57,446 nucleotides of DNA, taken from IMG/VR virus record IMGVR_UViG_3300035139_000059, positions 1 to 57,446 of that record; one strand, written 5' to 3'. A program made the translations under genes and the position numbers. Every line of letters begins with the position of its first letter. Positions within the stretch are counted from its first letter, which is position 1. Under the pieces are notes generated by a model. It was given only the letters and a program-made list of their open reading frames with translations, was not told where the DNA came from and searched no databases. This stretch comes from a virus (lineage: Duplodnaviria > Caudoviricetes). Positions 1 to 57,446 of the stretch are shown one piece after another.

Positions 1-137
1 ATAGTAACGGTGTCAGGATGGAAAAAGATTATATTTTAACACCGGCTGAAAAATTAGACCCTAAATTAATATTAAAAGAAAAAAATGCAGAAGTCAGAGC
101 GCAGCTTATTAAAAAAATAGGGATAAAGAGCCATTAA
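1..137 (+). CDS. C-terminal part of the DUF6745-like repeat protein that starts at 56522 and wraps the window ends
   Basis: The last base G plus the first bases AT form codon GAT. The frame continues SNGVRMEKDYILTPAEKLDPKLILKEKNAEVRAQLIKKIGIKSH* (TAA at 135-137), which resembles the NGV...NAEVR segment typical of these proteins. Confidence 0.7.
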   Translation, partial: SNGVRMEKDYILTPAEKLDPKLILKEKNAEVRAQLIKKIGIKSH

Positions 138-163
138 TTTTAACATAAACAAGGATAATTAAA

Positions 164-886
164 ATGAAAATTAATTATAAAGAAATTATAAGATATGCTT
201 ATTTAATTAAAAGTGCTTCTAAATTAATGCGAAAATATAAAGAAAAAGGAAATATAGTTAGAAATGTTACAAGTTATTTTTTAAATATATTTCCTGAAAT
301 AAAATTTTATCAAAAAAGCAATGTTCAATTATTTATATTTAAAAATAAAAATCAGACTATATTTTTATTTCCAGAAAGTTATGGATCAGATGATTGGTAT
401 AATAATTTTAATTTTATAAAAAAAAGGGGTTATCATAGAGGATTTTTAAAACAATATAGAAAAGTTGAACAAATTATTATAGCAAATATAAATGAAAAAG
501 AAAAAAATGTTGTTTTAGGGTGGTCTTTAGGAGGTGCTATAGCTACAATAATGTCAAGTAAATGGAGTGGGTATAATTTAAAATTTTATACTTTTGGGCA
601 ACCTAGAGCAGTAAATTATAGAATTGCAAAAAAAGTTAATAAATGGCATAAAAAAAATTATTTTAGAATAGTTAATATTAACGATCCTGTATGTAAAGTT
701 CCTTTTAAATTGTTTTTCCCCAGTTCTTGGTGGTTTTGGCATGTAGGGACAAAAATTAAAATTGGGAAAAATAAATTTTTGATTAAAATTTTAAAATTTT
801 GGAAATGGCGAAAATGGTTTTATAAAGAACAAATGAATCATCATATTGATGAATATATTAGGTTAATAGAATGCGGATCAAATTGA
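164..886 (+). CDS. Class 3 lipase (alpha/beta hydrolase)
   Basis: GWSLGG nucleophile elbow, upstream HRGF, YTFGQPR, RIVNINDPVCKVP (catalytic Asp) and a C-terminal HH. Confidence 0.85.
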   Translation: MKINYKEIIRYAYLIKSASKLMRKYKEKGNIVRNVTSYFLNIFPEIKFYQKSNVQLFIFKNKNQTIFLFPESYGSDDWYNNFNFIKKRGYHRGFLKQYRKVEQIIIANINEKEKNVVLGWSLGGAIATIMSSKWSGYNLKFYTFGQPRAVNYRIAKKVNKWHKKNYFRIVNINDPVCKVPFKLFFPSSWWFWHVGTKIKIGKNKFLIKILKFWKWRKWFYKEQMNHHIDEYIRLIECGSN

Positions 887-1101
887 CAGAAAAACAAAAT
901 AAAATTTTAAATTATATTATATCTTTTAAAGAAGTTTTTGGGTATTCGCCATCTATTAGAGAAATAAGTGATAACTTTAATATGAATATAAAAGGTGCGT
1001 ATGATCATTTAAAAGCTTTAATTCGCAAAAAGTATATTTTGATGGTTCCTAGAGTAGCTAGAAGTATACAAATTTTAGAAGAATACGAAGAATACGAATA
1101 A
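871..1101 (+). CDS. Stand-alone LexA-type N-terminal DNA-binding (winged helix) protein
   Basis: LTEKQNKILNYI..GYSPSIREI..HLKALIRKKYI..ARSI matches the LexA DNA-binding domain. There is no peptidase domain. Confidence 0.85.
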   Translation: MRIKLTEKQNKILNYIISFKEVFGYSPSIREISDNFNMNIKGAYDHLKALIRKKYILMVPRVARSIQILEEYEEYE

Positions 1102-1169
1102 AATAATTTATATAATATATATAAAAGGAGAAAACATGAAAATAAATTATCCAGAAAAGAGGAGTTAAA

Positions 1170-1532
1170 ATGGGATTACAAAAAGATTATTATATTGGGC
1201 CATATCTAGAATGTCATTGGCATTACAGAAAAACAATTTTGCAGGTGGAAGTAAAATCTTATGATTTTGATCGTGAAGATTTTGATGATGTTTTTAATGA
1301 CACTGGCGAAGTTACAATTCTTGACGAAACGGATTTATTAATTTTAAAGTGTCGTAATTATAATGATAGAAGATTATGTACATCCGAAATTTATAACTAT
1401 GAAATTTTTCCTAGTTTGATTAATGATGAATTAAGTTCTTTTAAATTTGATTATAAAGATATTATTCAAAAAATCAGAAAGAAATATGATTCTGTTGAAA
1501 TTAAATGGGGTATTATTATGAGGGCATATTAA
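1170..1532 (+). CDS. Hypothetical protein
   Basis: 120-aa ORF with an AGGAG RBS upstream. Confidence 0.65.
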   Translation: MGLQKDYYIGPYLECHWHYRKTILQVEVKSYDFDREDFDDVFNDTGEVTILDETDLLILKCRNYNDRRLCTSEIYNYEIFPSLINDELSSFKFDYKDIIQKIRKKYDSVEIKWGIIMRAY

Positions 1533-1629
1533 TTATGAAAAGAGTAAAAGATTGGCCTGAATTTAAAATGAGAGAAACAAGAATAAAAGGAATAAATTTT
1601 AAAAAAAAGGATGTAAGAGAAAATCAGAT

Positions 1630-1812
1630 ATGAAAATAAATTATCCAGATGGGTTGTTTTGGTTATTTGTTTGGCTTATTTTTATAATAATATCTTTAAT
1701 TATTTGTTTAATTCTTATTTTGTTAGATCAAAAAATGATTTATTTTATTATTATTGATATAATATGTGCGTTAGGATTATTAATAATATTTAAAGAAGAT
1801 ATTAAAAATTAA
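1630..1812 (+). CDS. Small two-TM membrane protein, paralogue of 55974..56156
   Basis: Two hydrophobic stretches. YPxxLFWL and YFxIIDxI are shared with the 55974 ORF. Confidence 0.6.
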   Translation: MKINYPDGLFWLFVWLIFIIISLIICLILILLDQKMIYFIIIDIICALGLLIIFKEDIKN

Positions 1813-2114
1813 AACAAGCATTATATAATATATTTTATTATATAAAATTTAAATTGGAGGTGAACCTCTTTAAAAAATTAATATAATAACTTTTTGTGTT
1901 TTGGATAGTTGTTGGTCGAGACAACTTTAAAACTCGACTAATTTATAATAAAGAAAAAAATTTAAAAAGTTGGTTAAAATGTTAGGTTATTGTAAATTAT
2001 TTAAAATAAAAATAAATCCTGAAGAAGATTGTTATTATTGTAATAAATATGAAGCTGGGGATGAATGCCAATACTATACCGAAATGTGGGACTGTAAAAA
2101 TGGAGGAGTGAATT

Positions 2115-2185
2115 ATGAGAGAATTTAAATTTAGGGCATAGGATATGAAACATAAAAAAATGTCTTATTTTACGGAGTTATTGAG
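2115..2185 (+). pseudogene. YopX-like N-terminal remnant
   Basis: A GGAGG RBS is followed by MREFKFRA*DMKHKKM. The YopX start is MREIKFRAWD...KM, so the Trp codon has become TAG. No further homology follows. Confidence 0.5.
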
Positions 2186-2407
2186 ATGAAACAGAAAAAA
2201 GTAAAAGACTGGCCTAACCCAGCAATAAAAGTGAGAAAAAGAAAATATGAAATAAATGATTGTGGGTTTTCCACAACTTATTGTCCTATTCACAAAGTTG
2301 ACGGTTATTTAATGTGTTGTGAGATTGGATCAGTATATTGTTTGACTTGTCCTAATTTTTATGCAATAAATAATAAAGAGCAATTTGTTTTGTGTAAGAA
2401 GGTGTAA
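2186..2407 (+). CDS. Small Cys-rich hypothetical protein
   Basis: CP, IGSVYCLTCPNF and C-terminal Cys residues suggest zinc binding. Confidence 0.6.
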   Translation: MKQKKVKDWPNPAIKVRKRKYEINDCGFSTTYCPIHKVDGYLMCCEIGSVYCLTCPNFYAINNKEQFVLCKKV

Positions 2408-2458
2408 TGTGATGAAAATATTTATAGCTTTGAATTTTCAGGAAAAGTCTTTGAAAAA

Positions 2459-3094
2459 ATGTTTAATTGGGAAGAACAGAAAAATAAGATAATACATGCG
2501 GATTGTATGGATATTATGAAGGATATTCCTGATAATTATTTTGAGCTTGCAATTGTCGATCCGCCTTATGGGATAGGAATGGACGGTGGAAATATTGGGT
2601 ATAAGGGATTTAACAATCATAAAAAAAAGAATTGGGATAATGTCCCAGATGATAAATATTTTTTAGAGTTAAAGAGAATAAGCATAAATCAAGTTATATG
2701 GGGTGGAAATTATTTTAAATTACCACCAACACGTTGTTTTATTATCTGGGACAAAGGGGAAGGGTTTTATAATAGAACATATGCGGAAGCTGAACTCGCA
2801 TGGACATCTTTTTATAAAAATGTAAAAATACATAAAAGAGACCCATTAGCAAGAGGAGATTACCGAGGGAAAATACACCCTACACAAAAACCAGTTGCCC
2901 TTTATCGTTGGATTTTACAAAATTACGCCAAAGATGGAGATAAAATAATAGATACACATTCCGGTTCTGGAAGTTTAGCCTGTGCCTGTCATTTAGAAAA
3001 ATTTGATTTTTTTGCAATTGAGAAAGATGTTGATTATTGGAAAGATAGTGTTAAAAGATTAAATGAGTTAAGATCACAAAGGCTATTATTTTAA
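2459..3094 (+). CDS. DNA N6-adenine/N4-cytosine methyltransferase (beta-type motif order), orphan
   Basis: DPPY catalytic motif, HPTQKP, and SAM-binding DTHSGSGS followed by AIEKD. Confidence 0.92.
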   Translation: MFNWEEQKNKIIHADCMDIMKDIPDNYFELAIVDPPYGIGMDGGNIGYKGFNNHKKKNWDNVPDDKYFLELKRISINQVIWGGNYFKLPPTRCFIIWDKGEGFYNRTYAEAELAWTSFYKNVKIHKRDPLARGDYRGKIHPTQKPVALYRWILQNYAKDGDKIIDTHSGSGSLACACHLEKFDFFAIEKDVDYWKDSVKRLNELRSQRLLF

Positions 3095-3101
3095 ATGCTA
3101 T

Positions 3102-3235
3102 AAATAAAAATAATATAAAAAGTACTTGAAATGTGGTCTTTAGGAGGTGCTATAGCTACAATAATGTCGAGTAGATGGAGTGGGCCGAAATGTGGGACTG
3201 TAAAAATGGAGGAGTGAATTATGAGAGAATTTAAA
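3102..3235 (+). repeat. Intergenic mosaic of three fragments copied from elsewhere in the genome
   Basis: 3102-3132 equals 5167-5197. 3133-3184 matches 520-571 with 2 mismatches. 3185-3235 equals 2079-2129. Confidence 0.9.
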
Positions 3236-3811
3236 AAATCAGAAATGAAAAAAATAAAAGTGACTTGTTCAGGTGCTGGATTTTTAAAAATATATGAATT
3301 AATAAATTTTCAAGGAAATTTGAAAAAAATATCTAAAAATAATTTGGATAAATTAAAAAAGAGAATAAAAAAAGATGGAATAAATTCTCCTTTTTTTATA
3401 TGGAAATATAAAAAAATAAATTATATATTAGATGGACATCAAAGATTAAAAGCATTATTATCGTTACAAGATGAAGGTTATAATATTCCATTGATTCCTG
3501 TTGCGTATATAGAGGCAAAAAATAAAAAAGACGCGAAACAAAAACTATTAGGGATTAATTCTCAATTTGGGGATTTTAATTTAGAAGATTTTAAAGAATG
3601 GACGGGAAATATAGAAGAAAATTTTAAAGAAACTATTAGAATTCTAGATAATCAAACTTTATTTGATGTTAAAGAAAAAAATAAAGAAATTGAAAAAAAT
3701 ATTCCTTCGTTATTTCAAATTATTATAGATTGTGAAAATGAAGAAAAACAGAAAGAATTTTATAATAAATTAACAAAAGAAGGTTATGAATGTCAAGTTT
3801 TAATATTATAA
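3221..3811 (+). CDS. ParB/Srx-like N-terminal domain protein (terminase-linked type)
   Basis: LKKRIKKDG..PFFIW..YILDGHQRLKAL, with a C-terminal IIIDCENEEKQ..GYEC module typical of phage ParB-like proteins next to modification genes. Confidence 0.8.
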   Translation: MREFKKSEMKKIKVTCSGAGFLKIYELINFQGNLKKISKNNLDKLKKRIKKDGINSPFFIWKYKKINYILDGHQRLKALLSLQDEGYNIPLIPVAYIEAKNKKDAKQKLLGINSQFGDFNLEDFKEWTGNIEENFKETIRILDNQTLFDVKEKNKEIEKNIPSLFQIIIDCENEEKQKEFYNKLTKEGYECQVLIL

Positions 3812-4839
3812 GAAAAAGCGATATAAAAAAAACTTTTAGAACGAATGCTATACAAACACAATATGATTTAAATTATTCTCAAATAAAAGAAGAATTTATC
3901 GGAGAAATTAAATTAGAAAAAGATTGGAATATAGGTTTAATAGTCGGAAATTCTGGAACAGGTAAAACAACAATAGCTAAAGAATTATTTCCTAGAGCAT
4001 ATTTTGAAAATTTTAAATATAATAATAATTTGTCAATTATTGATAATATAAATGAAAAAATTGAATTAAAAAAAATTTCACAAGTTTTTAATAGTGTCGG
4101 TTTTTCTTCGCCTCCTTCTTGGTTAAAACCTTATAATGTATTGTCAAATGGCGAAAAAATGAGAATTGATTTGGCTAGATGTATTTTAGAAGAAAAAGAA
4201 TTAATTGTTTTTGATGAATTTACCTCCGTTATAGACAGAAATGTAGCGCAAATAGGAAGTTATGCGATATCAAAAGCTATTAGAAAAAATAATAAAAAAT
4301 TTATAGCAATTTCTTGTCATTTTGATATTATAGAATGGTTAGAACCTGATTGGATTTTTAACACTAATGATATGCATTTTGAAAATACAAGGGGGTCACT
4401 TCGGCGACCTAAAATTAAAATTGAGATATATAAAGAAAAACAAAAATGGAAAATTTTTCAAAAGTATCATTATTTGAATCACGAAATCGCAAAAGCATGT
4501 CACCAATATGTAGGTTATTTTAATAATAAACCTATAGCATTTTGTGGTGTTCTTCATCAACCGAATAATTATAAAAAAAATTTAAAAAGAATTTCAAGAT
4601 TAGTAGTTTTACCGGATTATCAAGGTTGCGGAATAGGAATAAGATTCTTAAATGCAATTTGTGATTTTTATAAAAAAAATGAATTTGAAATATTTATCAG
4701 AACATCTTCAATTCCAATGATTAAAGGATTGAAAAAAAATAAAAAATGGAAATTAAAATCATATGGCCGAATACATGAAAAATTTTTTCAAAAAAGTTCT
4801 TCAAAAAAAAGATTGACTTTTTCTTTTAAATATATATAA
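3790..4839 (+). CDS. ABC-type ATPase fused to a C-terminal GNAT acetyltransferase
   Basis: Walker A GNSGTGKTT, signature LSNGEK, Walker B IVFDEF and H-loop SCH. The GNAT acetyl-CoA motif is RLVVLPDYQGCGIG. Confidence 0.88.
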   Translation: MSSFNIIRKSDIKKTFRTNAIQTQYDLNYSQIKEEFIGEIKLEKDWNIGLIVGNSGTGKTTIAKELFPRAYFENFKYNNNLSIIDNINEKIELKKISQVFNSVGFSSPPSWLKPYNVLSNGEKMRIDLARCILEEKELIVFDEFTSVIDRNVAQIGSYAISKAIRKNNKKFIAISCHFDIIEWLEPDWIFNTNDMHFENTRGSLRRPKIKIEIYKEKQKWKIFQKYHYLNHEIAKACHQYVGYFNNKPIAFCGVLHQPNNYKKNLKRISRLVVLPDYQGCGIGIRFLNAICDFYKKNEFEIFIRTSSIPMIKGLKKNKKWKLKSYGRIHEKFFQKSSSKKRLTFSFKYI

Positions 4840-4882
4840 TAAAGAAATAATTAAAAAAATTAAAAATAAAGAGAGAAATAAA

Positions 4883-5167
4883 ATGAAATATAAAAAAGAA
4901 GAAAAAATTTTATTTTTGATTTTAAAAAAAGAATGGTTTTTTTTAATTAAAAAAGGGAAGAAAAATATTGAATATAGAGAAAAAAAACCATATTGGGAAA
5001 AAAGATTTATTAAAAATAATAAATTAGTATCTTTTGATAATATATTTTTTAGAAAAGGGTATACAAAAAATTTTTTGAAAAAAAGATTTATTAAAATGGA
5101 CATTATTAATGGACTTCAGACAGATTTGAAAATTGACAAAGATGTTTTTGCAATATCGTTTAAATAA
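4883..5167 (+). CDS. ASCH (PUA-like) domain protein
   Basis: LILKKEWFFLIKKGKKNIEYREKKPYWEKR..FRKGY carries the GxKxxExR ASCH motif. Confidence 0.8.
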   Translation: MKYKKEEKILFLILKKEWFFLIKKGKKNIEYREKKPYWEKRFIKNNKLVSFDNIFFRKGYTKNFLKKRFIKMDIINGLQTDLKIDKDVFAISFK

Positions 5168-5190
5168 AATAAAAATAATATAAAAAGTAC

Positions 5191-5296
5191 TTGAAATATT
5201 ATGTCGCATATATTATATTGGTTATAGAGATAATGGATAATTTTATTTAAATATATATAGTTTTTTAGTAATGCAAACCGCTAGAAAACCGCTAGA
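5191..5296 (+). promoter_or_regulatory. Putative sigma70-type promoter for the packaging/structural operon, followed by an 11-bp tandem repeat
   Basis: TTGAAA (5191-5196), a 17-bp spacer and TATATT (5214-5219). AAACCGCTAGA occurs twice at 5275-5296, just before terS. Confidence 0.45.
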
Positions 5297-5310
5297 GAGT
5301 ATGAGACATA

Positions 5311-5706
5311 ATGAATAACGGTACCCCTACAAACCCTTTTAAAAAAGGAAATCCTGGAGGGCCAGGAAGACCGAAACTCCCTGAAGATTTAAAAATAATA
5401 AAAAATTCAACTAAAGATAATTTATATAAAACATTTTATAAATTTCAGGCAATGAAAAAAGAACAACTTCAAGAAATAAATCTTGAAGACATTACATTGC
5501 TAGAAATGGGGATATTAAAATCGTTTAAGAATTTTATAGAGACAGGAGACTACAATACAATAAAATATCCATTAGATCATATTATTGGAAAGGCAAGAGA
5601 ATCGCTAGACCTGAATGCTGGGGGCAATGTGCAACTTGTTATTAGTCAAGACTTTGTACTGGATTCTAATAGTAATAGTTCTAATGCAGATAATAAATCT
5701 GAATGA
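5311..5706 (+). CDS. terS: Terminase small subunit
   Basis: N-terminal FKKGNPGGPGRPK motif, immediately upstream of and overlapping terL. Confidence 0.7.
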   Translation: MNNGTPTNPFKKGNPGGPGRPKLPEDLKIIKNSTKDNLYKTFYKFQAMKKEQLQEINLEDITLLEMGILKSFKNFIETGDYNTIKYPLDHIIGKARESLDLNAGGNVQLVISQDFVLDSNSNSSNADNKSE

Positions 5707-6898
5707 AAATTTAAATCCGGCGCATAAACATATATTTAGATCAAGAGATAGGAGACTTCTTTTCTACGGCAGTAAAGGGTCAGGGAAATCTTATACTATA
5801 ACAGATAAAATATTAACTCAACCAACCATTCAATCACATCTAGCAAAAAGAGACATAAAACTTAAATATATAATAATTAGACAATCTTTGCCTTCTTTAA
5901 AAAGAACATGCATGGAACTTTTTGAAGAACGGTCAGAATTATTTAAAATCCCTTATAAATTAAATAAAACAGATAATGTCGCAATATACAGCAATGGGTC
6001 AAAGCTTGTTTTTATAGGTTTAGATCATAAAGATGCATATCTTAAATTGCAATCAATCACAAACGTGGATGGAATTTGGATAGAAGAACTTCCTGAAGTT
6101 AAAGAAGCTGTGTATCAAAATGCTGATTTGACAATAAGAGGGGGGAAAGGTCTTTATAAACAAATGATAGGGACTTTTAATCCGGTATCGACATCGTCAT
6201 GGGTATATAAAAGATGGTGGGAAAAAGATAATGAACCAGTTAGAAAAGAATTTGCTTTTGTAGAGGATAACCCATACGCGGATAAAGAAAATATTGAGGT
6301 ATTAAAAAATCTTAAAAATACCAATTATTCTTTGTATAAAGTTTATTATTTAGGAGAATGGGGTAGATTAGAAGGCGTTATCTATGATAATTACGAAATA
6401 GTAGACGAAATACCTGATAACTATGATGACATTATATACGGACTAGATTTTGGTTTTAATAATCCCACTGCTATGGTTAAGATATACCTATATGACTGGG
6501 GGGCAGCAGTTGAGCAAATATTATATGAGTCAAAATGGACACCATCCAAGTTAATATCCTTTTTAAAAACTAAAGAAATAGATAGCGGTATTCCTATATA
6601 CTGTGATTCTCAAAATCCAGAAATAATACAGGAAATTTGTGACAACGGCTTTAATGCTTTATCTTCAAATAAAAGTGTAGAAGAAGGAATAATGTTTTGC
6701 AAAGGGCAAAAACTTAAATATTTATCAACATCATATGATCTTATAAGAGAAGCCGAAGCGTATTGTTGGGCAAAAGATAAAGATGGGGGCAATACAGATA
6801 AACCCGTAAAATTTAATGATCATTTGATGGACGCGAAAAGATACGCATTATTTACGCATTTGAGAAAATTCCAAGATGTTAATATAAGGATAATATGA
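5684..6898 (+). CDS. terL: Terminase large subunit, PBSX family (probable start ATG 5684; ORF track start 5615)
   Basis: Walker A YGSKGSGKS, Walker B WIEE, TFNP coupling motif, nuclease GLDFGFNNP and DHLMDAKRYA. Confidence 0.93.
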   Translation: MQIINLNENLNPAHKHIFRSRDRRLLFYGSKGSGKSYTITDKILTQPTIQSHLAKRDIKLKYIIIRQSLPSLKRTCMELFEERSELFKIPYKLNKTDNVAIYSNGSKLVFIGLDHKDAYLKLQSITNVDGIWIEELPEVKEAVYQNADLTIRGGKGLYKQMIGTFNPVSTSSWVYKRWWEKDNEPVRKEFAFVEDNPYADKENIEVLKNLKNTNYSLYKVYYLGEWGRLEGVIYDNYEIVDEIPDNYDDIIYGLDFGFNNPTAMVKIYLYDWGAAVEQILYESKWTPSKLISFLKTKEIDSGIPIYCDSQNPEIIQEICDNGFNALSSNKSVEEGIMFCKGQKLKYLSTSYDLIREAEAYCWAKDKDGGNTDKPVKFNDHLMDAKRYALFTHLRKFQDVNIRII

Positions 6899-7095
6899 AA
6901 ATAGTGTTTGAGCATAGTTTTTATAAAAAATTATATAAAGATTTAAATAAAAAATATACTGAATTACGAGTAAAATATGAAAATCTAAAATGTTGCGGTA
7001 ATTGTGCTAAAATAGCATGTTTTTCAGAAGATTCTTATTGTGATAAATGGAAAAATGATTATTTGACTAAAAATAAGAGGCGAAAGTTAAAATGA
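6895..7095 (+). CDS. Small Cys-rich hypothetical protein
   Basis: LKCCGNC..C..CDKW, with overlaps to both neighbours suggesting translational coupling. Confidence 0.6.
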   Translation: MKIVFEHSFYKKLYKDLNKKYTELRVKYENLKCCGNCAKIACFSEDSYCDKWKNDYLTKNKRRKLK

Positions 7096-8930
7096 GTTTT
7101 ACTAAACAATATGCTTTTGACCCGAATAATTATATTTTTGATTCTGATTTAATTGAGTTTACTGAAAGTCAAAAACCAAGATTGAAATTATCCAATAATC
7201 CAGGTCAAGATTTTGTAGAAGATTTTGCTGATGATACAGGGCATGTTTATGATAGTAATGCGGCGGAATTTGTCGGCGGGAAATATCAGCAAAAAAATAA
7301 AAGACCTACTGATGGAATTTTTTATTCTAAATTTAATATTGATATAAATGGCAATTGGGGTGAAGATGTCTTGACGGGGACAGCATTCGGAGGAGCATCT
7401 ATAGCAGATAACGCGTTAGATTTAAATTATGATGATCAAAGATATGTTGAATTTCCGGGTGGTAATAATGGGTTTGGCAATCAAGGAACAATTGAATTTG
7501 AAATAAAACCAAATTGGTCTGGAAGACCAGTTAATCGGCAAATGTTTTTTAATAATGCAGATGGAGCTTCTACAAATCATAGAATTACACTTGTGCAATA
7601 TGAGGCTACCGCAGGAGGGGTGCCTGGGAGATTAAGATTAGATATATATAATGATACTGGAGTTTTAATTGCGGGAGGTTATTTGTCTGAATGGTCTCCG
7701 GTAGCTGGGACATGGTATAATTTTTCGGTCAATGTAGATTGTATAGGAGGTACACATAGACTTTTTATTGATGGGGTATTGTTTGATTCTATATCTGGAA
7801 CTGGCACAAGAACGTCTCCTTCTGATATTCATGTTGGAGCAATAGATCATGTTGCTAATTTTTCTATACGTAATTTTATAGTATATAATTCTGTTCAGCA
7901 TACATCTAATTATACTCCCGACTGGTCTAATATTTATGAGTTTGATTATATAGAAGGTTACGATATTTTGCCGGAAATGGAATACACAGGGGCAGGTACT
8001 TTAATAAGTTTTGATTCATTAACTTATACATTGACAGGAAGCGCTAAAATAGCGTTACAAATTGGAAAATCAGGAGTTTGGTCTTACTGGAATGGGGCTA
8101 CATGGGCTACTGGAGATGGAACAAAAGATTATATGTGTAGTTTTTCAGATTTTGCGGCAAATGTTGGGACATTGGATATAGAAGGCGAAATATACGGACA
8201 ATTTAAAATTTATTTTCCTGATTCTAATTCGCAAGGGGATATAGATATATTAACAGCATCATTAACAGCACAAATATATTCAACCGCAAATCCGTCTATT
8301 GAGTTTAAAGAAACAATAACACATGAAGGTTTAGAAAGTTTTATAGAAACATCAACTAAGACAGGAAGTGATGAAATAAAATATATATTAAAAAAAGGAA
8401 GTACAAATTATTACTATGATACAGTTAATGAAGAGTGGGCAGAGTCAGACGGAACATATTCACAAGCAAACACTGCGGTTGAAATAGAGACAAATAAAGC
8501 TACTTTTACCACTATTGGAGTGATTATGACTATAATTGCATTTTTACATAGTGATGATGGAACAACTACTCCGTTACTAACACAAGTGGATGTAAATTAT
8601 GATTTTTATAGTTTTGATGATACTGACACAACAAAGTGCCTAGTATATGGCTGGGTAAAAGATGAAAACGAAAATCCTGTTGAAAATGCTACAGTTACAG
8701 CCGTTCCATCAGTTTTAAAAGCGATATATGGCAATAATGTTAATGCGCAAGAACAAAAATCAGATACTACAGATAGTAATGGATATTGGGAAATAGAATT
8801 ATTAGAATCAGTGACAAATGGTGTGTATTATACGTTTTATTTTTATTATGACAATCATACAGAAGCTTTTGAAAAATTAGTACCGAATGAAACATCTAAA
8901 AAATTTGGGGAGTTAGAAGATATAAGTTAA
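7092..8930 (+). CDS. Large probable virion protein with a LamG/concanavalin-like domain and a C-terminal beta-sandwich
   Basis: GTIEFEIKP..WYNFSV..RLFIDGV..IHVG..IRNFIVYN is a LamG pattern. VYGWVKDENENPVENATV..TTDSNGYWEIEL is a carboxypeptidase-regulatory-like pattern. Confidence 0.65.
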   Translation: MSFTKQYAFDPNNYIFDSDLIEFTESQKPRLKLSNNPGQDFVEDFADDTGHVYDSNAAEFVGGKYQQKNKRPTDGIFYSKFNIDINGNWGEDVLTGTAFGGASIADNALDLNYDDQRYVEFPGGNNGFGNQGTIEFEIKPNWSGRPVNRQMFFNNADGASTNHRITLVQYEATAGGVPGRLRLDIYNDTGVLIAGGYLSEWSPVAGTWYNFSVNVDCIGGTHRLFIDGVLFDSISGTGTRTSPSDIHVGAIDHVANFSIRNFIVYNSVQHTSNYTPDWSNIYEFDYIEGYDILPEMEYTGAGTLISFDSLTYTLTGSAKIALQIGKSGVWSYWNGATWATGDGTKDYMCSFSDFAANVGTLDIEGEIYGQFKIYFPDSNSQGDIDILTASLTAQIYSTANPSIEFKETITHEGLESFIETSTKTGSDEIKYILKKGSTNYYYDTVNEEWAESDGTYSQANTAVEIETNKATFTTIGVIMTIIAFLHSDDGTTTPLLTQVDVNYDFYSFDDTDTTKCLVYGWVKDENENPVENATVTAVPSVLKAIYGNNVNAQEQKSDTTDSNGYWEIELLESVTNGVYYTFYFYYDNHTEAFEKLVPNETSKKFGELEDIS

Positions 8931-9074
8931 ATGAATAAATGTATAAATTGTAGATATTTTTGTTCATATCATGATTTATATGAAGACGAATTAGAGGATG
9001 ACGATTGTGGAATTTGTGAGAAAACAGATCGGCATAAAAATCATGATGATATTTGTGATATAGAAGAGGTATAA
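8931..9074 (+). CDS. 47-aa Cys-rich protein (not in ORF track)
   Basis: MNKCINCRYFC..CGIC..CDIEEV* exactly fills the gap between its neighbours. Confidence 0.45.
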   Translation: MNKCINCRYFCSYHDLYEDELEDDDCGICEKTDRHKNHDDICDIEEV

Positions 9075-9076
9075 TA

Positions 9077-9451
9077 ATGAGTTTTACAGAAACATATATA
9101 CAAAATAAACTTTGGGATCATTTTATGTTTTTTGTTGCGCCAGGTGCAGATGGAGCGATATCAGAAAATGTTAGCCCTGGTAAAATATGGCAATTAACAG
9201 AAATACGAGTCCATGCCAGTACTGCAATTGCAAGCGCAGGCGATTTGGTAGCGCAATTAAGTGCTAATTTAGATTCTGCATATAATCTGAAGTTTTTTAG
9301 TTATGCGATGTTGGGGTCAGAAGATTATTGGTTTCAATTAAGTCAACCTATGTTATTTCAGTCAGACGATGTGCTTAATATAAGTTTTAGCATGGCTAGC
9401 GGTATAAATATAGTAGGAATAACTGTTTCGGGATGGTCTGTAAGTGGATAA
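9077..9451 (+). CDS. Hypothetical, probably virion-associated beta-rich protein
   Basis: GAGG RBS, composition like the structural genes, and position in the head module. Confidence 0.6.
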   Translation: MSFTETYIQNKLWDHFMFFVAPGADGAISENVSPGKIWQLTEIRVHASTAIASAGDLVAQLSANLDSAYNLKFFSYAMLGSEDYWFQLSQPMLFQSDDVLNISFSMASGINIVGITVSGWSVSG

Positions 9452-9515
9452 AGGATTTTTATAATGAATAAAGACAAATTCAAATTAAACAAATGTAAAA
9501 ATTGCAAAAAAAAGA

Positions 9516-10886
9516 GTGGAGAGAATGAAACTAAATTTTCTAGAAAGATATTTCTCAAAAAGAGCAATAGCAAAATTAGAAAAACAAAGTAAAGTTTCTG
9601 GGGCAATCGTAACTGGTATTCCTGGAGGTGTAGTATGGCCTATTAGGGATTATGAAAATTTTGCTAAAGAAACATATATGAAAAATTATATTGCTTATAG
9701 ATGTATTGATTATATAGCAAAATCGGTTAGCTCTGTAAAATGGAAATTATATAAAAATATAAATGAAACTGAAAGAGAAGTTGTGCAGGATCATTTTTTG
9801 AATAAAATTTTAAGCAGGGCAAATCCTAGAGAATCTTTTATATGTTTAGTTTATAATCATATTTCGTATCTTTGTATGTCAGGAAATGCATTTCTTGAAA
9901 AAGTTGGGCCAACTGAAGGCACAAATAAAGGAGAAATAAAAGAGTTATATGCGTTAAGACCAGACAGAATGAAAATAAATACAGATGAAAATTCAGGTGA
10001 AATTTTAGGTTATACATATTCAGTCAATGGGAGAGATATTAAATTCGAAGTTGATCCGATGACTGGAGATTGCGAAATTTTGCACATGAAATTATTTAAC
10101 CCTTTAGATGATTTTTACGGAATGGCGCCCACTGAACCTGCTGCAATTTCTATCGATTCGCACAATAGCAGCTCAATGTGGAATAAAAGATTATTAGAAA
10201 ATGAAGCACGGCCAGGTGCGGTCTTTATGTTTGAAAAAACATTACAAGATAAACAATATGACAGATTAAGACGGCAGATAGAAGAACATAGAGAAGGCCC
10301 CGAAAACGCTGGAAAAAGTTTAATTATAGAAGGCGGGAAAGACGTCAAGCCTTATGGGTTTTCTCCTACGGAAATGGATTGGATTCAGTCTAATTTAGAA
10401 CTTGCAAGAGCTACCTGTATTGTTTGGGGTGTGCCGCCTCAACTTATAGGAATACCGGATACTAGCACTTATGCAAATTTTCAAGAAGCTAGGCTAGCTT
10501 TTTGGGAAGAAACTAATTTTTTCTATCTTAATTTTCTTAAAGACGAGTTTAATTATTGGTTTTTCCCTAATAATAAAGAAAAATTATTTTTGGATTATAT
10601 ATTAGACGATGTCCCTGCATTAGCAATTAAACGTGATAAATTATGGGCAAGAGCACAAAGCAGTTCTTTTATTTCAGAAAATGAAAAAAGAGAAATGGTT
10701 GGATATGAAAAAACAGAATACGGCGATGTAATACTAGTTCCTGCTTCTATGATTCCGTTAGGTGAAAGTAACGATGAAGAGGACAAAACAGAAAAAGAAA
10801 TGCAGGACGAAGAAGATAAAGCTATAGAGGATTTAAAGAAACAAGGTTATACTGACGAAGAGGCAAAAGAGTTAATAAATGATTGA
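9516..10886 (+). CDS. Portal protein, HK97 family (start may be ATG 9525)
   Basis: AYRCIDYIA, NP, GNAF, LYALRPDR, ILHMK..YGMAP, VWGVPPQLIG, YANFQE and ENEKREMVG. Confidence 0.93.
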   Translation: MERMKLNFLERYFSKRAIAKLEKQSKVSGAIVTGIPGGVVWPIRDYENFAKETYMKNYIAYRCIDYIAKSVSSVKWKLYKNINETEREVVQDHFLNKILSRANPRESFICLVYNHISYLCMSGNAFLEKVGPTEGTNKGEIKELYALRPDRMKINTDENSGEILGYTYSVNGRDIKFEVDPMTGDCEILHMKLFNPLDDFYGMAPTEPAAISIDSHNSSSMWNKRLLENEARPGAVFMFEKTLQDKQYDRLRRQIEEHREGPENAGKSLIIEGGKDVKPYGFSPTEMDWIQSNLELARATCIVWGVPPQLIGIPDTSTYANFQEARLAFWEETNFFYLNFLKDEFNYWFFPNNKEKLFLDYILDDVPALAIKRDKLWARAQSSSFISENEKREMVGYEKTEYGDVILVPASMIPLGESNDEEDKTEKEMQDEEDKAIEDLKKQGYTDEEAKELIND

Positions 10887-11661
10887 TGTTGAAGGCAAAA
10901 TAAAAAAAGAAAGATTAAGAGCTTCTCTACAAAGAAGATGGACTGTTTTGCAGAACAAATTTGAAAAAGAATTAAGAACAGTTATAAGAAGTCAGTATTA
11001 TGCGGCTGCCAGAAATGTTGATGCATACGAATTAGATTTTTATTATACATTGGAACAATACAATAAAAGATTAAGGAATATATTTAGAAAATATTATAAA
11101 ATAATAGCAGTAGAATTTGGCGAAAAGATGTTAGAAGAAACACAAAAAAGTTTTATTAGATATGAACAAAAAGGCCTTATTGATGATTTTTGGCGTTTTG
11201 TGATCGGATGGATTGCTACACAAGTTGGCAATAAAATAAGAATAGTTCAAAGAACCACAAGGCTTGCGATACAAAGAATTGTCAAAAAAGGCATAGAAGA
11301 AGGCAAAATAAATAGTGAAATAGCAAAACAGATTCGCACGACAAGTAGCATCATAGCGCCTTTTAGAGCGAAACGTATAGCAAGAACAGAAACGCATACA
11401 ACTGTTAATTATGCTATGACTGAGGCGATGGGTCAAACTGGATTAATTCAGGAAAAAGAATGGCTTAGCGCAAAAGATGATCGCACAAGACATGGAAAAT
11501 TTGATCATGTTGGCGCAAACGGCGAAAGAGTTGCTTTGGATGACACTTTTAAAAGAACAGGAGAAAATCTTGAATACCCTGGCGATCCTGACGGATCAGT
11601 AGGCAATATCGTGAATTGTAGATGTATTTCTTTATTCCATACGAAAAGAAAGGTAGCATGA
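10879..11661 (+). CDS. Minor head morphogenesis protein (SPP1 gp7 / Mu gpF-like)
   Basis: RAKRIARTET, KEWLSAKDDRTR..H and YPGDP..VNCRC. Confidence 0.9.
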   Translation: MIDVEGKIKKERLRASLQRRWTVLQNKFEKELRTVIRSQYYAAARNVDAYELDFYYTLEQYNKRLRNIFRKYYKIIAVEFGEKMLEETQKSFIRYEQKGLIDDFWRFVIGWIATQVGNKIRIVQRTTRLAIQRIVKKGIEEGKINSEIAKQIRTTSSIIAPFRAKRIARTETHTTVNYAMTEAMGQTGLIQEKEWLSAKDDRTRHGKFDHVGANGERVALDDTFKRTGENLEYPGDPDGSVGNIVNCRCISLFHTKRKVA

Positions 11662-11662
11662 C

Positions 11663-12094
11663 ATGAAAAAAGTAATAATTAAAATATTAGATTTTATACA
11701 AGAAATCAATTTATGGCTTATTGTATTTCTTATTATAACTAATATAATTACTGGGTTTTTTACATATTTATATTTTACAAGGAAACCTGACTTAAAAATT
11801 AAGATAGTTGAAAAAACTAAAATTGCATATAAGACGATATATAGAGATTACAATAAAATAACCAAAGATGATTGTATAAAAGAATTACAAAAATATGACA
11901 TTAGTGAGCCTAAATTAGATGGTTATATGGAAAATAAAAATATATTTTTTGCTGAAGCAGGTTTAAATGATCGCACCTGGAACAGAAGATTTAAATTAAA
12001 AGTGAATGAATCTAATAATTGGAAATATTATGTTGGTGCTGGAGTAATTGGTGCTAGTGCAGGAGGTTTTATTATTTATAATATATTAAAATGA
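11663..12094 (+). CDS. Membrane-anchored protein (possible lysis accessory)
   Basis: N-terminal TM helix and a C-terminal GxxxG-rich hydrophobic segment. AT-rich insert within the head operon. Confidence 0.55.
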   Translation: MKKVIIKILDFIQEINLWLIVFLIITNIITGFFTYLYFTRKPDLKIKIVEKTKIAYKTIYRDYNKITKDDCIKELQKYDISEPKLDGYMENKNIFFAEAGLNDRTWNRRFKLKVNESNNWKYYVGAGVIGASAGGFIIYNILK

Positions 12095-12387
12095 AACCTT
12101 TAATAGCAAATAAAATAATAAATAATAGAGTATATATAAAAATGAGTTTTTTAAATAAAATTAAAAAAATATTAAAAATTTTTTATGAAAAAGTAATAAA
12201 GAGTTTTTTCTGTAATAGTAACGATGTTTTTATGCCTATTTATTTTTGGGTTACATTTTTAATGTTGGCTATTACTGTAGATTTATATAAGAAAATTTTT
12301 ACGAATAAATTTGCTGTTCCTGATTTACTTTCTTGTTTGTCTTTAGTAGGCGGGTTATTACTTTTTTATAAAAAATCTAAAAAATGA
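12091..12387 (+). CDS. Small two-TM protein (holin candidate)
   Basis: Two hydrophobic segments and a basic C-terminus (KKSKK). The function is inferred only. Confidence 0.45.
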   Translation: MKPLIANKIINNRVYIKMSFLNKIKKILKIFYEKVIKSFFCNSNDVFMPIYFWVTFLMLAITVDLYKKIFTNKFAVPDLLSCLSLVGGLLLFYKKSKK

Positions 12388-12396
12388 GGTGGCGTT

Positions 12397-13086
12397 GTGG
12401 GTAAAGAATATTTAGATATACCATTTGAAATAAAAAGTGACACTATTGGAGAGGATGGAACTTTTGAAGGATACGGCTCTATGTTCGGCGGGGAACCTGA
12501 CTCCTATGGAGATATAGTTGTAAAAGGTGCTTTTAAATCATCTTTAAAACAAGGCGGTAGGAATAAAAATGGCATAGCACTCTTATGGCAGCATGATTAT
12601 AAACAGCCTATCGGAACTTGGCTTATAATAAAAGAAGATGAAATTGGCTTATATGTAAAAGGCAAACTAACTAGAGGTGTTACAAAAGCAGAAGACGCTC
12701 TTTTACTTTTAAGAGATGACGCAATTAAAGGATTATCTATTGGTTATGAAGTAGAAGATTACGAGATAATAAAGGACAAAAAAACAAATAAAAATATACG
12801 TTATTTAAAGAGAATAAATTTGTGGGAAGTATCGCTTGTAACATTTCCTGCTTTAGTTCGGGCGCAGGTTACAGGTGTTAAAGCTATAGAAAATGCAAAA
12901 ACCGAAAGAGAACTTGAAACAGCCTTGCGTGATGCAGGCTTAAGTCGCAAAGAGTCTTTAATTATTGTAAATAGATGCAAACCTTATCTGAGAGGGATTA
13001 AGGTACAAAAAAATATGTTAAATAATATTCTATATCTGTTGAGAGATATGAATAAACAATTTGAAAATTTTGAAGCTGACAAATAG
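12397..13086 (+). CDS. HK97-family prohead protease
   Basis: FEGYGS, GDIVVKGAF, LLWQHD..PIG, GLSIGY and LWEVSLVTFPA. Confidence 0.93.
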   Translation: MGKEYLDIPFEIKSDTIGEDGTFEGYGSMFGGEPDSYGDIVVKGAFKSSLKQGGRNKNGIALLWQHDYKQPIGTWLIIKEDEIGLYVKGKLTRGVTKAEDALLLLRDDAIKGLSIGYEVEDYEIIKDKKTNKNIRYLKRINLWEVSLVTFPALVRAQVTGVKAIENAKTERELETALRDAGLSRKESLIIVNRCKPYLRGIKVQKNMLNNILYLLRDMNKQFENFEADK

Positions 13087-13099
13087 GAGGTTATAGAAT

Positions 13100-14530
13100 A
13101 TGGCGAATGAATTTGATATAAATAATTCGAATGAACCAGAAGTTGTAAAATCCGTTTTGAACGAATTAAAAACTTATGGAGAAAATTCTAAAAAGAATTA
13201 TGAAGAATTAAGAAAAAATCATGAAGAGTTAAAAGCTACTGTAGAAAATGGATTAAAAGATACATTATCTGTTGAGAAGTTTAATAAATTAGCTGAAGAT
13301 ATTACTACAAGGCAACAAGCTCTTGATGAAAAACAAATAAAAAAAGAACAAGAGCAAAAATTAGCGGCTGAAAGAATTGATGCATTAGAAGTTGCGTTTA
13401 AACGTCCAGGTCGCAGTAATTTAAAAGATACCGACGAATTATATAAAGAAGCTAGAGAATTTAAAATTGCGGCTCTTTCAGCATGTCGTAAAAATGATTC
13501 TGGCGTTTCTTTTGATGAAATGGAGAAATTAGAAAAGGAACAAATTAATATTGAAGATTACAAGGCATACATGAAAGCATTTGATGCTTATGTTCGACGT
13601 TATGGTGGTGCACGTGATTATAGAATGCCCGATACACAGCATAAAGCATTGCAGGTTGGAATTGAGCCTGACGGTGGGATAACTGTTCCTACAGCAACAA
13701 GTAATAGAATAACTCAAATTCTCTATGAAACAGACCCTATTAGACAATTGGCTTCTACAGAATCTATCACAACAGGGAAAATCGAATGGATGGCAGAATG
13801 GGATCAAGCAGGTTTTGAATGGGAAGGCGAAATTACAGGCGAAACTACTATTACAGGTGAAACTTCAACTCCAAGCTGGAAAAAAAGATCAATTTCTGTA
13901 CACACAATGGCAGCAAGACCTAGAGCGACACAGACACTACTGGAAGATTCGGGTATAAATATTGAGTCGTGGCTTGCTAATAAAATAGCTGATAGGTTTA
14001 GTCGTGGTGAAGCAGCAGCTTTTGTGAGCGGGGATGGTATAGGTAAACCAAGAGGTTTTTTGACTTATGACAATGGGACAAGTTTTGGTCAAATTGAACA
14101 AGTTGCTATGGGCGCAGCAGCAGCAATTACCGCAGATGGATTTGCACGGATTAAATATAGTTTAAAAGAACAATTTTTAAATCGTGGTACATGGCTGATG
14201 AATAGATCAACTGTTTTAGCGGCAATGTTGCTTAAAGATGGTACAGGCAATTATATTTGGAAACCAGGCTTAACAACAGATAATGCGCAAAGCAATATTT
14301 TAAATCTGCCTGTCAGAATGTCTACAACAATGCCGGAAGTAGCTGCCGGGGCATTGTCAATCGCTCTTGCAGATTGGAAACAAGCTTATCTAATTATTGA
14401 TAGATTAGGGATTACTATACAAAGAGACCCTTATACCCAAAAACCTTTCGTAGAGTTTTATACTCGTAAAAGAGTTGGCGGTGATGTCGATAACTGGGAA
14501 GCAATCAAACTTGGCGTAATTTCGGCATAA
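13100..14530 (+). CDS. Major capsid protein, HK97 fold
   Basis: Coiled-coil delta domain, DGGITVP, LLEDS, FVSGDG.GKPRG, LKDGTGNYIW and RVGG. Confidence 0.95.
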   Translation: MANEFDINNSNEPEVVKSVLNELKTYGENSKKNYEELRKNHEELKATVENGLKDTLSVEKFNKLAEDITTRQQALDEKQIKKEQEQKLAAERIDALEVAFKRPGRSNLKDTDELYKEAREFKIAALSACRKNDSGVSFDEMEKLEKEQINIEDYKAYMKAFDAYVRRYGGARDYRMPDTQHKALQVGIEPDGGITVPTATSNRITQILYETDPIRQLASTESITTGKIEWMAEWDQAGFEWEGEITGETTITGETSTPSWKKRSISVHTMAARPRATQTLLEDSGINIESWLANKIADRFSRGEAAAFVSGDGIGKPRGFLTYDNGTSFGQIEQVAMGAAAAITADGFARIKYSLKEQFLNRGTWLMNRSTVLAAMLLKDGTGNYIWKPGLTTDNAQSNILNLPVRMSTTMPEVAAGALSIALADWKQAYLIIDRLGITIQRDPYTQKPFVEFYTRKRVGGDVDNWEAIKLGVISA

Positions 14531-14541
14531 GGAGGTAAGAA

Positions 14542-15054
14542 ATGAGTAACGTTAAAAGAGATAATTATTCAGATTTAAAATTTTTTCAAGCTTTAGTCCC
14601 TCAGGACGTAGCAGCAGGTGCAGCGACTAATGGTTTGACTATAGATACACGTGGATATGACGCTTGTACATTTGTTATTAATTTAGGTGCAATGACAGGC
14701 GGCGGTGCATTATCTGCTGATAATAGGTGGCAACTTAAATTAGAGCATGGATTAGAATCTGCTGCGGGTGTTTCTGCATGGTCAGAATGCTACCCATCAC
14801 AAATGATACACTCGGTATTAGGAATGGCGGGCGCTTATTCAACATTGAATTCAGGAATTTTTCAAAGCATTGCATCAACTACTGATATTTCAGCAGGAAC
14901 AGGCAAAATTTTCTTTATAGGATATAAAGGCCCACGGAGATATGTTCGTATTGCAATATCTGAAGTAGGTGCGCCTTCAACTATTTCTGCGGCGGCAGTT
15001 GCGGTATTGGGCGGTGCAAATGTATGGCCTGTTAACGAACCAGCAGGAGACTAA
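14542..15054 (+). CDS. Capsid-associated (decoration-like) protein
   Basis: Directly after the MCP, with IDTRGYD..GYKGPRRYVR, a pattern common in post-capsid genes. Ala/Ser/Gly-rich. Confidence 0.6.
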   Translation: MSNVKRDNYSDLKFFQALVPQDVAAGAATNGLTIDTRGYDACTFVINLGAMTGGGALSADNRWQLKLEHGLESAAGVSAWSECYPSQMIHSVLGMAGAYSTLNSGIFQSIASTTDISAGTGKIFFIGYKGPRRYVRIAISEVGAPSTISAAAVAVLGGANVWPVNEPAGD

Positions 15055-15066
15055 TAGGAGGTAATT

Positions 15067-15579
15067 ATGTCAAAAAGTGATAGCACGTATCAGAACACAA
15101 AAGTTCAATTACCTCAAGGCGCGGATAAGCTTTCAATTGATTCTGACGGATATTTAGATTTTTTTGGTACTACAGTTACTGGGGATACTTTAAAAAAATT
15201 ACTCTCCAGTAACCAGGCACAGACTATAGTTAGGGCTTCTAATACTGTATTATCAAGCCCTAACCTACCTCAAAATGGATTTGTATTTTTGAGATTATCA
15301 GAAACAGGCAGCAACTTGTCGGCATGGCTGCCGGCTTGTTCGGCTGGCGATGAATTGGTAATTGCTATACAAAATTTTTTGGTAGAAAGTGTTTTATCAG
15401 TAAAAATATCAACATCAGCTTGTAGTATTGTAGGATTGCAATTTAGTGATGTATCTAATATTGGCCTGCATACTTCAAACGGAAGTGCTGGTATTTTGAA
15501 ATTAAAATGTTTTACAGATGATGAATGGACTGTAGTTGGTGGCGATCAATCTAAATTTGCTGAAAGATCAATATCATAA
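15067..15579 (+). CDS. Hypothetical virion (decoration-like) protein, Ser-rich
   Basis: Strong GGAGG RBS, head-module position and beta-rich composition. Confidence 0.55.
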   Translation: MSKSDSTYQNTKVQLPQGADKLSIDSDGYLDFFGTTVTGDTLKKLLSSNQAQTIVRASNTVLSSPNLPQNGFVFLRLSETGSNLSAWLPACSAGDELVIAIQNFLVESVLSVKISTSACSIVGLQFSDVSNIGLHTSNGSAGILKLKCFTDDEWTVVGGDQSKFAERSIS

Positions 15580-15588
15580 GGAAGAACT

Positions 15589-15867
15589 ATGGAAGTTAAA
15601 ATTACACAAAATATTAGAGGCGCTCCGAACGGGTATAAAGTTGAAAGTTATTTAAAAGATACAATTGTTGATTTGCCAGAAAAATTAGCAAAAGTATTTT
15701 TAGAAATGAAGGTGGCTGAAATGATTAGTGTTCCTGAAAACAAAATGGAAGAGATTAAAGAAGAAATCAAAAAAGAAAAAAAAAGTAAAGCTAAAAAAGA
15801 TGAAAAAGTTAAAGATTTTGACAAAACGATTAAAGAAGAGGACAAAAAATTTAATTTTTTTAAGTAG
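15589..15867 (+). CDS. Hypothetical head-module protein with a charged tail
   Basis: Typical small gene preceding head-tail connectors. Confidence 0.55.
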   Translation: MEVKITQNIRGAPNGYKVESYLKDTIVDLPEKLAKVFLEMKVAEMISVPENKMEEIKEEIKKEKKSKAKKDEKVKDFDKTIKEEDKKFNFFK

Positions 15868-15875
15868 GTATTTAA

Positions 15876-16472
15876 ATGATTATTCCTAAAAAATTGGATA
15901 AAGATGGACATATGGTTTGGAAAGTGACAATAAATCCACTTGTGGAACCTGTTACATTAGAAGAAATTAAATTATTTGCTCGCATAGATGGCGATACTGA
16001 AAATTCTTTGTTAAACAGTTTAATAGTTTCTGCAAGAATTTTAACGGAAAATTATTTAAATAGAGCTTTAATAGAACAAACGATAACGGCAAGAATGGAT
16101 TATTGGCCTGGGGATGAAGTTGTACTCCCCAGACCACCTCTTCTTTCCGTTATATCTATTCAAACTTTAGATGAAAACGATACGGCAAGTACTTATAGTA
16201 GTGATAATTATTTTCTTGATTCTTATAATGAGCCCGGAAAGGTTATTATTAAAGATGGAGTTGAACCTCCTCAAAATACAGAAAGATATCAAGGCGGATT
16301 TCAAATTATTTATAAAGCGGGGTATGGTGATTCTGCGGCTGATGTCCCTGAAACAATTAAGACATGTATTAAACAATTAATTACGCAGATGTATGAAAAT
16401 AGAGCAGTCTTTGAAGAACCACCGACTGAAATAAAAGGAATATTGGATTCTTATAGGATAGATCAAATATGA
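15876..16472 (+). CDS. Head-tail connector (HK97 gp6 / phiE125 gp8-like)
   Basis: EPVTLEEIKLFARID..LIVSAR..E.YLNRALI.QT, YKAGYG..VPE.IK..MYENR. Confidence 0.88.
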   Translation: MIIPKKLDKDGHMVWKVTINPLVEPVTLEEIKLFARIDGDTENSLLNSLIVSARILTENYLNRALIEQTITARMDYWPGDEVVLPRPPLLSVISIQTLDENDTASTYSSDNYFLDSYNEPGKVIIKDGVEPPQNTERYQGGFQIIYKAGYGDSAADVPETIKTCIKQLITQMYENRAVFEEPPTEIKGILDSYRIDQI

Positions 16473-16930
16473 AATTAGCTTATAAATTAAAACATAGAAT
16501 ACAGATTAAAAAAGCAATTCAAACACCTAACGCTGAAGGAGGCTTTGACAGAGATTATGAGACATTAACAACAATTTGGGCTGCAATAAAAAATTCTAGT
16601 TTAAGCCGCAGTTTGAAATATATACGTGGTGAAGCGTTATCTGAGGGCGGGTCTGGGTCAAAAGATTTGCCTACACATATATGTACTATACGAAAAGTTG
16701 CTATAGAAAATTTTGGCAAACGAATGACTAAGGGTTTTAGTGTTGGCTTTGATTCAATTGAAGATTTAATGCCTTTAAAATCAGATTATTTCATTTTTTT
16801 GCAAAAAGGTTCTACAGTAAAAGGACGATTATTTGAAATTTTAAGAATATTGCGTGATGAAAACAACGATGAGTATATCAAATTTGAAATTAGAGAACGT
16901 GAAGAACAAGGAACAGGTTGGCCGGAATGA
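16469..16930 (+). CDS. Head closure / head-tail adaptor protein
   Basis: LKHRIQI..GG..TIWAAI and synteny. Carries a GFSVGFD insert. Confidence 0.75.
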   Translation: MKLAYKLKHRIQIKKAIQTPNAEGGFDRDYETLTTIWAAIKNSSLSRSLKYIRGEALSEGGSGSKDLPTHICTIRKVAIENFGKRMTKGFSVGFDSIEDLMPLKSDYFIFLQKGSTVKGRLFEILRILRDENNDEYIKFEIREREEQGTGWPE

Positions 16931-17436
16931 AAAATTATTACAGAATAAGGACAAAAAATTTAAAAGAATTGGCTAGAAAATTTACATCTATACCTCGCCA
17001 GTTTATTTTAGAAGGTTTGGCATATCATTATCGAATAAATAAAGTTCTTTTTAACGCAGGAAACGATATGAGAAATTATGTAATTAAAGAAATGCGCAAT
17101 ACTAAAAGGGCGCCTTATTCTTATATCGTGACTAAACAAGGCGGGAGACACTTCCCATCTGTTCCCTGGAAATTTCCCGCAGTCCAGACCGGACAAGCAA
17201 TAAGTGGGATAGCTTTTGAGACTAGAATAACATCTGAAAAAATTTGCCTTGAATTTGGTGCATTAAAAAAAAGAGCACCTTATTTAAAACATTTGGAATT
17301 AGGTACAAAAGATATGCAGCCTCGGCCCTGGTTAAAACCGACTATTAAGAAATTTGGGCAGGATATATTTAAAAATATAAAATCATCATCAACTGAAAAT
17401 ATAGTTAATTTTATGAAGCAGGGATTTATGTCATGA
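16927..17436 (+). CDS. HK97 gp10-like neck/tail-completion protein (ORF track start 16918)
   Basis: PAVQTG..YLKHLELGTKDMQPRPWLKP motif. Confidence 0.75.
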   Translation: MKNYYRIRTKNLKELARKFTSIPRQFILEGLAYHYRINKVLFNAGNDMRNYVIKEMRNTKRAPYSYIVTKQGGRHFPSVPWKFPAVQTGQAISGIAFETRITSEKICLEFGALKKRAPYLKHLELGTKDMQPRPWLKPTIKKFGQDIFKNIKSSSTENIVNFMKQGFMS

Positions 17437-18167
17437 GAATTGCACCTATTATACAAAGAATTAAAGAAGCCAATACAAGATTTGGTAATTATGTAGCAGG
17501 CTCTGCTGAAATGGACATTGCAATAAGAAATACTCTTAGAAAAGATATAGCTTTTGTTGTACCTATTGAAGAAAGTTGTCCGGCAAATAATACTGATAGT
17601 GCAATTCAACAAAAAATAACAGAAAAGTTTTCTATAATAGTGGCGATTGCAAATGATACTTCAGATAAAGATAAAACTGGATTTTTAGCATATGATAAAT
17701 TGCATAAAGTCAGATCAGAATTATTTCGTAGTATTGTAGGTTGGCAAATAAAAAATGCAGAAAGTATCATTTATTATACAGGTGGAAAGTTTCTTACGAT
17801 TCAAAATGATTATCTTTGGTGGCAATATGATTTCGAATATACAATTAGATTGGAAGAATTCGATGGATTTATAGATATTTCGGGACAAAGTGCACCGCAA
17901 CTTACCGATGAGGTTATTGAGGAATCAACAGGCGAATTTTACGAAAAAAGTCAAATATCACAGCTTGATGATTTTAATTATATATCAAGCGAATATATTA
18001 TGTGGCCTTCGGCAAATTTGCCCTGGTCTGGGGATATACCGATAGATGATACTGATATTACTGATATGAAAACGTGGATAGATTTAACTGATGACCCTGA
18101 TGCTGGTGGTTTTGGACGGGGTTTCGGGGAAGGTTTTGATTTTTATAAAATTTTAAATAGAAAATAA
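17433..18167 (+). CDS. Tail terminator-like protein
   Basis: Position before the sheath and AFVVP..R.ELF..IVGW..LWWQYDF. The acidic C-terminal extension ends in GFGRGFGEGF. Confidence 0.65.
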   Translation: MRIAPIIQRIKEANTRFGNYVAGSAEMDIAIRNTLRKDIAFVVPIEESCPANNTDSAIQQKITEKFSIIVAIANDTSDKDKTGFLAYDKLHKVRSELFRSIVGWQIKNAESIIYYTGGKFLTIQNDYLWWQYDFEYTIRLEEFDGFIDISGQSAPQLTDEVIEESTGEFYEKSQISQLDDFNYISSEYIMWPSANLPWSGDIPIDDTDITDMKTWIDLTDDPDAGGFGRGFGEGFDFYKILNRK

Positions 18168-18178
18168 GAGGTGGAGAA

Positions 18179-18421
18179 ATGGATAACGAATATAAAATAG
18201 TTAAACCAAAATCTGGAATGACTGTCAGGTTTCCTAGAACTTATGGGATTTTGCCTGATGAAGGCGCAAAAGTTCCTTGGACAGGGCCAGATGGGCGCTA
18301 TTGGAGACGTAGAGTAACGTGTAAAGATGTACAAATTATAAAAAAAATAGAATCTGCAAAAGAAGAAAAATTAAAGAAAAAAGATTCTTTTTTTGAAAAA
18401 AATGACGGAGGTTACAGATAA
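18179..18421 (+). CDS. DUF2635 / Mu gp38-like small tail protein
   Basis: VKPKSG..VR.P..LPDEG..V..YWRRR..DV directly before the sheath. Confidence 0.8.
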   Translation: MDNEYKIVKPKSGMTVRFPRTYGILPDEGAKVPWTGPDGRYWRRRVTCKDVQIIKKIESAKEEKLKKKDSFFEKNDGGYR

Positions 18422-19920
18422 TGGCAATATCTTTTAATAATATACCTGACACGATTCGGACACCCGGTTCGTATACAGAAGTTGACAATAGTAGAGCTTT
18501 ACAAGGGTTGGTGCAAAATCCGCATAAAGCTTTAATAATAGGACAAAAAACATCTTCCGGGTCTGCCGGAATTGAAATTTTAAAAAAAATTACAACAAAC
18601 GGTCTGGCAGATGGTTTTTTTGGTGTAGGTTCTATTTTAGCAAGGATGTGTAATACTTTTAAGGATAATAATCCTAACACGGAATTACATGCAATCGCAC
18701 TTAGTAACGACGGAGGCGTGAAAGCTACAGGATTAATTAAATTTGATTCTGCATATTCGGCGACTGCAAATACTACATATTATTTAATGATAAATGGTGA
18801 AAAATGCTATACAACTATTACATCAGCATGGAGTGTAACTGATGTGACATCAGCTATTGTAGACAAGATTAATTCTGCTGATAATTTGCCTGTGACTGCA
18901 ACAGCTTCAGCATCGGCAGCAGGCAGTAATCATGTCGCTTTAACTGCAAAAATTTCAGGAACTTTGGGTAATTATATTGATGTTAGAGCAAATTATTATA
19001 CAGGTCAAAGCAATCCTGATGGTTGGAGTGTAAATGGCGTTGTATACGATTCTATGGCAGGCGGTTCGGTTGATCCTGATCTTGGGGATGCCTGGGCAGT
19101 TATCGATGGTGAGCAATACCATTATATTGTACAGCCTTACATCGATTCATCCAATTTAGGTGCAATTGAAAATGAGCTAGAAGATAGATTTGGCCCACTT
19201 GAAGGATTACAAGGACATGGATTTACAGCCGTGCGTGGAACACAGGCAAGTTGTACTACTTTAGGGAATAGTAGAAATAGCCCTTATAATACAATAATGG
19301 GCGCTTATGATAGTCCGACTGGGCCTGACGAATGGGCAGCAGCATTGGGCGCTGTAGCAGGCTGGTATTTGAACAATGATCCCGCAAGACCTTTGTACGG
19401 ATTGCAATTAAAAGGAGTTTTGGCCCCACCTGTGGCTAGTAGGTTTAACAGAGCCGAACGAGATATTTTATTATATGACGGTATCGCAACATGGATTACA
19501 GATACTAGCGATAATGTGCTACTCGAAAGGATTATTACTACTTATCAAACTAATGCTTTAGGTGTCACCGATCCTAGTTATTTAGATATTAATACAATGG
19601 CGACATTAAGCGAAATTAGATATCAATACAAAGCAAGAATGTTAAATAGGTTTATTACTCAAAGATTTAAACTTGCAGATGATACGTTTCCTGTTCAGCC
19701 TGGCAGTTATGTTGCAACACCTAAAACAGTTAAACAAGAAATTATCGCATTATTTGCTGAATTGCAATCAATAGGACTTATAGAAAATTTAGAAGATTTT
19801 AAAAATAACTTAATAGTTGAAAGAAACGCAACTGATAAAACAAGAGTGGACGTACTTTTGCCTCCTGATCTTGTTAATCAGTTTAATATTCTTGCAACAG
19901 TTATACAATTTATTTTATAG
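18421..19920 (+). CDS. Contractile tail sheath, Mu gpL-like
   Basis: ISFNNIP..RTPG.Y.EVDNS, FG.GS.LARM, DPARPL, ERIITTYQ, D.SYLD and RVDVLLPPDLVNQ. Confidence 0.93.
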   Translation: MAISFNNIPDTIRTPGSYTEVDNSRALQGLVQNPHKALIIGQKTSSGSAGIEILKKITTNGLADGFFGVGSILARMCNTFKDNNPNTELHAIALSNDGGVKATGLIKFDSAYSATANTTYYLMINGEKCYTTITSAWSVTDVTSAIVDKINSADNLPVTATASASAAGSNHVALTAKISGTLGNYIDVRANYYTGQSNPDGWSVNGVVYDSMAGGSVDPDLGDAWAVIDGEQYHYIVQPYIDSSNLGAIENELEDRFGPLEGLQGHGFTAVRGTQASCTTLGNSRNSPYNTIMGAYDSPTGPDEWAAALGAVAGWYLNNDPARPLYGLQLKGVLAPPVASRFNRAERDILLYDGIATWITDTSDNVLLERIITTYQTNALGVTDPSYLDINTMATLSEIRYQYKARMLNRFITQRFKLADDTFPVQPGSYVATPKTVKQEIIALFAELQSIGLIENLEDFKNNLIVERNATDKTRVDVLLPPDLVNQFNILATVIQFIL

Positions 19921-19929
19921 GAGGTTAAA

Positions 19930-20325
19930 ATGGCAAGAATTACTGGACGGATAGAAGTTGTTTTAAATGGTAATTTGCTTTTAAATAAAGCTGGTGCCGA
20001 GGCTTCAGGTTTAGGCCTTAGTGGTGAGCCTAATTTTGAACTTAAAGAAGTTGTAGGCGACACTGGATTACATGGTTTCGTTGAAGAACCTGTAATGGCA
20101 CAATGCGATGTAACTGTATCTGATAGAGACGATATCAGCCTAGATACTATTGCAAGAATACGTGAAAATGGAACAGTTATATTTAGATCAGCAGGAGGAG
20201 GCAAAGTTTACACGATGAATCAAGCCACTTGTAAAAGAAATTTTACTTTAACAGGTGGCGAAGGAGAAACAAAATTAATTTTCGTAGGCCCTAACTGGAT
20301 AGAGTCTACAGAGGCGGTTAGTTAG
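19930..20325 (+). CDS. Tail tube protein, Mu gpM-like
   Basis: Follows the sheath, with VVGDTGLHGFVEEP..and GKVY. Confidence 0.8.
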   Translation: MARITGRIEVVLNGNLLLNKAGAEASGLGLSGEPNFELKEVVGDTGLHGFVEEPVMAQCDVTVSDRDDISLDTIARIRENGTVIFRSAGGGKVYTMNQATCKRNFTLTGGEGETKLIFVGPNWIESTEAVS

Positions 20326-20633
20326 TGGAAGAAAAAAAAAGAATTGATTTAAAATATCCTATAGAAATTGACAAAAATGGTGACAAAAAAGTATATTCTT
20401 TTGTCGAAATTGGTAGGATGAAAAACAAACATCTTAAGATGCTGCCTAAAGATTTTTTCGCACAAGGTAAAAAGGCGATGATCCCGCCTTCTAAATTGCC
20501 TGATTTAATTGCAGCAATTTGCGAAATACCTTTAAAAGTGGCAGAAGAGATGGATTTTGAGGACACTATGACTATAAGTGAGTGTTTACAGGATTTTTTC
20601 GGCACTGCCCAGACGAAGGATGGCCAAGAATAA
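20325..20633 (+). CDS. Tail assembly chaperone
   Basis: Lies between tube and tape measure. IDLKYPI..MDFED..DFF ends at a slippery T-run. Confidence 0.8.
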   Translation: MEEKKRIDLKYPIEIDKNGDKKVYSFVEIGRMKNKHLKMLPKDFFAQGKKAMIPPSKLPDLIAAICEIPLKVAEEMDFEDTMTISECLQDFFGTAQTKDGQE

Positions 20634-20752
20634 TATATGATATTGCGTATCATTATAAATTCCAGCCTTCCGAAATCTGGGAAATGCCGGTAATTGAGAC
20701 GTTATTTTGGTATGAAGGATTAAATTATATAGCGGAAGAAATGAATGGCTAG
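20594..20752 (+). other. Programmed -1 frameshift site T TTT TTC and the frameshifted chaperone extension (P2 E'-like)
   Basis: The slippery heptamer is at 20594-20600. The -1 frame is open to TAG 20750-20752 and encodes IAYHYKFQPSEIWEMP..FW, a gpE'-like motif. Confidence 0.75.
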
Positions 20753-22481
20753 ATTTGAGATAAGTACAATAGTTGAAGTTTTAGATAAAGCAACTGCTCC
20801 TTTGCGACAGATAGGGAGAGGTTTTGGCATGGCCGGAATAGAGGCCTTTAGAGCTCAAAAAAGATTTAACAAATCCATGGCAAAAATTAAAAAATTTGGC
20901 GGAGCAGTTTCAAATACTGGCAAGAAAATGACTACTGGATTAACTCTTCCTATAATTGGTGCGGGTGGAGCCGCTCTTAAAACATTTGCTGATTTTGAAA
21001 TGTTAACTGCTAATTTTACTACTATGTTTAAAGGCAACGAAAAAGCGGCAAAAAACTTTATATTTCAAATAGAAAAAATGTCAGCAGCTACGCCTTATAC
21101 AACTTCGCAATTAGGAAAAAATGCGCAAGTCATGATGAGTTTTGGTATGAACTCTGAAAAAACTATGAAAGTTTTAAAGCAACTTGGAGATATTGCAGGC
21201 GGAAATCAAGAAAAAATGAGGTCTTTATCTCTTGCTTTTGCTCAGGTTAGTTCGGCAGGAAAACTTTCAGGACAAGATTTACTTCAAATGATTAATGCTG
21301 GCTTTAATCCTTTGCAAATTATTAGTAAAAAAACTGGACGAAGTATTGGCGAACTAAAAGAAATTATGGCTAAAGGAGGAATTTCCGCTAAAGCTGTTGC
21401 GAAGGCTTTTGAAGTAGCTACCGCAAAAGGAGGATTATTTTATAAAGGAGCAGAGCGGGGGTCTCTCACTCTTGCCGGTCTTTTCAGTACTTTAAAAGAT
21501 GCCGGCGAAAAAGCATTAAGGATGCTTGGTGAAACATTAAAAGAATCGTTAGATTTATCTAATGTTATACCACGCATAACAAAGAGAATAATAGAAATCA
21601 CAAGAGCTGTAAGTAATTGGATAAAAGAAAATCCGGCATTAACAAAAACTATAATTAAGATATTGTTGGTTTTAGCTGCTATAGGGCCAGTTTTATTTGT
21701 AATAGGTAAGGGAATTGTTGTTTTTGCGACTATGGCAAAAGCGGTAATGTTAGTTGTTAATGCTATTAAATTTATGTTTATGATATTTAAAGTTTTAACA
21801 ACTGTATTTATGGCTAATCCTGTTCTTTTGGCAATAATGGCAATAGCTGCTGCTGTTTTTTTAATAATAAAGTACTGGAAACCTATATCTAAATTTTTTA
21901 AAAAATTATTTGGTGGTACAAGTAAAATTATTATAAAAGTATGGAAGGGAATTGTTAAATTTCTTAAAAAATTATGGGAAGGAATAAAAAAAGTAGCAAA
22001 AACGGTTTGGAATGGAATAGTTTCTTTTTTTAAAACAGTAGGGCGAATTGCTTATAAGGTTTTAGTATATCCGTACGTTATAGCATGGGAATATTTAAAA
22101 AAGTTTTATAATTGGTTAAGTACAAATATAATTTTAGCTTTTAAAACTGTAATAAAATATTTACGTCCATTAGGCAAAGTATTATATGCTATTTTGATAA
22201 AACCTTATGTAGACGCTTGGAATGTTATTAAAAAAATATATGAAAAAATAATATTAGGAATTGAAAAAATTAAAAAATTGGTTGGAACAAAAAGTAAAAT
22301 TAAAGTAGAAGGCGGATTTATGGCAAAGACACCCCCAGCATTAGGGGAAAAAAGCCAGTCGGAAATTATGATAAATGTTAAATCAATGCCAGGCACAGAA
22401 GCTATAATAGAGCGTATGAAAATGAAAGGCAAAATGAAAGTTAAAGCAAAAACATCCAATTATACAGGAAGGAGCTTTTAA
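20745..22481 (+). CDS. Tape measure protein
   Basis: TP(Y), LGDIAGG, QV..GKL.GQDL.Q tape-measure domain, a hydrophobic segment and Trp-periodic repeats. Confidence 0.92.
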   Translation: MARFEISTIVEVLDKATAPLRQIGRGFGMAGIEAFRAQKRFNKSMAKIKKFGGAVSNTGKKMTTGLTLPIIGAGGAALKTFADFEMLTANFTTMFKGNEKAAKNFIFQIEKMSAATPYTTSQLGKNAQVMMSFGMNSEKTMKVLKQLGDIAGGNQEKMRSLSLAFAQVSSAGKLSGQDLLQMINAGFNPLQIISKKTGRSIGELKEIMAKGGISAKAVAKAFEVATAKGGLFYKGAERGSLTLAGLFSTLKDAGEKALRMLGETLKESLDLSNVIPRITKRIIEITRAVSNWIKENPALTKTIIKILLVLAAIGPVLFVIGKGIVVFATMAKAVMLVVNAIKFMFMIFKVLTTVFMANPVLLAIMAIAAAVFLIIKYWKPISKFFKKLFGGTSKIIIKVWKGIVKFLKKLWEGIKKVAKTVWNGIVSFFKTVGRIAYKVLVYPYVIAWEYLKKFYNWLSTNIILAFKTVIKYLRPLGKVLYAILIKPYVDAWNVIKKIYEKIILGIEKIKKLVGTKSKIKVEGGFMAKTPPALGEKSQSEIMINVKSMPGTEAIIERMKMKGKMKVKAKTSNYTGRSF

Positions 22482-23893
22482 TGTCTTTTAGAGAAAAATT
22501 AACATGGGCTGGAAATGAAAAAGGAAAAGCTTCTTTTCGAGGAGCATCTTTTTTTTTAGAAGACTCTGAAGCTGTCGTTGGACGCAGAATACATATGCAT
22601 TATCCTAGTGTCAATACCAAAAATATTGATATTGATGCAGAAATGAATGTTAAGGGTAAAAAAAGAAGAAAAAAAAGACGAAATAATAGTTTATATGCGG
22701 CAGATTTAGGCCCTGAAGCCGATGGATTTAGAATAACAGGTTATATTATTCAAAATTTAGGAAATAATTTTGATTATTTTGTTGAAAGAGATATTTTAAT
22801 AAGCGCCTTAAAAACCCGTGGCCCAGGCACTTTGATACATCCACTATATGGAACTATGCAAGTTTCTTTAAAAGAACCTGCAAAAATAACAGAAAGTATG
22901 ACAAAAGAAATTGGAATTGCACGTTTTGAAATGCTTTTTGTGCAATATATTGCGCCTATTTTTAAACAGCAAAAACCTGATTACAAAGAAAAAGTTGATG
23001 AATCTGCTTTAAAAACTATAAATACAGCATTAGATGCTTTTACCGACAAGATGAATACTTATGGTTCTTTTTTAACTTCTTTGATCGGCCCAATTACACA
23101 AACAATGAATTTAATGCAAAATGCTGTAAATTCTGTAAAAGGTGCAATTGCTTCTACTATAAATACAGCGTTATCAACTATAAATACAGCTATAAGTCTA
23201 ATTAATACGGTTTTAAATGCTCCTTGTGATCTTGCTAATTTATTTTTAGATGCTGCACAATCAATAAAGTCTCTAGTAGGGCTTGCTGGTGAAGTTGTGC
23301 AAGGTGGGATTATTGGCGCTTGTAGTGGCCAACTTAGAGGTGATGTAACTACAATGACGGGTGATGAAATTCCTGAAACGATAGGATCAAGCATTTGCGA
23401 AGAAATGGCTGATATCGCAATATTTGATTCTGATGATTTAGAAAGTGTACCTACTGAACAACAAAATAATTTAGATTTAATTTCAACAATGGCACAAGTA
23501 AGTGTGGTTACTACTATTGTTCAAATAGGTATAAGAATAGATTTTTCTAATCAGCAGGATATGGAAAATATAATCTATAAAATATTGGAAGCTTTTGATA
23601 ATTTAATAAATCGTTTAGGATCGGCAAATGATGAAATAGAAGACCCGGCGTTATTTGCTGATGTATGTTTACTCAGAGCAGATTTTGTAGATTCTATGTA
23701 CAAAAAAAATACAGATTTAGCAAAGCAAATAAATTATGAAGTCCCGCCTGGTATTCAATCTGTTTTAGAATTGGCATACAAACAATATACAGATATAGAA
23801 AGAGAAGATGAAATATTTCAAAGAAACAAAAATGTCATTAAACATCCTGGATTTTTACCAGGAGGTGAAGAAATAAGGATTTTAAATGAGTGA
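22481..23893 (+). CDS. Mu gpN-like DNA circularisation / tail initiator protein
   Basis: ASFRGA.F, GRR..H.YP, DLG, GPGTLIHPLYG and a C-terminal RN..I.HPGF. Confidence 0.88.
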   Translation: MSFREKLTWAGNEKGKASFRGASFFLEDSEAVVGRRIHMHYPSVNTKNIDIDAEMNVKGKKRRKKRRNNSLYAADLGPEADGFRITGYIIQNLGNNFDYFVERDILISALKTRGPGTLIHPLYGTMQVSLKEPAKITESMTKEIGIARFEMLFVQYIAPIFKQQKPDYKEKVDESALKTINTALDAFTDKMNTYGSFLTSLIGPITQTMNLMQNAVNSVKGAIASTINTALSTINTAISLINTVLNAPCDLANLFLDAAQSIKSLVGLAGEVVQGGIIGACSGQLRGDVTTMTGDEIPETIGSSICEEMADIAIFDSDDLESVPTEQQNNLDLISTMAQVSVVTTIVQIGIRIDFSNQQDMENIIYKILEAFDNLINRLGSANDEIEDPALFADVCLLRADFVDSMYKKNTDLAKQINYEVPPGIQSVLELAYKQYTDIEREDEIFQRNKNVIKHPGFLPGGEEIRILNE

Positions 23894-24947
23894 ATTAAAA
23901 CTTAAAATAAATGAAGTTTCCTACACAGGCTTTGAATATGTAGATATATTTAAAACCATGCAGAGCATGTGTGGGCGATATAATGTTACATTGCATGATA
24001 TATACAAAGGCGGTAATGCCTTACAAGATATTAGAATAAATGACGAATGTATAATTGAGATTAATGATCAAGTAATTTTGACAGGTTATGTCGATGCAAT
24101 GCCTGTAGAATATGGGAAAGATTATTGTTGGTTGCACTTAGCAGGTCGTGATAATATACAGGATTTAATTGATTGTAGTTATGATTTTACCCCGAACGAA
24201 TGGAAAGAACAGACTATTCAATCAATAATAACAAGTATTTGTAATAATTTTTCAATTACTGTTGCAATCGATGATTCTGCAACTACAGAGACAAATATTA
24301 TAATCGAAAGTTTTAAAGCAAACGAAGGGCAGGCGGTTTGGGAAATAATAAGTGAATTATGTCATGATAATGGACTTTTGGCGGTATGTTACGGAGACGG
24401 CAATTTAACTTTAACTAAAGTTAGAAGTGAATATGCAACTGACGGGATTTTAAATGACGTGAATATTGACACGTGTTTGACCGAGCAATCTACCGAAGAC
24501 AGATATAGTTCTATTAAAGTAAAAGGGCAGGGTATAGAGACAGACAATAAGGCCTTAGGTGATTATATTTCTTGTTTTGGTGTCTGGGAAGATGAAATTG
24601 TCACGAGAAATAGACCTTTAGTTTTATTTTCCGATTTGCCGACAACTTACGCAAAAGCAAAAAAAAGAGCTATATGGGAATCACGAATAAGAGCCGGGTT
24701 AAGCCGTAAAATTATATATCAAGTTCCTGGCTGGGTACAAAGTGACGGCAATGTCTGGGATATTAATAAACTTGTAAATGTAGAAGATGAAATATTAGGA
24801 ATAAATGAAACAAAATTAATAATGAGTGTAAATTATTTATTTGACCAAGATGGAGGAGAAATTACTCATTTAGTAATTGTAGATAGAAATACTTTTAATA
24901 ATAGTGAAGATGAAATTAGAATAAAATCTGTATTTGATAGGGAATAA
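23886..24947 (+). CDS. Baseplate hub, Mu gp44/gpP-like
   Basis: VILTGYVD, GRD..DLIDCS, RYS.I.VKGQ and V.GW..G.VW..N. Confidence 0.88.
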   Translation: MSELKLKINEVSYTGFEYVDIFKTMQSMCGRYNVTLHDIYKGGNALQDIRINDECIIEINDQVILTGYVDAMPVEYGKDYCWLHLAGRDNIQDLIDCSYDFTPNEWKEQTIQSIITSICNNFSITVAIDDSATTETNIIIESFKANEGQAVWEIISELCHDNGLLAVCYGDGNLTLTKVRSEYATDGILNDVNIDTCLTEQSTEDRYSSIKVKGQGIETDNKALGDYISCFGVWEDEIVTRNRPLVLFSDLPTTYAKAKKRAIWESRIRAGLSRKIIYQVPGWVQSDGNVWDINKLVNVEDEILGINETKLIMSVNYLFDQDGGEITHLVIVDRNTFNNSEDEIRIKSVFDRE

Positions 24948-25503
24948 AATGATAAGTATAGATGATTTTACAAGATTAACTGATAAAATAAAACGTAAAA
25001 TATTTCTTTTGCTTGGCCGTGCTTTGCTTACTGCCGTGAATAATTCCGGAAAGACACAAAAAATACAAGTACAGGCATTAAAAGATGAAACAATTACTGA
25101 TATAGAAAGATTTCAGGAATATGGACTTGAAACATATCCGAAAAAAGGTAGCGCGGAAGCCGTGATTATATTTTTAAACGGAAATCGGGAGCATGGAATA
25201 GCATTGTGCGTGCAAGATCGTGAGTATAGACCTAAAGATTTAATAGAAGGTGAAGTTATGCTTTATCATTTAGATGGGAATACAAAAATATATATTAAAG
25301 AAGGTTTAATTGAAATCACGGGCGGTGGCACATTAGAATTTGCTCCTTTATCTTCTAAAATAAAAACTGAAATCGATACTTTAATAGATATTTTTAATGC
25401 ACATGTTCATCCAGAAACAGGCGGGAATACACAACCCCCTACTACTTCGATGACGAAACCGACGCAAGAAGATTATAGCTCAACGGAGATTAAAATTAGT
25501 TAA
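24934..25503 (+). CDS. Baseplate spike, Mu gp45-like (start may be ATG 24949)
   Basis: ERFQEYG..P, G.R.HG, DR.YRP..L..GEV.LY and a C-terminal HVH metal-binding tip. Confidence 0.88.
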   Translation: MIGNKMISIDDFTRLTDKIKRKIFLLLGRALLTAVNNSGKTQKIQVQALKDETITDIERFQEYGLETYPKKGSAEAVIIFLNGNREHGIALCVQDREYRPKDLIEGEVMLYHLDGNTKIYIKEGLIEITGGGTLEFAPLSSKIKTEIDTLIDIFNAHVHPETGGNTQPPTTSMTKPTQEDYSSTEIKIS

Positions 25504-25985
25504 TGGCAAATGATGTTAAAATAATATGGGATGAGGATTTAAACGAAGGTGACATTTTTTTTGCGGGAGGTGATTTAACTCGTGAAGAAGGATTGCAAAC
25601 TGCTGTAATGATGTCGCTTTATTCAGATAGAAGAGCTGATAATGACGATATATTGCCTGATCCTAATAATATGGATAAAAGAGGTTGGTGGGGCGATCAA
25701 ATATCGGAATATGAAAATGACAAAATAGGAAGTAAATTATGGCTTTTGGAACGGGCAAAAGCAACAGAAAATAATTTATCTTTAGCAAGAATTTATATGG
25801 AAGAATGTTTAGATTGGATGCTAGAAGATGAAGTTGTACAGGATATAGAAGTTGAAACGGAAAGTCAAAAAAGACAAGATGGAACAGCGACATTAGCGGC
25901 AAAAATTACGATATATCAATCTGATGAACAAGTTATAGCATTAAAATTTGATGATTTATGGCAAGCACAAATTGAGGAGGCATAA
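25503..25985 (+). CDS. Baseplate protein, Mu gp46-like
   Basis: LQTAVMMSLYSDRRA, RGWWGD, IGSKLWLLERAK and Y.EECLDWM. Confidence 0.92.
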   Translation: MANDVKIIWDEDLNEGDIFFAGGDLTREEGLQTAVMMSLYSDRRADNDDILPDPNNMDKRGWWGDQISEYENDKIGSKLWLLERAKATENNLSLARIYMEECLDWMLEDEVVQDIEVETESQKRQDGTATLAAKITIYQSDEQVIALKFDDLWQAQIEEA

Positions 25986-27086
25986 ATGTTTGAACGACCC
26001 ACGTTGACAGAAATAATAACAAGAATAAAAAATGATATAGTATCAAGAATAACTGGCGCGAGTACACTGTTAAGACGATCGATTCTTTCAGTTTTCGCGA
26101 CTGCGTTTGGAGGCGCTATTCATTCGCTGTATGGCAATATAGAATATAACAAAGATCAATTATTTATATTAGACGCTGATTTAGAAAGTTTAAAAAAACA
26201 CGCGAATGAATATGGGTTGTCTTTGAATGAAGCGGAAAAAGCAACAGGAGAAGTGACCGCAACGGGAACAGCTGGGACCTCTATTCCTATTTATTCAGAA
26301 CTTCAAAGCGCCACGGGACAAGTTTATTTAACAGATACAGCCGCTATTTTGGACGCGGGGGGTCTTGCGACTATTGACATAACCGCGAAAGTAGCTGGCG
26401 AAAATGGAAATGATGACGCGGGAATTAGTTTATCTTTTGTAAGTCCTATATCTGGTGTAAATACTACTGTTACAGTAGGCGCTACTGGCCTAAGTGGCGG
26501 CGCTGATGAGGAAGAAGAAGATGATTTTAGAAATAGAATATTAACAAGGAAAAGAAAGCCTCCGCATGGGGGAATTCAGGAGGATTATGTTAATTGGATG
26601 TTAGAAGTTTCAGGTGTCACAAGAGCCTGGTCAATTCCTATGTATCAGGGTGTTGGTACAATCGGTTGCGCTTTTGTAAGAGATAACGATGATTCTATTT
26701 TTCCAGATGATTCAGAAAAAGAAACCGTATATGATTATATAGTAAGTCACACTGAAGAAGTTACGGGTAAAATCGTTGGTGCGCCAGTTACGGCGGTAGA
26801 AAATATTTACATGATCAGCCTTTCGCCTTTAGCAGTTAATTTTAATATTCAGATTTCTCCTAACACTGGCGATGTGCAAACTGCCGTAACAAGTCAATTA
26901 GAAGATTTAATAAATGTCGACGGTGGCCCTGAACAAACTATTAGATTATCAAGGGCAAGGGCTGCAATAAGTGCGGCTGCTGGTGAAGAATATCATGAAA
27001 TAACTTATCCGACTGAAGATATAACGGCTTCTTCACAGCAAATACATGTGTTGGGAACAATAACCTTTTCGGATTATGAGGGATAG
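25986..27086 (+). CDS. Baseplate wedge J-like, Mu gp47
   Basis: FERPTL, G..GN, GGADEE.EDDFR.R, PPHGG..DY..W and GVTRAW. Confidence 0.92.
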   Translation: MFERPTLTEIITRIKNDIVSRITGASTLLRRSILSVFATAFGGAIHSLYGNIEYNKDQLFILDADLESLKKHANEYGLSLNEAEKATGEVTATGTAGTSIPIYSELQSATGQVYLTDTAAILDAGGLATIDITAKVAGENGNDDAGISLSFVSPISGVNTTVTVGATGLSGGADEEEEDDFRNRILTRKRKPPHGGIQEDYVNWMLEVSGVTRAWSIPMYQGVGTIGCAFVRDNDDSIFPDDSEKETVYDYIVSHTEEVTGKIVGAPVTAVENIYMISLSPLAVNFNIQISPNTGDVQTAVTSQLEDLINVDGGPEQTIRLSRARAAISAAAGEEYHEITYPTEDITASSQQIHVLGTITFSDYEG

Positions 27087-27088
27087 AA

Positions 27089-27889
27089 ATGCCAAGAAGT
27101 TATAAAGAATATGCTAGACTTTTAATGTCTCTTTTGCCCAGAGGTAGATTTTGGACACGATCAAAAGATTCTGTTTTATATGAATTTATGCAGGGTTGCG
27201 GCGATGAACTTAGTCGCATTGAGGGACGAGCAGAAGATTTAATAAATGAAGCATATCCAACACAAATACAGGAAACTTTTGAGGAATGGGAAGCTGATTT
27301 CGCGCTTCCTGATGAAGGTAAGGATATTTCTTCTATAGATTCAGAAAGACGAGAAAGAATACACGCAAAGCTTGTCGCGACAGGACAGCAAAACGCGGAA
27401 TATTTTGAAGATATAGCCTCGGCATTGGGGTATACTATAGAAATTGAGGGTATCCAAAAATCTCTTGCAGGTTTAATGACGGCTGGTTCTTCAGTTGCGA
27501 CAAATGATTATTCATGTTTTTATTGGTTTGTCAATATTGATGTTACGGCAAAAATGCAGCAATATTTTACAAAAGCAAATATTTCGCAATTAATTATAGA
27601 TATTACAAAATGGAAACCAGCTCATACTATTGTTTTATTCAGATTTACAGAGATTGCTTTTTCAAGGGGATTTAGTCACGGGTTTGACATGACTCCGTAT
27701 TATGATGGCAGTTGGTGGCCTTTGGGATTTGGTAGCGGATTTTCAAATGGTTTTGCAAATAATAGTGATTACGATGGAGTTATGCTAACAGGCGGGTTTC
27801 ACAGTGGCTTTAATTTAGGATTTGATTCTTATCGGGGCGGTGGTTTTAATTATGATGGGTTTAGTACAGGTTTTTGGAAACCAAGTTAA
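27089..27889 (+). CDS. Baseplate protein Mu gp48 / YmfQ (DUF2313)-like, with a GF-repeat C-terminal extension
   Basis: LLPRG..W, EWE..LPD, YF..IA..LGY and KPAHT, followed by about 75 aa of GFxxGF repeats. Confidence 0.88.
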   Translation: MPRSYKEYARLLMSLLPRGRFWTRSKDSVLYEFMQGCGDELSRIEGRAEDLINEAYPTQIQETFEEWEADFALPDEGKDISSIDSERRERIHAKLVATGQQNAEYFEDIASALGYTIEIEGIQKSLAGLMTAGSSVATNDYSCFYWFVNIDVTAKMQQYFTKANISQLIIDITKWKPAHTIVLFRFTEIAFSRGFSHGFDMTPYYDGSWWPLGFGSGFSNGFANNSDYDGVMLTGGFHSGFNLGFDSYRGGGFNYDGFSTGFWKPS

Positions 27890-27931
27890 ATATAAAAAAA
27901 TATTAAGAATGTTTAAATAGAGGAGGATAAA

Positions 27932-28513
27932 ATGGCAGACACACAACGAACGAGAGCGGCAATATTATCATTATTCGCTGACAACGTAACAGGACAAATT
28001 TCAGAACAGGATTTACGTGATTTTGTTTTTACAATAATGGAACCTGAATTTGCAAATCCAGGTGATTTTTGGGCAAAACCAGATGCTAAATATATTACTA
28101 CAGACAAAACAGCAAAAGGGGCTAAAATGTATAGCCAGTATTTTGGTTCTGCTGTTAGTTGGATGAATGTAATATATCAGGACAACAGTACAGGATATTG
28201 GTATCCGGCAGATTTGGCGGCTTCTGCTAAAAACAGAGGGCGATTGGCTCTCGCGATGGATAGCTATGCAGCAGGATATAGCACTGGTGAAGTATTATTA
28301 GAAGGAATTGTTTATGACAGCTCTTTTAGTACAGTATTTAGTCGTAAAATAGGGCAGCCTGTTTATTTGGATTCAGGAGTCCCTGGCTCAATATCAGTAG
28401 GTGAAACTACTTTAAGCAATAGGGTTCTGGGGTATGTAGCTCATTCAGATGCTGGAAATAGCGCAATTGGCAAGTGGTATTTTAGTCCTGAATGGTCAGT
28501 AAGTGGCGCATAA
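27932..28513 (+). CDS. Hypothetical virion protein
   Basis: GAGGAGG RBS, located between baseplate and fibres. G.PVYL..PG.IS..RVLG is a beta-rich C-terminal pattern. Confidence 0.6.
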   Translation: MADTQRTRAAILSLFADNVTGQISEQDLRDFVFTIMEPEFANPGDFWAKPDAKYITTDKTAKGAKMYSQYFGSAVSWMNVIYQDNSTGYWYPADLAASAKNRGRLALAMDSYAAGYSTGEVLLEGIVYDSSFSTVFSRKIGQPVYLDSGVPGSISVGETTLSNRVLGYVAHSDAGNSAIGKWYFSPEWSVSGA

Positions 28514-28522
28514 GGAGGGCTT

Positions 28523-29194
28523 ATGCATAGAATAGAAGGCGAAAATGTTAACGTAATAAATGATAAAAATTATTTTAGCACTTCGCCGCCTTTAACGGTA
28601 GTAACGCCAGAATGGTTAAATTCATTGCAAGAAGAGATAATGAATGTCATTGAAAGTTCTGGATTGTCAATTTTAGATCAAAGCGACGATACACAAGATC
28701 AATTATTAACGGCTTTGCGTCTTATCACATCTCTTCCGATTGGTTCTATTTTGCCTTATGGCGCAGGGACTAACCCAAATGGTTTTTTAATTTGTGATGG
28801 TTCTGCTATTTCAAGATCAACTTATGCTTCTTTATATGCAGTTATTGGTACAGTCTGGGGGGTAGGTGATGGGTCTACTACGTTTAATATTCCTGATCTT
28901 CAAGGTATATTTTTGCGTGGTGTTGGGTCACATGGTTCATTACAAGATGCAAACGGAACAGCTTTTTCAGGTACTTTAGGAAGTTATCAAAATGATAACT
29001 TTCAAAGTCATGTTCATTTTTTACAAAATATAGCTGTTACTGGGTCGGCAGCTGGATCATATTCAATTGGTGCTGGGGCATTTGCAGCGATAAATCATAC
29101 AACCCCGTTATCAGATGGAATAAATGGAACTCCTAGAACGGGAGTAGAAACAAATCCAGCCAATGCAGGTATAAATTATATAATAAAATATTAG
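28523..29194 (+). CDS. Short tail fibre with tail-collar domain
   Basis: N-terminus MHRI..TVVTPEWLNSLQEE..QL..A, and collar motif PIGSI..GFLICDGS..Y..L..VIG..G.GDGSTTFNIPDL.G.FLRG. Confidence 0.88.
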   Translation: MHRIEGENVNVINDKNYFSTSPPLTVVTPEWLNSLQEEIMNVIESSGLSILDQSDDTQDQLLTALRLITSLPIGSILPYGAGTNPNGFLICDGSAISRSTYASLYAVIGTVWGVGDGSTTFNIPDLQGIFLRGVGSHGSLQDANGTAFSGTLGSYQNDNFQSHVHFLQNIAVTGSAAGSYSIGAGAFAAINHTTPLSDGINGTPRTGVETNPANAGINYIIKY

Positions 29195-29202
29195 GAGGAA
29201 TA

Positions 29203-29760
29203 ATGATAATTTATTTTTATAATAACAAAACATTTGAATATACAGGACAAGGACAAGCACAAAAAGATGTCTTAGAATCAAAAAAACAAAATAGAGAAAT
29301 TTATATGTTTCCTCCTAATTCTACAGAAATTAAACCTGATTTAGATAATCTAGGAGAAAATGAAGTATATATTTTTTCTGTTTCTGAAAAAACATGGAAT
29401 ATTGACAAAGATTTTAGAGGAACACAAATTTATCATATAAATGATAAATATCGTAAAATAATTACGGAAATAGGCGAAAGTCCTGATGATTATGAGGATT
29501 ATACATTATTAGAGCCTCCAAACGGCATAGGAGGTAAATATGTTTTCAGAAATGGAGAATGGGTAATAGATAAAGAAAGAGAAAGAGAAATTGAAGAAAA
29601 AAATTATTTACAGAAAGTTATTTTAAAAAAATATAATGAAATAATAATACAGGCTTTAATTAATGATGGAATTTTATCTAGTTCAGGTGAAATTTTAAAA
29701 GATGATGTAGAAAATTTAGGAAAAGATATTTTTCAAATGATTTCTGAATTGGGAGACTAA
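29203..29760 (+). CDS. Tail fibre assembly chaperone (Tfa-like)
   Basis: Y.Y..T.EY.G, P.NST..P, W..DFRG, I.EIG..P and W.ID. Confidence 0.8.
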   Translation: MIIYFYNNKTFEYTGQGQAQKDVLESKKQNREIYMFPPNSTEIKPDLDNLGENEVYIFSVSEKTWNIDKDFRGTQIYHINDKYRKIITEIGESPDDYEDYTLLEPPNGIGGKYVFRNGEWVIDKEREREIEEKNYLQKVILKKYNEIIIQALINDGILSSSGEILKDDVENLGKDIFQMISELGD

Positions 29761-29772
29761 AGGAGGTGGAAG

Positions 29773-30549
29773 GTGCATAGAATTGAAGGCGCTAATGTAG
29801 ACTGGGAAAACGGGCGATCTTTTTTTCGTTCTGATCCTCCTTATACTGTCGTGACGCCAGAGTGGCTGACTGCTGTTCAAGAAGAAATAATGAATGTTTT
29901 ATCAGGCTTAGGTCTTCCGGTTTTGGGTCAGGCAAATGATACACACGATCAACTGTATACGGCAATAAATGGGTTATCTTCAGTTCCTGTAGGGTCGATA
30001 ATAGCGTGGTTACCTGGTTATTTCACAGACGGGGTAAATGGTGGCTATACCGCAGTTACTGATGTAGAACTTCCCAACAACTGGAAAGAATGCACTGGCG
30101 CTAATGTTAATGATTCTGCAAGTCCTATTTATAATGGCGCAGGGCGTTATTTGCCTAATTTAACAGATGACAGGTTTTTAATGGGTGATATTGCAGGTAG
30201 TGCAGGTGGAATTGGTGGAACTGATACACAGACACATAATATTCCGGCTCATTATCATGGGATGGGTACAGGTGCAACTTTGAATATTACTGCAAGCGGT
30301 AGCCACTTTCATAATGTTTGTACACAAAATACAGGTGGCTTAAGCCTTAATACATTATATAATAGTAGTTCCGGTTCCGCAGCAGCTCAAAATACAGATT
30401 CAAAAACACACACGCATGGTTCAGGTAATTTTTCTGGAGTGATAGGACTAGTTACAGGTGGTGTTAATGGTAATGCTTCTATGACAAGTGGATCATCGGA
30501 TAATAAACCAAAATATTTATCAGTTAGATATATACAAAGGATTAGATGA
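29773..30549 (+). CDS. Second tail fibre, paralogous N-terminus
   Basis: MHRIEG..TVVTPEWL..QEEIMNV is shared with 28523. It has a collar-like PVGSI..LPNLTD.RFLMG and HxH repeats. Confidence 0.82.
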   Translation: MHRIEGANVDWENGRSFFRSDPPYTVVTPEWLTAVQEEIMNVLSGLGLPVLGQANDTHDQLYTAINGLSSVPVGSIIAWLPGYFTDGVNGGYTAVTDVELPNNWKECTGANVNDSASPIYNGAGRYLPNLTDDRFLMGDIAGSAGGIGGTDTQTHNIPAHYHGMGTGATLNITASGSHFHNVCTQNTGGLSLNTLYNSSSGSAAAQNTDSKTHTHGSGNFSGVIGLVTGGVNGNASMTSGSSDNKPKYLSVRYIQRIR

Positions 30550-30794
30550 TGATAACATATAAAGTAAAATATAAACAAAAAGGCAGTTTTTTTTGGAAAA
30601 CTATTCGTAAAATTAAAGGCGATGGCGTGGTCAATGAAAATAAGGTAGCACGATATTTCATCCGTGAGAATGAAGAAAGAATCGAAATTCCATGTCATGA
30701 TACTATATTTAAATTTAGCAAAGAAAGGTGGATGTTAATTTCTCAACGTATGAATGCCGAGGCGGGTCAAGCTATCTCAATTGATAAAAGATAA
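30546..30794 (+). CDS. Hypothetical protein after the fibre genes
   Basis: 82-aa ORF overlapping the fibre stop codon. Confidence 0.6.
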   Translation: MMITYKVKYKQKGSFFWKTIRKIKGDGVVNENKVARYFIRENEERIEIPCHDTIFKFSKERWMLISQRMNAEAGQAISIDKR

Positions 30795-30833
30795 CTGGCC
30801 AAGAAATAAAAATAAAAAAAAGGTGAATTTTAA

Positions 30834-31358
30834 ATGAACAATGTTTTATTAACTAATATCATCATGGGTATTTTTGGATTTTTTATTACTTCTTTAGTTG
30901 GATTATTAATTTATATTTATAGAGGAAATTTAAAAAATTTTACCAAACATGTAAAAGAAGATGAAGATACAAAAAAAGATTTAGTTAATATATTAAATAG
31001 AAAAATGACTAAAGAAGAATGTGAGATTAGACAACAATATATTGATTATGCATTAAATGCGTGGCAAAATAAAACAAAAGATGATTTTATTTCAATTAAA
31101 GACATTGTTACAAATGCAATAAATAGACAAGGAAAAAATATTGATAAATTATTTGATAAATTTGAACATTTTCAAAAGGATTTAGGAATTAAATTCGAGA
31201 ATTTGCAAAAAGATTTTCGAGAATATATTTATGATAAAGAAAAAAAGGATAATGAATATAAATTGGAAATGAAAGGCAAAGTAACTAAAATGGAAAATAT
31301 AATTGAAAATTTTATTATAAATACAACAACAAAAAAAATACAAGAATTAAAAAATTAA
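30834..31358 (+). CDS. Single-TM coiled-coil protein (possible holin/lysis accessory)
   Basis: N-terminal TM helix and a charged helical remainder, at the end of the late operon. Confidence 0.55.
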   Translation: MNNVLLTNIIMGIFGFFITSLVGLLIYIYRGNLKNFTKHVKEDEDTKKDLVNILNRKMTKEECEIRQQYIDYALNAWQNKTKDDFISIKDIVTNAINRQGKNIDKLFDKFEHFQKDLGIKFENLQKDFREYIYDKEKKDNEYKLEMKGKVTKMENIIENFIINTTTKKIQELKN

Positions 31359-31374
31359 CAAAAATCTAATTAAA

Positions 31375-32052
31375 TTAATTATTTTTATAAAGATTTTTTA
31401 TTTTTAAAATATCAATTTCCGATAATTCATCGGAATATATTTGTTCTGGCATTTCTATCGTTTTTTTATTATTTTTAGAAAATGAATAACTTCTATAATG
31501 TAAAATAGATTTATAGTCATATTTGTATTTAAGAGGATCATATATATATTCATTTTTATCATAAATAATTGTAAAATTATTTATTTTATTATTTTTAATA
31601 TTTTCAAAATTAATTTTAATATATTGATCTCTATCTGGACGCTGATGCTCATGGCGAAATCCCAAGCAATGCATTAGTTCATGATTAATATGTTTTTTAT
31701 TAACTGTTTTTAATGTTATATAAGAAATTTCTGAACAACCTATTATTGAATAATTTTTATTTTCTTTAACTATTTTTACTATATATTTATTTTTATTTTC
31801 TGCTTTATTTTCTATAAAAAAAATACAATCTGTTCTATATTCTATAATATCCATACATTTTCGAATAAGTTTTTTTTCATCTTCAGAAAACCAATATAAT
31901 TTATAATATACTATTCCATTTTCCCATTTTTTAAGTGGAATATTAATATTAATTGCATTTTTTATATCTTTTTCGGAAATATCTATATATTCGCATTTTA
32001 TTATTAATAAAAAAGTTATAAATATAAATATTATTTTAAATAAATTATTCAT
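31375..32052 (-). CDS. Astacin-family (M12A) zinc metalloprotease with signal or lipoprotein peptide
   Basis: HELMHCLGFRHEHQRPDRD zinc motif, YDYKSILHY at the Met-turn position, and a hydrophobic leader ending in Cys20. Confidence 0.88.
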   Translation of the reverse strand: MNNLFKIIFIFITFLLIIKCEYIDISEKDIKNAININIPLKKWENGIVYYKLYWFSEDEKKLIRKCMDIIEYRTDCIFFIENKAENKNKYIVKIVKENKNYSIIGCSEISYITLKTVNKKHINHELMHCLGFRHEHQRPDRDQYIKINFENIKNNKINNFTIIYDKNEYIYDPLKYKYDYKSILHYRSYSFSKNNKKTIEMPEQIYSDELSEIDILKIKNLYKNN

Positions 32053-32248
32053 TTTTAATTCCTTTAATTTTATTTAATTTTTTATAAAAATTTTTTAAAC
32101 ATTGAATTTTTTCAATTTTTTGTTTTAAATTTTTAATTTCTTTTTTTGTACTTAAATATAATCTTTTATTTTTTATATCAATAATATAGTTTATTTTTTC
32201 ACTCATATTATTTTTTATATCAATAATATAGTTTATTTTTTCATTCAT
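32045..32248 (-). CDS. Hypothetical protein with a duplicated 14-aa N-terminus
   Basis: MNEKINYIIDIKNN / MSEKINYIIDIKNK. Confidence 0.5.
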   Translation of the reverse strand: MNEKINYIIDIKNNMSEKINYIIDIKNKRLYLSTKKEIKNLKQKIEKIQCLKNFYKKLNKIKGIKNE

Positions 32249-32249
32249 A
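32166..32249. repeat. 42-bp tandem duplication
   Basis: Two adjacent 42-bp units (32166-32207 and 32208-32249) with one mismatch. Confidence 0.85.
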
Positions 32250-32426
32250 ATTAAATTCCTTGTTTATTGTATTAACTATATTGTCGATACTTTTTTTAAG
32301 TTTATTATAAGCTTTAATTAAATATTCTATTTTTTCAATCGCTTTTATAGTTTCTTTATTTTTAATATAACTTAATTTATAAGTTGTATTATCTATTTTA
32401 AAAGATTTAATTTTAATTTCATTCAT
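32241..32426 (-). CDS. Hypothetical protein, first gene downstream of the ribozyme
   Basis: Strong AAGGAGGA RBS at 32432-32439 (minus strand). Confidence 0.6.
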   Translation of the reverse strand: MNEIKIKSFKIDNTTYKLSYIKNKETIKAIEKIEYLIKAYNKLKKSIDNIVNTINKEFNYE

Positions 32427-32446
32427 AATAATCCTCCTTTTTAGGG

Positions 32447-32472
32447 AGCGCCCCTGGGCGGGTAGGGGCGCT
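32447..32472 (-). promoter_or_regulatory. GC-rich stem-loop between the ribozyme and the RBS
   Basis: Perfect 9-bp stem AGCGCCCCT/AGGGGCGCT with an 8-nt loop. There is no U-tract in the transcribed direction. Confidence 0.6.
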
Positions 32473-32483
32473 TAGAAATTATG

Positions 32484-32537
32484 ATCTTCTCTCTGCATTT
32501 ACCCGGACTTGAGACCGGCCTCGGTTGCATTAAAGAT
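32484..32537 (-). ncRNA. Twister self-cleaving ribozyme (type P1)
   Basis: RNA AUCUU-UAA-UGCA-ACC-GAG-G-CCGG-UCUCAAGU-CCGG-GUAAA-UGCA-GAG-AG-AAGAU. P1, P2, P4 and both pseudoknots pair, and the conserved UAA, CAAG and GAG are present. Confidence 0.92.
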
Positions 32538-32538
32538 T

Positions 32539-32556
32539 CTAGCCCCGAAGGGCTAG
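32539..32556 (-). promoter_or_regulatory. C(UUCG)G tetraloop hairpin immediately 5' of the ribozyme
   Basis: CUAGCCC-UUCG-GGGCUAG, with a near-identical copy at 39951-39968. Confidence 0.75.
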
Positions 32557-32568
32557 TTTTGATTTAAA

Positions 32569-32841
32569 TTATCTATCTCCCCAAATTCGCAAACCTTTTT
32601 TTCGCAAGTTTTCTTCAATCTTTCGAGTATTTTTGTATAAATACTTTTCTGAAGTAGTTCTATCATAATAACACATTTCTTGAAAATTCTTATCATTATC
32701 TAATTCAAAGATCGCTTCTCTGATTGATTCTTTAATTGTTTTATGATGCCCGTATCTTGTCCCGTAAGGATAATCCATCACCGTTCTAATCATTTTTTTG
32801 GTAACTGTATCTGCTGATTGTTCTTTTGTTAATTTAGTCAT
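32569..32841 (-). CDS. Hypothetical early protein (cassette 1 cargo)
   Basis: GGAGG RBS. It lies between promoter repeat copy 1 and the hairpin/ribozyme. Confidence 0.75.
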   Translation of the reverse strand: MTKLTKEQSADTVTKKMIRTVMDYPYGTRYGHHKTIKESIREAIFELDNDKNFQEMCYYDRTTSEKYLYKNTRKIEENLRKKGLRIWGDR

Positions 32842-32853
32842 AATTTCCTCCCT

Positions 32854-32967
32854 GGCCGAAGCCTTTTATAATTTCTATATACAATATACTAAATTATTAT
32901 AATTTTGTCAATTATTTTTTTTTTTTTTATAAATAATTTTATAAAAATGTTTTATAATTTTTATTTT
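32854..32967 (-). promoter_or_regulatory. 114-bp repeated sigma70 promoter element, copy 1
   Basis: An A14 tract, TTGACA (32911-32906), a 17-bp spacer and TATATT, then GGC-TTCG-GCC. It is the reverse complement of 39141-39254. Confidence 0.88.
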
Positions 32968-33464
32968 TTGTATTCTCTTAAATATTTAGCAATAAATAAT
33001 CCATCTGCGTCTTTTTGTTGTATTATTTCGTCTTTCATTTCTGGAAAAATTCTAATTCCAATATCACGAGATATTTTTTTTAAATTTACTGATCCTTTAA
33101 TTCCTTTAGGAAAATATATTTTTTGCCATGTTTTTGAATCTATATATATATAAGATAATAATAATTGTTCGATGGCAATAAGCTGCGATTCTAAACATCG
33201 TGAGGCACTAATAGTAGCTTTAAATCGTGTATGATTTATCATCGGCCTTTCTAATGCAATTTTACAATTTCCTTGATGTTTTAAAGCATTGAGTAAATTA
33301 AAAAAATTATCAAAACATATTCTTGTTATTTGTTGTTTAGTTTTTGTATAAGATTGTTCTGTTTTAATAGGAATTTTAATTAATTTGTATTTTTCTGTTT
33401 TATTATAAATTATTCCAATTGAACCAGTAACTCCGTTATCTATTCCTATATAAATTTTTTGCAT
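32961..33464 (-). CDS. RuvC-like Holliday junction resolvase
   Basis: IGIDNG, IALERP, W.K and DADGLFIA acidic motifs of phage RuvC-like nucleases. Confidence 0.78.
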   Translation of the reverse strand: MQKIYIGIDNGVTGSIGIIYNKTEKYKLIKIPIKTEQSYTKTKQQITRICFDNFFNLLNALKHQGNCKIALERPMINHTRFKATISASRCLESQLIAIEQLLLSYIYIDSKTWQKIYFPKGIKGSVNLKKISRDIGIRIFPEMKDEIIQQKDADGLFIAKYLREYKK

Positions 33465-33469
33465 TATTT

Positions 33470-33634
33470 TTATTTATTTAAATATTTTTCTATTGCTAAA
33501 TCAATATAATCTTCTAAAATTTGTGTAGCTGTAAAAGATTTTTTCCATTTTCTATCATTAGCAATTTTTTTAATTTTTTCATATGTTTTTTCTGAAATAG
33601 TTGGATGAATTTGACCCTGAATTTTTTTTGTCAT
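33470..33634 (-). CDS. 54-aa ribbon-helix-helix (Arc/CopG-like) regulator, not in ORF track
   Basis: MTKKIQGQIHPTISEKTYEKLKKIANDRKWKKSFTATQILEDYIDLAIEKYLNK*, with an AGGAG RBS and a strand-helix-helix pattern. Confidence 0.6.
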   Translation of the reverse strand: MTKKIQGQIHPTISEKTYEKIKKIANDRKWKKSFTATQILEDYIDLAIEKYLNK

Positions 33635-33659
33635 TTGTTTTCTCCTATTTTTTATGTCT

Positions 33660-33746
33660 AAGGTAATATTATTTTATATATATGTCAAATATTTTTTATA
33701 AAATCAAAAAAATTCCTTGACAAAATTAAAAAAATTTTATTTATTT
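33660..33746. promoter_or_regulatory. Back-to-back promoter region of the early divergence point
   Basis: TTGACA on the minus strand (33688-33683) and on the plus strand (33717-33722), between divergent genes. The -10 boxes are imperfect. Confidence 0.45.
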
Positions 33747-33787
33747 AAAGAGAATAAAAAAATATTTTTTAAAAAAGGGGGCTATAT

Positions 33788-34075
33788 ATGTTAAACATGG
33801 CAATGAATATTGATAATGTAGAAGATATTTTTGTATATTTAAAAAGTTTTTATTTTCAATATGAAAATTATAAAAAAGCTAAAAATGTAAAAATGGAAAT
33901 AATGTATCAGGAAGTTATGCTTGAATTATTTTTATTTTTAATAAATGATACGGAAAACAGTTTAAAAAGATATATTAATCAAAAATTGTTATGTCTGGAA
34001 GGTGATAAAAAATGGCTTTGTTCAGAAATGGGAATAAAAGCATTAAAAGAATTATTAAAAATAGTTAAATTTTAA
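33788..34075 (+). CDS. Hypothetical protein
   Basis: First gene of the rightward early operon, with a GGGGG RBS-like sequence. Confidence 0.6.
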   Translation: MLNMAMNIDNVEDIFVYLKSFYFQYENYKKAKNVKMEIMYQEVMLELFLFLINDTENSLKRYINQKLLCLEGDKKWLCSEMGIKALKELLKIVKF

Positions 34076-34082
34076 AAAAAAT

Positions 34083-34322
34083 ATGAAAAAAATTAAAATA
34101 TATACAAATGGAAAAAGATATATTAAGTTTTTTTCTGAAACAGAAATAGAAAAAGATAAAGATGGAATTTATGAGGAAATAAATAAAATAATTAATGATA
34201 ATTTATTTTTAGAAAAAATAAATATTATGATAAATAATAATATTATAACAATAGATGAAATTGTTGATTATTTTAAAGAAATATTAGAATTTAATTTAAT
34301 TAAAAATACAAAAAAAATATAG
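34083..34322 (+). CDS. Hypothetical protein
   Basis: 79-aa ORF in operon context. Confidence 0.5.
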   Translation: MKKIKIYTNGKRYIKFFSETEIEKDKDGIYEEINKIINDNLFLEKINIMINNNIITIDEIVDYFKEILEFNLIKNTKKI

Positions 34323-34330
34323 AGGCTAGC

Positions 34331-35467
34331 ATGAATAATATAGAAATAAAAACCGTAGAAAAAATATTACCGGATTTTATAAATGAAAATTGGTTAATTG
34401 AGCCAGAATACTATAATTATAGGATAAATTATAATGGCCAACGTTTTTATGCCAGATGCTATGAAAATAGATTAGAAAATGGCGAGATAGAATATAATGT
34501 ATTAACGGCACCTTCTTTTTCTGCAATATATAATAAAGTTGTTCCATTAGGATACGGACTTCAGGAATGGTATAAAAATTTAACAAAAGAGCAGATAGAA
34601 TTTAATTCACATAATTCTGCTATATACGGGACTATATTCCATATTTTATGCGGACGTATTTTGCGAGGAGAAAAAATTTTAGTAGATGAATTATATATAA
34701 ATACAGAAATAGAAAGATATTGCCAGGAAGAAGATGAAAATTTAGAAGATTTAAAGAAATGGATTAAAAATGAAAAACGTCGATTATTATTAGATTTACT
34801 GGCGTTTACAAAATGGATTAAAGATTTTAAGGTAATCCCTATAGCAATAGAATATCCTGTTTTTTCTGATAAATGCGCTGGGACTATAGATTTGATCGCC
34901 AAGATAATTGTTCCACTAAAATATACAAAAGATGAACTTGTAGAAATAGCGATGAAAAAATATCCCATATGGCGGCCTATAAGCACCAAAGCCTATACGA
35001 GCTCTTCCGAAAGTTCCATTAGAAAATTAACTAAAGAACAAATAATAGAAAAATGCGATATAAAAAGAAATGGTGAATATATTGCGCTTATAGATTTAAA
35101 ATCGGGGCAAAAAGGATTTTGGGAAACCAATGCGATGCAATTATATCAGTATGCGAAATGTTGGAATGAAGAATATCCAGATTTAAAAATAACAAAATTA
35201 TTTAATTATGGATGTGATAATTACAGACTTCCTAATGTTAAATACAGGTTTAAAGATCAGACAGATAATAAAAAAATATTTAAAAAATGGGATAAATATG
35301 TAGAAATTTATTATGTAGATGAGCCTTCAAAACCAGAAAAAATGTATGAATTAAATTCCGCCGAATATTTTGATCCAGAAAAAATTGATGATCTTGTGAT
35401 TGAATTTGATCCTTTACAAAGAATAATTGAAATAATAAAAGGGGAAAAAGAAAAAGAGGAATTTTAA
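34331..35467 (+). CDS. PD-(D/E)XK exonuclease-like recombination protein
   Basis: GTIFH, IEYPV..AGTIDLI, IDLKSG and QLYQY motifs. Confidence 0.78.
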   Translation: MNNIEIKTVEKILPDFINENWLIEPEYYNYRINYNGQRFYARCYENRLENGEIEYNVLTAPSFSAIYNKVVPLGYGLQEWYKNLTKEQIEFNSHNSAIYGTIFHILCGRILRGEKILVDELYINTEIERYCQEEDENLEDLKKWIKNEKRRLLLDLLAFTKWIKDFKVIPIAIEYPVFSDKCAGTIDLIAKIIVPLKYTKDELVEIAMKKYPIWRPISTKAYTSSSESSIRKLTKEQIIEKCDIKRNGEYIALIDLKSGQKGFWETNAMQLYQYAKCWNEEYPDLKITKLFNYGCDNYRLPNVKYRFKDQTDNKKIFKKWDKYVEIYYVDEPSKPEKMYELNSAEYFDPEKIDDLVIEFDPLQRIIEIIKGEKEKEEF

Positions 35468-35469
35468 AA

Positions 35470-36171
35470 ATGAGAATAAAAAATAACACAACAAAAATGC
35501 CAGTAATAGGCAAAATAAAAGTTGGTGAAAGAAATGAAAATGGATATCCAATTTCTTTAGATTATTTTAGAGCAACAGGAAAACATAAAAATGAATTTTA
35601 TAGAATTTTTGGTGAAAAGCCTAACAATATTAAAATACTTTTTCTTGATGATGATAATAGTATTGATGTAAGATATGAATTAAGGCAAGGGAAAAAACTA
35701 TACGCATATTCAGATGGCGAAAATGTTTTTGCATATCATAAAGAATTAGATAAATATGCTTTACAAGAAAAACCTTTTATTGATTTAGAAGAAAAATATG
35801 TAAAAATTATTGGAAATGAATGGGAAAAAATTTTAAGACTATATTTTTTAATCCTGGAAATAAAAATTTGGGGATTATGGTGTTTTGAAACAAAAGGGGT
35901 TGAATCAACTATACCTCAGATCGAGGGTAGTTATGATTCTGTATATGCCAGAGCTGGCACTGTGGTAAATATTCCATTTGATTTAGAAGTTAAGAAAGTT
36001 GTTTCACAAAAGCCAGATAGTAAAAATAGTTATCCTGTAGTTAGTTTAACAGCTAATTTAAGTGAACCGTCATTAGAAAAAATAAGAAATGCAATAATGA
36101 ATGACGTACAAATAAATGGAATGATAACAGAAGAAAAATTAAATCGAATTGGGTTTAAGGGGGAGAATTAA
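35470..36171 (+). CDS. Gp3-like / recombination-directionality-factor-like protein, probable annealing partner of the exonuclease
   Basis: MP.IGKIKVG..YP..LDYF, L.F.I..G.W.F.TK and IPF.L..V..YPVV, adjacent to the exonuclease. Confidence 0.6.
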   Translation: MRIKNNTTKMPVIGKIKVGERNENGYPISLDYFRATGKHKNEFYRIFGEKPNNIKILFLDDDNSIDVRYELRQGKKLYAYSDGENVFAYHKELDKYALQEKPFIDLEEKYVKIIGNEWEKILRLYFLILEIKIWGLWCFETKGVESTIPQIEGSYDSVYARAGTVVNIPFDLEVKKVVSQKPDSKNSYPVVSLTANLSEPSLEKIRNAIMNDVQINGMITEEKLNRIGFKGEN

Positions 36172-36172
36172 T

Positions 36173-36448
36173 ATGTTAACAAAACAAAAATTGATGGATA
36201 TGCAAAATAATAATATTTTTGCTTTGGGAGAAATTGAACATAAAAAATATCCAAATTTGATAGCAGATACAGAGATTATAAGATGGATCGCAATACGTGG
36301 AGATTTTTATGATTGGGCTATCTATTATGATGATTATGACAAAACAATTGAAGAGATTGCTAAAAAAGGAAGAAAATGTATTTCTCAAAATTTAATAAGG
36401 ACATTAGTTTTTTGCGATGAAGAAGCATTTAAATTATACAGATTTTAA
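36173..36448 (+). CDS. Hypothetical protein (probable start ATG 36173)
   Basis: GGGGAG RBS and RWIAIRG..DWAIY. Confidence 0.65.
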   Translation: MLTKQKLMDMQNNNIFALGEIEHKKYPNLIADTEIIRWIAIRGDFYDWAIYYDDYDKTIEEIAKKGRKCISQNLIRTLVFCDEEAFKLYRF

Positions 36449-36776
36449 TAATAAAATTTTAAAAGGGGAAAATATTAAGATGATATAATTATTTAATATA
36501 AAGGAGAATAAATTTAAAAGAGGTGAAAATAATATGGAAATTTTTATAATATTTTTACTGTGGGTAATTGTTTTTATTTGTTTAAAAATATCAAATCCAA
36601 AATAAAAAAAAGGGGAAAGCTATGTCAGAAAAAGAATTAGAAACTATTTCAGATGAAGCTTTAAAAGAAATGAACAGAGAATTAAGAGAATTTCTGTTAA
36701 AAGAAGATGAAAAATTGCTTGACAAATATATGGATAATAGTTTTTTTAAATTAAAAAAATAGAAAGCATTTCTTTC

Positions 36777-36865
36777 TCTCACCAATGATATGCTTTTTGG
36801 GAAGCTAGCCCCAATTTAATACTGGTGAGACGCCGAAAGGTGAGTATTGAGTTGGGGTTTTTTAT
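36777..36865 (+). terminator. Terminator/antiterminator-like leader upstream of the replication initiator
   Basis: A 16-bp stem (36808-36823/36843-36858) with an inner CGCC-GAAA-GGUG hairpin and a U-tract. TCTCACCA (36777-36784) is complementary to TGGTGAGA (36823-36830). Confidence 0.6.
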
Positions 36866-36928
36866 TTTTATGAGGGTTGAATGGAAGATATACTTCTTTA
36901 TTTCATACGAAAAATAAGTCAGGAGGAC

Positions 36929-37786
36929 ATGAAAATGGATTATAATGAATTTATACGTTTTGAAGAATCACAAAGGGAAAGTATAAGATTAAATAAAATT
37001 TATATAGATATAACTGGAGATCTTGTATCAGGATTACTCTTATCACAAATAATATATTGGAATTTGCCGTCAAAAGTAACAAATATAAAAAGATGTGGTG
37101 AATATTTAGTAAAAAAACGTAGTGATTGGTGGGAAGAAATAAGGATATCCGAAAAACAATACGACAGGGCAATAAATATTTTAAAATCAAAAGGTCTAGT
37201 TACTGTTATAATTAAAAAATCAAACTTTTATATTGGCAACACTGTTCCCCATATAAAGCTTAATTATGACAATTTTATATCAGAGGTGAAAACGAGAATT
37301 GACGAAAGGTCAAAACCAGAATTACCCAAAGGTGAAAACGAGAATTTACCAAAGGTGAAAACGAGAATTGACGAAAGGTCAAAACCTTCTATTACAACTA
37401 CTACTTCAGATAATACGGCAATTATTACTTCAAATATCCCTGAAAAAATAAACCCTGAAATCAAAGAACTAACCGAATATCTCTTTGAACAAATAAAAAC
37501 AAACTCTAATCCACCTAAATGGAACTCAAATTCTCCTAAATTACAAAATTGGTATGACGATATCGAAAAACTTAATCGTATTGATAAAATTGAAATAGAT
37601 CAAATAAAAAAAGTAATTACCTGGTCTACCGCACATAATTTTTGGAAATCAAATATTTTATCCGGCGGTAGTCTACGAAAATATTTTGACAGATTATTTA
37701 TACAAATGGGAAATGAAGGGAAGAGAAATAATAAATTTAATGGAAATAGTCAAGAAGAGATACAGGAGTATTTAAATGGAGAATAA
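36929..37786 (+). CDS. Phage replication initiator (probable start ATG 36929; ORF track start 36881)
   Basis: N-terminal wHTH (ITGDLVSGLLLSQIIYW..WWEE..QYDRA..L), central DNA repeats, and a C-terminal FWKSNILS..LR..FD.L domain. AGGAGG RBS. Confidence 0.82.
   Translation: MKMDYNEFIRFEESQRESIRLNKIYIDITGDLVSGLLLSQIIYWNLPSKVTNIKRCGEYLVKKRSDWWEEIRISEKQYDRAINILKSKGLVTVIIKKSNFYIGNTVPHIKLNYDNFISEVKTRIDERSKPELPKGENENLPKVKTRIDERSKPSITTTTSDNTAIITSNIPEKINPEIKELTEYLFEQIKTNSNPPKWNSNSPKLQNWYDDIEKLNRIDKIEIDQIKKVITWSTAHNFWKSNILSGGSLRKYFDRLFIQMGNEGKRNNKFNGNSQEEIQEYLNGE
37282..37386 (+). repeat. Iteron array (about 4.5 copies of a 23-bp unit), probable replication origin
   Basis: Units of AAAGGTSAAAACSAGAATTNNCN start at 37282, 37305, 37328, 37351 and 37374 (partial). 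The period is not a multiple of 3. Confidence 0.82.
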
Positions 37787-37946
37787 AATGAAATTTTCTA
37801 ATATAACACAACAATATATTATAAATATAGATGGAACACCTAATAATGAATATCCATTAAGAATATAATTGATGAATGAACATTGCGATCAAAGGGCAGA
37901 AATTTTGAAAAAAGCGATAAATATTTTAGAAAAGGAGCTTTGAAAT

Positions 37947-38465
37947 ATGACAGCAAAACAAGCGATGATATATTTATGTCAGATATATAGAACAGATATT
38001 AAAGACGTTCAGGTTAAACCAGTAGAAAAATGGTTAGAAAAAAATATACAAGAAACTGAAATGCAAAAATTTGTCGGTAAAATATTGCAAAACGTAAAAA
38101 CAGAATATGAAAAACTGCCGTCAGTGGCGACATTAGAAGAGATAAAGAAACCGGATAAAAATTTGTTAGAGCAGCTAGCACATCAAAAATTTAATGAATT
38201 AATAAATAAAGTAGATTCTTATAGAGATTTTATTACGGATGACAATCGAATACAAGCTGGTTTAGATGCCATAGGGGGGTGGCTAGCATTATGCAATTCT
38301 TTAAAAAATGAATTGAAATGGTTAAGAAAAGATTTTATAAAAGCTTTTATTCAAGAAGGGATTAATCCTATAACTATTTGTAAGCGTAGCTATGGAATAG
38401 GAACAAGTAAAAAATATAATTTTATAGGAAATGAAAAAAAATGTTTAGAAATAATAAAAAATTAA
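37947..38465 (+). CDS. DUF6475-like protein, probable helicase loader/replication accessory
   Basis: Follows the initiator, with LPSVA and D.RI..AIGGW..LC..WLRKDF..AF. Confidence 0.6.
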   Translation: MTAKQAMIYLCQIYRTDIKDVQVKPVEKWLEKNIQETEMQKFVGKILQNVKTEYEKLPSVATLEEIKKPDKNLLEQLAHQKFNELINKVDSYRDFITDDNRIQAGLDAIGGWLALCNSLKNELKWLRKDFIKAFIQEGINPITICKRSYGIGTSKKYNFIGNEKKCLEIIKN

Positions 38466-38481
38466 AAAAAGAGGTAAAAAT

Positions 38482-38754
38482 ATGAAAAATTATGTAGTTG
38501 TAACAACAGACAAAAAAGGCGTTTTTTGGGGAGAATTAGTTAAAGATGAATCTCCAAAAAAATGCATTTTGAAAAATGCAAAAATGTGTCTTTATTGGAC
38601 TATAAAAACACAAGGAGTTTTAGGATTGGCTAATATAGGGCCACAGAAAGGGTCTCGACTTACGCCACCTGTTCCCCAAATTGTTTTATATGATATTACC
38701 GCAATAATAAAATGCACCCCAGAAGCAACAAAACAATGGAGTGAAACACAATGA
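38482..38754 (+). CDS. Conserved phage hypothetical protein (DUF6948-like)
   Basis: YVVVTT..GVF.G.L, L.NA..YW and G..GLA..GP. Confidence 0.6.
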   Translation: MKNYVVVTTDKKGVFWGELVKDESPKKCILKNAKMCLYWTIKTQGVLGLANIGPQKGSRLTPPVPQIVLYDITAIIKCTPEATKQWSETQ

Positions 38755-39137
38755 AAATAAAATTTTTATATAAGAGTAGAAATTTTAATGATATTGACTA
38801 TGGCGATGGCTATGGCTCTGGCTTTGGCGATGGCTATAAAATTGAAATATTACAAAAAGATGCAATTAAAGCATATCACTACATCCAAAAAAAAGACAAT
38901 TTTTTTATCCTGCGAAATGGTGAAAAAATAAAATTAAAACAAAAATTATATGAACCTGTAATAAAATTATGTGAATACGGGTTGCATGCCTCCTTATGTA
39001 TAGAAGATGCTAAAACATATAAGTCATCAGAAAATTGCGTATTAACAAAAGTAAAAGTCTGGGGAGAGATAATATTTTCCAAGGATAAATTAGTTGCAAC
39101 TAATAGACAAATTGTAGAAGTTTTAGATGAAACGTAA
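38751..39137 (+). CDS. Hypothetical protein with a short GDGYG repeat and a GLHAS domain
   Basis: YGDGYGSGFGDGY and LCEYGLHAS..DKLVA. Confidence 0.65.
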   Translation: MKIKFLYKSRNFNDIDYGDGYGSGFGDGYKIEILQKDAIKAYHYIQKKDNFFILRNGEKIKLKQKLYEPVIKLCEYGLHASLCIEDAKTYKSSENCVLTKVKVWGEIIFSKDKLVATNRQIVEVLDET

Positions 39138-39140
39138 TTT

Positions 39141-39254
39141 AAAATAAAAATTATAAAACATTTTTATAAAATTATTTATAAAAAAAAAAAAAATAATTGA
39201 CAAAATTATAATAATTTAGTATATTGTATATAGAAATTATAAAAGGCTTCGGCC
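39141..39254 (+). promoter_or_regulatory. 114-bp repeated sigma70 promoter element, copy 2
   Basis: TTGACA 39197-39202, a 17-bp spacer and TATATT 39220-39225. It appears identical to the inverted copy 1. Confidence 0.88.
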
Positions 39255-39267
39255 GGGGAAGGGGATT

Positions 39268-39939
39268 ATGACTAAAGAATTAAAAAAAAGAATGACTACT
39301 ATAAGTGGAAAAGAAATATTTATAAATTTTGAAATTGATGAAAGAATTGTAACAAACTATTGTATATCTGATAATGTAAAATGTTTTTTCAATAATCATC
39401 AATTATATTTTAGGATAGTTAATAAAAAGAATTGTTTATTAGCAAAAGGATTAGCAAAAAAAGAAATATGTGATTTTTTAAATCTTAAAATAAACAGTGA
39501 TAAAGATTTAATTCTTTCTTTTAATGATTCAGAATGGAAAGAAATTAACGAAATTAAAGAAAACAATAAAAAAGAATATAAAAGTTATGCTAAAAAAGAA
39601 GCTGAAAGAATTGTAAAAGAAAAAATTAAGGTGTGTGAAAACGATATAGAAGAAGCTATATGGGATGAATTGTGTTCTTGTTTAAATAATTATCATAAAG
39701 TTTTTGTTTCTGAAAAAGACGGGAATGACGAAATTTCAACTCTTGATGATTATGACTACAGAAGAAACAAACAATATTTTATTTTTAGTAAAAAAGAAAT
39801 AATAAAAGAGAATGAAATTAAAAAAAATGAAATTGAGGAAATGAAATATAAAGCAATTGCTAACGAAAAATTAACAGAAAAGGAAAAAAATACTTTAAGA
39901 GATAATGATTTTGATTATTTAATAGGGAATGCTTATTAA
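39268..39939 (+). CDS. Hypothetical early protein (cassette 2 cargo)
   Basis: Lies between promoter copy 2 and the hairpin/ribozyme remnant. It starts ATGACTAAA, like the cassette 1 ORF. Confidence 0.75.
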   Translation: MTKELKKRMTTISGKEIFINFEIDERIVTNYCISDNVKCFFNNHQLYFRIVNKKNCLLAKGLAKKEICDFLNLKINSDKDLILSFNDSEWKEINEIKENNKKEYKSYAKKEAERIVKEKIKVCENDIEEAIWDELCSCLNNYHKVFVSEKDGNDEISTLDDYDYRRNKQYFIFSKKEIIKENEIKKNEIEEMKYKAIANEKLTEKEKNTLRDNDFDYLIGNAY

Positions 39940-39950
39940 AATAGTCTAAA

Positions 39951-39998
39951 TTAGCCCTTCGGGGCTAGAGTCTTTAATGCGCAGAGAGAAGATCATAA
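39951..39998 (+). ncRNA. UUCG hairpin plus degenerate twister ribozyme remnant (30-nt core deletion)
   Basis: TTAGCCCTTCGGGGCTAG-A-GTCTTTAATGC/GCAGAGAGAAGAT-CATAA matches the 32479-32556 element minus ribozyme positions 12-41. Confidence 0.85.
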
Positions 39999-40008
39999 CA
40001 GAGGCGAT

Positions 40009-40266
40009 ATGACAGAAAAAATGATAAAATATAAACAATATATGATTTTATTTTATAATACAAAAAATAGCAAAATTATAAGGTCAAAATTTTGGCTTAC
40101 AAAAAGAAATGCTGAAAAATATTTTTCTTTAGTTAAAAATAGATGGCAAGATGAAAAGTTTAATACTATAAGAAGAAAAAATATTCCAAATATTCTATGT
40201 GTTTTATACGGCAAAAAAGAATTTGGTGATTGTTGGGAAGAGCTTAATTATTGTTTTTGTGGGTGA
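40009..40266 (+). CDS. Hypothetical protein, paralogue of 42282..42569
   Basis: Shared IKY.QYMILF, SKFW, YF.LV, KFN.IR and CVLYG.K. Confidence 0.7.
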   Translation: MTEKMIKYKQYMILFYNTKNSKIIRSKFWLTKRNAEKYFSLVKNRWQDEKFNTIRRKNIPNILCVLYGKKEFGDCWEELNYCFCG

Positions 40267-40289
40267 ATAAAAAGTTGTAGAAATTTTAA

Positions 40290-40985
40290 ATGAAAAATAA
40301 TTTTAAAATAATAAAAATAAAAATTACATCTGATATGGTTGGACAAGATTGTTTTATTTCTTCTGAAAAAGAGATATATAATAAATGCATTTATGGACAA
40401 TTAACCGCAGCAAGTATAAATTTAAAAATAAAACCACGGAGTCTCGAACAACATAGACTGTTATTCGCAATTTTTAAAGAAATATCTGAGCAATTAGCAG
40501 ACGATAATAATTTTAATACAATTGAAAAAATAAAAGAGCAGACAAAATTAGCATGTAAATTTATAGATTGTTATTATTATTATGAAAATCAAAAAACCGG
40601 TAAAAAGGAATTAAATATAAAAACAAAATCAATTTCTTTTGATAAATTAGATCATTATGATGCCTGTGGATTATTTGATAAATTTTTTGAATATTGTGCT
40701 GAATTATTAGGAATTGATAAAGATACTTTAATCGAAAATATTAGTAAAAAAAATAAATTGAGACCGACTTGCGTTATATGTGGAAAGAAAGCAACACAAA
40801 AACATCATAAATTCGCTGACACAAAAGTTAATAGGGAAAAATATAAAAAATTATTAGATGCTGATTTTAATCTAATTGATATTTGTCATGATTGTCATGT
40901 TAGTCATAATAATTATATTTTATGCCGAGATTATGTTTTAAATGAAAAAGAGTTTTTAGAATTATGTAAAAAGAATAAGACATAA
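40290..40985 (+). CDS. NinB/DUF1367-like protein with a C-terminal HNH-like zinc module
   Basis: PRSLEQHRLLFA..KSISFDKLD and CVICG..HH..N..ICHDCH. Confidence 0.6.
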   Translation: MKNNFKIIKIKITSDMVGQDCFISSEKEIYNKCIYGQLTAASINLKIKPRSLEQHRLLFAIFKEISEQLADDNNFNTIEKIKEQTKLACKFIDCYYYYENQKTGKKELNIKTKSISFDKLDHYDACGLFDKFFEYCAELLGIDKDTLIENISKKNKLRPTCVICGKKATQKHHKFADTKVNREKYKKLLDADFNLIDICHDCHVSHNNYILCRDYVLNEKEFLELCKKNKT

Positions 40986-41172
40986 ATTAAAAAAATGGAG
41001 AATAATATGAACAGAGTTTTAATGTATTCAGGAGGTTTTGCCATAGGATGGGTAACTTCTCTAAAAGTTATGGCTGGTTTTTAAATGGAAGTTTTAATGT
41101 TATAGGAGCTGTTCGTAATAAATTTATTTTTTATATTGAACATGCACAAAAAATAAATTTAAAAAAAATGTC

Positions 41173-41322
41173 TTGACAAAAAAAATAAAATTTTTATTAT
41201 AAATCACCCTTTTTAAAAAAATGCAATTTAGAGGGGGGACAAACCTACCTTGATTTTGTTGTCCCCTTTCTAAAGATAAATTTAAAAAAATATTTGACAA
41301 AATATATTAAAAATTTTAAATA
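41173..41322 (+). promoter_or_regulatory. Two TTGACA promoter-like boxes flanking a long hairpin
   Basis: TTGACA at 41173 and 41294, each preceded by ATAAATTTAAAAAAA. The 16-bp stem is 41227-41242/41259-41274. Confidence 0.45.
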
Positions 41323-41456
41323 AATAAAGGGAAAAAAAATGGGGATTAAAATATTTGATAAAATATGTGAATGTGGCTATCATATTAGATATGAAGGTTT
41401 TGTTCCAAACAAAATAAAATGTAGTAAATGTAAAAAAATTTTAAAAAGGGATTCCA

Positions 41457-41648
41457 ATGAAAATAAAAACAAACAAGCAAAAAACGATTGAAAATTTAGA
41501 AAATAGAATAGACGAAATTAATTATCAAATCATACAGATACAATTAAGAGATAAAAAAACTTGGTTAATTAAACAAAATTTAAAAAGGAAAAAGCAGGAA
41601 AGAGAAGATTTAATTCAATTATTAATTAATTTAAAAAGTTTAAAATGA
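41457..41648 (+). CDS. Small coiled-coil hypothetical protein
   Basis: 63-aa ORF with an AAGGGA RBS-like sequence. Confidence 0.5.
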   Translation: MKIKTNKQKTIENLENRIDEINYQIIQIQLRDKKTWLIKQNLKRKKQEREDLIQLLINLKSLK

Positions 41649-41711
41649 ATAAAGATTTAATTTTAATATGCATTTGGGTTATAATATTATTGCTTTTTAT
41701 TTGTATTCTCT

Positions 41712-41933
41712 ATGAAAATAGGAGCAAAAATGAGTAAAGGTGATATTTGGAAAGAGCTTTTAGTTTTTGCCGGTGGTGTTTTATTATTAATAATTTCTAT
41801 TTGTGTTATTTGCATAATATGGATATTTTTGGTAGCATATAAAAATTATATAGGAATGATAGCTTTTGTTGTAATTACAATTTTTTTGTTAAAATTTTTA
41901 TTTAAATTATTTCAATGGCTGAAAGGAGAATAA
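41712..41933 (+). CDS. Small two-TM membrane protein
   Basis: Two hydrophobic helices. The start may be the second Met, after AGGAG. Confidence 0.55.
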   Translation: MKIGAKMSKGDIWKELLVFAGGVLLLIISICVICIIWIFLVAYKNYIGMIAFVVITIFLLKFLFKLFQWLKGE

Positions 41934-42007
41934 TATGATGTATTCTTGGGTTCTTAATAATTTTTGTATTAGGATTATCTGCGAAATAAATTTATTATAA
42001 GAAAAAT

Positions 42008-42298
42008 ATGAAAACTTTTTTAAATTTTAAATTTTCTATATTTCCGTATGTAATTATAAAACGAGGGCCAAATACAAAATATTATGAAAGTATTCATTTT
42101 AATAACAAAAAGACAAAAAAACAAATAAATATTTTTTATAATAAAGTTAATAAAAAAATTAATATAGGATTATATGATGGAACAAAAAAAAATGAAAGAG
42201 ATAAATTGAAACATATTTGTTCTTTTGATAAAATAGAAAAAAATAAAATTATTAAAATTTTAAAGGAATATTTTATTATATATGAAGAAAAAAAATAA
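42008..42298 (+). CDS. Hypothetical basic protein
   Basis: 96-aa ORF in operon context. Confidence 0.45.
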   Translation: MKTFLNFKFSIFPYVIIKRGPNTKYYESIHFNNKKTKKQINIFYNKVNKKINIGLYDGTKKNERDKLKHICSFDKIEKNKIIKILKEYFIIYEEKK

Positions 42299-42569
42299 TT
42301 TAAGGAGAGATAAAATTAAAATAAAATATATACAATATATGATTTTATTTTCTGATATTAGATTTAATTATGTTTTAATGTCAAAATTTTGGCGTGATGA
42401 ATCAGAAGCATTTGATTATTTTCAGTTAGTTTTAACTGATTGGAAAAAAAATTATAAATTTAATAATATAAGAAAGAAAGCAAAAAGCATTTCGTGTGTT
42501 TTGTACGGTCAAAAAAAATCCGGTTCTTGGAAAGAAATTGATTGGGTTTTTCCGCAATTAAGTTTATGA
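42282..42569 (+). CDS. Hypothetical protein, paralogue of 40009..40266
   Basis: Shares motifs with the 40009 ORF. The true start is uncertain. Confidence 0.65.
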   Translation: MKKKNNLRRDKIKIKYIQYMILFSDIRFNYVLMSKFWRDESEAFDYFQLVLTDWKKNYKFNNIRKKAKSISCVLYGQKKSGSWKEIDWVFPQLSL

Positions 42570-42677
42570 ATAATAAGGAGAAATAAAATGAATATTGGTA
42601 GCATATAAAAATTATATAGGAATGATAGCTTTTGCTGTAATTACAATTATTTTGTTAAAATTTTTATTTAAATTATT

Positions 42678-42953
42678 TTGATGGTTAAAAGGGAGGATAA
42701 GATGAATAAAAAAGAAAAAAGATTAGTTAGTTTCTTGTTAGAAATAGCTTCAGATCATTTTTCTAATCATGGATGTAATGATTTTGAATTGGAGTGGGTA
42801 GAAAAATGGAATAAAAAAGAAAAAGAAGCATTAAATCGAGAAATGCATATATGGCACATGTCTAATAAAAAAGATTATAAAGATATTTTATATCATTCTG
42901 ATTATTTTTTAATGTCTTTTTTTTCTAATAAAATTAAAGGAGAAATAAAATGA
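42678..42953 (+). CDS. Hypothetical protein
   Basis: ASDHFSNHGCND motif. A GGGAGG RBS favours the internal Met (MNKKEK). Confidence 0.65.
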   Translation: MMVKREDKMNKKEKRLVSFLLEIASDHFSNHGCNDFELEWVEKWNKKEKEALNREMHIWHMSNKKDYKDILYHSDYFLMSFFSNKIKGEIK

Positions 42954-43195
42954 ATATTGGTGCGTTATGGTTAAAAGAAAAAGATGGGAAGAGATATTTT
43001 ACAGGAAAAATACAATATCCAAATTTTGAATTGCAAATTGCTATATTTAAAAATGAAAATAAAACAAGCGAAAACGCCCCTGATTATAATATAATTTGGA
43101 GTAATTTTAATAAAAAAAATAATCAACAAGATCAACAGCAAAGTATTACACAGCCAAAATCATTTAATGAATTAGATAATGATATTCCATTTTAA
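42950..43195 (+). CDS. DUF736-like small protein with an SSB-type acidic tail
   Basis: IGALW..G.RYF.G.I..F.N..K..APDY and a C-terminal DNDIPF. Confidence 0.7.
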   Translation: MNIGALWLKEKDGKRYFTGKIQYPNFELQIAIFKNENKTSENAPDYNIIWSNFNKKNNQQDQQQSITQPKSFNELDNDIPF

Positions 43196-43206
43196 GGAAT
43201 TATGGT

Positions 43207-43953
43207 GTGAAAAAAATAACTGCAATTATACAAGCAAGGTTAGGAAGTACTAGGTTGTCTGGCAAAGTTTTATATCCCGCATTAAAAAAACCTTTTTTAT
43301 GTCATTTATTAGAACGCATTCAAAGATCAAAAAAAATAAATGAATTTTTAATTGTGACAACAGATCATTCTATTGATAAAACATTAGGCGAATACGCGAA
43401 ACAATATAATTGTAAAATTTTTTATGGAGAAAGTGAATATGTTTTAGATAATATCATAAAAGCATGTGATAAATATAATATTGAGACTATTGTCGATATA
43501 ACCGCCGATTGTCCGCTTATAGATCACAGAGAAATTGATAAAATGATTAAAATTTATAATTATTATCAAAAAAACAATATGGAAATTACATATGTTGCAA
43601 ATGTCGTAAACAGGACCTGGCCTCGTGGTTTTGATTTGCAAATTTATGACGCTAAAACATTAAGATATTATTATAAAAAAATTACTAATGAAAAACATAA
43701 AAATCATTCAGGCTGGAATATTTTAATTCGAGAACAAGATTTAAAAATATTTGATTATTATTATAATGGTAATTTGTCAGAATGGCGTTTATGTATAGAC
43801 GAATACGATGATTATGTTTTAATAAAAAAAATATTTGAATATTTTAAAGATAATAAATTTTCTGCTTATGATATTATTAATTATTTAAAGAAAAATCCAA
43901 AATTATTAGAAATAAATAAAAATGTTAAACAAAAAAAAGCAGGGCAAGGATGA
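43207..43953 (+). CDS. SpsF-like acylneuraminate cytidylyltransferase-family protein (copy 1)
   Basis: IIQARLGSTRLSGKVL, GE...VL, ITADCPLID, P.GFD and RLCIDEYDD. Confidence 0.88.
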   Translation: MKKITAIIQARLGSTRLSGKVLYPALKKPFLCHLLERIQRSKKINEFLIVTTDHSIDKTLGEYAKQYNCKIFYGESEYVLDNIIKACDKYNIETIVDITADCPLIDHREIDKMIKIYNYYQKNNMEITYVANVVNRTWPRGFDLQIYDAKTLRYYYKKITNEKHKNHSGWNILIREQDLKIFDYYYNGNLSEWRLCIDEYDDYVLIKKIFEYFKDNKFSAYDIINYLKKNPKLLEINKNVKQKKAGQG

Positions 43954-43956
43954 TAT

Positions 43957-44358
43957 ATGATTTCAGTATTTAAAAGTATATTTACAGGGGAGCTTAAATA
44001 TATTTTAAAAAAAACGAGAAAAAGCGAAAGGAAAAAAGGAAAAAAAGAAAGGCGAAAAGCTGTAAAAAGAGCTACAATTGATGTTGAGAATTTTTATAAA
44101 ATAAAATTACAAGAAAAAAATTTAGAAATGGAATCATTAAAAATTAAAATTAGTGAATTAGAACGAAAAGAAAGAAAAATGAAAAACAAATGGCATGAAA
44201 TAAGAGAAATAAATGTATTGCAACGTCGTGTTGCTTCTGATTTAGTATATTTGCAAAAAGAAAGACAAACAGAAAATATAGAATATTTTCAAAAATTTAC
44301 ATCTTTAGTTACACAATTAGACTATATAGAAAAAAAAATGATAGGATTAGATAAATGA
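43957..44358 (+). CDS. Coiled-coil hypothetical protein
   Basis: 133-aa charged helical ORF. Confidence 0.55.
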   Translation: MISVFKSIFTGELKYILKKTRKSERKKGKKERRKAVKRATIDVENFYKIKLQEKNLEMESLKIKISELERKERKMKNKWHEIREINVLQRRVASDLVYLQKERQTENIEYFQKFTSLVTQLDYIEKKMIGLDK

Positions 44359-44502
44359 AAAAAATTGATTTGTTTAAGCAAAAAGAAAAGGATATTTATT
44401 TATGTTATAGTGATCCTTATCATAAAGGGCCTACTCTTCTAATAAATAATATAAAAATTTGTTTAAATTATAATCAATTAGAAAATTTAAAGGAATTATT
44501 AA

Positions 44503-45471
44503 TTGAAATATAATGCAATTGTGATAGGTGCTGGAAGTATAGGCGCTTTGAAACAAAAAGGATATGATAATAAGAAATCGGATAATATTTTAACTCATGC
44601 GCATGCGTATTATAAACATCCAAAAATTGATTTAGTAGGAATTATTGATGTTGATATTGATAAAGCACGTAAAGCTGCAAATAAATGGGGTTGTCAATAT
44701 TCAAATACAATAGAGTATTTTAAAAATGAACAACTAGATATAATTTCCGTTTGTGTTTCTACAAAATATCATTATAAAATATTAAAAAATATTATTAAAT
44801 ATAATCCTAAAATAATAGTAGCAGAAAAGCCTTTTTGCTCAAATTTAAAAGAGTCTAAATCAATAGCTCGATTATATAAAAAAAACAACATTAATTTAAT
44901 AGTTAATTATTCCAGAAGATTTTTATCTGAAATACAAAGTAAAGTCGATTTTATAAGAAAAGATTTAAATCTTTTTTCAACTGGCATTTTTCATTATTGC
45001 AGAGGGTTAAAGCATGAAGGTTGTCATGCTTTAGATATATGCTTATGGTTATTAGGCGATTTTAAAAAATTATATACCAATCCGTATTTTAAAATTATAG
45101 ATAGATCATTAGACGATCCAACATTAAGATTTAATGCTAAATTCGGACAAACAGATGTTTTTTTTCGTGGAACAAACGGCAATGACTATAAATTATTTGA
45201 ATTTGAATTATTTACTAAAAATTATATTATAAAATTTAAAGATTTTTTTCAAACAATAGAAATTTATAAAAAGGAAAAAGATAAAATTTGGGGTGATTTT
45301 TATATAATAGATAAAAATCCTGAAATTATAAAAACGGATATTAAGAAATCGTTATATCTTATGATTGATAATGTAGTTAATTTTTTAAATGGAAAATATA
45401 GTTTTGATGAAGATATTTTGAATGGGAGAAATGCCATAAAAGTTCATAAAATTTTGGAGGGGATTAATTAA
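44503..45471 (+). CDS. Gfo/Idh/MocA-family NAD(P)-dependent oxidoreductase
   Basis: VIGAGSIG, THAHAY, DIISVC..H, AEKP, VNYSRRF and GCHALD. Confidence 0.9.
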   Translation: MKYNAIVIGAGSIGALKQKGYDNKKSDNILTHAHAYYKHPKIDLVGIIDVDIDKARKAANKWGCQYSNTIEYFKNEQLDIISVCVSTKYHYKILKNIIKYNPKIIVAEKPFCSNLKESKSIARLYKKNNINLIVNYSRRFLSEIQSKVDFIRKDLNLFSTGIFHYCRGLKHEGCHALDICLWLLGDFKKLYTNPYFKIIDRSLDDPTLRFNAKFGQTDVFFRGTNGNDYKLFEFELFTKNYIIKFKDFFQTIEIYKKEKDKIWGDFYIIDKNPEIIKTDIKKSLYLMIDNVVNFLNGKYSFDEDILNGRNAIKVHKILEGIN

Positions 45472-45726
45472 ATGAATTTAACAGAAGAGCAAGAATATGA
45501 TAGAATTATAAATAATGGTCTTAAAAATTTTATGTTTAATATATCTATTTTTTTAAAAAATATAGACAGATATAAATATAAAAAAAATAATATTTCTGAT
45601 ATGAGTTTAGATGAAAAAGGGGAGTGGGTTCTGTATGAAGATTTAATGGACATTATAGATGTGATATTTTTATCTATTTGTGAAAATGAAAAGGAAAAAA
45701 AGAAGGGAAAGAAATGGAAAAGATAA
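45472..45726 (+). CDS. Hypothetical protein
   Basis: GGAGGG RBS. The N-terminus M.LTEEQE is shared with the 46600 ORF. Confidence 0.55.
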   Translation: MNLTEEQEYDRIINNGLKNFMFNISIFLKNIDRYKYKKNNISDMSLDEKGEWVLYEDLMDIIDVIFLSICENEKEKKKGKKWKR

Positions 45727-45995
45727 AGAAAAATTATTTCACGAAAGTTGCTGAAAAATTATTATTTAAGTTAAGCGAAAAAAATTTATCTGAAAAAAAT
45801 TTATCTGTAGAAGAATTTATAAAAAGTTTTTTATTGGATAAAAAGGAGGAAAATTTATGAAAAAGGTTAAAAAAAGTAAAAAATGGTTAAAGAGGATTTA
45901 TTAAATGAATTTAACAGAAGAATAAAAAATAATATTTGATATGTTTCATAAAATTTGTTATGATTAAGAAAAAATTAAATAAATAGGAGAAAAAA

Positions 45996-46283
45996 ATGAG
46001 AATTCAAGAAATTTTAGAAAAAAAGGATGATGAATTAGCATCTGAAGAAAAGGAAAATATAATTAAAGCTCTTAAATTAAAGTTTAAAATTTATGAAAAC
46101 AAATGTGATGAAGTTATTTTACAAACAAAAAAAAATATTCATAGATTAGAAAATAATTTTCACGAGGGAGGTATTTACATAGATTCCTTAATAGAGGATA
46201 ATTTAGTAATAGAAGATTTAAAAAGACAAAAAGAAAAGGCAAAAGAGCTTTTTGATTATTATTTTGGTGAGACTGAAAAATGA
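45996..46283 (+). CDS. Hypothetical coiled-coil protein
   Basis: AGGAG RBS. Confidence 0.6.
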   Translation: MRIQEILEKKDDELASEEKENIIKALKLKFKIYENKCDEVILQTKKNIHRLENNFHEGGIYIDSLIEDNLVIEDLKRQKEKAKELFDYYFGETEK

Positions 46284-46567
46284 GTTATAATGAATTCGCC
46301 GAAGAGGCTATATATGCTTGCGGAGAAAAAATGGCTAAATTAGCAATAAATGGTGGCGAGCCAATAAGAAAAAATTTATTACCAGCAGACAATGAGAACA
46401 TAATTAAATATAATATAATTTTTATAAATAATTTGCTTATTCATAAAAGAAAATATATTAATATTGAAAATTGCGAACTTAAATATGAAACGGATGTACG
46501 CTGGAAAGTAACGAAGGATAGAATCGAACAAATGAATAATGCGTTTAAAGAAATATGTAATAATTAA
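46280..46567 (+). CDS. Chimeric ORF built from fragments of neighbouring genes
   Basis: Contains MAKLAINGGEPIRKNLLPA (start of the aminotransferase) plus NLL.HK.KYINIEN and NA.K segments of the 46600 ORF. Confidence 0.55.
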   Translation: MSYNEFAEEAIYACGEKMAKLAINGGEPIRKNLLPADNENIIKYNIIFINNLLIHKRKYINIENCELKYETDVRWKVTKDRIEQMNNAFKEICNN

Positions 46568-46599
46568 AAGAGAAAAAATGGTTAAAGAGGATTTATTAA

Positions 46600-46902
46600 A
46601 TGGATTTAACAGAAGAGCAAGAAATAATATTTGATATGTTTCGTAAAATTTGTATGGATTATCCAAGAGTGTTAGAGAAATACTCTGATTATGTAGTAGA
46701 TACGTTAGGTGACAAAAATATAATTGAACAAACGATTTGCCAATTTAATAATAAGATGAAAAAACAAATGCAAAATTTGCTTGTTCACAAAAAAAGAAAA
46801 TATATTAATATTGAAAATGAAATGGGCCAAATTCAGGGACACAAATTTTATGAACTTAATGTAATGGAACATTTGGATAATGCGCTTAAAAAAATGATGT
46901 AA
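46600..46902 (+). CDS. Hypothetical protein
   Basis: AGAGG RBS, 100 aa. Confidence 0.6.
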   Translation: MDLTEEQEIIFDMFRKICMDYPRVLEKYSDYVVDTLGDKNIIEQTICQFNNKMKKQMQNLLVHKKRKYINIENEMGQIQGHKFYELNVMEHLDNALKKMM

Positions 46903-46919
46903 TAATTAAGGGGAAGAAA

Positions 46920-48311
46920 ATGGCCAAATTAGCAATAAATGGTGGCGAGCCAATAAGAAAAAATTTATTACCAGCTCAAGAAACTATAGGAAAAGAAGAA
47001 AAAAAGGCAGTTTTGAAAATTTTAGATAATAAATTATTATCGGGATATAGAGGTAATAGTTCTAGTGCTTTTTTAGGTGGGACAAAAGTACAAGAATTTG
47101 AAAAGTTTTTTGTTGACTATTTTGTTTTAGATAATTATTTAAATTATGGATTTACGGGAATTGCATCAAATAGTTGCACATCTTCTTTAATTATGGCATG
47201 TGGAGCAATTGGATTAGAGCCTGGGGATGAAGTTATTGTAACTCCCTGGTCAATGAGTTGTTCCGCATCGGCTCCTTTGTGGTATGGGGCTATACCTGTT
47301 TTTGCTGATATAGAAGAGGATTATTTTTGTCTTGATCCAAAATCAATAAAAGAAAAAATAACAGATAAAACAAGAGCGATTATTGTTGTTGATCTTTTCG
47401 GTCAACCTTTTAATCCGGAAATTATAGATATAGCCAAAAAACATAATTTATATATAATTGAGGATGCTGCGCAAGCAATTGGGTCTAAATATGGAAATAT
47501 ATACGCTGGTTTTTTAGGGGATATAGGTTGTTTTAGTTTTACACAAGGGAAACATTTAACTGCCGGAGAAGGTGGAATCAGTGTATCTAAAAATTTAGAT
47601 TTAGTACATAGGATGAGATTGATCAGAAATCATGCTGAGGCGGTTATTTCTGACATAAACGACAAATATGGACTTACTAAATTTTTTGTTTCTGCTAATG
47701 TATTGTCAAATGGCGAAAAAATGAGAATTGATTTGGCTAGATGTATTTTAGAAGAAAAAGAATTAATTGTTTTTGATGAATTTACCTCCGTCTTAGGGGC
47801 TAATTTCAGATTAACAGAAATACAAGCAGCTATTATGATAGAACAATTAAAAAAACTAAGAGATTTTGCATATAGGCGAACAGAGAATGTATTTTATTTT
47901 AATGAGGCTCTAAGTAAGATTCCTTGTATTTCAACAACAAAAATAAGAAAAAATTGCACCCATTCTTATTATGTGCAAGCATTTAAATTTGATAATAATT
48001 ATGATGTACATAGAGATAAATTTATTGAAGCTGTAAAAGCTGAATTAAAACCACAAAAAGGACGTGCTGATTTAGGTGTTGCGATTGGTTGTGGATATAC
48101 AAAACCTTTATATTTAACTCCATTATATCAAAAAAAAATGCATTGGGCTTTAAAAAATACAGATTATAATTTCAGTTTGCCAGTTGTAGAGAAATTATGG
48201 AAAGACGATTTATTTTTATGGACATTGCAGGGCTTGTCTTTAAATGATAAAGACAGAAAAGATATTGTTGATGCTTTTTATAAAGTTTGGGAAAATAGGG
48301 GTGAATTATAA
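46920..48311 (+). CDS. DegT/DnrJ/EryC1/StrS PLP-dependent sugar aminotransferase (PseC/SpsC-like role) with a 30-aa insertion
   Basis: LAINGG.P, GDEVIV, GAIPVFADI, IIEDAAQAIG, FSFTQGKHLTAGEGG (catalytic Lys) and G.NFRLTEIQAA. Confidence 0.93.
   Translation: MAKLAINGGEPIRKNLLPAQETIGKEEKKAVLKILDNKLLSGYRGNSSSAFLGGTKVQEFEKFFVDYFVLDNYLNYGFTGIASNSCTSSLIMACGAIGLEPGDEVIVTPWSMSCSASAPLWYGAIPVFADIEEDYFCLDPKSIKEKITDKTRAIIVVDLFGQPFNPEIIDIAKKHNLYIIEDAAQAIGSKYGNIYAGFLGDIGCFSFTQGKHLTAGEGGISVSKNLDLVHRMRLIRNHAEAVISDINDKYGLTKFFVSANVLSNGEKMRIDLARCILEEKELIVFDEFTSVLGANFRLTEIQAAIMIEQLKKLRDFAYRRTENVFYFNEALSKIPCISTTKIRKNCTHSYYVQAFKFDNNYDVHRDKFIEAVKAELKPQKGRADLGVAIGCGYTKPLYLTPLYQKKMHWALKNTDYNFSLPVVEKLWKDDLFLWTLQGLSLNDKDRKDIVDAFYKVWENRGEL
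47696..47791 (+). repeat. 96-bp exact copy of 4134-4229 (ABC signature to Walker B)
   Basis: Base-for-base identity. Both proteins contain NVLSNGEKMRIDLARCILEEKELIVFDEFTSV. Confidence 0.95.
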
Positions 48312-48964
48312 TGTTTATTTTAGATATGGGTTCTGGTAATTCGTGTGATAATCATTTCTCAACAATAAAAGAAATGATAGATTCTATCGCAGAAATAGAT
48401 AAAGATCGCAAGATTATCTTGAAATGGCAGCTTTTCAAAGAAGCTGGTAAAAATGTACCTTTAGATCATGACAGTTTTAGACAAGCATATGAATATGCAA
48501 AATATAAAGGTTTCAAGACAACAGCTAGTGTTTTTGATAAAGAAAGTTTAGATTTTTTATTAACTTTTGATATTCCTTTTGTCAAGATTGCGAATAATGA
48601 AAAATATTATTATCTTGTGAATGAAATACCGAGAGGTATTATAGCAATAATTAGTGCTGATTTTTATGATCTTAAGAAATTTCCTATTAGTTTCAGAGAT
48701 TTTTTTAATAATTTATTTATGCATTGTGTTCCTAAATATCCAGCCGAAATGGAAGATTATATAAAAACACAAAAAGGTCTTCCGCATTTGTTTTTAACGG
48801 CTGGAATTTCTGATCATACAACAAACTGGGATTTATATAGAAAATATAAACCTAAAATATACGAATGTCATTATGTTTTAAAGCATAATAAAAATAATTT
48901 AGATGGGGGTTTATTTGCTAGAACACCAGAAATGCTGGAGGAAATTATTGATGAAATTGAATAA
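48311..48964 (+). CDS. NeuB-family nonulosonic acid synthase (PseI/SpsE-like), short form lacking the SAF domain
   Basis: KWQLF, ASVFD.ESLDFL..PFVKIA, MHCVPKYPA, GISDHT and ECHY.L. Confidence 0.85.
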   Translation: MFILDMGSGNSCDNHFSTIKEMIDSIAEIDKDRKIILKWQLFKEAGKNVPLDHDSFRQAYEYAKYKGFKTTASVFDKESLDFLLTFDIPFVKIANNEKYYYLVNEIPRGIIAIISADFYDLKKFPISFRDFFNNLFMHCVPKYPAEMEDYIKTQKGLPHLFLTAGISDHTTNWDLYRKYKPKIYECHYVLKHNKNNLDGGLFARTPEMLEEIIDEIE

Positions 48965-49736
48965 TGTTGGCGCAATAATCCCAGTTAGATTTAATTCTAA
49001 AAGATTGCCTGGTAAAGTTTTATTGCCAATTGCAGGGAAGATAAATATTGAAAGAATAATTGAACGATTATTTTTATCGGTATATATAAAAAAAGTGGTT
49101 TTAGCAATACCTGAAAATGATACAAACGAAATATTAGATTGGTATGAGAATTGGCAATACAAAAATAAAAGAAAAAAAATAAAAATATATATAGGAGCTA
49201 ATAATAATTTAATTGGAAGATGTTTAAAGGCAGCAGAAAAAGAAAATCTTGATATAATAATTGATTTAAGCCAAGATTTATGTTTTGTTGATCCTGCTAT
49301 AGTAGATATATTGGTTTTTAGATTAAAAAAATATAATGCTGATTATTCATCTAATGTTTGCACAAGATCATTTCCGGATGGTTTTGATGTACAAGTTTAT
49401 ACAAAAGATATTTATAAAAAAATATATTCTATAATCCCTAAAAATCATTTTAGTAAAAAATGGACTGGATGGAATATTTTTTATTGGCGACATGATTTTG
49501 ATCCACAGCCACGAATAATAAATTTTGAAGCACAATCAAAATATTATTTTCCTCATTGGAGATTATGTTTAGATACAATAGAAGATCAAAAAATAATTGA
49601 AAATATTTATTTAAATGCATCTAAAAGTAAAACATATTTATGTTATCAGGATATAATTAAGTATATTTTGTCTAATAAAAATATTTTAAATAAGAATAAA
49701 AATATTAAATCAACTAAATTAGAAAAGGAAAGATAA
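48951..49736 (+). CDS. SpsF-like cytidylyltransferase-family protein (copy 2; probable start ATG 48951)
   Basis: IIPVRFNSKRLPGKVL, D.CFVDP, SFPDGFDVQV and RLCLDTIED, with a GGAGG RBS. Confidence 0.87.
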   Translation: MKLNNVGAIIPVRFNSKRLPGKVLLPIAGKINIERIIERLFLSVYIKKVVLAIPENDTNEILDWYENWQYKNKRKKIKIYIGANNNLIGRCLKAAEKENLDIIIDLSQDLCFVDPAIVDILVFRLKKYNADYSSNVCTRSFPDGFDVQVYTKDIYKKIYSIIPKNHFSKKWTGWNIFYWRHDFDPQPRIINFEAQSKYYFPHWRLCLDTIEDQKIIENIYLNASKSKTYLCYQDIIKYILSNKNILNKNKNIKSTKLEKER

Positions 49737-50438
49737 ATGTTATTAGGATTTTCGACAGGGTCGAGTTATAAATTTTTAGATTTAAAAAATAATGATGAGG
49801 CAAATTCTATAATTTATTTCTTTCGATTGTTGCGGGAAAATATTGATTTTAATTGTTTAGAAATAATATTGACTGAGGAAATAATAAATACATTTTTTAA
49901 AATTTCAGAACAAAATTTTGAATGGTTAAAAAGTTTAGATTATTTATCTTTTCATCTGATAAATGAAAAATATAATAATGAAAAAGTTTTTAAACTTTTC
50001 AATAATATTAATTATAAAATAATATGTCATTCAGACGAATATTTTTTATTATCTAAAAATTTTAGAGGTAAATATACAAAAAACATTTTATTAGAAAATA
50101 TAGATTATGATAAAATAGAGTATGGGCACGATTATGATTTATGTTTTGATATCGCTCATGCCGAAACAATAGGGAAAGTCAGAAGTTATTATAATGAATA
50201 TTTTGATAATATAAAAGAAATTCATTTTTCTAAGCATATTAAAACAAAAGTCGTAAATTCTGATAAAAAAATTATTACTGAACATCATTTACCAATTGTA
50301 AGATTTGACAAAATAGAAGAATTAAAAATTTTAAAAGATTGTAAAATTCCTGTTATAATTGAAGGGGGTTGCGATTCTTGTTTAGAAATGATAAATGAAT
50401 TTTATTATATAAAAAAGTATATAAAAGGAAAAAAATGA
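49737..50438 (+). CDS. AP-endonuclease-2 / sugar-phosphate isomerase-like TIM-barrel metalloenzyme
   Basis: GFST, LE, SFH, LLENID, CFDIAHA, EIHFS, H.P and IIE metal-ligand pattern. Confidence 0.7.
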   Translation: MLLGFSTGSSYKFLDLKNNDEANSIIYFFRLLRENIDFNCLEIILTEEIINTFFKISEQNFEWLKSLDYLSFHLINEKYNNEKVFKLFNNINYKIICHSDEYFLLSKNFRGKYTKNILLENIDYDKIEYGHDYDLCFDIAHAETIGKVRSYYNEYFDNIKEIHFSKHIKTKVVNSDKKIITEHHLPIVRFDKIEELKILKDCKIPVIIEGGCDSCLEMINEFYYIKKYIKGKK

Positions 50439-51394
50439 AGATGAATTATTTTAAAGGCAAAGAAATACTTATTATAGGTGGTACGGGCAGTTTAGGGACT
50501 AATTTATTTGATTATTTAATCAAAAATTATGAACCTCGTGGGATTAGGATTTTTTCACGAGACGAATTAAAACAATGGGAATTACAAAAAAAAATAAAAA
50601 CAAAAATTCCCGTGGTTTATATTTTAGGGGATATTAGGGATTTCAAAGCCATTTGCAGGGCAATGAATAGAGTTGATATTGTAATAAATGCTGCTGCTTT
50701 AAAACAAGTCGGCGCCTGTGAAAATAATGTATACGAAGCTATTAATACAAATATAATAGGGTCTCGAAATGTTGTGGATGCTGCTATTAATAATAAAGTT
50801 GCATATGTTATGCATTTATCTACAGATAAAGCCGTTGAATCTATAAATCTATATGGTAAAACAAAGGCAGTAGCTGATAGTATTTTTTTATTTGGCAATA
50901 CGCTATCTGGTTCTCGAACAAAATTTAATATATGCAGATATGGTAATGTTTTAGGTTCTCGGGGTTCTGTTATTGAATTGTTTATAAAACAATCAAAAGA
51001 AAAAGGTGAAATTACAATTACAGATAAAAAAATGACAAGATTTTGGATAACACTAGATAGAATTGTTAAATTTATTTGTAATAAAATAGAAAATTATAAT
51101 GATTCATCCGGAAATATTTTTATTCCTGAAATATATTCATGCAGAATAATTGATTTAATACAAATTATGAAAGATTTTGGTATTATTAATAAAAATATAA
51201 GAAAAAAAGTGATAGGAATACAAAAAGGTGAAAAATTGCATGAATGTTTATTATCTAATAAACAAATAAACAATATATGTATATTAGATAATTTTGAAAA
51301 TATTAAAGAAATGTATAGCGATAAAATGATAGACAATAAATGTATAATTGAAATTAAAAAATATTTAAGAGATAAATTTTTAAAAATATTATAA
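50435..51394 (+). CDS. pseB: UDP-GlcNAc 4,6-dehydratase, PseB/FlaA1-like
   Basis: GGTGSLG, IFSRDELKQ, AALKQV..CE, STDKAV..NLYGKTK, RYGNVLGSRGSVI, MTRFWI and GEKLHE. Confidence 0.88.
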   Translation: MKMNYFKGKEILIIGGTGSLGTNLFDYLIKNYEPRGIRIFSRDELKQWELQKKIKTKIPVVYILGDIRDFKAICRAMNRVDIVINAAALKQVGACENNVYEAINTNIIGSRNVVDAAINNKVAYVMHLSTDKAVESINLYGKTKAVADSIFLFGNTLSGSRTKFNICRYGNVLGSRGSVIELFIKQSKEKGEITITDKKMTRFWITLDRIVKFICNKIENYNDSSGNIFIPEIYSCRIIDLIQIMKDFGIINKNIRKKVIGIQKGEKLHECLLSNKQINNICILDNFENIKEMYSDKMIDNKCIIEIKKYLRDKFLKIL

Positions 51395-51406
51395 AAAGGT
51401 ATTAAT

Positions 51407-52063
51407 ATGAAAATATTATATAAAACAGATAGATTATTAATTTGTAAATTTGATAGAGATTTTTTAAAAGAGGTAAAAAGTAACTATCAAGATTGGTTCT
51501 ATGATGAAGAAATAACAAAAAATAATCATCATGGATTATTCCCATACGGGAAAAAAGAATTTGAAAATTATCTTGATATGTGTGAGACATGTAAAAAAGA
51601 TATTGTTTTTGCTATAGTAGTACGTAAATTTGAAGAAGGATATTGGTTTTCTGATGAAGAAATACCGATACATTTAATTCATATTGGCAATATATCATTG
51701 CAAAGAATAAATCAAATTTATAGATCGGCAGAATTTGCTATTGTTATGGATAATAAATATCACAATCAGGGTTATGCAACTGAAGCATTAAAAAAATTAT
51801 TAGAACATGGATTTAAAAAATTAAATTTGCATAGAATATGGTCTGGGACTGCTGAAACTAATATTGGCATGTTAAAAGTTTTTGAAAAATTAGAAATGCA
51901 ACAAGAAGGGGTTTTTAGAGAAGCAATGTTTATAAATGGTAATTATAGAAATATTTTATGTTATTCTATTTTAGAAAATGAATATTATAAAAAATATTGT
52001 TTAAATGAAAATGAATTTTGTAAAAGTGCAAAAAAAATATTAAGTTATGGGAAAAAAAAATGA
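51407..52063 (+). CDS. RimJ/RimL-type GNAT N-acetyltransferase (PseH-like role)
   Basis: HIGNISL..I..RSAE, GYATEA, LNLHRI..N..KLEM..EG.FR. Confidence 0.85.
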   Translation: MKILYKTDRLLICKFDRDFLKEVKSNYQDWFYDEEITKNNHHGLFPYGKKEFENYLDMCETCKKDIVFAIVVRKFEEGYWFSDEEIPIHLIHIGNISLQRINQIYRSAEFAIVMDNKYHNQGYATEALKKLLEHGFKKLNLHRIWSGTAETNIGMLKVFEKLEMQQEGVFREAMFINGNYRNILCYSILENEYYKKYCLNENEFCKSAKKILSYGKKK

Positions 52064-52251
52064 ATGATGATAAAATAATTAATAAAATTAGTCAAATCCG
52101 TAAAAATAATAATAAACTCTGGATGAATATATTAAAAATAGCTTTTAAAAAAGATGAAAAAAAAGCAAGAAAAATATTAAGGGATATTGTTGTAAATGAT
52201 AGTAAAATCACAGAATTATGTAAAATTTTATGCAATAAGGAATCAAAATGA
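52060..52251 (+). CDS. Small helical protein coupled to the acetyltransferase
   Basis: ATGA overlap and IRKNNNKLWM.IL.IAF. Confidence 0.65.
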   Translation: MNDDKIINKISQIRKNNNKLWMNILKIAFKKDEKKARKILRDIVVNDSKITELCKILCNKESK

Positions 52252-52275
52252 AATTTTTTAATTAAAGGATTTAAA

Positions 52276-54873
52276 ATGAAAGATTATTTAAATAAAAATT
52301 TAAGTTATATACAAAATAACAAAATAGTTAAAAATATAAAAGAGAGCAATTTGCCTGAATGGTTAGAAATAAAGGATAATAATTTATTAATAAAAAAAAG
52401 AAATAGAGTAGTTGCTGCTTATCCAGATAACATTAAAGATGAAATGGCACAAATCAATAAACAAAAAATATTTTATTCTGATAGTTGTACAGTTTTAATT
52501 GGTGCTGGATTAGGATATTTAGTTGAAGCTATTTTTAAAAGTGCTGATTTTGATCATAAAATAATTTTAATTGATCCAATAATAGGATTAATAAAAGAAA
52601 CTCTTAAAAAAAATGATTTTTCAAAATATATTAAAAAAAATCAATTATTTTTTGTATTTTCTAAAGATGAAGTTGTTCAAGCTGTTGCAGAAATTGAAGG
52701 AATTTTTGTTATTCAAAATTGGTTAATTTTTACAGAAAAATATACATTGCATTTAGAAGAATATTCAGAAATAATTCCGCATGTTATTGAAGTTATAAAT
52801 CAGGAAAGATGTAATGTGGGCACTGTTGCTGGCGCAGGAAGTATTATTGCTGAAAATGATATAAAGAATCTTCCGTTTTGTATTAGGCATCGTGGTATTA
52901 ATGAATTAAAAAATTTTTATAAAGGCAAACCAGCTATATTAATAGCGACTGGCCCTTCAATTCAAAACAATATCCATCTTTTGAGGAAAATACAAAATAA
53001 AGCTATAATTATAACAGTCGCGCAGGCATTAAGAATGTTATTAGCGTATGATATAAAACCTGATTTTATTACTACAGTTGATTATGGCGAAGTAAATTAT
53101 GAGCATTTTAAAGGGTTAATGGATATAAATTTGCCTTTAGTTTGTTTAAATAGAACATACGCGAAGATATTAAAAGAGTGGGAAGGGCCTAAATTTGTAA
53201 CAACTTCTCCACAACCTGGAAGTGAAAATTCTGCGATTGGATATTTATATAAAAAAGGTGCTTTAGAATCAGGGGGTAGTGTTGTACATTTATCTTTTCA
53301 ATTAGCAAAACATTTAGGTTGCAATCCTATTATATTTTTGGGGCATAGTTTTAGTTTTGGAAAAGGATTATCACATACATTACAAGTAGACGCAGGCGGG
53401 AAAATTGAAACAGAAAATGGAGTTGTTAAATGGAAAATTTTAGACCCTAAGAGTTCCTTAAAAGGAAAAGATTATACACAAGGGAATAGTGTATATCTTC
53501 CTGGCATTTTGGGGGAAGATGTATTAACAAATGTAGGACTTATGAGTTTTGTAACCTCGATGGAAAGAATGATAAAAGTTCATGAAGGGACAGTAATAAA
53601 TGCTTCTGAGGACGGTGTTGCGATAAAAGGTTGTCGTAATTTAACGTTAAAAAAAGTAATAGAAAATTATTTACAAGAAAATATAAATAAATCAAAAATA
53701 AAAAAATTATATTCTTTATCTGATAATTGGGAAAATGATATAAAAAATATAATTGAATTATTAAAAAAAGATATAAAAATATTAAATAAAATTATTGATA
53801 ATTCTAAAAAAGGAGAAAAAGCAGCAAAAGAATTATTAAAAAAATATCTTACAAAAGAAGAATATTACTATAATATAAAAGAAAATGAGAAATATGCAAA
53901 AAAAGCACATTTTTATGCGAAACAAAACGCTTTGATAGGACTTGCAATATATGCTGAGTCAAGATTAATTCATAATAGAAGATATAAATTAAATTTAAAT
54001 AAAAATTATAAGAATTCTTTAGAAAGAAAAAAAGATGTAAATAAAAAATTTTGGAATGATTTTAATGAGAGAGAAAAAGGTGCTGAAAAAAGTATTTTGA
54101 TTTTGGAAGCTGCTAAAAAAGCAGCTAAAAAGTTAAAAATAATGTATAAAGATGTTTTAAATTTATTTGAAAAATATTTAATAACAAAAGATGAAAATTT
54201 ATTTGTGTCTAAAGAAAATTATAAAGTAGATATAAATTCGTTTGATAAATATCTTGATGTTGGGAATTGGACACACCCATATATTGATTTAAAAAAAATA
54301 TCAGTTCATCAAATTATAAACGAAAACGTTTGGGATTATTATAAAAGAATAAAAAAAGTAAAAAAAGAAGAATTGGAAAAATCAGAAAAAAATTATGATA
54401 AAATTGCAGATGAAAAGCAAAAATTACTTGATTTTTTATTTTATATAAAAGAAGCTCATAAATTAGGAAGAGAAAAAAAAGATTTTTATGGTGCAATTGA
54501 TAAACTAGAGAAAGCTGTTAAATTAATGCCAAAACGAATTGAAGGGCGATGGGGATTAGCTTCTGCTAATTTTTATGTTGGTAATATAGAAAAAGCTAAA
54601 AAATTGTTTGAAAAATTATGTAGTGATTTTGGAGATAGAAATCCTAGGATGTTTTTTGAATATGGAGTAATTTTATTAAATTATGATATTCAAGAAGGTA
54701 TCAAATATATCAAAAAAGCAATGGATTTTAACAATGAATTTGATTATTTTTTTAAAGAATTAGGAAATTTATATGGTCAAATGGGTAATTATAAAATGGC
54801 TAAAGATGCATATTTAAAATATAAAGAATCTTATCCGGATGATTATACAGTAGATTGTTATTTAGATAAATAA
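52276..54873 (+). CDS. Maf-type (MAF_flag10/DUF115) nonulosonate glycosyltransferase with C-terminal TPR repeats
   Basis: N-terminal G.GLGY region, EN.KN, KGKPAILIATGPS, IKPDF..VD, GGSV.H..A..LGCNPIIFLG..SF and VINASE.G..I.G. About 3-4 TPR units lie at the C-terminus. Confidence 0.85.
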   Translation: MKDYLNKNLSYIQNNKIVKNIKESNLPEWLEIKDNNLLIKKRNRVVAAYPDNIKDEMAQINKQKIFYSDSCTVLIGAGLGYLVEAIFKSADFDHKIILIDPIIGLIKETLKKNDFSKYIKKNQLFFVFSKDEVVQAVAEIEGIFVIQNWLIFTEKYTLHLEEYSEIIPHVIEVINQERCNVGTVAGAGSIIAENDIKNLPFCIRHRGINELKNFYKGKPAILIATGPSIQNNIHLLRKIQNKAIIITVAQALRMLLAYDIKPDFITTVDYGEVNYEHFKGLMDINLPLVCLNRTYAKILKEWEGPKFVTTSPQPGSENSAIGYLYKKGALESGGSVVHLSFQLAKHLGCNPIIFLGHSFSFGKGLSHTLQVDAGGKIETENGVVKWKILDPKSSLKGKDYTQGNSVYLPGILGEDVLTNVGLMSFVTSMERMIKVHEGTVINASEDGVAIKGCRNLTLKKVIENYLQENINKSKIKKLYSLSDNWENDIKNIIELLKKDIKILNKIIDNSKKGEKAAKELLKKYLTKEEYYYNIKENEKYAKKAHFYAKQNALIGLAIYAESRLIHNRRYKLNLNKNYKNSLERKKDVNKKFWNDFNEREKGAEKSILILEAAKKAAKKLKIMYKDVLNLFEKYLITKDENLFVSKENYKVDINSFDKYLDVGNWTHPYIDLKKISVHQIINENVWDYYKRIKKVKKEELEKSEKNYDKIADEKQKLLDFLFYIKEAHKLGREKKDFYGAIDKLEKAVKLMPKRIEGRWGLASANFYVGNIEKAKKLFEKLCSDFGDRNPRMFFEYGVILLNYDIQEGIKYIKKAMDFNNEFDYFFKELGNLYGQMGNYKMAKDAYLKYKESYPDDYTVDCYLDK

Positions 54874-55033
54874 GAGATAAAAAATGAAAAGGGTTTTTAT
54901 AAAAATATTTAACAAAATTAAACCATTTGGATTTTTTTTAAAAGAATATAGAGAAATAAAAAAATGTATTATGAAAAATTATGTAGTTGTAACAACAGAC
55001 AAATTATAGAAGTTTTAAATGAAAAATAACTTT

Positions 55034-55147
55034 AAAATAAAAATTATAAAACATTTTTATAAAATTATTTATAAAAAAAAAAAAAATAATTGACAAAATT
55101 ATAATAATTTAATATGTTATATATAGAAATTATAAAAGGCTTCGACC
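55034..55147 (+). promoter_or_regulatory. 114-bp repeated sigma70 promoter element, copy 3 (4 mismatches)
   Basis: TTGACA 55090-55095, a 17-bp spacer and TATGTT, with the same A14 tract. Confidence 0.85.
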
Positions 55148-55167
55148 GAGGAAAAGGAGAAAAATAA

Positions 55168-55830
55168 ATGCAGCTTTATAAATATCAAATAGAATCAATT
55201 AAAAATATTTATAAAAAAAATAATTGGGAAATTCAAGAATTTAATTTGTTTAATATAAGAGCTTTAGAAAATTTAAGAAAAGATGTTTTCAATGATTTAT
55301 CAGGGTTTTGGACAAATGAAGTAGGTTATTTATTTCAATCGACTACTGATCCGGGGAAAAAATGTATAAATAAAAAAGGGCCAGGTAACGGCGCATTATT
55401 TTTAAAATCAGGTTTTCATCCAGAAAGCTTATGTATAGATTTGCATAATCGAAGAATAAAAAGTGCTTTTTGTTCTCGTCCTACAAGACGTTATTCTGAT
55501 GGGAAGTGGGCTGGATGCAAGCCTCAGACAATAATTAGAGATTCAGATGCAGATTTTGATATAAAAGATAACGAAAAAGAATATATCGGGCATTTTGGCG
55601 CAAATATGCATCATGCATCAAGATGGATATTAAAAAAAATTGGATTATATGGAGAAGGATGTCGAGTATTATTGATTTGGGATGAAATGGAATTTATGTT
55701 AAAAGCTGCTAAAATGACTGACATGTATAGAAAAACATCAAAAGTCACGTTATTTTCGGAAGCTCTTTTTGAATTAGGGAAATATAACGAAATAAATAAT
55801 ATTTATAGAGGTTTTGAACAATGGAAATAA
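55168..55830 (+). CDS. Putative cell-wall enzyme / endolysin candidate with a YkuD-like His-Cys motif
   Basis: NLFNIR..FND..TTDPG..G.NMH..IG.YGEGC.V. The His-x16-Cys spacing resembles L,D-transpeptidase-like active sites. Confidence 0.5.
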   Translation: MQLYKYQIESIKNIYKKNNWEIQEFNLFNIRALENLRKDVFNDLSGFWTNEVGYLFQSTTDPGKKCINKKGPGNGALFLKSGFHPESLCIDLHNRRIKSAFCSRPTRRYSDGKWAGCKPQTIIRDSDADFDIKDNEKEYIGHFGANMHHASRWILKKIGLYGEGCRVLLIWDEMEFMLKAAKMTDMYRKTSKVTLFSEALFELGKYNEINNIYRGFEQWK

Positions 55831-55973
55831 AAAAAAAATTCCTTGCGAAATTTGGTCACGAATAGTAGGATATTTTCGTGGGACAGATACCTGGAATAAA
55901 GGTAAAAAACAAGAATTTGAAGAAAGAAAACAAATCAATTGGAAAAAAATAAAATTTAAAAAGGAGAAATTAA

Positions 55974-56156
55974 ATGATTGATTATCCTAATAGTTTGTTT
56001 TGGCTTACTTGTTTATGTGTATTTATAATTGCATCATTATTAATTTGGGCTTTTCTTGCATTATTGGGTTCATATTCTGCAATGAAATATTTTGCAATAA
56101 TTGATTGCATAGGATTTGTAATTTTTTATATTTGGTATAAAAGATTTGATGAATAA
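55974..56156 (+). CDS. Small two-TM membrane protein, paralogue of 1630..1812
   Basis: AAGGAG RBS and shared YPxxLFWL. Confidence 0.6.
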   Translation: MIDYPNSLFWLTCLCVFIIASLLIWAFLALLGSYSAMKYFAIIDCIGFVIFYIWYKRFDE

Positions 56157-56202
56157 AATAATTAAATTTTGAATTAAAATAAATAAAAAAAGGGGAAATA
56201 AT

Positions 56203-56505
56203 ATGAATTATTATCAACAAGGGGATGTTTTAATTAAGGAAGTAGATTATAAACCTGAAGGAAAAGAATTAAATCATTTAATTTTAGCAAAAGGTGAAAA
56301 AACAGGCCATCATCATTCTATAGTAAACGGATTAGGTAAACTTATTATAATGGACAAAGTGATGCACTTGAGTATTTTTTCTAAAAAGGCTACTCTTAAT
56401 CATCAGGAACATGGTGCTATTGATATTCCTAAAGGAAATTATAAAATAGAAATAGTAAGAGAATACGATCATTTTAAAGAAGAAGCAAAACAAGCTTCAG
56501 ATTAA
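56203..56505 (+). CDS. Conserved His-rich beta protein that commonly precedes DUF6745-like genes
   Basis: QQGDVLI, LAKGEKTGHHH and L.HQEH..I.IP.G.Y....REYD. Confidence 0.75.
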   Translation: MNYYQQGDVLIKEVDYKPEGKELNHLILAKGEKTGHHHSIVNGLGKLIIMDKVMHLSIFSKKATLNHQEHGAIDIPKGNYKIEIVREYDHFKEEAKQASD

Positions 56506-56521
56506 TTTTTTGAGAGGGGAT

Positions 56522-57446
56522 ATGATAAAATCTTTAATATTAGAACAAGAAAAGCAGCTTATAAAATTTAGAGATCATTGTTTATCTATAGGGCATTCGA
56601 CAAAATCAATTGATAAATCAAAAAATCAGGAATATATAAATTATATTTATAAAGAATTTTTAAATTTGAAAGCACCATATATCTGGTATATTGATTCGCC
56701 TTTACAATATAATTTGATTATAAATATATTAAACAATCCTTTCAGGGACAATCTTGAGGACAATTTTTGGGCTAATCTTTGGGATAGTCTTGAGGATTAT
56801 TTCTGGGGTAATCTCAAGTCTATTCTCAGGAGCAGTATCGAGGCCAATCCCTGGAACAAACTCAAGGATAATCTTGAGGACAATCTCAGATGCATTTTTG
56901 AAATCAATCTTGAGACCAATCTCAGGGCCAATCTCTGGGACGATCTCAGAGTCAATCTCATAAAATTTAGAGCCAATCTCAAGGATAATCTCGGGGACAA
57001 TCTTAAGGGCAATCTTTGGGATAATCTTTGGGGCAATCTTTGGGCCAATCTTAAGGGCAATCTCTGGGACAATCTCGGGGCCAATCTTAAGGGCAATCTC
57101 TGGGACGATCTCGGGGCCAATCTTGAGGGCAATCTCTGGGACAATCTCAGGGCCAATCTTGAGGGCAATCTTGAAACCAATCTCGATTTATTTTATAATA
57201 TATATTGGTCACATTTAGATATTTATTGGATTTCTTTTTATTTGTTTCCTATGTTTTATTTAAATATTAAATATTCAAAAAAAGAAGAAAAAAGTTTGAG
57301 AATATTATATAATTTATTTCAAAATTGCGGATTTTTGTTTTTTCACAAAAATATTTGTTTTATAACTGAAAGACCGGTAATTCTAAATTTGAATGAAAAA
57401 AATCAATTGCATTCTTATACGCAGCCTGCATTATCTTTTAAAGATG
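56522..57446 (+). CDS. DUF6745-like protein with central tetrapeptide repeats (runs off the end and continues at position 1; not in ORF track)
   Basis: ATG 56522 follows GAGGGG and has no in-frame stop to the window end. It contains SP, (x-x-N-L)n and C..ERP..N..LH..PA..F.D. Confidence 0.8.
   Translation, partial: MIKSLILEQEKQLIKFRDHCLSIGHSTKSIDKSKNQEYINYIYKEFLNLKAPYIWYIDSPLQYNLIINILNNPFRDNLEDNFWANLWDSLEDYFWGNLKSILRSSIEANPWNKLKDNLEDNLRCIFEINLETNLRANLWDDLRVNLIKFRANLKDNLGDNLKGNLWDNLWGNLWANLKGNLWDNLGANLKGNLWDDLGANLEGNLWDNLRANLEGNLETNLDLFYNIYWSHLDIYWISFYLFPMFYLNIKYSKKEEKSLRILYNLFQNCGFLFFHKNICFITERPVILNLNEKNQLHSYTQPALSFKD
56743..57185 (+). repeat. Degenerate 12-bp coding tandem repeat, more than 30 units
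   Basis: NNN-NNN-AAT-CTY units encoding WDNL/KGNL/RANL/EGNL. Confidence 0.9.

Follow-up and report, generated by a model that had tools for sequence, protein, structure and literature searches.

The closest described systems for the 5' part of this locus are the PeSL (promoter-early stem-loop) cassettes of T4-type phages (Arbiol et al. 2010, PMC2839356; Comeau et al. 2014, PMC4122927). As these papers describe them, PeSL cassettes hold an AT-rich tract, a strong sigma-70-like promoter, a stem-loop (between the -10 and the SD in one subclass) and an SD, occur in several copies adjoining ORFans in plastic early regions, and share a length of homology sufficient for phage recombination. For the 3' part, the closest are the RF03160 twisters found between genes of phages and prophages; twisters form L4-L1 and L4-L2 pseudoknots, have an optional P3 and are cleaved at U-A (PMC6154101), and polycistronic processing has been suggested for bacterial twisters (PMC6765202). 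In addition, the synthetic insulator RiboJ places a ribozyme and a 23-nt hairpin ahead of the RBS (PMC6206723), and integron gene cassettes and phage morons are single accessory ORFs with their own expression signals in a conserved frame.

The locus described here lies in a window of 57,446 nt (the whole stretch of DNA that was analysed), which derives from a wetland metagenome and covers part of a contractile-tailed phage genome. It combines known kinds, namely PeSL-like early promoter cassettes and hairpin-twister punctuation of mRNA, rather than representing a new system (Table 1). All the PeSL properties listed above recur in the window. However, the phage is not T4-type and has a DnaD/O-like initiator and another gene set, its copies are near-identical whereas PeSL elements follow a loose consensus in the published descriptions, its stem-loop has only 3 bp without an evident terminator role, and there is a second, 3' frame with a ribozyme. 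Moreover, neither an integrase (84 of 92 ORFs scanned) nor an attC-like site as in integrons was seen, and, unlike in morons, the flanks are homologous between cassettes.

Table 1. Positions of the features of the locus within the window
Feature	Position	Strand	Remarks
Downstream genes of leftward unit	31375..32426	-	61-aa ORF, 67-aa ORF, 225-aa astacin-family (M12A) metallopeptidase
9-bp G+C-rich hairpin	32447..32472	-	Between twister and SD of next ORF; no U tract
Type-P1 twister ribozyme without P3, intact	32485..32536	-	52 nt; full-length match to RF03160
7-bp UUCG hairpin, cassette 1	32539..32556	-	Ends 2 nt before twister P1; terminator-like, tail AATCTTTAAT
Cargo 1, 90-aa ORFan	32569..32841	-	Predicted helical, no family; ATGACTAAA start behind GGAGG SD
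Promoter/5'-UTR module, copy 1	32849..32967	-	A14; -35 TTGACA/-10 TATATT at 32911..32883; GGCTTCGGCC at 32854-32863
Block between inverted copies 1 and 2	32968..39140		6,173-nt early-gene block
Distant promoter relative	33688..33754	+	78% over 67 nt; common A-rich tract and TTGACAAAAT; serves rightward early genes
Promoter/5'-UTR module, copy 2	39141..39259	+	A14 at 39180-39193; hexamers 39197..39225; GGCTTCGGCC at 39245-39254
Cargo 2, 223-aa ORFan	39268..39939	+	ATGACTAAA start; unrelated to cargo 1
UUCG hairpin, cassette 2	39951..39968	+	Homologous to 32539-32556
Twister remnant, cassette 2	39971..39992	+	P1, L1 and P2 arms kept; 30 nt with L2, P4, L4 and UAAA gone
Promoter module, copy 3	55034..55152	+	6 mismatches; -10 weakened to TATGTT; hairpin broken (GGCTTCGACC)
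220-aa ORF behind copy 3	55168..55830	+	phrog_3000, function unknown

The promoter module and its cargo genes

A 119-nt module with an A14 tract, TTGACA-17-TATATT and a short UUCG hairpin is present three times in the window, with exact identities of 118/119 (copies 1 and 2), 113/119 (copy 3, 95%) and 114/119. The original prediction of an "apparently identical" 114-bp promoter is confirmed as to the repetition and the A14 tract; the repeat measures 119 nt, and copies 1 and 2 differ at one position. The promoter of these two copies matches 11/12 hexamer positions at 17-nt spacing, a score reached by only three sites in the 19 kb between 30000 and 49000, and the SD and ATGACTAAA come after the module in both, as had been proposed; the start context of copy 3 is different. 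The stop codon of the 167-aa gene upstream marks the start of copy 1. The TTGACAAAAT element has exact matches at seven sites of the window; five sites were checked as intergenic (the three module copies, 33717 and 41294), and the match at 50305 falls within the ORF at 49737-50438.

The UUCG sequence of the leader hairpin is there in copies 1 and 2, but the 3-bp stem is absent from the predicted fold, and folding of the leaders in the three copies does not exceed that of shuffled sequences (z -0.62, -0.12 and -0.02). According to work in E. coli, the hairpin is also too distant from the presumed 5' end for a role as 5' stabiliser. In copy 3, which was found ahead of the ORF at 55168 as expected, one of the six mismatches lies in the -10 and another disrupts the hairpin, which is lost without a compensating change; neither a hairpin nor a twister was found 3' of the 220-aa ORF. 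Furthermore, the approximately 45 nt upstream of copy 3 are a gene 3' end homologous to the end of the gene preceding copy 2. Since this copy carries a piece of a neighbouring gene, it resembles an ordinary segmental duplication and not a discrete mobile unit, and the sequence points to cassette 3 being a decaying promoter copy that arose in this way.

As had been noted, two unrelated ORFs (90 and 223 aa; BLASTP E 5.1) stand in one frame. Homology extends over both flanks of this frame, with the 119 nt and ATGACTAAA on the 5' side and the hairpin, the twister P1/P2 arms and ATCATAA on the 3' side. Homologues of the cargos in public data have 68–70% (cargo 1) and 75% (cargo 2) identity and number 1–2 among 5.8 billion clusters, with three cargo 1 representatives among 1.84 billion proteins; nothing in the annotations and searches bears on the suggested anti-defence or takeover functions. 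The block between copies 1 and 2 has a divergent promoter region at 33635-33787 and encodes a RuvC-like 167-aa protein, an exonuclease, a Gp3-like protein, a DnaD/O-like initiator with 23-nt iterons and, as the last gene, a DUF7666-like 128-aa protein. The early region is rich in paralogous small ORFs and gene-end remnants.

The hairpin-twister module

A UUCG hairpin (CTAGCCC-TTCG-GGGCTAG or TTAGCCC-TTCG-GGGCTAG) comes after each cargo ORF, and in cassette 1 this hairpin abuts a twister that is the only RNA family below E 0.1 in the window (RF03160, 54.1 bits, E 2.2e-9 for the whole window). Its P1 extends to 5 bp across 32484-32537, and L4 (UCUCAAGU) pairs with L1 (GAGAG) to give U-A as the central T1 pair, while the final U of L4 pairs with A of L2 as T2 (U-A). 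The departures from the consensus are thus complementary pairs, and both pseudoknots are kept. The minimum-energy fold (-48.7 kcal/mol; z -3.2, equalled by 1/200 shuffles) yields the hairpin, P1, P2, P4 and the second hairpin. We consider the cassette 1 ribozyme credible; judging from its sequence it would cleave itself, the predicted site being U32532/A32531 by homology to the twisters of PMC6154101, and it is positioned where it would set the 3' end of the cargo-1 mRNA.

The original prediction placed a hairpin and a twister after both stop codons and let the ribozyme define transcript ends. The hairpin is indeed at both, but the twister is intact only at copy 1, so that a role in defining transcript ends, for which the ribozyme is credible and suitably placed, would apply to cargo 1. 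The remnant in cassette 2 is exactly the cassette 1 sequence minus 30 nt equivalent to 32497-32526; it has no stable fold and no Rfam match as a twister even at E up to 10. This exact deletion, which removes P4 and L4, makes it a dead remnant. At least the genes of cassettes 2 and 3 can therefore do without the ribozyme, which the former has lost and the latter lacks.

The same twister core was examined in 33 other viral loci (16 clusters). In 28 of them (12 of the 16 clusters) a hairpin ends 0–8 nt before the cleavage-site U; 27 loci have the stop of an upstream ORF within 75 nt, and 28 have the start of a downstream ORF within 130 nt. A hairpin abutting the twister, between the stop codon and the next ribosome-binding site, is thus the rule in viral loci. 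The window twister shares with them P1, the UAA loop, P2, P4, the conserved L4 and UAAA and both pseudoknots, and, being without the optional P3, corresponds to the basic form given in PMC6154101. It differs in having U-A at the central T1 and T2, whereas the 30 of 33 loci that could be parsed with both pseudoknots complementary have A-U, C-G, G-C or G-U at T1 and C-G at T2; moreover, it has the extra 9-bp hairpin before the SD and a paralogous copy in the same genome cut down to its outer arms. Some phages carry repeated hairpin-twister modules: L041 and L053 belong to a single contig and have only 81 nt in common (85%), and L061 has a second twister-P1 at 56.8 bits, the two modules being 1.2 kb apart. 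Compared with RiboJ, the order of ribozyme, hairpin and RBS is the same and would likewise give a fixed structured 5' end independent of the upstream sequence, but the arrangement is natural, with a twister in place of the hammerhead-type ribozyme, and stands between two genes instead of after a promoter.

Origin of the shared frames

Overall, the best explanation is probably that a repeated promoter module and a hairpin-twister module, as two kinds of cis-regulatory element, meet in one phage. The original prediction went further and proposed a gene-cassette system whose conserved flanks allow the cargo genes to be swapped by recombination. In such true cassette exchange the modules would be linkers through which ORFans frequently pass from one co-infecting phage to another, or leave as circles formed between direct copies. 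Recombination could plausibly exchange the cargos in this way. Two unrelated ORFans in a doubly homologous frame would be the pattern expected of portable linkers by analogy with PeSL, for which mini-circles are also described (PMC2839356). The cargos are ORFans with few homologues, the phage encodes exonuclease, Gp3-like and RuvC-like proteins, accessory genes are bracketed by copies 2 and 3, two direct repeats separated by 15,893 nt, and small paralogous ORFs and remnants of gene ends abound in the early region. However, only two full frames exist and one has decayed, so that of the proposed gene-cassette system the unrelated ORFans and the homology on both sides stand, while the frame is intact once, a deletion remnant in the second case and without its 3' part in the third. 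Exact promoter and ribozyme patterns had no matches in viral and metagenome contigs, a single further hit proved to be a chance match, and no genome in which these flanks enclose another cargo was seen. The homologues at 68–70% and 75% identity favour resident genes over rapid turnover, copy 3 brings along a piece of a neighbouring gene, and the 84 of 92 ORFs that were scanned include neither an integrase nor a dedicated recombinase. Taken together, we regard genuine exchange as possible but rather unlikely. As a point against the best explanation given above, the five longest of 32 sheath-related loci share structural genes alone with the window (5/5), and none of the five has a twister, a Gp3-like gene or cargo 1, so that conservation of this arrangement is not supported there.

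Another reading, which we consider improbable, takes the UUCG hairpins simply for intrinsic terminators or attenuators, the repeats for ordinary duplicated early promoters and the twister for a fossil without activity. The twister scores below the Rfam gathering score for RF03160 (67.2), its second copy is demonstrably dead and the hairpins are flagged as terminator-like. However, all nested helices and both pseudoknots are intact via compensatory changes, which are not expected in decaying sequence. In addition, phage twisters normally score under this cut-off: all nine loci scored with E-value thresholds gave twister-P1 at the fetched site with 49.6–63.2 bits, among which 54.1 is mid-range, and among the 16 cluster representatives no more than two attain 67.2.

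Copies 1 and 2 do form the inverted repeat that had been noted around a block of about 6.2 kb (arms of 119 nt, 99% identical, with 6,173 nt between them), and recombination between them might flip this replication/recombination block to give two genome isomers. The phage encodes recombination functions, and, since both module promoters face outward and the inner block is transcribed divergently, either orientation would leave every gene behind a promoter. However, no invertase-type gene was seen in the same scan of 84 of 92 ORFs and a flip has no evident regulatory consequence, so that inversion, which we hold to be quite improbable, would probably be a by-product even if occurring. That the repeats stem from mis-joining is hardly credible and was rejected, since, although the window, a contig from a metagenome, has a completeness rating of about 50%, the flanks are unique at all three copies with continuous ORFs on either side, the copies differ at 1–6 positions, a protein collection counts two contigs per cargo protein (the longest of 57,530 nt) and 58% of sampled words also occur in a second sequencing run.

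Expression and evolution of the cassettes

With the promoter module, analogous in its three occurrences to the PeSL early-promoter cassettes, and the hairpin-twister module between stop codon and ribosome-binding site, we assume the following for cassette 1, together with the RNase set and promoter usage of the host. Host RNA polymerase would start near 32876 and transcribe the 90-aa ORF, and the UUCG hairpin may halt part of the transcripts. In the read-through RNA the twister would fold and cut between U32532 and A32531, which would leave a short cargo-1 mRNA with a 3' hairpin and a 2',3'-cyclic phosphate, and a downstream RNA with a 5'-OH, the folded ribozyme and the 9-bp hairpin ahead of the SD of the next gene. 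Thus, cleavage could uncouple the stability and translation of a highly expressed ORFan from those of the three genes behind it. Cassette 2 would descend from the same frame; because its catalytic core is lost, cargo 2 would stay linked to the genes that follow it.

Duplication and homologous recombination, which the exonuclease and recombination genes of the phage itself may be able to drive, are the most likely origin of the shared frames. A dedicated mobility mechanism is not indicated, and the shared frames can provide homology for further shuffling.

Gene layout and the promoter module

The 57,446-nt window, an entire IMG/VR virus record, is linear and about 50% complete as estimated by CheckV, it is densely coding in the standard bacterial code with 92 ORFs (84 of which were covered by the PHROG and Pfam scans), and the region is present in two wetland metagenome DNA runs, one of which may be its source while the other contains 58% of the sampled words. 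A contractile-tail structural module on the + strand is followed by a short leftward and a long rightward block, and the features discussed here are collected in the table below.

Features of the window, with coordinates, strands and remarks
Feature	Coordinates	Strand	Remarks
Structural module	~5.6-31.4 kb	+	Terminase, portal, major head protein, sheath, tube, tape measure, baseplate, fibres
Direct repeat, 101 nt	4134-4234 and 47696-47796		98% identity; in two different genes, 3790-4839 (phrog_11143) and DegT aminotransferase 46920-48311, both with weak ABC-transporter-domain matches
Short leftward block	31375-33634		
Astacin-family (M12A) metallopeptidase gene	31375-32052	-	225 aa; Pfam E 7e-32; hydrophobic N-terminus; last in the leftward unit, 3' of the twister
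Tandem duplication of a 42-nt unit	32166-32249		97% matches; within a 67-aa ORF downstream of the twister
G+C-rich hairpin, 9 bp	32447-32472	-	Followed by the Shine-Dalgarno (SD) sequence of a 61-aa ORF
Type-P1 twister match, 52 nt	32485-32536	-	RF03160, 54.1 bits
UUCG hairpin, 7 bp	32539-32556	-	
Cargo 1	32569-32841	-	90 aa
Promoter copy 1	32849-32967	-	
Block between copies 1 and 2	32968-39140		6,173 nt
Looser promoter relative	33688-33754		78%
Long rightward early/accessory block	from 33788		Exonuclease, Gp3-like protein, DnaD/O-like initiator, many small ORFs, nonulosonic-acid sugar genes
23-nt unit, 4.4 times in tandem	37284-37385		84% matches; within the DnaD/O-like replication initiator gene 36881-37786
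Promoter copy 2	39141-39259	+	
Cargo 2	39268-39939	+	223 aa
Twister remnant	39971-39992	+	
Third remnant of DUF7666-like gene end	40271-40322		
Paralogue pairs	40024/42321 and 41829/42595		
Hairpin between two further TTGACA promoters	41173-41330		Promoters at 41173 and 41294; T-rich sequence after the hairpin
Sugar-nucleotide gene cluster	43207-54873		CTP_transf_3 cytidylyltransferase (two), GFO_IDH_MocA oxidoreductase, DegT aminotransferase, Polysacc_synt_2 dehydratase, GNAT acetyltransferase, 865-aa MptE-like (Maf-type) protein with TPR repeats
Three paralogous small-ORF starts	45426-46661		Ribosome-binding site (RBS) and N-termini conserved
Promoter copy 3	55034-55152	+	
55-aa ORF	55814-55981		Anaerobic ribonucleotide reductase NrdD matched at its very C-terminus (glycyl-radical end) only, Pfam E 1.2e-9
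Tandem array, 12 nt/36 nt	56745-57171		12 nt 21.5 times; codes a four-residue repeat in an ORF running from 56510 off the window end

The 119-nt promoter/5'-UTR module occurs in three copies with identities of 118/119, 113/119 and 114/119 among them, and its 5' border lies at, or just past, the upstream gene's stop codon. It consists, in this order, of AT-only palindromes, a run of 14 A residues, TTGACA, a 17-nt spacer, TATATT and GGCTTCGGCC, after which the SD sequence and the start codon follow. The hexamers of copies 1 and 2 match the promoter consensus at 11 of 12 positions, and only three such sites occur in 30000-49000, while copy 3 has the -10 weakened to TATGTT and a start context unlike that of copies 1 and 2. 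Since the whole promoter scan gave no excess over shuffled sequences (158 sites vs 152), the case for the promoter rests on its quality and repetition and not on the scan. The looser relative ahead of the rightward early genes drives these genes, and TTGACAAAAT is found at seven exact sites in the window, 41294 and 50305 among them. Past the -10 there is a 3-bp leader hairpin with a UUCG loop, from which the predicted fold differs; shuffles fold as well as the leaders do (z -0.62, -0.12 and -0.02), and copy 3 disrupts the hairpin without compensation. As evidence, this hairpin carries little weight. Upstream of copy 3, a stretch of about 45 nt with a frame-breaking indel is homologous to the 3' end of the DUF7666-like gene preceding copy 2, so copy 3 looks like a segmental duplication that carried the gene end along. 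As a separate observation, the stretch with the hairpin GGGGACAA...TTGTCCCC between two further TTGACA promoters may be a short non-coding transcript.

The genes behind copies 1 and 2 (cargos 1 and 2) are unrelated to each other, and neither has a Pfam or PHROGs family or a usable Atlas neighbour. For cargo 1, AlphaFold gives a helical model of low confidence, with a mean pLDDT of 59, too poor for a fold search. None of these results speaks for or against an anti-defence role of the cargos. Two homologues of cargo 1 (70% and 68% identity) were found, with three representatives in 1.84 billion proteins in a profile search, and a single one of cargo 2 (75% identity), which indicates that both genes persist elsewhere.

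The intact twister, its remnant and other viral twisters

The twister of cassette 1, the unit behind copy 1, gave an E-value of 9.3e-12 in a 241-nt search and 2.2e-9 over the whole window, where it is the sole family under E 0.1. It does not reach the Rfam gathering score (67.2 bits) because the optional helix P3 is absent; P3 is present in 78% of twisters, and a basic form without it has been crystallised, as stated in PMC6154101. The cmscan alignment spans model positions 1-68, and the nested helices P1, P2 and P4 as well as the UAA internal loop with the U-A cleavage site are all present. The minimum-energy fold recovers P1 (5 bp), P2 (4 bp) and P4, and folding of a 146-nt stretch recovers all nested helices with a z-score of -3.2, only one of 200 shuffles being equally good. 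Both pseudoknots of the pairing scheme given in PMC6154101, L4-L1 (T1) and L4-L2 (T2), are present. In T1, CUC of L4 stands opposite GAG in the 3' strand of L1 with U-A as the central pair, and in T2, GU at the end of L4 stands opposite AC in L2, where other loci have GC opposite GC; the same A/U change in T2 is found in L048, one of the other fetched viral loci. Thus, with U-A in the centre of T1 and U-A in place of C-G in T2, the departures from the consensus are compensatory. Perfect G+C-rich hairpins number nine in the whole window, whose G+C content is 29%, and three of the nine belong to these frames. In phage records, a blastn search with the hairpin-twister stretch matched T5-like phages over 41 nt of the hairpin region and nothing more (E 0.009 and weaker), and these matches were taken as convergent terminator-like hairpins.

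After cargo 2 the hairpin is repeated (36 nt, 92%), followed by the outer arms of a twister only. Placed side by side, the flanks of cassettes 1 and 2 are collinear except for 30 nt (32497-32526 of cassette 1) missing from cassette 2, which correspond to L2, P4, L4 and UAAA. Both pseudoknots are made from these parts, which also contact the adenine at the cleavage site, according to PMC6154101. The remnant has no P4 and no conserved L4, gives no Rfam twister match at E up to 10, and has no stable fold, none better than shuffles (z -0.83). Since the arms are kept without their pairing partners, only deletion from an intact twister explains it. The original prediction of repeated ribozyme cassettes was largely right as an observation but overstated the ribozyme, which is intact in one cassette, a remnant in the second and absent from the third.

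For calibration, all viral contigs showing the P4/L4 core pattern were taken, giving 33 loci in 16 sequence clusters, a set biased to the same P4. At the gathering threshold, twister-P1 is assigned to two of the 16 cluster representatives, and two are type-P5 twisters; with E-value thresholds, all nine scored loci have twister-P1 at the fetched site with 49.6-63.2 bits, and locus L061 has an additional one at 56.8 bits. A score of 54.1 bits is thus ordinary, and the Rfam cut-off is strict for phage twisters. Parsed by script, both pseudoknots are fully complementary in 30 of 33 loci, L048 being mis-parsed and the two type-P5 loci not fitting the parser, and at the centre of T1, 24 loci have A-U, four C-G (the mis-parsed L048 included), two G-C and one G-U. 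The 3' end of a hairpin lies 0-8 nt ahead of the cleavage-site U in 28/33 loci (12/16 clusters), the stop of an ORF with 50 or more codons lies no more than 75 nt upstream in 27/33, and downstream an ORF begins within 130 nt in 28/33, the neighbouring ORFs being small. More than one module was found in two phages of the set: one 20-kb contig holds two modules (L041 and L053) with a common stretch of only 81 nt at 85%, and L061 has two hairpin-twister modules (1300-1365 and 2471-2540) separated by 1.2 kb, with an RBS and ATG behind each. From these counts, stop codon, hairpin, twister and RBS are the usual setting of a phage twister, and some genomes have it more than once. In some loci, hammerhead and twister-sister ribozymes are close by; L057 combines a twister with two type-II hammerheads and RAGATH-28, and L055 a twister with a twister-sister. 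The hairpin abutting the twister may be the optional P0 stem, which would lie 5' of P1. P0 is named as an optional twister element in PMC6154101.

Relatives and cassette exchange

Two kinds of phage regulatory repeat, both already known, are combined in the locus, and its 5' module closely fits the published description of the promoter-early stem-loop (PeSL) cassette of T4-type phages. PeSLs are described as extending over about 100 bp from stop to ATG with an AT-rich tract, a strong sigma-70-like promoter, a stem-loop and an SD sequence, and as lying beside ORFans (PMC2839356 and PMC4122927). Further marks of PeSLs are mini-circles and, at the repeats, gain, loss or replacement of sequence among close relatives. 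In the window the module fills the intergenic space from stop to ATG and includes the SD sequence, TTGACA-17-TATATT stands behind A14 in copies 1 and 2 as a predicted promoter, and there are three copies, ORFan cargos and paralogues with remnants nearby. As for a stable stem-loop with a terminator or attenuator role, only the 3-bp hairpin past the -10 is present, in leaders that fold like shuffles, and the upstream palindromes are AT-only. Moreover, PeSLs belong to T4-type phages, whereas the PHROGs scan of 84/92 ORFs of this roughly half-complete sequence gave a DnaD/O-like initiator and found no replication genes of T4 type. Within the initiator gene, and so in the block flanked by the inverted promoter copies, the 23-nt repeats look like iterons of a replication origin.

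The claim that conserved flanks form a gene-cassette system with exchangeable cargos gains partial support from this analogy and from the homology of both flanks, while no exchange was observed. Two unrelated ORFs in a doubly homologous frame would be the residue expected of linker-mediated shuffling, as judged from two frames only. No match to 31300-41000 (megablast) or to the 119-nt module (blastn) was found in 50,697 phage records, exact and gapped promoter and twister patterns had no hit in viral contigs, and the promoter 25-mer had none in metagenome contigs. The single match to the hairpin-plus-P1 pattern, L007, is a chance match in an unrelated, G+C-rich contig without a twister. For the Gp3-like protein and the alignments of cargos 1 and 2, searches of viral, metagenome and genome contigs confirmed no relative, and in tblastn none of eight proteins from the region matched any of the 33 twister loci. 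The tail sheath had no relative in genome contigs and 32 related loci in viral contigs (54-73% identity); the five longest of these records have no twister, Gp3-like gene or cargo 1, so that only structural genes are in common.

Other rearrangements by the copies were also considered. Copies 2 and 3 are direct repeats at a distance of 15,893 nt, and recombination between them could lead to deletion or circularisation of the accessory block. The sugar cluster between them resembles a phage-borne nonulosonic-acid glycosylation pathway of the pseudaminic or legionaminic type. Of the three paralogous small-ORF starts at 45426-46661, the middle one has TAA where the others read CAA, and is thus a truncated paralogue or pseudogene. 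The inverted copies 1 and 2 might allow the 6,173-nt block to flip, but with both promoters directed outward and transcription of the block divergent, this would have little effect, and no Gin/Hin/Cin-type invertase was found among the 84/92 ORFs scanned. An integron cassette carries attC/attI and depends on an integrase, of which none was found in the same ORFs, whereas here the flanks are a promoter and a ribozyme.

Proposed mechanism and significance

What the DNA itself shows are the repeats with their promoter consensus, the architecture of the ribozyme and the deletion, and a mechanism may be proposed on this basis. The host RNA polymerase would start about 7 nt past the -10, and the cargo-1 transcript would either end at the terminator-like hairpin or be read through and cut by the twister 7 nt after the hairpin, so that termination and cleavage would leave a nearly identical hairpin-protected 3' end. 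The predicted cut products carry a 2',3'-cyclic phosphate and a 5'-OH, and the downstream RNA would begin with the 5'-OH, followed by the folded ribozyme and then the hairpin just ahead of the SD sequence. The same order of ribozyme, hairpin and SD sequence is used in RiboJ, a synthetic insulator (PMC6206723). In this manner a strongly expressed ORFan would be uncoupled from the genes behind it, including the putatively secreted astacin-family peptidase, and this insulation would be lost in cassette 2. For bacterial twisters, processing of polycistronic mRNA is only proposed or suggested, and the role of bacterial and phage twisters is described as unresolved, in PMC6765202. It is conceivable, though rather improbable, that the frame is a natural plug-and-play unit, in which wetland phages would swap ORFans by recombination in the promoter and hairpin-twister linkers, an acquired gene would be strongly transcribed at once and cut out as an insulated mRNA, and core loss, as in cassette 2, would lead to operon coupling.

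A narrow literature search, mostly among journals without subscription, found no published description of a phage promoter-ORF-hairpin-twister frame, and nothing here is unexpected enough to upset current views. The locus is a compact natural test case for the role of phage twisters, as a predicted strong promoter and one small gene are followed there by a hairpin and an intact twister, with another hairpin and the RBS of the next gene behind them, and the paralogous frame lacking the ribozyme core alone resembles a natural knock-out control. Furthermore, the small survey of 33 loci suggests a general role of phage twisters in 'mRNA punctuation', and PeSL-like promoter repeats outside the T4-type phages would widen the reach of that model of genome plasticity.

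Follow-up and report, generated by a model that had tools for sequence, protein, structure and literature searches.

An intergenic gap of 142 nt on the minus strand of an uncultured wetland contractile-tailed phage raises the question of whether its RNA contains a self-cleaving ribozyme, and of what a cut at this place would do to the messages on either side. The window (the whole stretch of DNA that was analysed, 57,446 nt) is the entire IMG/VR record of this phage, is estimated to be approximately 50% complete, and was present in four wetland DNA runs, one of which may be its source, with no RNA run among those listed. Genes for terminase, portal, major head, sheath, tape measure, baseplate and tail fibre occupy the plus strand to approximately position 30549, and genes for an exonuclease, a Gp3-like recombination directionality factor and a DnaD-like loader are found on the plus strand from 33788. 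The candidate ribozyme lies between these tail-fibre and replication genes, within the only minus-strand block of the window. An earlier note on this DNA had called the block an early operon, a label that we do not retain: a sole minus-strand block in this position is equally a lysogeny or accessory position of temperate phages, and the Gp3-like factor is encoded nearby. The domain of that factor (35470-36171, plus strand; PF18897, E = 3.8e-24) and a ParB-like protein (3221-3811, plus strand) hint at a temperate or plasmid-like lifestyle, and no integrase was found among the annotated ORFs of this half-complete record. The plus-strand region 46920-54873 encodes an aminotransferase-like protein, a nucleotide-sugar epimerase, an acetyltransferase and an 865-aa ORF without family, which is unusual cargo for a phage.

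In the order of transcription, the minus-strand block was found to contain a 54-aa ORF, a 167-aa ORF, a 90-aa ORF, the ribozyme region, a 61-aa ORF, a 67-aa ORF and a 225-aa astacin-family protease. The first two span 32961..33634, and the product of the second is Holliday-junction-resolvase-like (phrog_1770, E = 2.4e-7). The 90-aa ORF (32569..32841) is the upstream cistron, and its stop codon lies 12 nt before a hairpin, designated P0 here. Downstream of the ribozyme, the Shine-Dalgarno sequence AAGGAGG was read directly at 32433..32439, six nt before the ATG (32426) of the 61-aa ORF (32241..32426). The 67-aa ORF (32045..32248) and the ORF of the astacin-family metalloprotease (31375..32052; PF01400, E = 7.2e-32) follow, each overlapping the preceding ORF by 8 nt. 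These overlaps suggest that the last three ORFs form one translationally coupled unit. A promoter-like site upstream of the 90-aa ORF (32883..32911, minus strand; TTGACA-17-TATATT, 11 of 12 matches, by consensus match only) was the best of 22 such sites in the region, a number that is not above chance (25.9 in shuffles). No promoter-like site for the downstream genes was found in the 142-nt gap.

The translated astacin protease is of secreted type, with a hydrophobic N-terminus and an intact zinc-binding motif, and what is presumably its Met-turn position reads SILHY. Tblastn of this phage-borne astacin against 50,697 GenBank phage records gave no match, so that it stands without detectable counterpart among GenBank phages, and searches of viral contigs and genome contigs yielded no relatives. 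Relatives of the 90-aa protein were absent from the viral contigs searched, and blastn of positions 31300-33700 against GenBank phages was blank. The 54-, 90-, 61- and 67-aa proteins could be assigned to no PHROG family and, at a threshold as loose as E <= 5, to no Pfam family; a match of the 90-aa ORF to RNA_pol (E = 0.0065) was below the cut-off and was disregarded, and identification of the 54-aa protein as a ribbon-helix-helix regulator was dropped for want of support. The start of the 67-aa ORF is a near-perfect 14-residue tandem repeat (MNEKINYIIDIKNN / MSEKINYIIDIKNK).

Read on the minus strand, positions 32484..32537 (54 nt) form every pair of a type-P1 twister ribozyme lacking stem P3 (18/18 pairs). 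P1 pairs AUCUU with AAGAU (32537-32533 with 32488-32484, 5 bp), and the unpaired U6-A7-A8 lies directly 3' of its first strand. P2 (UGCA/UGCA, 4 bp) is followed by the dinucleotide A13-C14, and a four-nucleotide junction closed by a G takes the place of P3. P4 (CCGG/CCGG, 4 bp) encloses the loop UCUCAAGU, and UAAA and GAGAG are also present. All helix pairs are formed (5/5 in P1, 4/4 in P2 and 4/4 in P4), and the two pseudoknots consist of C25-G49, U26-A48 and C27-G47 (T1, 3 bp, joining L4 to L1) and of A13-U31 and C14-G30 (T2, 2 bp). By homology, in O. sativa numbering, the equivalents of the catalytic residues G45 and A7 are positions 32493 and 32531, and the scissile step is predicted from the Rfam consensus UAA to be U^A, between U6 (32532) and A7 (32531). 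The stems, the pairs U26-A48 and A13-U31, the A7 and G45 equivalents and the U^A site had been assigned in the earlier note, and direct reading confirmed all of these positions. This architecture agrees with the description of the family in PMC5408937, where P1, P2 and P4 are given as essential and P0, P3 and P5 as optional; P3 is expendable and is replaced by a short junction in approximately 20% of annotated twisters, such as that of O. sativa; T1 is three Watson-Crick pairs; T2 forms between a conserved L2 GC and two bulged nucleotides of L4; and G45 and A7 are the catalytic residues.

When a 261-nt segment was scanned at permissive settings, 32536..32485 matched RF03160 (type-P1 twister) over model positions 1-68 of 68 with 54.1 bits (E = 1e-11), and the sole gap in the alignment was the deleted P3 stem-loop. 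In the cmscan alignment the conserved core matched the consensus UAA, GGUC.CAAG.CC, UAAA and GAG.G, and the four conserved loop positions at which the sequence departs from the Rfam consensus were found to make up two compensated pairs, U26-A48 and A13-U31. Against 4,227 Rfam families, the whole window gave twister-P1 as its sole match at E <= 0.05 (E = 2.2e-9), with no other ribozyme or structured RNA at that level and no tRNAs; with the twister-P1 model alone (E = 5.2e-13) there was one such element in the entire record. At gathering scores, the default Rfam scan of the whole window was blank, the twister scoring 54.1 bits against the 67.2 bits required by RF03160, which is an operational threshold and not a structural feature. 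The score falls short because the optional P3 stem is deleted. Five other phage twisters without P3 scored 60.8, 56.2, 54.5, 50.9 and 42.8 bits, all below 67.2, and a P3-bearing copy in one of the same records scored 73 bits. The low score is therefore a property of the architecture and not of decay. In the minimum-energy fold of the 152-nt intergenic RNA (z = -3.55), P0, P1, P2, P4 and a hairpin downstream of the ribozyme were all retained; an 8-bp AU/GU-rich long-range helix between the upstream stop region and the RBS spacer was taken as chance in AT-rich sequence.

Related elements were collected by two IUPAC-pattern scans of IMG/VR contigs, which returned 33 contigs and more than 111 contigs. 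The contigs listed held 138 matches, of which 134 had enough flank (4 were dropped), and clustering at 85% identity reduced these to 90 clusters. Because the patterns used for recruitment kept the catalytic core constant, only P1, most of P2, the outer part of P4 and one pair each of T1 and T2 were free to covary; invariant pairs are uninformative because the pattern fixed them. Both of the free pseudoknot pairs were standard in 90/90 clusters among the matches listed, the middle pair of T1 being A-U in 72, C-G in 9, U-A in 6 and G-C in 3, and the outer pair of T2 being G-C in 74, A-U in 15 and G-U in 1. The window ribozyme thus carries the rarer forms of both, U-A in T1 (6/90) and A-U in T2 (15/90 of the listed clusters). 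All four P2 pairs were formed in 85/90 and all three outer P4 pairs in 87/90 clusters among the matches listed. The same double variant of T1 and T2 was found in 8 metagenome contigs representing seven distinct ribozymes, whose stems and flanks are unrelated and in which all helices are maintained; a search of metagenome contigs for the exact core pattern of the window ribozyme was blank.

The 44-nt core length of the window ribozyme was common to 33/90 clusters among the matches listed, and these P3-less sequences, the window included, were aligned without gaps and compared with 500 shuffles, which leave relatedness in. With the full pseudoknotted structure, 92.1% of cells in these 33 listed sequences were paired compared to 76.5% in the shuffles, 13 of the 18 pairs had changes on both sides, and none of the 500 shuffles reached any of five measures. 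When the partners were slid along the alignment, pairing fell to 19.7-44.4%. In the helices of the same 33 listed twisters, pairing was 99.2% for P2, 98.5% for P4 and 73.3% for P1, with both-side changes in 11 of 13 pairs; T1 and T2 cells were 100% paired, where the invariant pairs are fixed by the pattern. The twister fold is thus supported by strong covariation in P3-less phage relatives. As the earlier note had claimed, the twister is intact: the covariance model is matched over its full length, each core position is either present or changed together with its pairing partner, and the relatives covary. Taken together, the sequence evidence identifies 32537..32484 as a genuine P3-less type-P1 twister that is predicted to be self-cleaving, and we expect with considerable confidence that its RNA would cleave itself in vitro.

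The nearest ribozyme among the matches listed, with 91% core identity, was found at 10950-11290 in the contig labelled L097. A cassette shared with this contig was considered and rejected: L097 is unrelated and GC-richer, has GCGATCGC-type palindromes, which we take to be typical of cyanobacteria, and carries different genes and no downstream hairpin. The same ribozyme subtype therefore spans very different phage backgrounds.

Immediately upstream of the twister, at 32539..32556 on the minus strand, lies a 7-bp hairpin with a UUCG loop (-12.9 kcal/mol), separated from P1 by one spacer A. Its presence had been reported in the earlier note and was confirmed; moreover, such hairpins proved to recur beside phage twisters. 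Among the matches listed, at least 50/90 clusters had a hairpin of -6 kcal/mol or stronger that ended 0-2 nt before P1, compared to 53/447 control windows of the same loci, the first figure being a lower bound as a few register errors remain. Over the 90 listed clusters, the mean folding energy of the 32 nt upstream was -8.75 kcal/mol compared to -3.85 kcal/mol in controls (Mann-Whitney p = 2e-18), and in clusters without P1 the upstream hairpin adjoined the cleavage-site U directly. The P0 stem of twisters is, we assume, located immediately 5' of P1, and the UUCG hairpin is probably this optional stem. In the literature searched, no paper was found that joins stem P0 with the twister ribozyme.

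The hairpin could instead serve mainly as the intrinsic terminator of the 90-aa gene transcript, in which case the twister would merely trim read-through RNA. It was indeed flagged as terminator-like on both strands, with the tail AATCTTTAAT on the minus and TTTTGATTTA on the plus strand, and it is one of four such sites in the region compared to 0.3 expected. However, the tail has 5 T in 8 nt, so that the threshold is barely reached, and it is the AU-rich P1 strand of the locus with the lowest GC content among the matches listed (0.21). At least 5 T in the 8 nt after the stem were found in only 9/50 P0 hairpins among the matches listed, the window included; as a class, P0 hairpins do not appear to be terminators. 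In addition, the gap contains no promoter-like site for the downstream genes, which do have a strong RBS right behind the ribozyme block. Termination and cleavage are compatible with each other, and we regard a mainly terminating hairpin as distinctly unlikely.

The ribozyme is followed, ahead of the RBS, by a GC hairpin of 9 bp (32447..32472, minus strand, -18.3 kcal/mol), whose 8-nt loop is C-rich. The earlier note had placed this hairpin and a strong RBS downstream of the ribozyme; both are present (32472..32447; AAGGAGG), but the hairpin is at odds with a general twister design, the RNA behind phage twisters usually having unusually little structure. The 40 nt after phage twisters had a mean of -3.03 kcal/mol compared to -5.76 kcal/mol in controls (90 clusters among the matches listed), and a structure of -10 kcal/mol or stronger followed 6/90 listed twisters compared to 59/447 controls. 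At the 13 other loci with GC below 0.34 among the matches listed, no downstream structure was stronger than -5.7 kcal/mol. These counts rule out the downstream GC hairpin as a feature of the class, and its single copy in the window rules it out as a repeated phage element. No T-run follows it on either strand.

The structures flanking the ribozyme stand out against their surroundings. The 142-nt gap has 48.6% GC in a surrounding region of approximately 22% GC and a phage of 21-38% GC, and the only two perfect GC-rich hairpins in the 57-kb window are those on either side of the ribozyme. An inverted-repeat listing of the window was dominated by AT-rich palindromes and was uninformative. The downstream hairpin possibly insulates the RBS from neighbouring folds, stabilises the 5' end or is bound by a protein.

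The genes around phage twisters were then compared with those on the wrong strand of the same clusters, using a crude ORF caller that for the window itself chose a 47-aa overlapping frame. Among the matches listed, a same-strand ORF stop within 60 nt upstream was found in 62/90 clusters compared to 24/90 on the wrong strand, a Shine-Dalgarno sequence and start within 60 nt downstream in 46/90 compared to 8/90, and same-strand ORFs within 100 nt on both sides in 40/90 compared to 1/90. When 48 downstream ORFs among the matches listed were searched against PHROG, 30 had no family, 4 matched only families without known function and 14 were named. The latter comprised a DnaC-like loader, an HNH endonuclease, an SSB, a Mu Gam-like protein, FtsK/SpoIIIE-like proteins (2), transcriptional regulators (2) and the phrog_4681 'antitoxin' (6); no structural protein was found among these 14 listed neighbours. 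The setting of the window ribozyme fits this pattern. The earlier note had also assumed a polycistronic substrate, and here the arrangement holds: the ribozyme is co-oriented between minus-strand ORFs, as is typical of phage twisters, and the shared transcript itself is plausible.

Two further features of the collection were observed. The family phrog_4681 ('antitoxin from a toxin-antitoxin system') directly follows the twister in L036, L049, L061, L094, L134 and L141 (6/48), and is the sole recurrent named neighbour among the matches listed. Paired same-strand twisters within approximately 1 kb of each other were found at G004:C1:25520-25571 and 26356-26419, and also in L003/L015 (one contig), L130 and L134. 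Two twisters on one strand within approximately 1 kb would excise single genes from the transcript, as has been described for clustered hammerheads.

We infer one shared transcript, its cleavage and an effect on expression. The reading that we favour, and consider likely, is that a genuine P3-less twister with a P0 hairpin lies between the 90-aa gene and the coupled block and splits their mRNA. Once the gene cluster is transcribed, the RNA would adopt the double-pseudoknot twister fold and cut itself between U32532 and A32531. The upstream product would then carry a 2',3'-cyclic phosphate at its 3' end, behind the P0 hairpin and a tail of 7 nt. In the downstream product, the 5'-hydroxyl would be enclosed by what is left of the ribozyme (48 nt), after which would come the 9-bp GC hairpin, the strong RBS and the three genes. 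The two mRNA halves would be free to differ in lifetime and translation rate. Whether the ribozyme serves in this way to make the flanking cistrons independent of each other in stability or translation is, in our judgement, evenly balanced. It is tempting to go further and to view hairpin, twister and hairpin as a self-contained RNA-processing and insulating cassette, in which P0 would cap the cyclic-phosphate 3' end of the upstream RNA and the downstream hairpin would shield the RBS of an acquired astacin accessory module from the ribozyme fold, with P0-capped ends and unstructured leaders as a design rule of phage twisters. This extension is speculative, and we think it unlikely.

Cleavage could also be real and serve a purpose other than differential stability, acting as a regulated switch that responds to conditions or to a factor, or providing 5'-OH and cyclic-phosphate ends for ligation, for circular RNA or for an interplay with host RNA repair or defence. 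PMC6765202 and PMC5408937 describe the biological roles of twisters in bacteria and phages as undetermined, regulated cleavage and ligated or circular products have been raised for phage hammerheads in PMC3088659, and the locus-specific GC hairpin with its C-rich loop could serve as a binding site. On the other hand, the sequence has no sign of a ligand-binding insert, the ribozyme being the minimal P3-less form; a single ribozyme in the window offers no set-up for excising a defined RNA to be circularised; and the hammerhead authors report that spliced or circular products were not detected (PMC3088659). Such roles appear to us highly improbable. The least credible reading, to which we give hardly any weight, is that the element has lost its activity or resembles a twister by chance and that the intergenic structures serve another purpose: its score is below the Rfam gathering cut-off and no homologous locus was found to show purifying selection on the window copy, but the match is strong in the whole window (E = 2.2e-9), every core position is intact or compensated with 18/18 pairs formed, the low score is typical of the P3-less form (5/5 others also fall below the cut-off), and a structured block of 50% GC kept in a region of 22% GC argues for selection.

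The splitting of an mRNA, as first proposed for this locus, is a standard hypothesis already in print (PMC6765202, PMC3088659). The comparative data are consistent with this mRNA-processing hypothesis, in which both cleavage and its consequence are predicted. The window twister adds one to the thousands known, in a setting, near phage genes, that has already been reported, and parts of the P0 and gene-context statistics may already be contained in Roth 2014 and Weinberg 2015. The P3-less form, which made up 33/90 of the pattern-recruited phage clusters among the matches listed, escapes Rfam annotation at default settings, and twisters in viral metagenomes are probably under-annotated. The hairpin abutting P1 (in at least 56%), the co-orientation with neighbouring genes, the unstructured leader and the early or regulatory neighbours, none of them structural, all found among the matches listed, sharpen the long-standing question of what bacterial and phage twisters are for. 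With these figures, reporters that carry or lack P0 could put the mRNA-processing hypothesis to a direct test. In its natural form the locus already combines, within a short distance, a promoter-like site, a gene, P0, the ribozyme, a hairpin, an RBS and genes, and it could be transferred unchanged into a reporter system. Its layout of ribozyme, hairpin and RBS resembles what we take to be the design of the RiboJ insulator, by analogy only.

Compared with known systems, the window ribozyme is most directly like the RF03160 type-P1 twister of O. sativa form, with which it shares P1-P2-P4, both T1 and T2, the U^A site, the approximately ten strongly conserved nucleotides of L1 and L4 and a short junction for P3. 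It differs from the RF03160 norm in its score below the gathering cut-off, its two rarer pseudoknot variants, its AU-rich P1 and its locus of 21% GC. Bacterial twisters are described in a 2019 review (PMC6765202) as lying near phage genes and as having gene neighbourhoods in common with hammerheads; the review suggests that they process polycistronic transcripts into RNAs of differing stability or translation, and leaves their purpose undefined. The word 'twister' in PMC6078989 is the name of a phage and not of a ribozyme. Hammerheads of phages and prophages flank genes and cleave polycistronic RNAs of approximately 2 kb in vitro, and the 5' end of an early halovirus transcript maps no more than three nucleotides away from where a hammerhead cuts (PMC3088659). 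As described there, they resemble the window twister in lying between co-oriented phage genes, in being proposed as transcript cutters and in their association with early-type or accessory genes. Unlike them, the window twister belongs to another ribozyme class and is a single copy, not a flanking pair. Approximately 90% of hatchet ribozyme sequences from the environment have a P0, which cleavage does not require (PMC10761166, PMC4604424), and the hairpin of the window is like it in standing just upstream of P1, outside the catalytic core. Cleavage by glmS lowers expression (PMC6765202); the window twister differs from glmS in having no ligand-sensing domain and, by analogy, would resemble it in that the predicted leader cleavage would produce a 5'-OH mRNA with a fate differing from that of the uncut RNA.
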